DNA from: Chromera velia
Lineage: Eukaryota
NCBI GenBank assembly: GCA_018398765.1
Contig: JAHBMJ010000168.1
Span: 62,001-126,000, forward strand
Direction: 5' to 3'
DNA length: 64,000 nt
A program made the translations under genes and the position numbers. How positions within the stretch are numbered: position 1 is the first letter of the stretch; each line of letters starts with the position of its first letter. The notes beneath the pieces were generated by a model, which saw nothing but the letters and a program-made list of their open reading frames with translations, searched no databases and had not been told where the DNA came from. Of this stretch, positions 1 to 64,000 are shown piece by piece.

Positions 1-37
1 GAACATCAATGCTACGCTATGCTATGGAAAGAAGACT

Positions 38-182
38 TTCTTCCTTCCTTCCTTCGTTTCTTTCTTTCTTTTTCTCTTTCGTTCGTTCTTTCTTTCGTTC
101 GTTCGTTTTTTCTTTCGTTCGTTCGTTCTTTCTTTCTTTTTCTTTCTTTTTTTCTTTCTTTCTTTCTTTCTTTCCCCACCCC

Positions 183-233
<51 letters not shown>

Positions 234-260
234 TGTTTTTCTTCCTTCCTTTCTTCCTTC

Positions 261-291
<31 letters not shown>

Positions 292-406
292 TCGTTCGTT
301 CGTTCTTGTTTTCTTTCTTCCTTTCTTTCTTTCTTGCTTTCTTTCTTGCTTTCTTTCTTTCTTTCTTTCTTTCTTTTTGTTTTCCTTCTTTCTTTCTTTC
401 TTTCTT

Positions 407-490
<84 letters not shown>

Positions 491-830
491 TGTTTTTCTT
501 CCTTCCTTCCTTCCTTCCTTTCTTTCTTTCTTTCTTTCTTTCTTTCTGTCTTTCTTTCTTTCTTTCTCTCTCTTTTTCTTTGAAATGCGAGCTATTCTAC
601 TATGTTTTTTTTTTTTCTCTTTCTTCTTCCTTTGTTTTTCTTCTACTTTCTCTCTGCCCCCCCTGCAGTTTGTCTCAGTTAAAATTGTCTTTCTTAAAAT
701 TCTTTCTCTTTTCGAATCTTTTTTCTTCTTTTTTTTCTTTCGCTCGTCATCTCTTTCTTTTCCTCCTTTTCGTTTTCTCGTTTCGCTTTATCTATCTTTT
801 CCCACAGGCAGGAACAAACAAAGACAAGTC
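38..830. repeat. Pyrimidine-rich compound microsatellite (TTTC/TC/TG)
   Basis: Direct reading of (TTTC)n, (TC)n and (TG)n runs; the overlapping F/S/L-rich ORFs are artefacts of the repeat. Confidence 0.95.
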
Positions 831-1525
831 AGATGGAAAACACATTTTTGCTACCTTTGTTTTCCTTCTAAATTTCTTCGCGGTTTGCTTTCCTCAAGAC
901 CCCTTGTCCCTCATCTTCTGCTTCCTGTTCTTCCCTTTCTATTTCTACATTTTCATAGTCAATTCGTTTTCTTCTTGACAATGTTCTCTCTGATCTCTCT
1001 CCTTTATCACTCACGAATATGACATCGTGCAGTGACTGTCGTGTTTGCAGTCGTGAAGAACAGTACACTGTCAGACAGATCGGCAGATGACCTGAGGCAG
1101 CTTCCACTTCATTCTTGACAGACACGCAGGCAGGCAGTAGGTAGACAGCAGTGTGGGGATAGACGCACAGTCCAATGCACAAGCAGCGGCATAGCGAGAC
1201 GAGGCACGACACGGCACAGCAGGAAGAATGGCAGAAAGCGGAGGAGGCATGAATGAGAGGCTCCCAAAAGAACCCCTCCCAAAGTCGCAAGGAAGACTGA
1301 GTTTCCATCTGATGGGTATACACATGCGTAGACAATTGCTGAACAAATAATGCAAGCAACAGAATTAATTGAATTGTTCGCACTACATACAGGAAGTCAG
1401 ACACAAATTGAGGAGCCTGGACAAGCTTCTTGGTCGCCTTTCGAAATCCAATGGCTCACCGAGGCTCACGTTACACTCGATCACAAACGAAAGTTCAAAG
1501 AGAGGCAGGCTAGTCTTTTGAGAGG

Positions 1526-2045
1526 TCAACCTCTTGCTTGCTGACGGATCGCCTCCCTGATCTCATCTGTGAGCTCTTTCATTTGAATTTTCAAAATGCA
1601 CTCCTGAGCTGTGAGCTTCTGATTCTCTCTTTTCTGCATCCGTTCCTTTTCGTTCTCCAGCCCCTTGAGGATTTCCTGACGACCTTGGAACATGTACATC
1701 CTCCCAACAGATCTGAGCAGAGGCACGTTCTCATCGAGACTCTGGATCTCCTTAATGGACAGAATGGACTTTCGGATGTTGGCCTCCAACTGCTTCTGTT
1801 GGACCCCAACCATCTTCAGGTCGGACTCAAGGGACCGCATCCGGCATTGCAGCTCCTCCGGCACCAGAATCTGGTCCTTCCCTTCGCCCTGCTGTTTCTT
1901 CTGGTCCCTCTTCTTCTTTTTCTCCTGCAGGTAAGCAGTCACAGAGCCACAATTAATTTCACGGAAACGAAGGATTTGCTAGGGGCAATTTCACTCTTTC
2001 TATGCATACTGCTTCATCCAGCCAGCCCACGCTGACTTTCGTCAT
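1526..2045 (-). CDS. Prefoldin beta-type subunit (PFDN1-like), two exons: join(2037..2045,1526..1924)
   Basis: Coiled-coil / beta-hairpin / coiled-coil layout with LLRSVGRMY (prefoldin beta YxxVGRMF motif). ATG ACG AAA is followed by a GTCAGC donor, and a CTGCAG acceptor rejoins in phase 0 to EKKKKRDQ. Confidence 0.85.
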
Positions 2046-2854
2046 GGTTCCCTCACAGGTTTCTCAGCACCTTTGCAAGGAAGGCTGGGCAGACTCTTTC
2101 TGTCTTCGCAAGATAAGAGGGAGACGGCAATTCAACGAGGCAGCCCTATCACAAGTCCGTATCCAGGCTGGTACACGAAGCGCGGTCGAAACAGCAAGTC
2201 TGTTCAATTCTGAGAGATCTAGTCAAGTGAACGTCGCAATTACTAGAGGGCAAAGCATATGACAGTGCGTGGATCAAAGTTGTGACTTAGTTGTCAAAGA
2301 GGCTTTCGGCTCTTCGAGGATGAAGTGCATGCCTGTGAAAGTGATCGAATGATCGAGTCTTTTTTTTGGGCTCTGTACGTAGTGCAGGTTTGCAGCTTTG
2401 GGCCCGGAAAGCTCATGCATCTGACGCAAGCAAGCTTGCGAACGGCCCCGGAAAGCAAGAAAAATTACAAGTGGTTCACGCAGTGCCACGCTATATGTAG
2501 CTGATTGAAGCCACGCAGAAAGTTGCACTCACATACAGTCAGGGCAAGACTCAGATAGAGTCAGGGTGGGGGCTAGTGGGGGCGTTACTAGGCGTTACCT
2601 GGCGTTGTCCAGACGTATGAAAGATTTGATGTGTTTTTCTTAAAAAATACGGTAGAATGAAAACTAAATTTAAGAAAATTTAAATGAATCTGTAACATAA
2701 TTAATTTTCTTATATGAACTATCCTTTATTTTTTGTATAGAAAGCCAAAAAAATGTTTTAATTCTGTTTATAATGGATCTGAAATATACAGGACTAGATC
2801 TATAAACAAATTTATCAACAAATTTTATAACTTGTTATGAAAGAAAACGATAGT

Positions 2855-3334
2855 TGCTTTGTCCCCCCTATCCGGCCACCTTATGGCGTCCAGACAGAAG
2901 GCTAGACAGAAGATAAAGCAAGGACAAAAACTTTAGGGAAGATTTGGAGAAGGAACGTGAGCAACACTCATTCAAGCAACAGTTTACAGAAGGTTTAGCT
3001 CTAGAGCAATCTAGGATCCCAATCAGCTAGGTTCATTCTATCATTGCACAATTTCTACTTATGTTTCTCTCTGTTCCTCTCTCTCAGAGTCTCAGACTCC
3101 CGATCTATGATAAACAGACATCAGACTCAAACGATGCTATCCGTTGCTCGAGTAACATGTTGTATACTTGAATACGAAGGTCAGACTCGATCGACTTCGA
3201 TCAACAACTTTGATTGACGCGCGTGAAACGTACGAAGCAAAGCGCGGCGGTGGAATATGGCGCGGCACGCTGGCTCACTCAGTCACGGCGCATGCGAAGG
3301 CTCAAAAGGCGGCGCCACAGGGTAGGACTCCACA
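2855..3334 (+). repeat. LTR copy 1 (480 bp, TG...CA)
   Basis: Begins TGCTTTGTCC and ends GGACTCCACA; aligns without gaps to 3348-3827 with 31 substitutions. Confidence 0.9.
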
Positions 3335-3347
3335 GATGGCACCATAA

Positions 3348-3827
3348 TGCTTTGTCCCCCCTGTCCGGCCACCTTATGCCGTCCAGACAGAAGGCTAGAC
3401 AGAAGGTAAAGCAAGGACAAGAACTTTAGGGAAGATTTGGAGAAGAAACGTGAGCAACACTCATTCAGGCAACAGTTTACAGAAGGTTTAGCTCTAGAGC
3501 GATCTGGGATCCCAATCAGCTGGGTTCATTCTATCATTGCACAATTTTTACGTATGTTTCTCTCTGTTCCTTTCTCTCAGAGTCTCAGACTCCCGATCTA
3601 TGACAAACAGATATCAGACTCAAACGATGCTATCCGTTGCTCGAGTAACATGTTGCATGCTTGAATACGAAGGTCAGACTTGATCGACTTTGATTAACAA
3701 CTTTAATTGATGCGAGTGAAACGTACAAAGCAAAGCACGGTAGTGGAATGTGGCGCGGCATACTGGCTTACTCAGTCACGGCGCATGCGAAGGCTCAAAG
3801 GGCGGCGCCACAGGGTAGGACTCCACA
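3348..3827 (+). repeat. LTR copy 2, the 5' LTR of the copia-like element
   Basis: TG...CA, 480 bp, immediately followed by a TGG-initiated PBS-like sequence and the gag-pol region. Confidence 0.9.
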
Positions 3828-3845
3828 TGGTCCCGTTCCTGGTCA
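3828..3845 (+). other. Putative primer-binding site (TGGTCCCGTTCC...)
   Basis: TGG (complement of tRNA CCA) directly abuts the LTR terminal CA. The cognate tRNA was not identified. Confidence 0.55.
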
Positions 3846-4700
3846 GATTCGTGGAGGGTGAATTCCGGTCCCGGCCTTTCCATTCGTCCCTTCGCCCCGA
3901 GCCAGAGAAAGGAGCGACGTGCACGCGGCGGCCCGTTTACACGGGGTGGCGGGGCGCCTGCGACAGAGGTGTACATGTTGTGAGTTCCATGGTATGGCCT
4001 GCATACACTTTAGCGTAAGAAATACACCCGAGGCACTTACCGTGGTGGTATGTGCTCTGGGCCTTCATATGAGATTTAATTAAGCCGATGGTACGGTTAT
4101 GCCATCGGAGGCTTCAGAATTAATTCCGGTCGAATTAATTTCCAGACAGTCAGACAGACGTGCACGGCGGTTACCGTCTGTCTGAATGAGAGACTTGACC
4201 TAGGGATTGATAGAGCTTCATGTGTAGGATCTGTACTGTGCCTTATGTGTCTCTGGCATAGTGGTTCTCTTATGCTCTGAGTATTGTACGAGGCCACCAG
4301 CAGGAGCCTACTGTGGACTGTGGGGGTTCATAGATTTTCTGTCTGGTGAAGAGACTGATCAGATATTTATTTCTGATTATCTGTATTGGTCTAGACGGGT
4401 ACGTTAGGTTAATGTATTCGCTGTGGTCCTCTAATAGGAGAGAGCTAGGAATTCGAGAGTATAGCAGTTTGAAGAGTCCTCTAGATAGGCTAGAGGATCG
4501 ACACGGGAGGGCCCATAGGATTCCACTGGAGCAATCTCGAGAGAGGTGAGACTCTACTTTTCACTGGCGCCGTCACTGAGGGAGTCTCCCGTTGTCATTC
4601 TGACAACATTCCCCTTGTTGTATTCCCGATTCCCTACTGCAGGTGACATACCATAGGTTCCAAAAAAGACGCTCCCCCCGGGTGCGTCGCGATCAAGGGT

Positions 4701-7489
4701 ATGAAGGCGAAGACCGTGGGCGTCTTCGGCCTCACGGACGATGCGGACATCATCGAGTGGGTACGGCAATACGCAGATGCTGTTGCCATTCTCAGTGACT
4801 CAGACGAGTGGTGCGGTGGGCTTACCCTCACCAACAGGAACAAGATGGGGGTCAACGTCAAGCACTATGTCGCAAGGACCGAGGTGGAAGTGCTGGAGAA
4901 GGTGGTGGAACGGGTGCCCCACCTCAGTTCAGAAGTCTCTGAGCAGCTCCGGATTTTCCACAGACACGTTGTGGACTGCGTCTCTTCACCCGACGCGGAG
5001 TGGATGAAGAGATATCTGCAGCGGACTGACGTCCTGAGAATGGGCAAGGCGAGGATCATGGAAATCAGGGAGCTTCTCTCATGCCGAGAGAAGGAGAGAA
5101 TCTCTGGTCCCCAGTTAAAGTCCCTAAATGAGCAGATCCTCTACCTGCAGACTCTGAGAGAACCCTCCTCCCTCTCCCTGTCTCGCCCTGTTGTGTTGTC
5201 TTTACGTGGGGAGCTCCATGGGGGAGCTCCAACAGAGACGAAAGTGAAGACGGAGGAGGAGACGGGAGCGATACCAGACACCTCCCGTCAGATGTCCGTC
5301 CCCGTGTCCAGTGAGCAGCGTCCGGCCTCTGATGAGCGGGACCGCCGTAGCAGTAGCAGTAGTAGTAGCAGTAGCAGTTCCAGTGGGGGGGTGCAGGTAG
5401 TTGGTGTGCGACCTGACACCACCCTGGCAGAGAAGAAAAGGAAGCAGTATGAGGACCTCGTGGCGCAGATATCGGGTCTGGACGCCGAACGGGGTGCTGA
5501 AAAGCTCTGAATTCTGGAGATCCAGAAGGAGGAGAATGACGTGATGAGTGGCATGCCTAAGAGGGATAACTTTCCTAAGGGGTTTGAAGGGAAGGAGGAG
5601 TACGCATCAGAGCTGGCATCCTGGGCTGAGAAAAAAGAGGTCTTCAACGCTGGGAAGGCTGACAGGGATACGCTGGTAGCGACCGTGCAAGGTCACATCG
5701 ACCAGTTGGCGTCTGATGTGTTTCTCTAAACGAGCAAGCCGACAAACTCCGCAAGGAGATAGACGTGCTGTCTCCTCCTCCCCAGGCCAAGGGCGTCCCT
5801 GGGGGTGCTGCTGAAGGCCGCCTGCCTTCGGTATTCCAGATGACCCCCCTTACGGGTGGGGGGATGTATCCTGCAGTGTTTCCCCCTGAACCTGCGATGG
5901 TGTCTGTAGGTGGGGGGGTGCGTACTTATGATGTTGGGGCTCTGGGAGCTCCTGACATCTTCTCTTTCCTGGGAGTTAGGGAGTTGAGTGGAACTCGGGG
6001 GAGGCCGAAGTGTGACCCTGAGGATCCCCTCATCGCCTACACCCTGGAGGAGATCTTGACATCGGTCCCGAGGACCTTTGTGGAGATACGTGATAAGGTC
6101 GTGGCGATGATCTTTGCACACTTTTTCAAGACGATCCAGTATTCGACTTCTGCTCTCGTCCTGGAGTACGAGAGGATTGCCTGTAAGCCCTGTAAGTTCG
6201 AGACTTACACAGAGCTGCTGGCACATCACAAGCGTCTCCTGAACTACCTGGTTGAGGAGAACATCGTTCACGAGCTTGGCGTGAAGTATAGGCTCGGGCT
6301 CCTGACGGCGCACCTGCCGAACGACCTCATAATGAGGTAGCAGGAGAGGCAGACCCCGGTGGACCTCACCAGCGAAGTGGAGATCACCAAGGAGATCCAC
6401 GCTATCGCTGCCCAGGCGGAGACCTTTAACAAGTCTCTCGGGGATGCTTGGGACCAGGGCCTGGTTAAGGGAGCTCTCGTCGAGGACTTGAAGAGAGAAT
6501 GGGAACAGAAGGCGGCAACCTTCGGTGTGAAGGACTCGGGGGGTGCCTCGCGGGGGGGCATCATTCCAAAGGTTCCTTTCATGGCGTTCGCGGAGCCTGG
6601 TGGAGTCCCGCAGAGGAAGTCCCCTTCCAAGGCAAAGGGAGGGAAACCCTCAGGAGGAAAGACCCCTGACTTTGGCGGGAAGGGCAGGGGCAACTCCGAT
6701 CGCAGGAGGCAAGGCGGTGCTGGCGGGGGTTTCGGCAAGGGGGATGGTAGGAGGAGCTCCAATCGGGGGCGCTCTTCTGGGTCTAATTCCTCTGCTCCCT
6801 CCAGTCAATACAATGACAAGGGGGTGGAAGGAAAGGACCGTCCTCCCACTCAGGCCGTTGTCAACCCCAGGGGCCCCAACAGGAACCCCGTTCTCGATCG
6901 ATATGGTGTCCGACACCGGGATGGAACCGGATCGGATACGTTCATCGGAACTGTTACCATGGCGGGTTCTGGAGAAACTCCCATCAAACCCGGTCAGTGG
7001 GATAGAGAGTTTAGGTCTTTGTGGAACAAAGCGTGTTGGGATCCTGCCAGCAGGAAGAGCCTTCCCCATAGGTACCGCGATGGGCAGTGCCTGAGATGCA
7101 ACGGTCCGGACGGACATACAGAGTGGGGGGGCCATGGGGCCTGTCCTTGGATTCGGAAGAAGGATGGCTGCCCAGCGTATAAAACGATGGGCTATGCTCC
7201 CAACAACTGCCCTGATGAGAATGCGAAGAAGCGATAGATGATAAAGCAGATGGACAAGACCGGGCAGGACAAGGGCGGCTCCGGGGGCCGTCGCAAAGGT
7301 CCTCCGGGAGGAGGAGGCCATGGAGGCGGCTCCGGAGACCGTCGAGGGTCTTCCTATCCTGGTCGTGGGGGCGGCTCAGGGGGGAGAGGAGGCAGTGGGG
7401 GTCACAGCCATGGTGGGCGCACCCTTTCTCCTGGCAGGTTCAACAACGAGAACTTCGAGAAGAAGAACTTAGACTCCGGACAGGCGTAG
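4701..7489 (+). pseudogene. Gag-like region with a Zn-knuckle-like motif
   Basis: ORF fragments 4701-5729 and 5765-7489 are each collinear in one frame across stops. CLRCNGPDGH...C near 7088-7145 and a Gly/Arg-rich nucleocapsid-like segment. Confidence 0.6.
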
Positions 7490-8254
7490 CGGGGGGGTAC
7501 TGTCCCTCTTGTGTCCTCGCAGACTGTCGGTCCTGGGGGTCAGGACGACGATGATGGTGTCGTAGTGACGGGTGGCGTCTCATGTGGGAAGGAAGACTCG
7601 TTCAACCTGACCACCCACATGTCCAAGGGTGAGGAGAAGATCCCTCATGGGGAGGGGTCTCTCGGAAAGCTCTGCTTTGCAGACCAGCTTGGCCTCCCTT
7701 TGTGCTATGAGCCTAGAGCCAAGTACTCGCCCGACTACGACACAATGACCTTCCCTGTGTGGCATGATGGGGCTATGGAGCGCCTGTCTGCTTAAGATCC
7801 TGTTGGGACCCACACGGGGGTCGATGTATGGAGAGAAGGAGTCTGTGGAGCCTGGTAAACGCTCTTGTCTGATGAGCCTGAACGGACAGGCTTGGAATGA
7901 ATGGGGTGGGCTATCTTCCCTGCAGGTTTGGAGACTTGTATGACGGTTATGCAAGCCTTTCAGTCGGAGTTCACTGCGAGAGGAGTCCAGCGTATCAGGA
8001 ACATGATGGAGGAGCAAGACCCCCATCTCCTTGAGGTCATCTCTCGCATGTGGGGACCGGAGGACGAGACCACCATGGGTGCGGTGCCCTCTGGTTCGAA
8101 GTCTGCTGTCTACACGGTCTCCCAGTATGAGAGTGAACTGATGAACGACCCGAGCAGGACCCGGCATCGGGCTGGGTTTCCAGAAAAGTTTGAGGTCTAC
8201 AAGCTTTTGGGAAATGCGAGATCCCAGATCCCCAAGCTCGTCGAGTACAGGGCC

Positions 8255-8680
8255 TTTAAGGTCTATATTAACTCCTGTACGTTCGGGAACCTCATCTCTT
8301 AGAGGAAGGTGAGGAGCCTTATCCGTACCTTTGGGGGGCTAGATATCCCGGACTGGACGGGTTTGTTCACGGGGGGCGTTGGGGAGGAGGGTGACGGGCC
8401 CTTAGACGGGGGGCTTCCCAGGAGGACGCGGCACCAGCACTATGAGCATCTTATCACGGGACAAGATTTCATTGAGTGGAAGGTGCAGTTGGAGATGCCC
8501 CTCCAGTCATGGGGACTGGGGGATGAAGCGGTGTTCTTTTGTTCTACGGTTTTTAGCATCCGGTTCGGGACTCATGACCCCTCCGGCGCTCCCAAGAACA
8601 TTGTCATCCCATGCCTCCTCCACACGGTCGATCAGCCGAACCTCCCTGACGTGCTGATTCATAATGCTCCTGGTGCAGGT
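8255..8680 (+). pseudogene. Retroviral-type aspartic protease domain (degenerate)
   Basis: [14 protein letters not shown] resembles VLIDSGASxNFIS, with the catalytic D reading N (GAC>AAC). The downstream PDVLI resembles the protease C-terminal motif. Confidence 0.45.
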
Positions 8681-9420
8681 CTCTTCGTTCCTCGTTCTTC
8701 GCCGAAGGATGTCCTCCCTGCCTACCATGTGTGGGCGGAGAGAACGAAGGAGGAGAAGCAGATCTCACATGGGGTGAGGCTATCTATGGACCTGATATAC
8801 TAGGAGGGGATGCGACAAGGAATTCCGCAGGTTGATGTTGAGGTCATGGACACCCCCTTCAAGGTGGGGGCACCGGAGACCTGCATCATCCACAAGCCCT
8901 GGGGAGACAGACCGGACGGATACGGCCTCAACCACCTCCCTCAAGCAGTGTATGACCGCAGCCCGCACTACAAGGCCGTTCCGAACGAGTCTTTTGAGCA
9001 CTCCCTTGGGGGAGGTCCCCAAGGCGGTTCATGCGGGTACCGGTTCCAGTCACTGCAGGAGGTGCAAGACCGGTGGAACAAGGCGCAGCAGCTGAAGTAG
9101 CAGGGAAATTCCCACGAGAGGATTCCCTGAACCCCTCTCCCTGATGCGGAGAAGAAAAGGTCGGCCAAGAAGGATTTCAGAGCCTCACCCGATGGCATTG
9201 AGGTCTCTGTGGCTGCCTACCCGATCACGTATTGGGTCGTGGGTCGATGGACTGCTTCGGAGCTGGCGGACACGGACTACTGTCAGCAAGGTCCCTTTCT
9301 CGCTATGAGAAAGTTTGATGCTGGGGGCGCTGCCCTGGGGGCGCTGCCCACTTCAAACCATGGGACTACGGGTACGAACGGACGTACCTGGCTGCCTTCT
9401 CGGCCGTCTTGGTCGACCAG

Positions 9421-10149
9421 AAGCGGGAGCCGATGGCACTACACGAGGGTTACGGACATCAGAACTTCGACGATCTCAAGGAGACTCTCGCGGCTAAGGG
9501 TAATGAGATCGATGAGGACTGCAGAAGGTAGGTTTCTACGTGTCCCCTCTGTCAACTGAAGAATGCGATCACTCCGAGGATCCACAAAAGGAGTAAGCAG
9601 TTATCAGCAGATTGGAGGCCGATCAAGGGAACGGTCTGGATCGTCGATATCTGGTTCTTCAAGGACCTTTTTGCGAAGGCCGAGACAGGGGGCTTTGGAA
9701 TGATGGTGGTTCTCTACAAGCCAGGAGCCGGGTTCTCTCTGACCCACCCAGCTAAGGAGAAAGATGAGGCTTCCCTCATCGACTGCGTGCATTACTTTGC
9801 TTGCTGGCTGGGGTGTCCGCACCTAGTGTACATGGACAGAGAGAAAGCGGGAGTGGGTGCTTCCTTCCAGGCGTGGCTCCGGGGGGACGGGTCCCCCGGA
9901 CTGCACCCCATCGAGTACCGCCAGGGACCGCCGTACGTGGGTAAGGGTCTGCAGGCTCTGGTCGAGCGCTGCATTCGCAGCAATTGGGAGGGAGTGGCCC
10001 TCCTCATGTCGGACCTGAACCACCGTTTTTCCTTTGCTGTGATTCACCTCGTGGCGATCGATGGGGGAATGTTGGGGGTATTCCTGTGCGTTTTACAGAA
10101 CGGTGGGGGGCATCCCTTTTATCCTGACCTTTCGAAGAACGCCTCCTAG
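9421..10149 (+). pseudogene. Integrase (HHCC zinc finger plus DDE core)
   Basis: LHEGYGH...CPLC, then WIVDIW, VYMDRE and ALVERCIR in one frame, with a TAG at 9529. Confidence 0.85.
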
Positions 10150-12684
10150 ATGGAGAATGGATGGAGTTGCACAGAGTCATTGTGCAGTTCTTGGCTTTGC
10201 TCACGTATGATGTTGTCGTGGTCCTCCACAGGCACAAGGAGAAAAACGTTCAAGGGGAACGTTTTACCGTCCTGCAGGTCCACCCGGAACATCTATAGAC
10301 GGTCCCAGACAACCTCCTGGACAACCTCCACCTCTGGGGGGGGGCCTCGTTTCGATCAGGAAGGAACCATCCTCTTGGCTCCGGCGGGTAGAGAATAGGA
10401 GGATCCTCGACTATGGAAAACTTCTGCAAGGCAGGAGGGGGGAACAGGTGCCCGCTACCGCAGATGGGCAGGGAGAAGCGACCTTGGTCACAGAGGATTC
10501 TCTCTAGTCCTTCCGGGCACATCTCCGGTAGGATGATACGGGGGGTTGCAGCGAGGGACACAGTGGCCGGCAAGGAAATTTTCTTTCCAGCTGGCTGATG
10601 AGGGCGAAGGTATCGTAGGCTTACGGGAAGCCCCTCGCCTCACTCACCTTCGTGAGGGCCATCAGGAGATTACGAGCACGGAGGCGTAGGCGTCGGCTTT
10701 GTCATTGTCTTCCTCTGCCCTCCCCTCTGCTCTGCCTCCCTCCCTCCCACCCCCTGCTCCTGCAGAGCCCTCCGAACCCTCTCCTGCTCAAGCCGAGGCC
10801 TTGGTAAGGGAAGCGGGGGCGGCGGGCGCCCGACCATGGTTTTCCTCTCCTGTTGTGTCCAACAGGGCTTCCGTCGACTCCGGGGAGTCGCCGCTGCCAG
10901 ATTTCTTTGTCCCGCTCGGCTCCTCGATGAAGGGGACCATTCTAGACCCGTCAGGCCCTGGGGTGCTGCGCACGCCTGGCACGGTGCGGCAGCACACTCG
11001 TACTCCTTCGCGGGGAAGGAGGGTGAAGGATCCAGGCCCCGTCTTTTTCGACAAGAAGGGGAAACGTCTCCTGGGGGCCAACGGGGAGCCCCTGGGGTAC
11101 AATTGGAAAGTGGAGCGGCCGGTGTTCATGACGTACCACCGGGGGATGTATGACGCTTAGACTCGTCGTTTCGCGTTCATGCTCTACCCTAACTTGGGGG
11201 AGATCACTTAGGGAGAGGACCTGGACACCCTCAAGAACTACTTGGCTCCCCGACTGACGATGAGAGTCAAGGGGGACTCATGGAGAAGCGGGAGTGCAAC
11301 AAGGACGCAAGACGAAATCCAGAAAGCACGTGGGGTGTTCCCTGGAGACATGGGTTTCGATCTTAAGGAGAATAGCCTCAAAAAGATCATGTCACAGAAC
11401 CAGGGCGTCTACCTGCACTCGCCTCCACAGTCCCGTCGGATTGAGATCCTAGAGGGGTGGACCACTTCGATGAGTCTCCGAGTCTCCATTGCTCCCGCTG
11501 CGGCTGGAGGCAAGCGTAGGGGGCGATACTACATGCACAGGGCGCTCAAGTACTTGGACAGGCCCAAGCAGGAGTGGATCGAGGCAGACAAGGAATTGAG
11601 GGAGACAGACGGTCTGTCTCAGATTGAGCCTCCGGGAGCTGAGTATGCCTACTGGACCCCTCTGGAGGGGAAGTTCCGGACAGTCGGGCTGTCCATGGCT
11701 GTCGGCTTTCCCGAGAGGTACTACGGGTACAAGCGGATCGAGTTCCAGAACTATGTTCTTCCAAGCTCCTACGACCCGGATCTGGTGGCTGCAAGCATCC
11801 GGGCATACACGGAAGGAGGAGATCGGATGATAGAACACTTTTGGGACGTGTTCCAGGGGACAGAAAGCAACGAAAATGAAAAGGCGTGGTGCCTTATATA
11901 TGAGATGTGCTACCAGGTCAGGTACACGTTCCACAGGTCAAAGCACCACGATGACCGCTCGCGCCCCATCGTGTTCGAGAGAGAAGACCCCACGGTTGAG
12001 GTCGTCCCTCCCAAGGATCCCAGAGACAGGGTCGACAAGAACGAGGTCGGCCGCAGGGACTGAGCTTGGGAGGAGCTCTCAGATGCGTCAGTGGCAAAGA
12101 CAGGCAGAGAGAAAAGGGGAGGGGAAGGGTCTCCTCGCGCTCATTTGTCGGGTGCAGAGGATGAGGAGACTGAGGAAGACACCTTCGCTTCTGAGTCTCT
12201 GCTGTAAGGCAGATCGAGCGGGTCAGACAGAGACGATGGAGATGACGGGGGGAATCCTTCTGATGGAGATGGAGGTCACGGGGACCCTTCCCCAGACGAT
12301 TCTCCATATGACCCACCTCCAGGGGGTTATTCTGGAGGAGACTGGGGCGGGGGAACAGATGATGATGGAGGCGGAGATGGCGGGGGGGACGTTCCTCCCA
12401 GATCTTCCCAAGCTCTACATCATGGCCTCTCCGTTGGGAAGAAAGCCCGCCTCCGTCTATCTGCTCGCAGACGACCACGGAGATCGTCTGGGAGAAGGAT
12501 CTTCTCCGAGGATGACGGAGACGACGAAAGAGGGGCAGAGTCAGACTCTTCGGCCGAGAGGGGTAGAGGTGACGAGTCAGAACCGAAGGATAGGCCGATT
12601 GACCCTTCTGCGCACCCAGGGGGCGCAGATAGGTCCCGGTCCAACCAAGGAACTCCCATCCGAGAGAGGAGAGTTTTGGGTTAA

Positions 12685-12867
<183 letters not shown>

Positions 12868-48153: not shown

Positions 48154-48554
48154 TGCGAAGAATCCTTTTCTTGGTGACCTCCATACAGAAGAGCGGGAGG
48201 GGCGAAGACAATTAAATGAGACGGACAGCCAAGAAATGATATCCAAAGAAAAAAAAAAAAAAGAAAGACAAGTCATTTTTGTTTTCTCAGTTTGCTACAG
48301 CTGTTTCTCTCTTCTTTCCCCCCTTCTTCCCTTCTCCTTCGCCCTTCTCTCCCCTAAGCTACGTCTTCTTTCTTCTTTCTTCACTGCTCTGCACTCCAAA
48401 TCACTTCCAAAGTTTTGTGCTTGACTGACTGGACATGTGAGTGCACTTATCCCCTTTTTTTTTTCTTCTCTTTGTTGTCGGTTCCCGCTTCGTTTTCTAT
48501 TCTTCACTTTCTGACTTCAGAATGAAGTCGAACTCTCTAGATGCAGACTTCTGG

Positions 48555-50650
48555 ATGGATGGTCCTTCTCCTCTGATCTGAAAAAAACAAAGAGTCGGAG
48601 AAAGGAGTGGAGGTCCCATGTATCTGATTCATTTCACTCGATCACTCGATGAATCCTCTTTTTTCCTTCCTTCAGCATGTAAGCATCATGGGCACAGGCA
48701 AGGCGTGTTTTCTCTTTTCCCTCCCGTCCGGACTCACTCGATTGATTGACGTCAGAGAGAGAAGAGCTAGGGGGAGGGGGCAGGATAGAGAAAGATACGA
48801 TGCCAAAAAGACAACGTGATGAGAGAAGGGGAGAGAAAGAGCTCCTTCCTTCCTGGCTGCCTGAGTTCTGCATTATCGAGAGAGGGAAAGAGGGAAGGAG
48901 GGAGGCGAACTCACTCCCTCACTCACCCACTCACTCACTCAGATGTTTGTGCGTCAACAACCGAAAGAGAAGAGGAAAGAAGGATTTGGAAGGAGAAGAT
49001 CTCTTTTTCGTCCCTCTAGTTCTGTATAGATTCCATCCTTCCATCCAACAATGATTTGCATCTCCCTTCTTTTCTCCATTCCCAGGGAGGTTTTCTTGTC
49101 CTCGTCCTGCTCCCTCCTCCCTCACCTCCACCTTCCATCTATCCCCGTGTCTTCCTTTTTCTGACATCATAAAGCTAGATGGTCCTTCTTCCCTGGGTGA
49201 AGTCAAACAAAGAGTCAGAGAAAGGATTAAGCAGAGGGCCCATGCATCAATTTCATTCCTCTTATTTGACAGACGTTCTCTTTTGCTGCATGGGCACATG
49301 CTCTTGTCATCTCCTTCTCTCATTCTCCCTCCCTGTTCGGGCGTTGACCTAAAGCAGGCAGGTCTGTTGCTCTCCTCTCCTCTCCCGTCTTGTTTTTTCT
49401 CTTCCCTCCCGTCCGGACTCGCTCAATTGATTGATGTCAGAGAAGAGAGAGAAGAGCTAGGGGGAGGGGGCAGGATAGAGAAAGAAACGATGCCAAAAAG
49501 ACAACATGATGAGAGAAGTGCGTGGGAGGGAAAGAAACGAACAACAAAAAAAGAAATAAGCAAACAAAGAAACAAAGAAGGATCAAAATAACACCATACA
49601 TGCAAAAACTAGAGACGACCAGAAAGATCAAGACACAATGAACACATGAAGAGAGTAAAAATATGCAAATGCCCACCAGACTGAAGCACAACGGAACTAC
49701 TCGCTTATCTCTCCTTATCGCTTCTCACTTCAGACTGAGCCGCCTTCTCGCTTCTGCCTCTCTCCTCTAAACTACTTTATCGTCTCTAAAGAGAGACGCT
49801 TGCAGGGAGTGATTGGTGGGGCCGAAGTTAGAATTTTCGGATGCCTCTCTGGGCATAGATTCCGGTTAAGAAGGCGTAGAGGGCTCTACAGAGATGCTTT
49901 GGTAGTGAATTTACAGCTGGGATGCACGATTCCTCTCTTTTTCTCTCTCTGTCTCTCTCTCTCACATACACATACAAACACACACGGGGAGGGGGGAGGG
50001 GGCAACAATGACATCTACAGGGATTGGGGGGAGTGAATGTTCAAAGAAACCCCCCTTCTTCCTGCCTGGCTATCTGAGTGCTACATTGTCGAGGGATGGA
50101 AGGAGGGAAAGAGGCGAACTCACTCCCTCACTCACCCAGTCACCCACGCATTCGTGCGTCAACAACCAAAAGAGAAGAGAAGAGAAAAGAAGAGAAAAGA
50201 AGAAGAAAAAGGGATTTGGAAGGAGACGTTTATTTTTCTTTCCTCTAGTTCTATAGGGATTTCATCTTTCTATCCAACAATGATTTGCATCTCCCTTCCT
50301 TTCTCCATTCCCAGGGAGGTTTTCTTGTCATCATCCTGCTCCCTCCTCCCTCCCTCCATCTTTCATCTATCCCCGTGTCTTCCTTTTTCTGACATCATAA
50401 AGCTAGATGATCCTTCTCATCTGATTGAAGTCAAACAAAGAGTCGGAGAAAGGAGCGGAGGTCCCATGTATCTGATTCATTCCACTCGATTACTCGATGA
50501 ATCCTCTTTCTCTAAAGAGAGACGCTTGCAGGGAGTGATTGGTGGGGGTCAGAATTTCCGGTTGCCTCTCTGGGCTTAGATTCCGGTTAGGAAGGGATAG
50601 AGAGCTCTACAAAGATGTTTTGGTGGTGAATTCACAGCTGGGATGTACGG

Positions 50651-50660
<10 letters not shown>
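48555..50660. repeat. Degenerate modular duplications
   Basis: 48720-48828 matches 49405-49518; 48845-49260 matches 50055-50505; 49783-49935 matches 50508-50655; 48555-48660 matches 50407-50508. Confidence 0.8.
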
Positions 50661-50697
<37 letters not shown>

Positions 50698-50865
50698 NNN
50701 NNNNNNNNNNNNNNNNNNNNNNNNNNNNNNNNNNNNNNNNNNNNNNNNNNNNNNNNNNNNNNNNNNNNNNNNNNNNNNNNNNNNNNNNNNNNNNNNNNNN
50801 NNNNNNNNNNNNNNNNNNNNNNNNNNNNNNNNNNNNNNNNNNNNNNNNNNNNNNNNNNNNNNNNN
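50698..50865. other. Assembly gap
   Basis: Run of N. Confidence 1.
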
Positions 50866-51549
50866 CCCCCCCCCCCCCCCCCCCCCCCCCCCCCTACACA
50901 CAGACAGACAGAGAGAGAGAGAGGCAGTAGGTCGAGGGGTGATATTCATGAAGCCGCATCGACAGGTCAAAGTATTCATATAGAAGAGGGGGCAATAATG
51001 ATATCTGCGGTACAGGGACCGCCTTCTCCTGCAATCAGAAGGGAGAAGGGAAGGCATCAACAGAGAGCAAGAGACGGTAATAAATCGTAGTGAGGCCTAA
51101 AAGAAGCAGATGGACATTTGAATGGCATCGCTGCGGCAAAGAATGATGAATTCAAGTTTGCAAGATACTGTCACTAAAAGGATGCTTCCGTTTTTTAAAG
51201 CGTCCTTCCGACCGCTAGTTCAAGCACCCGACAGTTAAAGCAGGCCGCATGAATGTTTTTTCGAGGTCTGGTCTCCTGGTTTCAGTCATCGACTGACCAG
51301 AGAAGAAACTTTGATGCTCCCATCGAGAGAGCAGGAGACACACCGAAGGGCATCAGACCTGCAGGCAAGGAGAGAAGAGAGGAAGGCCAGGAAGACATAC
51401 ACCGCCACGAAGCACACACCGCTTTTCAGTCAAGACTGCACGTACGTCTGGCTGCTTCCTTCCCAGAGTAAATGTTTATTTTTGCAGCCGGCCGAATGAT
51501 CTTTCTTTTCTTTCTTTCTTTCTGCCCTCAGCAACAAACCGATGCCTTG

Positions 51550-51585
<36 letters not shown>

Positions 51586-52017
51586 CAAACAAGGCGGACG
51601 AAAACAAAGAGAAAGAGAATCCAAGGCGGGGAAGGGTCAAAGGATAAGATCAAAGTAGGATTGCTGGACTATGAAAAGGGAAATATCCAAGTAGACGACC
51701 AAAAGAAAAAAGAAAAGAACGTACAGGTAGGGAACCAAATGCTTCCCTTCATAACAAACAAACAGGCAGATAGGCAGACAGAGAGAGAGAGAGGCCGACC
51801 TGAGGCCCGTGACGAGCTGTCTGTGTCGGTGAAGCTGTCCATACTGGACCTTCTCAAACTTTCGGGAGTCCCAAATGTGCACGGACTTGTCAGCCACTGC
51901 AAAAGTAGACAGAGGTTCAGAAACAAAAGGGGCAGGGGTGCGATGGAAAGAATTTGTTTCGCAAGATTGATTGTGTTCATGAGAGGAAGAGAAAGAGAGA
52001 AAGAGAGAGAGAGAAAA

Positions 52018-52050
<33 letters not shown>

Positions 52051-52571
52051 ACGTTATGCCTCGATGAAAGTAGGCATCTTGAAGGAGAGACGATCATCTT
52101 TCTGTCTGCGTTTAACTTGATAATCTTTCTTTTTGCACAGAAGAATCGTCTCCACCGTGTATGAACGAGAGAGAGAAAGGGGCAGGGAGAATAAGAGACT
52201 AACGCACGCACATCTGAAAAGGTGCGGGAACGAGGTGGACGACCTCCCCTCGACGGTGAGGACCCAGTCTTTGTGGGTCCCCGTCGCCGCAACGGGGGCG
52301 TCGCCAGCCCGTGTGTCGTAAAGTCGAACGACCTTGTCCTACAGTCAGTCAAGAGGGAGGGAGAGCGATGAATCGGCACACAATGAGTTAGTCCGAGGTT
52401 TTTGGCGTTTTCGGTCTGGTCTAGCTTTAGAAAGACTCTCGAAAGATCTCCCTATTCTGTTCGATAGGGGGAGCGTGATAAAGCAGAAGGAAATCTGTCA
52501 TCATCAATCACTCTTTAATTGTTTTGTGTACAGGGACAGTGCGGACACTCTCCACATGGAGTGAGTAAACC

Positions 52572-52602
<31 letters not shown>

Positions 52603-52814
52603 GAAGGAAAATGTCGTGGGATTCTTCCGCAACTGTTGAACTCATCAGGCTGAGGGAAAAACCAAGGCAGGAGGGAGACTGTTTAGTCGAACAAAAGCGA
52701 TTGCTCGACATCAGATGGTATGCATAATCAACAGGGTGACAGCTTTTTTATGTAAAAGACGGGCCTACAAAAGAGATCAAGATGGTTTCTTTATGCCTCT
52801 CTGCCTTGTTTGTC

Positions 52815-53010
52815 TGTCTCTGTTGATCAGACCCCCCCACTCTGTCTGCCAAACCCCCCCACTCTGTTGATCAGACCCCCTCACTCTGTTGATCTGACCC
52901 CCCCACTCTGTCTGCCAGACCCCCCCACTCTGTTTATCAGACCCCCCCCACTCTGTCTACCAAACTCCTCCACTCTGTCTGCCAGACCCGGCCCCCCCAC
53001 TCTGTCTGTC
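52815..53010. repeat. ~21-bp minisatellite (CTCTGTnnnnCAGACCCCCCCA)
   Basis: About nine degenerate tandem units. Confidence 0.85.
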
Positions 53011-54994
53011 AGCATGTCTGCGTAGCTATGGAGAGTGATTGCGTGTATGCAGCATTGTTTGCGTAACGTGACTGAAAGACGGCTTTGATGCTTGATAGCT
53101 AAGCTAGTAGCTTTATATATGGATGGGTACTTGAAAAGTTTGATGATACACCGATTCACATGTCATGCATTGTGCGTATATATGTGCATGCAGGTAGACT
53201 GTTGCTTCAGAGGGCAGCTTTGCTGCACCGTGAGGATCGAAGAGGCTTTTGTATTACACAACACGTATATGCAACATGCAGCCATGAAGGTCGGTTGTTC
53301 GTTCAATCAAGGCAGGCATGCCTCCAGTTCGTCCCTCCAAAAGGCACGCAGCATGCAGAGGGCTGTTGCATACATATGCACCCGCATCTGCTTTTTGCGT
53401 ACACAATTATTATTCCTCCCCTCTGAGTAGTCCGAAGCGTCATCGTCTCCACTTTCTTCCTCCTCTTCTGAGTAGTCCGAGGCGTCATCGTTGTCAACCC
53501 TGTGTACCTCAGCAGGCTGCACGGTAAACTCAATTATCGTTAGGTTTCCGTCATCATCAATGGTGTACTCAAAAGCCATCACTTGCAAGATCAGCTGGAG
53601 GAGCTGGGGATGGGCGGTTACAAGTTCATTATATTGGTTTTGGAGGTTTTCATCCACCATGACCAGTCAAAGAGTCCTGTTGGCGGCAGCTTTCGGTTTG
53701 GGTTTGGTAACTTTGCGTGTTATGTTGTGCATGCATGCAGATACCAAACACTGAAAAGGATGACCGATAGTATATGCTTATAATCGTTTCACTTTTTTAA
53801 ACACTGCGTGCTTCGTGTCGGTTTATGGTTTTTGTTCGCATTCAATTCCCCCCCTCTCCCTTTGTCTTTCAGACAATGAAAAACCAATAGCCTCGTTCTG
53901 TGTAGGAAGGTTTTATACCTACAGTTGAACCATTGTGGACCCGCTCTCTTGGTCCTAGTACCTCTTGATCTTTCGTCCATTTCGTGCCATCTAGTGCTAC
54001 TTCACCCCTACCACCCTGAAGGGCGGAGGTACCATCGTAGTCTACGGCAGACTGACGCTACTTGGACTGCTGTAGAAAGTGATGGTTTTCAGAATCGAAC
54101 CCACGACCTTTCGGTTGTGAGCTGATCTGGCATTTTTAATACAAAAGTGTTTGAACGTAACATTTTAAACATTATTAATGATTTTATATATCATATAACT
54201 TACTTACTACTTATATAGCCCCATTAGTAGAACTCGATAGTTAGTAAACAATATAGGAATAGAGTTAGGATTAATGTTTAGAAGACTTGCCTCCTGTTTC
54301 AATACTCTAACGTATGGCTTTTAAAAAAGTACTAGAACGTTTAAAACCTTCCTGACCAGCCCGTGCAGCGCGATTAGTATGTCAACTGTTACAGTTTTTC
54401 AAAAGAATATGTCGTCTTGTCTAGCGTCTTATAACAAATGCATCAAATTATGAGAATATATGTATTTAACGTTTTATAAGACACATTATATTAGAATTAT
54501 GTAATTGAATTTTTGTGTAAAACACGAGATAATTAAACTATTGTTGATTGACTGGTGCTAAACCCTAACATTGATAATAATTGTTACTTTCTTTTTATAA
54601 TTTACAGGTTAATAATATTTTTTAAGTGAGTCAGCAATCAGTCATATGAGAAAGGAATGTGTGATTCATAAGGAATACAATTATGAAACTATGAGCCCGA
54701 GTCCAATATAACGTCACACCATCGTATGAATATTGAAGGCAAGTCATTAGTACACCAGCCAACGGCGCATGAGCGCGCAAATACCAGTAATTGCAGCAAC
54801 GCTCTAATAGCCCCGGAAAGCGAAGCGTAGGGCACTCAAAAAAACACTCCGCTAGCTGATTTTGTCGGAAAGATAGGCCAGAAATACGAAATAAGGGGCA
54901 TTAAAGCACTTACAAATGAAGAGAAGAAATTAAAGCTTTCCGGGGCGGTTTGCACGCTTGCGTACGTATGTCAAGTCGGTTCGGAGAACACTAA

Positions 54995-55130
54995 CAATTG
55001 GGAGATTACCTCACATGGCAGCAGTGTACCAGCAATTGGGGGGTTATAACTCATATGGCAGCCGTGTACCATGGTTAACTCACATGGCAGCAGTGTACTA
55101 GCAATTACGGGATTAATTCACATGGCAGCA
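54995..55130. repeat. Tandem repeat x4 with core TCACATGGCAGCAGTGTAC
   Basis: Direct reading; unit length about 30-40 bp. Confidence 0.85.
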
Positions 55131-55546
55131 GCGAGCGACCGAATCAGAAGTAACTGCACGCCAGCGCGACTCCCATTATATGCAGTCAAGATGGTTATAA
55201 CGAGACCTAAGTTGGCCAGACCGTATCGCAGCATGGCTCGAGACAACCAGTGACTTTGCAATGAGCGAAACGTCTCACTTTTTTTAAACCATTCCGGCCA
55301 TAAAGGAATAAGTCGATTGTCATCCACCTCCGCAACACCACCATTAGTTTGCAAGGCTGCTGCCCAGCTGCTCATCATGCTCAGCGACGGTGCACAGGCC
55401 TCCATCTTCCTTTGCCTGCTGAGCGACTCTCAAGGTTCGTACCCTTAGTTGTAACACAGAAGCCGTCTTTTTGGTTCGTTCCCGTCTCCCACACCTGTTG
55501 TTCCCTCCATGATGCGCAGTGTACCTTTTTGACTTTCCCGTGTCTC

Positions 55547-55763
55547 CGTGTTCACTTTGCGGCTGCAGATTGGCATGAACACAAGCGACGAGCACACGGT
55601 TGAGTCTGTCGATCTCACCGATCTCACATTGCGGCTGCAGATCGGCATAAATACGAGAGACGAGCACACTGTTGAGTCTGTCAATCTCACCGTGTTCACT
55701 TTATGGCTGCAGATTGGCACAAACACGAGCGACGAGTACCCGGTTGAGTCTATTGATCTCACC
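55547..55763. repeat. 72-bp tandem repeat x3
   Basis: GGCTGCAGAT...GACGAG...GTTGAGTCT...ATCTCACCG three times; a 24-aa repeat within ORF 55445-56008 (-). Confidence 0.85.
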
Positions 55764-56029
55764 GCTCGCCGGCCGGCTTCTGTGACGTACACCTCGTCGT
55801 CATCGCTTGAAGCAAAGGAACGACTCGTGCTCTTTGCGTGGTTGTGGTCACTCTCCAAAGACAAAGAGAACTCCAGCAAGTCTGTCCTTTCTACAAATCT
55901 CAAGACGCTGATCGACCACAGATGGCAGATTACAGAGGCTGCAGAAGGTCGTAGAGTCGTTCGAACACCATGTGGCGCCGGCGAAGCGTCGCGGCGCTTT
56001 CGAAGCACATGTAAAACATGGGGCCGGTG

Positions 56030-56711
56030 ACGATGTTCAGGAGGTCCACGTACTCAAAGCGTAGGTCTTCGTCCACGGTAAGGTTCAGGTGGAATTCGGG
56101 GGATGCCGGTCCAGTCCGCGCGAGCCACAGGAGCGATACGAAGGTCCCGACCCGGAGGTGCACGGGCCGGCAGAAGTAGTGGCCAAATGCGTAGGACAGC
56201 TTTCTGTGGTCGGTTTTGTCGAGGATCACCACGGTTTTATCGAGGTCACCAAGCCCAGGAACGCGACGCACGCGTCGAGCAGCACGCGCACAATTTCCTC
56301 CTCCGCGTCCGCCTGCTGTCCGCCGCCAGCGTCGTTCGTGGCTACGTAGCACTCCGTGGCAAACTGGCAGAATGATAGGAAGCCGGCCAGTAGCAGTGGA
56401 GTCGATGGGTAACGGGGTGTCGTCGTGAGCAGGGACTCCAGTTCGGCGCGTTGCTGGTCGATGGTGGGGCGCGCGGCAACCCATTTACAGAGGGCCAGAA
56501 AAGTCGTCTCGTCGAGATGGCGCTGCAGAAGTTTGACAAGGAAGATGCCTTGCGAGTACGAAAACTCCGGCGCCAGAATATCGCACGGCTCAAAATCTTG
56601 AGCTATGGTGCTGCTCACCGGTCCGGCGGAGGCCCGTCGGCGACGGCAGAACCCGCGCACGCACAGGGTGGCCGCCGCATAGCTGCCCAGGATGGTGGAA
56701 AAGAGGATCAT
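56030..56711 (-). pseudogene. Intronless viral-like hypothetical gene, frameshifted
   Basis: ORF 56711-56226 continues in another frame (DKTDHRKLSYAFGHYF...). A short imperfect duplication, GGTTTTRTCGAGG(A)TCACC at 56212-56250, marks the shift. Confidence 0.5.
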
Positions 56712-56790
56712 CTTCTCGGCTTTTGTTTGTACTCCCGGCGTGTTGTTCGTTTTAAGTTTTTTAGTAGCACCAAATCGGCCTTGGGGTTAT

Positions 56791-56819
56791 CCCCTTAGAA
56801 AACAAAGTTTCCTAAGGGG
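56791..56819 (-). terminator. 13-bp hairpin downstream of the 222-aa gene
   Basis: Minus-strand CCCCTTAGGAAAC-TTT-GTTTTCTAAGGGG, with one G.U pair, 45 nt past the stop codon. Confidence 0.6.
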
Positions 56820-56863
56820 GGCTTTCTTACGGCTTTTCTTTTGTGCGCGTGGCGCGAGGGCGG

Positions 56864-57532
56864 TTAGTTCCCTTTTTCCTCCTCCGCTGCATATGTGGCG
56901 GCCGCCGGCGGTTTCTTCTGCTCCACTTGCTGCATCAGGCTGTTGAGGACTTCTGGCCGCACGTACTTGTTCATCAGTTCCTTTCGGAACTTGCGCATAT
57001 CCTGCACGCTCTCCGGCAGCGTCTGACCATCCGGTTTGTGGACGAAAATGCGTACATACCGAAAGACGCGCTCGTAGTCCGCCTTCTCCTCAGCTGTTCC
57101 ATTCAGTGCGACGCCTTCCTCAGCCAGCGCCTCGAGCATCACCAGATGCTTGAAGATGCAGTCGACGCACCGCTTCTGCCGGTTGTTTAGGTGGTCTTCG
57201 AGAAGAACGAACTGCTTGATGATCTCGTGGAGGTTGAAGCGGGTCTCCATGACCGGCAGCAGCTCCGGTGTCACAACGTTCTGCGCCGCGTCCCGGTAGT
57301 AGTCGTCGTTGGCACCACGCATGTTCGCCGGGAGGGACGGCGCCGGCAGATAGTACAGGTGGACGAGGACGCCCAGCGCAAGCAAGAGCAGAAGGGAGGG
57401 AAACGCCACGCGGCGGAGGAAAGACCAGTCGCCCGAGGGGCCCTGGCACCCACCTTCTTCAAGCGAACAGCTGTCATCGTCGGCATCTGCGCCGCACGTG
57501 TACCGTGCGGGAGAACGAACCATGAAACTCAT
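56864..57532 (-). CDS. 222-aa membrane-anchored CxxC protein, giant-virus-like hypothetical
   Basis: One TM segment, then LLPVMETRFNLHEIIKQFVLLEDHL...KRCVDCIFKHL...EALAEEG, which I recall (unsearched) from conserved NCLDV hypothetical proteins. Intronless, with an A-rich leader. Confidence 0.7.
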   Translation of the reverse strand: MSFMVRSPARYTCGADADDDSCSLEEGGCQGPSGDWSFLRRVAFPSLLLLLALGVLVHLYYLPAPSLPANMRGANDDYYRDAAQNVVTPELLPVMETRFNLHEIIKQFVLLEDHLNNRQKRCVDCIFKHLVMLEALAEEGVALNGTAEEKADYERVFRYVRIFVHKPDGQTLPESVQDMRKFRKELMNKYVRPEVLNSLMQQVEQKKPPAAATYAAEEEKGN

Positions 57533-57589
57533 TGGTTTTTTTCTATTTTCTTACTCCTTGCTGCGGCTGCCGCCCGCTCTTTATTGTTG

Positions 57590-59107
57590 TTAGTAGAGCA
57601 TGCCGTCGGGGGTCAAAACAAGCCCGAAAAAAGTCGCTAGTGCCACCATCAATAGCGTGTATACAACACTGCTAAACACCTTAACGCCCATCATCGAGGC
57701 GGTAAGTGTTACCAACGAAGCGACGATTATCCCTACAGCAGCTCGTAGCGTAAGGTTTCCTACCATGCGCATGCTCTGCTGGACCTGTGTACAAATTAAG
57801 TGTGACTGTTGGGCCGGGAGGGGTTTCTTGACAGCCAGCGTGGCTGCCATAATACTAATCAGGGCTTGTACCAGTCTCAGGAGCAACACGTTGATGAGGT
57901 CACGAGGAGACATGCTTGAAAGCGCACCATACAGCTCGCTGCCGTACCTGGTGACCCAACGGATGAGTTTGCTGATGAGCGTAAAGAGCTGCACAGCGGG
58001 AATCGCCAAGAACTTCAGCAGCGACAGTGTTATTCCGAAGAAGCGGAAGATGTGCACCATCCAGCGAAACGGGGTGGATGTGGTAACAACGCGGATAAAC
58101 CAGTCGATGCCGAGATACTTTATGACCCGTTTATGGACGCTCGCAAGCGACTCGCTGGCAATCTCCTTCAGGTTGCTGAACAACGCCGTCATGAAGATAG
58201 CCAATCCTCCATACTTGAAAAGGAACCCCCCGATGATGGGGATCTGACCGACGGCAAACAGACTTCCTACGAGAAAAACCACGGGGAAGAGGGCCTTTAG
58301 CATAGGCGGAAAGAGGTTCAACAATCGCCGGAAGAGCGCTCCTGAGACTCCGGTGCCACTCATCAGGGACGCTAGCCGGTACATCATCACCAGCGGGTAG
58401 ACCGTAACGGTGTTGCCGTATTTCCGTATGACGATTTTTCTTTCTGCCTCGACGGCCTCGCCCATGAGCTGCCAGTAGTAGGGCGACGGTGCGTTCGCGT
58501 GGTCTTTCAAATACTGCAGCCGCACCTTCTGAAAGATCCTCTTGGCTTGCCGTTCCTCGATAAATCCCGAGAAGGACGCCGACTTACGTTCCCTGCGTTC
58601 CGCGCTCAGGTGCCCAACCTTCGGGTCGTCTGTGAATTTGGCGAAGAGGTCCGCCAGCAGCAGGCGATCCTTGGCCGGAATGGGTTCTCCCTTCGGCCGC
58701 GCACAGTCGGCGGCCTCCATGAGTTTTTGTACCAGAGCCTCCGCTTTGGCGGTCCCGCTCGATCTTGTGCTGCGGAAGGAGGCGCTGCCAGACTTGGACC
58801 ACGAGGGGGCGCTGCAGAACGCATCCTCGCCTACGCTGTGGGCGCTGCGGAACGTCTTTTTAGTGGACGAAGACGATACTCTACGGGCGCACACGCCGTC
58901 CTTGCACTCATATTTTGCAGAACTTTTCCGTTTTTTTAATGACAACAAGGGGGCCTCGGCCCTTTTCTTGCTGCTTGTGGTAGGCGCCACCGTCTTCTTC
59001 CTGTTGTTACCGATGGGCGCCACTGCCGCGGCCAACCCCTGCAGTGGCTTCTTTTTGCTGTGTCGTGTGGCTTTATTCTTTGTTTGACTGCTGGTGGTCC
59101 TCCACAA
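57590..59107 (-). CDS. 505-aa hypothetical protein with a basic N-terminus and multi-TM C-terminal half
   Basis: Long uninterrupted non-repetitive ORF ending 57 nt from the next gene. The called start is TTG, so the true start is uncertain. Confidence 0.7.
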   Translation of the reverse strand: MWRTTSSQTKNKATRHSKKKPLQGLAAAVAPIGNNRKKTVAPTTSSKKRAEAPLLSLKKRKSSAKYECKDGVCARRVSSSSTKKTFRSAHSVGEDAFCSAPSWSKSGSASFRSTRSSGTAKAEALVQKLMEAADCARPKGEPIPAKDRLLLADLFAKFTDDPKVGHLSAERRERKSASFSGFIEERQAKRIFQKVRLQYLKDHANAPSPYYWQLMGEAVEAERKIVIRKYGNTVTVYPLVMMYRLASLMSGTGVSGALFRRLLNLFPPMLKALFPVVFLVGSLFAVGQIPIIGGFLFKYGGLAIFMTALFSNLKEIASESLASVHKRVIKYLGIDWFIRVVTTSTPFRWMVHIFRFFGITLSLLKFLAIPAVQLFTLISKLIRWVTRYGSELYGALSSMSPRDLINVLLLRLVQALISIMAATLAVKKPLPAQQSHLICTQVQQSMRMVGNLTLRAAVGIIVASLVTLTASMMGVKVFSSVVYTLLMVALATFFGLVLTPDGMLY

Positions 59108-59352
59108 TGTTTTTCTTCTTTAGTGCCTGGCTTGCGAGTACGGTGTATAAAGTTTCTGCATAAGTTTTTACTATTATATACGTAGGTGTTTTTTGGTGGC
59201 AGGCAGGGGTGTGCATGCGCATTAATTTGTCAGGTCCGTAAACTACCTTAAACGAATTTATTAAGGTGTTTCCTAAGGGGGCTCCCCTGGCACCATCCTT
59301 AGCTGCATAACACCGCTTTTTTTTGTGCACTGCCCAAGGAAGATTAACTCAT

Positions 59353-59895
59353 TTACGTGGATTTTTTGTTGCAGTCCCCTCCACCGGCAGCAGCTGCGGC
59401 GGCGGCGGCGGCAACGGGCGGGTCATCGGACCCGTCGGTGGTGGGCACACTTCGGGTCAGGAGGTCGAAGTACAAGGTGTTTTCCAAGCTGGCGTGCGCC
59501 ACTTTTGGCCACGCCTCCTGTACGTCTTTCAGCCTGATTGATTTAGTGCCACTGACGAAAGGCTTCCAGAAGTTTTTGACCAGAATGTCCAGCAGCCCCG
59601 GCACGTTTGTCGTTTCTGCCATGAGCAACGCAAGGACCTCTTTAGTGAGGCGCCGGAAATGGACGCATCTTTTCCCCTGCACTGCATAGCTTGGTGTCGG
59701 TGCGAAGTCGGTCCCCAACAAGAAATGGCTCAAAAGCTGCCGGCCGGCGTCGGAAAGTCCGATCTGGAGCCGCTCTTTCAGTCCGAGCAGTTTCTCCCAC
59801 ACGGTCACCAGGTGGTTATTCTGCAGATGTTGGTCGACAAAGGCCGGCGTCACCAACACCTGTAGCAGTTGTGTGAGGAAGTTTTCGAACTGTTC
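59353..59895 (-). CDS. 5'-truncated hypothetical gene at the island edge
   Basis: Open frame with no ATG near its start; the sequence changes to host-like composition near 59900. Confidence 0.55.
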   Translation of the reverse strand, partial: EQFENFLTQLLQVLVTPAFVDQHLQNNHLVTVWEKLLGLKERLQIGLSDAGRQLLSHFLLGTDFAPTPSYAVQGKRCVHFRRLTKEVLALLMAETTNVPGLLDILVKNFWKPFVSGTKSIRLKDVQEAWPKVAHASLENTLYFDLLTRSVPTTDGSDDPPVAAAAAAAAAGGGDCNKKST

Positions 59896-62800
59896 TGACA
59901 GGGTATGATCGTTTCATGTCTGCTAGGCACTTCAGCTAGTCAGCTTCGCACTGAGTCTCCCTCGTCCACTATTGACTATACCTGTTAAGAGAAAAGCAAA
60001 AGAAACCTGAATGAAGAGGGGCGACGGCTAGGGCCACGGTTTGTTCAGTCGATCGTCATGCGAAACACACGAGGGGAAAGGTCTGGGACGATCGTCAGTC
60101 AAGCACACTAACCAGCCATCCAGAGCCGAGTAAGAGAGAGGGGGGAAGAGAGAGAGATAGAGACTTAGCAATAGGAGTCACAAATCAAGATCTCGCCCTA
60201 TCGCATGACATTGTCTCACTTCTTACCCTTCATTCAGAGGATTCCAAAGAGGCAGAGGGAGGCGAAGAAGAAGAGGAAGAAGAAGAACTTGAAGAAGAAG
60301 AAGAAGAAGACGTCTCGTTGTCTCCCCCCTCGGTCTTGCTCTCCTTTCTGGATGGACCAGGTGAGGTTGAATCAAACGACATTGGAAGGAGAAGGAGGCG
60401 AAGTGGCAGGGGAACAATGTCATCACACCATTGTGGGCAGCCCGATCCAGTCCCAGGAAACCCGGCCGATATATATGCAGACACAAGTGGTCATGCAGGC
60501 ATAAATGTCGGCAGAAAGAAAGCTGACCATGATAAAAAATGTTGAAGACTCGCAGGTCATACCAAGAGGGATGATTGAAGAATCTGAGTTTTCTGCAGAC
60601 ACTATATCTTTTTTGCACTCATTATGAGCAATGCATCTTGCACAGAATTTCGGCTTTCAGTATAGTACGGACAAAGAACTAAACCAAATGAGAACGTGCA
60701 CCCAACAACAGAGATCGACGCAGCCGTTAGGCAAAAGGTGCATGTGTAAAAGAGGATGTGTTTCCCATGCGCAGTGCAGCCCCACTCCCAACCCCTCCGC
60801 GACTCTCCCTTCAGTCGATCGAATGAACGAAGGACGAAGTACAGTGAAGCGGCCTATACCTACAACCAGAGGACACCGACAGCATACGGACTCCCGATTG
60901 TCTGGACCGGGCCTCGCTACTGCAAAGCGCCCCCCCACCCCCAAGCGGATGCCCCGATAGTGGACCGACCATGCATGCATGCAGAGAATTAAGTAAACGC
61001 CCCAAAACAAAAAGAGTTTCACTTGTGCCTTTCGAAGACTCACCCACTGATATTCACTTATGCGGGTAGGCAGTTTGATCAATTGGTGACTGGCTCCCTG
61101 CACGCTCGATCGATTTCACAAGGAAGCGAGGAGAACAGATATTCTATAATAATTTGAGAAACATATGCAGGAACTGACCGCGTTTCGATGATCTTTGGGT
61201 CAATGTGGGGGCGCTGCACGGAAAAAGCGCATAAATCAGTGAAAGAAGGTATTTGTTTCATTAAATTTGGTCAGAAAATTGATTTTCATTAACACAAAAC
61301 TCACAGATAAGGATACAAGCAATGGCCAGCCTGAGGGGGATCAATGATATGAGAGCAGAAGATACAAACTCTTTGGACCGAACACCCCCCTCAATTCTTA
61401 TAGAGCAAACATAACAGAAGGTAAACGCTCTGAGAGCAGAAATTTGATCCGAGGCAGATTTCTCTACCCCACCAACTTGAAGCATCCCCACTGACTTTGG
61501 TTCTGTAGATGAGCTTCTGGGTCTCTGCCCAAGAGAGAGCAGCGATGGAAGAGAACGTGCTGTTTTCATCAGGGACCCCCCCGGGATAACCAGAACTTGT
61601 CGGCCTAGGGATAACCAGAACTCTGGTCCCTGTCGAATCAACAGTCCGAGTAGGCAAGCGAGCGTTCCATGAATAAAGACGATCGATCGAGAGACTTGGG
61701 CACAGGGGAGAGAGTGCAAACGTAACACATATAGAGAAAGAGGGGTGTCCAACCACACTTGCTCTCCAAGTCTACGTCTTTCATCGAAAGTATCTTTCTT
61801 GCAGGACTGATATCTACATGCTCTCAAAGATGATGGCACATGCATGTAAATTTATTGACAGAGCACTGCCTCAATCGGCCGACCTTCTACTGACCTCTGT
61901 TCTGCGAAGATGGTTTCGGAGGAGCAGGAGAAAGGATGGCCGGAAGGATTAATGAGCCTCGCCGCTGAAGTCCATGGTGCACCTGCCCTTGTCTCTGTCT
62001 CTGTGCTGCGGGTGCGGGGGGCTGCAGTCGGCTGTTCGGGTCGTGGGTGTGGCTGTTGTCGGCGTACAGCGGCGGCATGTCGAACGGGGCGGGGGTGAAG
62101 GTGTTGTTGGGTTGTGAGGACTGCGACTGGGACTGGGACTGAGTGGAGACCACTGAGGCTGTGCCCTTGGATCTGTGGAGCACAAAGAGCGAAGGGGGGC
62201 AGGAGGATTGCGTAAACGAACACTCTAGCTGCCAAAGTGACTGATGTGCGAAGCTACAAAAGTGCAATAAGGAGAAGAGAAAACAGGAGGATTACCTAGA
62301 GGATTGCACGGGAGTTGGAGCCATCACTGGCGCGAGACATTCTAAAAGCAAGGAAAACTGACATGACAGTAGGTTTGATCGCGGGCTTGGACTGCTCGGA
62401 GGCGGTGACATCCGTCACTCTGTCTGCACAACCAGAAGCGGGCAAGCAAGGAGCCGCAGGAAGAGATACTGTATGATCGACATGTGACGACACAAAAGAG
62501 AGAAAAGGGATCAAACGAAGAAAAAAAAAGAGTCACAGGGAGAATGAGCTTGCAAAAAGATACACTGTACTTGAATGGAGGGGAATTCAATATAGAGCGA
62601 AAGCGTTTCTCATGTCTGCATGCAGCTGCTTTGACAAAACATCCAAAAATGATATACCGTGCAGCTTTAGTCCCATAACGGTCTCAATTGCCGTGATAAT
62701 ATGGTTTTCCACACTCCTGGGGGGTGCGGGGAAGGGTGCGTTCACGTGTCCTATCCAGAATTCCTAAATCGTGTACAGCCACCATTGCGTGTCCTTGAGG

Positions 62801-62929
62801 GGATCGCACTCTCCCGGATCAGTGGAACAGATGAGGTGCAGCTGTTTTACATCGTCTGTTTCTGACTGCTCTGCTTGTGCGCCTGCTACCGTTCTTGCGG
62901 CCTCGAGAATATGCAGAGAAAGATGCATT

Positions 62930-63005
62930 NNNNNNNNNNNNNNNNNNNNNNNNNNNNNNNNNNNNNNNNNNNNNNNNNNNNNNNNNNNNNNNNNNNNNNN
63001 NNNNN
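62930..63005. other. Assembly gap
   Basis: Run of N. Confidence 1.
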
Positions 63006-64000
63006 GGGTCCCTTGTCTGGCAAACCCGAAGCCACCCCACAACCCGCTGCAAAGTGCGGTCCGACGCGAGCGCGCACCCGCCTGTCATGCTGCCAAGGAA
63101 GGAAGTCGATCGGGAGCTCTCTGTCTGACAATAAAGAAACGCAGAAGGCGACCCCAACGCATCCACACGCGGAGGCTCAAAAAGAGGTGGACGAACAGCA
63201 TGCACGGCACAAAGCCTAAAACTTCTTTAGCGCCTCTCCGGGCGTGTAAAGCCTGAAAAGTGGATGCTCGGTCGGCCATGCATGCAAAAAACAAAAAAAC
63301 AAAAAAAAGAAAAGAAAACACGTACGCAGATGTCGCTCGATCGGGTGCATGTGCGCGCACGGCGTGCACCACGCAGGAGGCCATATATAGCTATAGGTAT
63401 TCTTACTAATAAACAAACTCTTTTTACGTATGTGTGACATGACTGCCTGGCTGGGTGTTCGCGCGCGCAACGCGCGATCAGCTTGTCGAGCTGATTGCAT
63501 ATGCAAACACCTGCAGACTGTTTCTATTCATTCATGCATGCATCTGTTCATCTGAAAAGTGCTCAGTAAGGGTGGCAGAGAGGCAACCATCAAATAAACA
63601 AACATTCAAACCATGATCCTGGCGATTTGTCCGGACGAAGCCACTTGATTTCAGGTCAAAAATGGCTTGTTTTTTTGTGTAGAAAGGTGTAGAGGAGGCC
63701 GCTTTTCGCTGAGCAAGGGGGGGGAGACGGCGGCTGTGCCACCGTCATGGGTCTTTGTCTTGCGCCTCAGCTCGGAGAAATTTGAAGAAAACATGCAATG
63801 CACAACACAAAGAAGGCAAGAGGGAAAGCGTAAGCAAGGTAGATAGACGATAACCAAGTGGTTTCTCTTTTAAAGAGGAGTGCTTGGATGAGAGTGACTC
63901 CACATGGACGCATGCATGCACTTGCCTGTCTGCAGGTACCCAACCCTTCAGGCTGCCAGTCTTTTGGTTGACTGACAGCCGGTCAGGCATATAAATATTC

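What the first reader, a model, noticed from the sequence alone, without database searches (positions are those of the whole stretch)
2855..3827. RIP-like C>T/G>A hypermutation between twin LTRs
Seen: my manual alignment of the two 480-bp LTRs gives 31 substitutions and no indels, of which 28 are transitions. Taking C/G as ancestral, the contexts are 11 CpA/TpG, 10 CpG (including two CG>TA doubles), 5 CpT and 2 CpC. At the 5' sites I checked, the solo LTR at 31971 mostly keeps the C/G allele, supporting that direction. Known: fungal repeat-induced point mutation gives CpA>TpA, and 5mC deamination gives C>T. Inference: this non-fungal-looking eukaryote may have a repeat-directed mutator or dense non-CG methylation.
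Basis: partly seen in the sequence, partly recalled or inferred. Interest (0 to 1): 0.85.

Follow-up and report, generated by a model that had tools for sequence, protein, structure and literature searches.

The report
Cytosine hypermutation in an algal retrotransposon
Copies of a retrotransposon in the alga Chromera velia lose cytosines to thymine about eleven times faster than the reverse, strongest at CG and CA, which likely reflects unreported transposon-enriched DNA methylation rather than fungal-type repeat-induced point mutation.

Summary
Observation confirmed and extended; the RIP label is not supported. The two 480-bp LTRs differ by 31 substitutions, 28 of them transitions, with no indels. 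They belong to a Copia family of Chromera velia. They lie head to tail 13 bp apart and do not flank an element. Polarised against 65 proteins of other copies, C>T/G>A runs at 46.1 per 1000 site-copies, against 4.1 for T>C/A>G and 1.1-2.3 for each transversion class. The rate follows the 3' base: CpG 91.5, CpA 63.4, CpT 35.2, CpC 25.7. It is strand-symmetric, nearly Poisson across copies, equal in CHG and CHH, and has no APOBEC, AID or UV motif. That fits steady deamination of CG- plus CH-methylated cytosine better than burst-like CpA-specific RIP. Repeat specificity is only indirectly supported: non-LTR duplicates are less biased (75:25 against 63:8, p=0.03) and introns are 49% GC against a predicted 12%. 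One survey lists only four DNMT2 genes for Chromera, so the enzyme is unknown. No methylome, mutator gene or single-copy mutation spectrum could be tested.

The parts
2855..3334 (+). LTR copy A (TG...CA, 480 bp); carries the A/T allele at 12 of the 28 transitions (10 G>A-type, 2 C>T-type; 1 in CpG context)
   Evidence: family LTR ends at 2855 and 3827 seen as loose ends with varied flanks
2839..2854 (+). Purine-rich tract before A, possibly a polypurine-tract remnant (inferred); no target-site duplication around A
   Evidence: sequence; a similar string occurs in an X2 contig joint (table 5c)
3335..3347 (+). 13-bp spacer between the two LTRs (head-to-tail junction)
3348..3827 (+). LTR copy B, 5' LTR of the Copia element; carries the A/T allele at 16 of the 28 transitions (9 in CpG context)
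3681..3769 (+). Mutation cluster in B: 12 of its 16 A/T alleles in 89 bp, on both strands, including both CG>TA doubles
   Evidence: simulation p=0.00025; window size chosen after seeing the data
3828..3850 (+). PBS-like sequence (TGG directly after the LTR end; not matched to a Chromera tRNA)
4647..7237 (+). Broken gag-like reading frames (label inferred from position; no Pfam hit); 38 relatives, all named Chromera velia
9532..10149 (+). Integrase-like fragment, by eye only (no Pfam or PDB hit)
13683..14908 (+). Ty1/Copia reverse transcriptase, broken by stops and cut off near 14,910; no 3' LTR follows
   Evidence: RVT_2 E=4e-5, below the curated cut-off; 27 Chromera relatives, many named Ty1/copia RT
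31971..32451 (-). Solo LTR C of the same family with a 4-bp target-site duplication; used as outgroup
45575..46018 (+). Old, more AT-rich LTR relative D beside an AT-rich patch

Best explanation
Inserted copies of this Chromera velia Copia family accumulate C>T changes on both strands at a steady, context-graded rate (CG > CA > CT > CC), likely because their cytosines are methylated in CG and also CH contexts and the 5-methylcytosine deaminates to thymine over many cell divisions. Shown: the direction, size, context order, strand symmetry and near-Poisson spread among copies, and that the two LTRs in the finding are a typical sample of this process. Inferred: that the changes arise after insertion in chromosomal double-stranded DNA. 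Inferred more weakly: that the non-CG part is enriched on transposons relative to host single-copy DNA. Untested: that 5mC is present, and which enzyme writes it (a diverged DNMT2 paralogue or a methyltransferase missed by surveys are the candidates). The likely effect is gradual inactivation and AT decay of old copies.
For: (65 proteins, 764 of 1133 codon columns kept, 606 classified changes): C>T 483/10476 = 46.1 per 1000, T>C 46/11242 = 4.1, transversion classes 1.1-2.3. By 3' base: CpG 91.5, CpA 63.4, CpT 35.2, CpC 25.7 (site-bootstrap intervals 77-106, 51-76, 28-43, 21-31); by 5' base 39.5-54.2. The order holds separately in gag and RT, and reciprocal amino-acid pairs give 46.7 against 4.1, so selection does not make the asymmetry. 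Hit-site counts are close to independent recurrence. The window element's own derived residues are 37 clean C>T-type of 47. These rates predict 10.4 CpG, 8.4 CpA, 4.9 CpT, 2.4 CpC and 1.9 T>C for the 28 LTR transitions; observed 10, 11, 5, 2. Two DNA runs each show 169 transitions among 190 variable places over 2700-4100. CHG 36.5 equals CHH 34.9, as in the related dinoflagellate Symbiodinium, which has broad CG methylation and transposon-enriched CH methylation with no CHG/CHH difference (PMC5890265 passages). Non-LTR duplicates are less biased (75:25 against 63:8, p=0.03). Introns are 48-49% GC against an equilibrium of about 12%. A genome-wide version with GC-biased fixation predicts TpA o/e 1.24 against 0.34-0.36 observed.
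Against: No 5mC data were seen. A published table lists no DNMT1, DNMT3, DNMT4 or DNMT5 for Chromera, only four DNMT2 (PMC12344493 supplementary table 1); that table also has zeros for Phaeodactylum where PMC9998398 reports DNMT3/5/6, so it can miss genes. No methyltransferase was found in 16 ORF fragments of the element. The only single-copy differences available were also transition-rich (6 of 7, unpolarised, mostly exonic). The non-LTR duplicates are short, indel-rich and still about 3:1. A CG-only simulation also fails to give the intron TpA depletion (0.95), so that test is incomplete. A and B are individually uneven (strand p=0.023, CpG share p=0.016; cluster in B), which a purely steady process does not predict. 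Deep branches to C and D show much weaker polarity (C-derived 9 C/G>T/A against 10 reverse), though the outgroup there is itself decayed.
Confidence: 0.5

Rival explanations
1. Chromera has a genome-wide C>T mutation bias (for example poor repair of deaminated cytosine), and GC-rich young transposons merely display it while host DNA is held near 49% GC by GC-biased fixation.
For: 6 of 7 single-copy differences in run X5 are transitions. Non-LTR duplicates are still 75:25. Introns show CpG o/e 0.70-0.77 with CpA/TpG excess. The relative Plasmodium falciparum has a genome-wide G:C>A:T bias (PMC5389722 passages). No canonical DNA methyltransferase is listed.
Against: It needs a fixation bias of about B=2, and then predicts intron TpA o/e 1.24 and CpA/TpG 0.99 against 0.34-0.36 and 1.23-1.28 observed. 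Non-LTR duplicates fall below the Copia expectation (47:15, P=0.007 for the largest group). Plasmodium has Ts:Tv 1.13, a 4.79 ratio and no detected neighbour effect on 24 events, against a 7.5 ratio and a 3.6-fold context gradient here.
Confidence: 0.27
2. A dedicated repeat-directed mutator, convergent with fungal RIP or the mitotic Dim2 mutator of Zymoseptoria, enzymatically converts C to T in repeated DNA.
For: C>T makes up 483 of 606 classified changes, CpA is the top non-CG context, and both strands are hit. B has a dense two-strand cluster and A a G>A strand skew. AT-rich, TpA-richer patches lie beside transposon relics.
Against: CpG exceeds CpA, whereas the Zymoseptoria mutator hits CA and not CG (PMC8016269 passages). 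There is no strand heterogeneity or strong overdispersion among copies. RIP indices are not met. Linked local duplicates are less biased, though they may be too short to trigger pairing. DNMT4/RID is listed as absent.
Confidence: 0.15
3. The changes are made during retrotransposition, by RT error or an APOBEC/AID-like deaminase acting on cDNA.
For: G>A is slightly above C>T (49.2 against 41.9 per 1000); A carries 10 G>A-type to 2 C>T-type alleles.
Against: Both strands are hit almost equally. There is no 5' motif (YC 45.5 against RC 46.8; WRC 35.3 against 48.4), and no hypermutated single copies.
Confidence: 0.05
4. The pattern is a sequencing, assembly or circular-polarisation artefact.
For: Assuming C/G ancestry makes any transition look like C>T. 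Gene models in transposons are noisy (106 ambiguous and 52 multi-step differences were dropped).
Against: Polarity comes from copy majorities and an outgroup. Two independent DNA runs give the same spectrum and match the window exactly in the covered parts of 5 kb of single-copy DNA.
Confidence: 0.03

Closest known systems
Symbiodinium CG plus transposon-enriched CH methylation (PMC5890265, passages seen)
   Same: Related alveolate; CG above CH; no CHG/CHH difference; CH enriched on transposons; no Dnmt1 or Dnmt3 among its ordinary genes.
   Different: That is a measured methylome with Dnmt5/Dnmt6 and transposon-borne DNMTs and about 1% mCH. Here only a mutation footprint is seen, CH mutation is 28-69% of the CG rate, and only DNMT2 is listed.
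Dim2-dependent mitotic C>T mutator of Zymoseptoria tritici (PMC8016269, passages seen)
   Same: C>T excess in transposon copies, with CpA as a major target and accumulation over mitotic divisions.
   Different: It mutates CA and not CG; here CG is highest and CT and CC are also raised; no DIM2 is listed for Chromera.
Fungal RIP (Neurospora CpA; Pucciniomycotina TpCpG) (PMC2621366 abstract start; PMC3318451 and PMC12543289 passages)
   Same: C:G>T:A transitions dominate in repeated DNA on both strands.
   Different: No narrow target; RIP indices not met; no burst or strand heterogeneity; no RID listed; a premeiotic pairing trigger was not tested.
Genome-wide G:C>A:T bias of Plasmodium falciparum (PMC5389722, passages seen)
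   Same: Related lineage with a C>T-driven AT bias.
   Different: Ts:Tv 1.13, no detected context effect and a genome at its AT equilibrium; Chromera host DNA is about 49% GC.

Membership tests
Fungal RIP | Directional C:G>T:A excess in repeats | tested here: met
   46.1 against 4.1 per 1000
Fungal RIP | CpA (or another narrow di/trinucleotide) as dominant target | tested here: not met
   CpG 91.5 > CpA 63.4 > CpT 35.2 > CpC 25.7; TpCpG 93.5 is like other NpCpG, 75.9-103.6
Fungal RIP | Burst-like, uneven, strand-skewed mutation among copies (feature recalled) | tested here: not met
   Strand heterogeneity p=0.60, overdispersion p=0.06; A and B alone are uneven
Fungal RIP | TpA gain and CpA/TpG loss (RIP indices; thresholds recalled) | tested here: not met
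   LTRs A, B and Copia body: TpA/ApT 0.67-0.82, substrate index 1.15-1.25
Fungal RIP | Triggered by duplication itself, sparing unique DNA | tested here: inconclusive
   Short linked duplicates less biased; no polarised single-copy set
Fungal RIP | RID/DNMT4 gene and premeiotic timing | not testable with these tools
   No genome held; published table lists 0 DNMT4
5mC-deamination decay of transposons | C>T highest at CpG, symmetric on both strands, clock-like | tested here: met
5mC-deamination decay of transposons | 5mC present on the elements | not testable with these tools
   No methylome found
5mC-deamination decay of transposons | A DNA cytosine methyltransferase encoded by host or element | tested here: inconclusive
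   None in 16 element fragments; host listed with four DNMT2 only; host proteome could not be searched
Plant-type CMT methylation | CHG above CHH | tested here: not met
   36.5 against 34.9
APOBEC/AID editing of retroelements | One-strand G>A with a 5' motif (feature recalled) | tested here: not met
Ty1/Copia LTR retrotransposon | Copia-type RT, TG...CA LTRs, PBS, integrase before RT | tested here: met
   RT; LTR ends; PBS and integrase by eye only

The most novel reading that the evidence does not exclude
Chromera velia, a close photosynthetic relative of apicomplexans with no known DNMT1/3/4/5, has evolved its own transposon-targeted cytosine modification or mutator system, possibly run by one of its four DNMT2 paralogues acting on DNA or by an unrecognised enzyme, that erodes repeats in all cytosine contexts: a convergent, non-fungal counterpart of RIP/Dim2 genome defence.
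Probability: 0.3. Interest if true: 0.85.

Novelty: new variant of a known kind. Interest (0 to 1): 0.6.

Why it matters
It predicts an undescribed cytosine methylome or mutator in the free-living sister lineage of apicomplexans, in a genome where one survey finds only DNMT2. That makes two open questions directly testable in a culturable alga: whether a DNMT2-family enzyme can mark DNA on transposons, and whether repeat-directed mutation exists outside fungi. If the bias is genome-wide instead, it is an unusually strong context-graded mutation spectrum that bears on AT drift in the apicomplexan lineage. LTR-based dating in this genome would need correction either way.

Tried and rejected
No whole genome was held, so no DNA-level family tabulation or enzyme search was possible. 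An exact 29-nt LTR motif found 0 loci in metagenome contigs. Single-copy control: runs X1 and X2 had no differences over 36400-41420, X4 gave no cover, and X5 gave only 7 differences plus one insertion; too few and unpolarised. No listed run is on record as RNA, so expression of the element was not assessed. Cluster look-up of 10 proteins found 7, with clusters of 1-2 members and no strain variants. A second repeat family was sought with ORF 57593-59119; only 1 hit, Chromera's own model. A methyltransferase or deaminase cargo between integrase and RT was sought: Pfam on 16 fragments gave 2 weak unrelated hits, the Atlas only sub-0.9 hits, and a single-sequence fold of pLDDT 33 was unusable, so no fold search was run; the full HMMER library search could not be run, which leaves a remote cargo domain open. 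No tRNA genes in the window to match the PBS. Earlier scan findings: none. Rejected: UV, AID, APOBEC and CHG signatures; LTRs flanking one element. Relic D was too diverged for clean polarisation (25 C/G>T/A, 13 reverse, 30 transversions).

Full report
Observation. Copies A (2855-3334) and B (3348-3827) align without gaps and differ at 31 of 480 sites. 28 are transitions, with contexts 11 CpA, 10 CpG, 5 CpT and 2 CpC if C/G is ancestral. Solo LTR C (31971-32451, minus strand, 4-bp target duplication) has the C/G allele at 19 sites, the A/T allele at 5 and is uninformative at 4 (p=0.007). On the pair alone the context split is not significant against site counts (p=0.096), and assuming C/G ancestry is circular, so wider data were needed.

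What the sequence is. B is followed by a PBS-like TGG and about 11 kb of broken reading frames ending in a Copia RT (RVT_2, E=4e-5, below the curated cut-off). The element is cut near 14,910 and no LTR follows. All 27 RT relatives and all 38 gag-region relatives are named Chromera velia CCMP2878, and two of five window ORFs tested are exactly in the collection. The host is therefore C. velia, whose genome holds about 30 Mb of transposons, 3.7 Mb of it Copia (PMC4501334 passages and supplement row). A and B are head-to-tail neighbours 13 bp apart; A has no target-site duplication. They share several alleles that differ from most family contigs (for example 2932, 2946, 3064, 3251), so they are close kin. 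At least one A/B difference (2975) segregates at about 55% among contigs laid there, so being born identical is not shown. Other LTR-LTR joints exist in the runs.

Family-wide DNA evidence. Contigs of four runs were laid on 2700-4100. X1 shows C>T 60, G>A 53, T>C 32, A>G 24 and 21 transversion places; X2 also has 169 transitions of 190. Only 40 of 226 rows were printed. Six of the 28 A/B transition sites were among them: five favour C/G (2928, 3307, 3446, 3681, and 3572 on one contig) and one is split (2975).

Polarised spectrum. All 65 proteins were aligned to 3828-14908. Of 1133 codon columns, 764 had at least 6 copies, a 70% majority and a window residue equal to the majority. 606 differences could be assigned to one base change; 106 ambiguous and 52 multi-step ones were dropped. 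Rates per 1000 site-copies: C>T 46.1, T>C 4.1, C>A 1.1, C>G 2.3, T>A 1.7, T>G 2.2. By 3' base: CpG 91.5, CpA 63.4, CpT 35.2, CpC 25.7; by 5' base 39.5-54.2. An earlier, narrower run gave 108, 70, 41 and 25. Gag and RT agree, reciprocal amino-acid pairs give 46.7 against 4.1, CHG equals CHH, and AID and dipyrimidine motifs are not enriched. Numbers of sites hit (84, 55, 64, 89) are near those expected from independent recurrence (94, 58, 70, 90). Strands are similar (41.9 and 49.2), with no strand heterogeneity in 56 copies (p=0.60) and mild overdispersion in 64 (p=0.06). Limits: only amino-acid-changing sites in annotated copies are seen, stops are excluded, and the window codon stands in for the ancestral one.

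Is it repeat-specific? No direct test succeeded. X1 and X2 match the window in the covered parts of 5 kb of the P-type ATPase gene; X5 differs at 7 sites, 6 of them transitions, which leans toward a general bias but is unpolarised and mostly exonic. Non-LTR duplicates in the window give 75 transitions to 25 transversions against 63 to 8 for LTR pairs (p=0.03); they are short and indel-rich. The Copia spectrum equilibrates at about 12% GC, while introns are 48-49% GC with CpG o/e 0.70-0.77 and TpA o/e 0.34-0.36, and patches near transposon relics are 21-30% GC. A simulation with the Copia spectrum genome-wide plus a fixation bias that restores 48% GC predicts TpA o/e 1.24 and CpA/TpG 0.99, unlike introns. 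A CG-only model fits CpG and CpA/TpG better but also misses the TpA depletion (0.95). Together this is moderate support for transposon enrichment of the non-CG component, with some CpG decay in host DNA too.

Results against a purely steady process. A is G>A-skewed and nearly CpG-free, while B is CpG-rich (p=0.023 and 0.016). 12 of B's 16 A/T alleles fall within 89 bp (p=0.00025, post hoc). A local burst or a conversion tract from an older copy would explain this; neither was tested. Deep branches to C and D show weak polarity.

Mechanism. I favour deamination of cytosines methylated in CG and CH contexts on inserted copies (0.5), over a genome-wide bias (0.27), a dedicated RIP-like mutator (0.15), cDNA editing (0.05) and artefact (0.03). 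The footprint parallels the Symbiodinium methylome (PMC5890265 passages). It differs from the CA-only Dim2 mutator (PMC8016269 passages), from TpCpG hypermutation (PMC3318451 passages) and from the context-free Plasmodium bias (PMC5389722 passages). The difficulty is the enzyme: PMC12344493 states that DNMT4/RID appears confined to fungi (passage) and its table lists four DNMT2 and nothing else for Chromera. That table has zeros for Phaeodactylum that PMC9998398 contradicts, and the latter also reports DNMT4 in diatoms (passages). That DNMT2 is a tRNA methyltransferase is stated. No methyltransferase was found in the element.

Novelty. Searches returned no papers. The listings from searches showed no title or abstract on methylation or repeat mutation in Chromera. 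The library lacks most subscription papers. 11 of 23 supplements of PMC9998398 and 4 of 16 of PMC4501334 were not searched and could list Chromera enzymes. PMC12543289 was seen as passages only. The kind of process is known; its presence, strength and all-context gradient in a chromerid apparently lacking the usual enzymes seem unreported. Verdict: real, a new variant of a known kind, not a member of RIP; interest 0.6.

Noticed in passing
window 54000-60000: CpG o/e about 1.0 and higher TpA than host DNA, with closely spaced uninterrupted ORFs on the minus strand (56229-56711, 56867-57532, 57593-59119). No Pfam hit for the two tested; the only relative of the longest is Chromera's own model. 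Possibly a recent foreign or viral insertion; untested.
   Followed up: partly
window 36987-40759: Run X5 (guessed RNA) differs from the window at 7 sites plus a 4-base insertion; 4 are A>G, 3 of these nonsynonymous. A strain difference is simplest, but mRNA editing is not excluded.
   Followed up: partly
window 3827 to 2854 and 3825 to 3347 (joints): Contigs in X1 and X2 join an LTR end directly to an LTR start, so head-to-tail LTR junctions recur in this family.
   Followed up: no
window 3681-3769: Dense two-strand C>T cluster in LTR B; local burst or conversion tract.
   Followed up: partly
window 2620-2838: The AT-rich flank (21% GC) is itself a high-depth repeat over the part laid (2700-2840); other copies continue differently after 2838.
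   Followed up: no
window 10150-13680: About 3.5 kb between the integrase-like fragment and RT holds ORFs without a known family; long for a Copia element.
   Followed up: partly
window 37402-44460: P-type ATPase (SERCA-like by eye) gene; three GT-AG introns confirmed by an X5 contig; intron TpA o/e is only about 0.35.
   Followed up: partly
window 48558-50684: Rearranged local duplications of 100-430 bp, 80-91% identical, in host-like non-coding DNA.
   Followed up: partly
window 47215-48153 and 1526-1978: A chromodomain-containing ORF (+) and a prefoldin subunit ORF (-).
   Followed up: no

What the first reader, a model, noticed from the sequence alone, without database searches (positions are those of the whole stretch)
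56030..59900. Probable endogenous giant-virus (NCLDV) fragment
Seen: four tightly packed, co-oriented, intronless, microsatellite-free, CpG-rich genes with short A-rich spacers, unlike the intron-rich host genes. One is frameshifted and one is cut at the edge. The 222-aa protein carries an FNLxEIxKQxxLLEDHL...RCxDCxxKH motif that I recall from giant-virus hypothetical proteins. No hallmark gene (capsid, PolB, A32) is present, so the assignment is inference. It could record an unknown virus of this host lineage.
Basis: partly seen in the sequence, partly recalled or inferred. Interest (0 to 1): 0.8.

Follow-up and report, generated by a model that had tools for sequence, protein, structure and literature searches.

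The report
Giant-virus remnant in chromerid alga genome
A single-copy 4-kb block of four intron-free genes is built into a chromosome of the alga Chromera velia, a relative of malaria parasites; one gene has relatives almost only on giant-virus and huge-phage DNA, so the block is likely a decaying remnant of an uncharacterised giant virus that met this lineage.

Summary
Observation confirmed, with corrected ends (about 55,930-59,917). Four minus-strand, intron-free reading frames share a codon pattern, and CpG o/e is 1.04 against 0.70±0.06 elsewhere in the window. The host is Chromera velia: UniRef Cvel_2928 fuses two of the genes. One contig without mismatches spans the block and both junctions in two DNA runs, at single-copy depth, so it is integrated, not a contaminant. 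Only gene C (222 aa) has homologues: 270 loci in IMG/VR, uncharacterised proteins of Fadolivirus, Yasminevirus and Tetraselmis virus 1, and huge phages. In GTDB it hits only 12 MAG contigs. Its membrane anchor and tree position match giant-virus forms; a phage origin is not formally rejected (p=0.09). Genes A, B and D have no detected homologues. D is frameshifted, A lacks an in-frame start and B likely carries an early stop. There is no hallmark gene, integrase or terminal repeat, and the viral order is unresolved (Pimascovirales is a lean only). Verdict: a new member of a known kind (degraded giant-virus endogenous element), in a host group for which my searches found no such report.

The parts
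59353..59917 (-). Gene A remnant: 186-aa open frame 59913-59353 with no in-frame start at its 5' end; an ATG at 59917-59915 is one base out of frame (5'-truncated or frameshifted). No homologue found.
   Evidence: searches
57590..59161 (-). Gene B: 376-aa ORF from ATG 58720 with five hydrophobic segments. A basic K/S/T-rich in-frame extension reaches an ATG at 59161 across an in-frame TAA at 59122-59120 (likely nonsense lesion; codon signal of the extension is ambiguous). Only hit is its own gene model.
56864..57532 (-). Gene C, intact, 222 aa: N-terminal membrane helix (37-61) plus a predicted four-helix bundle with the motif EDH-x7-CxxC-x3-H; unnamed family of giant viruses and huge phages
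56791..56819 (-). 13-bp-stem hairpin 45 nt after the stop of gene C; possible viral 3'-end signal (inferred)
   Evidence: z -2.8; 2 of 200 shuffles as stable; 1 of 5 stretches folded was significant
55930..56711 (-). Gene D, frameshifted near 56260: first frame 161 aa (stop 56226), second frame to stop 55930. No homologue found.
   Evidence: searches
55894..55929 (.). Left junction zone, between the stop of D and the end of similarity to a multicopy host sequence
   Evidence: paralogous contigs end at 55868-55893; contig 55807-60084 bridges it
59918..59993 (.). Right junction zone; host-like sequence matched by other contigs begins at 59994
55090..55893 (+). Left flank, host: diverged copy of a multicopy family whose paralogues appear in RNA-type runs with GT..AG joints; holds three 72-bp tandem units

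Best explanation
A 4-kb, single-copy block of four intron-free genes is integrated in a Chromera velia chromosome and is likely a decaying fragment of a giant virus (Nucleocytoviricota) genome. Shown: integration, single copy, composition unlike the host, virus-restricted relatives for gene C, a frameshift in D. Inferred: viral DNA from an infection or ingested virion was joined into a repeat-rich host site by ordinary break repair, because there is no integrase, terminal repeat or target-site duplication; or this is the eroded rest of a larger insert. It cannot replicate or package itself and is likely drifting, with lesions in up to 3 of 4 genes. It is likely recent enough to have kept viral CpG and codon bias. 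Gene C would encode a membrane-anchored four-helix bundle whose invariant His/Cys-x-x-Cys/His cluster likely binds a metal or forms a redox disulfide, probably a virion-associated protein (inferred from the head-gene neighbourhood of its phage relatives).
For: Contig 55807-60084 with 0 differences in runs X1 and X2 of two studies; depth 25.7 against 30.5-31.5 for flanking single contigs in X1, and 15.6 against 13.8-17.3 in X2. CpG o/e 1.04 against a maximum of 0.84 in 210 windows. Shared codon pattern, GC3 0.70-0.79. Gene C: 270 of 347 candidate stretches in IMG/VR confirmed, including GVMAG contigs. The 3 Foldseek hits at E<=1e-3 are Fadolivirus, Yasminevirus and Tetraselmis virus 1. 12 of 53 candidates in GTDB, all MAG contigs. 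Nearest rows are P0001/P0003 (93/94), then L002, P0002, P0004, L013, L114 (84/93). L002 is a 505-kb contig with EsV-1-7 repeats, DUF2738, a cyclin-kinase fusion and LRR proteins, listed in UniRef as viral metagenome. L013 has NCLDV capsid and VLTF3 genes beside the homologue. An N-terminal membrane helix is present in 7 of 7 nearest relatives but in 1 of 11 phage-type rows. Island pattern as described for Acanthamoeba (PMC12210455, passages).
Against: Only 1 of 4 genes has homologues, so A, B and D are viral by association only. No hallmark gene is in the block, and the rest of the genome could not be searched. The family is also in huge phages next to head protease and major head genes, and the AU test does not reject a phage grouping (p=0.092). 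The window row is a long branch (1.24) with no starred clade in the careful tree, on 110 columns. The contigs behind the two nearest proteins (P0001, P0003) are 2-3.5 kb and were not seen. X1 or X2 may be the strain or sample of the assembly.
Confidence: 0.8

Rival explanations
1. The block came from a huge tailed phage or a bacterium carrying one, taken up by the alga.
For: The gene C domain is common in huge phages beside HK97-type head genes (6 of 11 loci sampled show the head protease; LR745208.1). AU test p=0.092. 12 MAG contigs hit.
Against: Nearest relatives and the membrane-anchored architecture are giant-virus type. A, B and D have no match in 50,697 phage records, and PHROGs gives nothing.
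Confidence: 0.06
2. Only gene C is viral (single-gene transfer); A, B and D are host orphan genes or parts of a host mobile element.
For: No homologue for A, B or D in any search. A second contig in X1 resembles 59033-59090 at 80% or more, so part of B's 5' region occurs elsewhere in the genome.
Against: All four share orientation, GC3 and codon pattern and high CpG unlike four host exons and the retroelement (0.64-0.78). No transposase, terminal repeats or target-site duplication.
Confidence: 0.07
3. Fragment of another eukaryotic DNA virus group (mirusvirus, polinton-like) that had picked up gene C.
For: No hallmark gene; three ORFans; the family crosses virus realms.
Against: Every classified eukaryotic-virus carrier I could look up is Nucleocytoviricota (8 of 12 GVMAG ids found in the table, all 8). 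No terminal inverted repeats.
Confidence: 0.04
4. Assembly chimera or free virus/contaminant in the culture.
For: The assembly is fragmented (N gaps nearby), only contigs and no raw reads were laid, and no listed piece spans the repeats beyond 55807 and 60084.
Against: One mismatch-free contig carries 87 bp of the left host repeat and 91 bp of right host-like sequence, in two studies, at host single-copy depth in both. The gene lesions do not fit a live virus.
Confidence: 0.03

Closest known systems
Degraded giant-virus 'islands' in Acanthamoeba (PMC12210455; passages read)
   Same: Small clusters where a recognisable viral gene sits among intron-poor ORFans and pseudogenes, near repeats, without terminal repeats
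   Different: Host is an alveolate alga; donor lineage unidentified; methylation and silencing not tested here
Giant endogenous viral elements of green algae, Amoebidium (PMC11244446, listing only), brown-algal phaeovirus proviruses (PMC11890097, listing only)
   Same: Nucleocytoviricota-type DNA inside a host chromosome
   Different: Those are far larger and carry hallmark genes (sizes recalled); this is 4 kb with none and no integrase
Uncharacterised proteins A0A7D3R2N5 (Fadolivirus), A0A5K0UBM3 (Yasminevirus), A0A2P0VP56 (Tetraselmis virus 1)
   Same: Best structural matches of gene C, E 3e-7 to 1e-5
   Different: 24-27% identity; grouping with Mimiviridae (IM_16) GVMAG rows is rejected (p=0.019)
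Pimascovirales GVMAG families PM_06 and PM_01 (PMC8575486, supplement 1 rows)
   Same: PM_06 genome GVMAG-S-1029409-49 (L160/L181) is the nearest classified carrier in the FastTree (support 82) and has the membrane anchor
   Different: Support is weak; PM_01 forms lack the anchor (0 of 7); L013, whose capsid is closest to PBCV-1 in PDB, joins the near group in the careful tree

Membership tests
Endogenous Nucleocytoviricota element | Physically joined to host DNA at host copy number | tested here: met
   one contig over both junctions in two runs, depth close to flanks
Endogenous Nucleocytoviricota element | Genes whose closest relatives are in giant viruses | tested here: met
   gene C only; 1 of 4 genes
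Endogenous Nucleocytoviricota element | Dense intron-free genes, composition unlike host | tested here: met
Endogenous Nucleocytoviricota element | Hallmark gene (capsid, PolB, A32, D5, VLTF3) inside the element | tested here: not met
   Pfam scan of the ORFs, no family at cut-off
Endogenous Nucleocytoviricota element | Hallmark genes elsewhere in the host assembly | not testable with these tools
   no whole genome held
Pimascovirales | Phylogenetic placement by marker genes | tested here: inconclusive
   no marker gene; gene C tree leans to PM_06/L002 with weak support, L013 conflicts
Complete provirus / giant endogenous viral element | Near-complete genome with integrase or recombinase and intact genes | tested here: not met
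   4 kb, four genes, up to three lesioned
Polinton / polinton-like virus / DNA transposon | Terminal inverted repeats, target-site duplication, pPolB, integrase or transposase | tested here: not met
   junction k-mer matches at chance level
Erv1/Alr sulfhydryl oxidase (considered for gene C) | PF04777 match or Erv fold with CxxC and FAD site | tested here: inconclusive
   no Pfam match; only generic four-helix bundles in the top 50, Z up to 10.8, rmsd 3.3, 100 aligned

The most novel reading that the evidence does not exclude
This is the genomic footprint of an undescribed, GC-rich giant-virus lineage, near the uncultured Pimascovirales families, that infects chromerids, the photosynthetic sister group of apicomplexan parasites. 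Further remnants lie elsewhere in the genome (a second diverged copy of part of gene B is seen). Its one recognisable gene defines an unnamed His/Cys four-helix virion domain shared between giant viruses and huge phages.
Probability: 0.35. Interest if true: 0.62.

Novelty: new member of a known kind. Interest (0 to 1): 0.42.

Why it matters
Hosts of most metagenomic giant viruses are unknown, and endogenous fragments are one of the few direct links. This one ties a giant-virus gene block to Chromera velia; eight searches of the held library listed no paper on such an element in chromerids. It gives probes (three ORFans and one conserved gene) to look for the virus in reef metagenomes, and it flags gene model Cvel_2928 as a likely false fusion of two viral genes. 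The phenomenon itself is well known, the piece is small and broken, and uptake of DNA does not prove infection.

Tried and rejected
No RNA holder was listed. Five RNA-type runs of the same species label (X5, X7; X6, X8, X9) laid no contig on 55943-59866 while covering the flanking repeat; these are contigs of guessed type, so this is not used as evidence of silencing. Gene A: nothing in Pfam, PHROGs, NCBIfam, IMG/VR, phages or 194 loci; it was never run against the large protein collection. Gene B: only its own model; nothing; best locus hit E 0.02, rejected. Gene D: nothing (first frame, longer proteins only); single-sequence model pLDDT 54 with no match. The HMMER scan of 1.84 billion representatives never ran, so the lack of homologues for A, B and D is weak. 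ESM Atlas was blank for B and C. PDB sequence and Foldseek searches were blank for C. No Erv1/Alr chain was among the 50 VIA-align rows. Hairpins after A, B and D were not significant. A target-site duplication was rejected: two 7-mer matches seen, direct and inverted together, against about 1.2 expected per orientation. The joint 54827-60969 in X1 was set aside as a repeat artefact, since both sides are short multicopy motifs. Capsid search in the records behind five loci was not possible. L002 was not found in the taxonomy table. Earlier-finding look-ups were empty.

Full report
Observation. The sequence and ORF lists show four minus-strand frames: A (59913-59353), B (58720-57590, with an open extension to 59119), C (57532-56864) and D (56711-55930, two frames). 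CpG o/e of 56030-59900 is 1.04; 210 same-sized windows outside it average 0.70 (sd 0.06, maximum 0.84), and four host exons and three retroelement frames give 0.64-0.78. A codon-position model trained on the other genes picks the proposed frame of six for A, B, C, D1 and D2, but not for B's extension. A has an ATG one base out of frame at 59917-59915, and B's extension reaches an ATG at 59161 across an in-frame TAA. Freedom from microsatellites discriminates poorly: one 15-bp run lies inside, and 57 of 210 control windows have none.

Host. The only hit for B is UniRef A0A0G4F8N4, Chromera velia CCMP2878 Cvel_2928. It is identical to B residues 1-288 joined to C residues 17-222 through a predicted intron. 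As C's nearest relatives are stand-alone 143-186-aa proteins, this model is likely a false fusion (inference). No whole genome was held. The rest of the window is host-like: by my reading of the translations, a retrotransposon, a P-type ATPase and others (labels recalled).

Integration. Of 11 runs listed, two DNA runs of two studies hold 96% of the words. In both, one 4,278-base contig covers 55807-60084 with no mismatch or gap. Its depth is 25.7 against 30.5-31.5 for neighbouring single contigs in X1, and 15.6 against 13.8-17.3 in X2. It includes 87 bp of a multicopy host sequence on the left (paralogues end at 55868-55893) and 91 bp from 59994 on the right, where other contigs match. The junctions and the lesions are therefore real and the block is single-copy. 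These are contigs, not raw reads, and one run may be the assembly's own strain. At 80% likeness a second X1 contig matches 59033-59090, and its loose end still resembles the window: a diverged piece of B's 5' region lies elsewhere. No terminal repeats or target-site duplication were found.

Gene C. 16 of 393 candidates are homologues at 38-65% identity. With their alignment, 270 of 347 candidate stretches in IMG/VR were confirmed and 80 kept; a narrower alignment added 80 of 90 metagenome loci and 37 viral loci. GTDB gave 12 of 53 candidates, all MAG contigs. Pfam, PHROGs and NCBIfam name nothing. The model (pLDDT 75, 17 rows) has a membrane helix at 37-61 and a four-helix bundle; Foldseek's three hits at E<=1e-3 are uncharacterised proteins of Fadolivirus, Yasminevirus and Tetraselmis virus 1. 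PDB gives only generic bundles. EDH-x7-CxxC-x3-H is kept in 153 of 157 distinct domains (rows without the LEDH-type anchor would have been dropped, none was reported). A metal or disulfide site is inferred, not shown.

Which virus. The family has two habitats. Giant viruses: of 12 GVMAG ids looked up in supplement 1 of PMC8575486, 8 were found: 5 Pimascovirales PM_01, 1 PM_06, 2 Mimiviridae IM_16. Neighbouring genes include DUF2738, Erv1/Alr, PCNA and RING proteins, and NCLDV capsid and VLTF3 at L013. Huge phages: 6 of 11 loci sampled have a head maturation protease nearby, 3 also the major head protein, and LR745208.1 (485 kb) matches. In three trees the window protein groups with P0001 and P0003, then L002, P0002 and P0004. 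L002 is a 505-kb contig with giant-virus-type genes (19 of 32 ORFs scanned) and a UniRef 'viral metagenome' label. In the careful tree (42 chosen rows of 157, 110 columns) the branch is long and no starred clade holds it. The AU test rejects grouping with four IM_16-type rows (p=0.019) but not with 11 phage-type rows (p=0.092). The groups were named after earlier trees were seen, and only some rows have a verified label (L084 was grouped with PM_06 by tree position alone). The membrane anchor is present in 7 of 7 nearest relatives, 2 of 2 PM_06-side, 4 of 4 IM_16-type, 0 of 7 PM_01-type and 1 of 11 phage-type rows. A giant-virus donor is thus the best reading. Pimascovirales is only a lean: L002's gene set recalls pitho/irido-like viruses (from memory), while L013, whose capsid is closest to PBCV-1, joins the near group in one tree.

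Genes A, B, D. No homologue was found in any search (see Tried and rejected), but the most sensitive search never ran and A was not tried against the large collection. They are viral by association: same strand, codon pattern and CpG. A 13-bp hairpin follows C (1 of 5 stretches significant), like the 3'-end hairpins of mimivirus genes (recalled).

Mechanism. Shown: a single-copy, non-autonomous block with lesions, next to a host repeat. Inferred: capture of viral DNA by host break repair, or erosion of a larger insert, followed by drift. This is the course described for Acanthamoeba (PMC12210455, passages on islands, ORFans, pseudogenes and silencing). Expression could not be judged.

Literature. 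Searches pairing Chromera or chromerid with NCLDV, Nucleocytoviricota, giant virus, Pimascovirales, mirusvirus or virus-like particles (listings only) showed no paper on such an element. The main texts of PMC5294986, PMC10120064 and 10.1101/2025.04.19.649669 do not contain the word Chromera (passages only). I did not see their supplements; the last lists 781,111 viral regions in 7,103 assemblies and could include this genome. Subscription papers are not in the library.

Verdict. Its value is the host link and the unnamed gene C family. Interest 0.42.

Noticed in passing
gene C family; L026, L028, L074, L064, L008, L076, L178: The unnamed EDH-x7-CxxC-x3-H domain is shared by giant viruses and huge phages; in phages it lies near head protease and major head genes and is often fused into 340-2,170-aa proteins. 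No Pfam, PHROG or NCBIfam model covers it.
   Followed up: partly
window 57590-58720 and 56864-57487: Gene model Cvel_2928 (UniRef A0A0G4F8N4) joins B and C through a predicted intron; likely a false fusion.
   Followed up: partly
window 59033-59090: A second contig in run X1 matches here at 80% or more with host-like sequence on one side: a possible second viral remnant elsewhere in the genome.
   Followed up: no
window 56802-56821 and 59263-59282: The A-B and C-D spacers share a 13-14 bp motif (D5) that forms one arm of the hairpin after C; possible viral regulatory signal.
   Followed up: partly
window 54810-54843: A 34-bp element with very high summed depth (bin depth 1,458 in X1) and many different flanks: a short, highly repeated host element.
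   Followed up: no
window 55090-55893: Multicopy host family with 72-bp tandem units and variable GT..AG joints among paralogues in RNA-type runs.
   Followed up: no
window about 4650-14940: Broken LTR-retrotransposon-like element (integrase- and reverse-transcriptase-like frames by my reading, recalled labels).
   Followed up: no
window 45000-46000 and 54000-55000: AT-rich stretches with CpG o/e 1.1 like the insert, but unrelated to each other by blastn and without long ORFs.
   Followed up: partly
L050:11457-12371: A CRESS-type Viral_Rep gene (PF02407, E 7e-13) on a 22-kb contig with tail-fibre-like genes.
   Followed up: no
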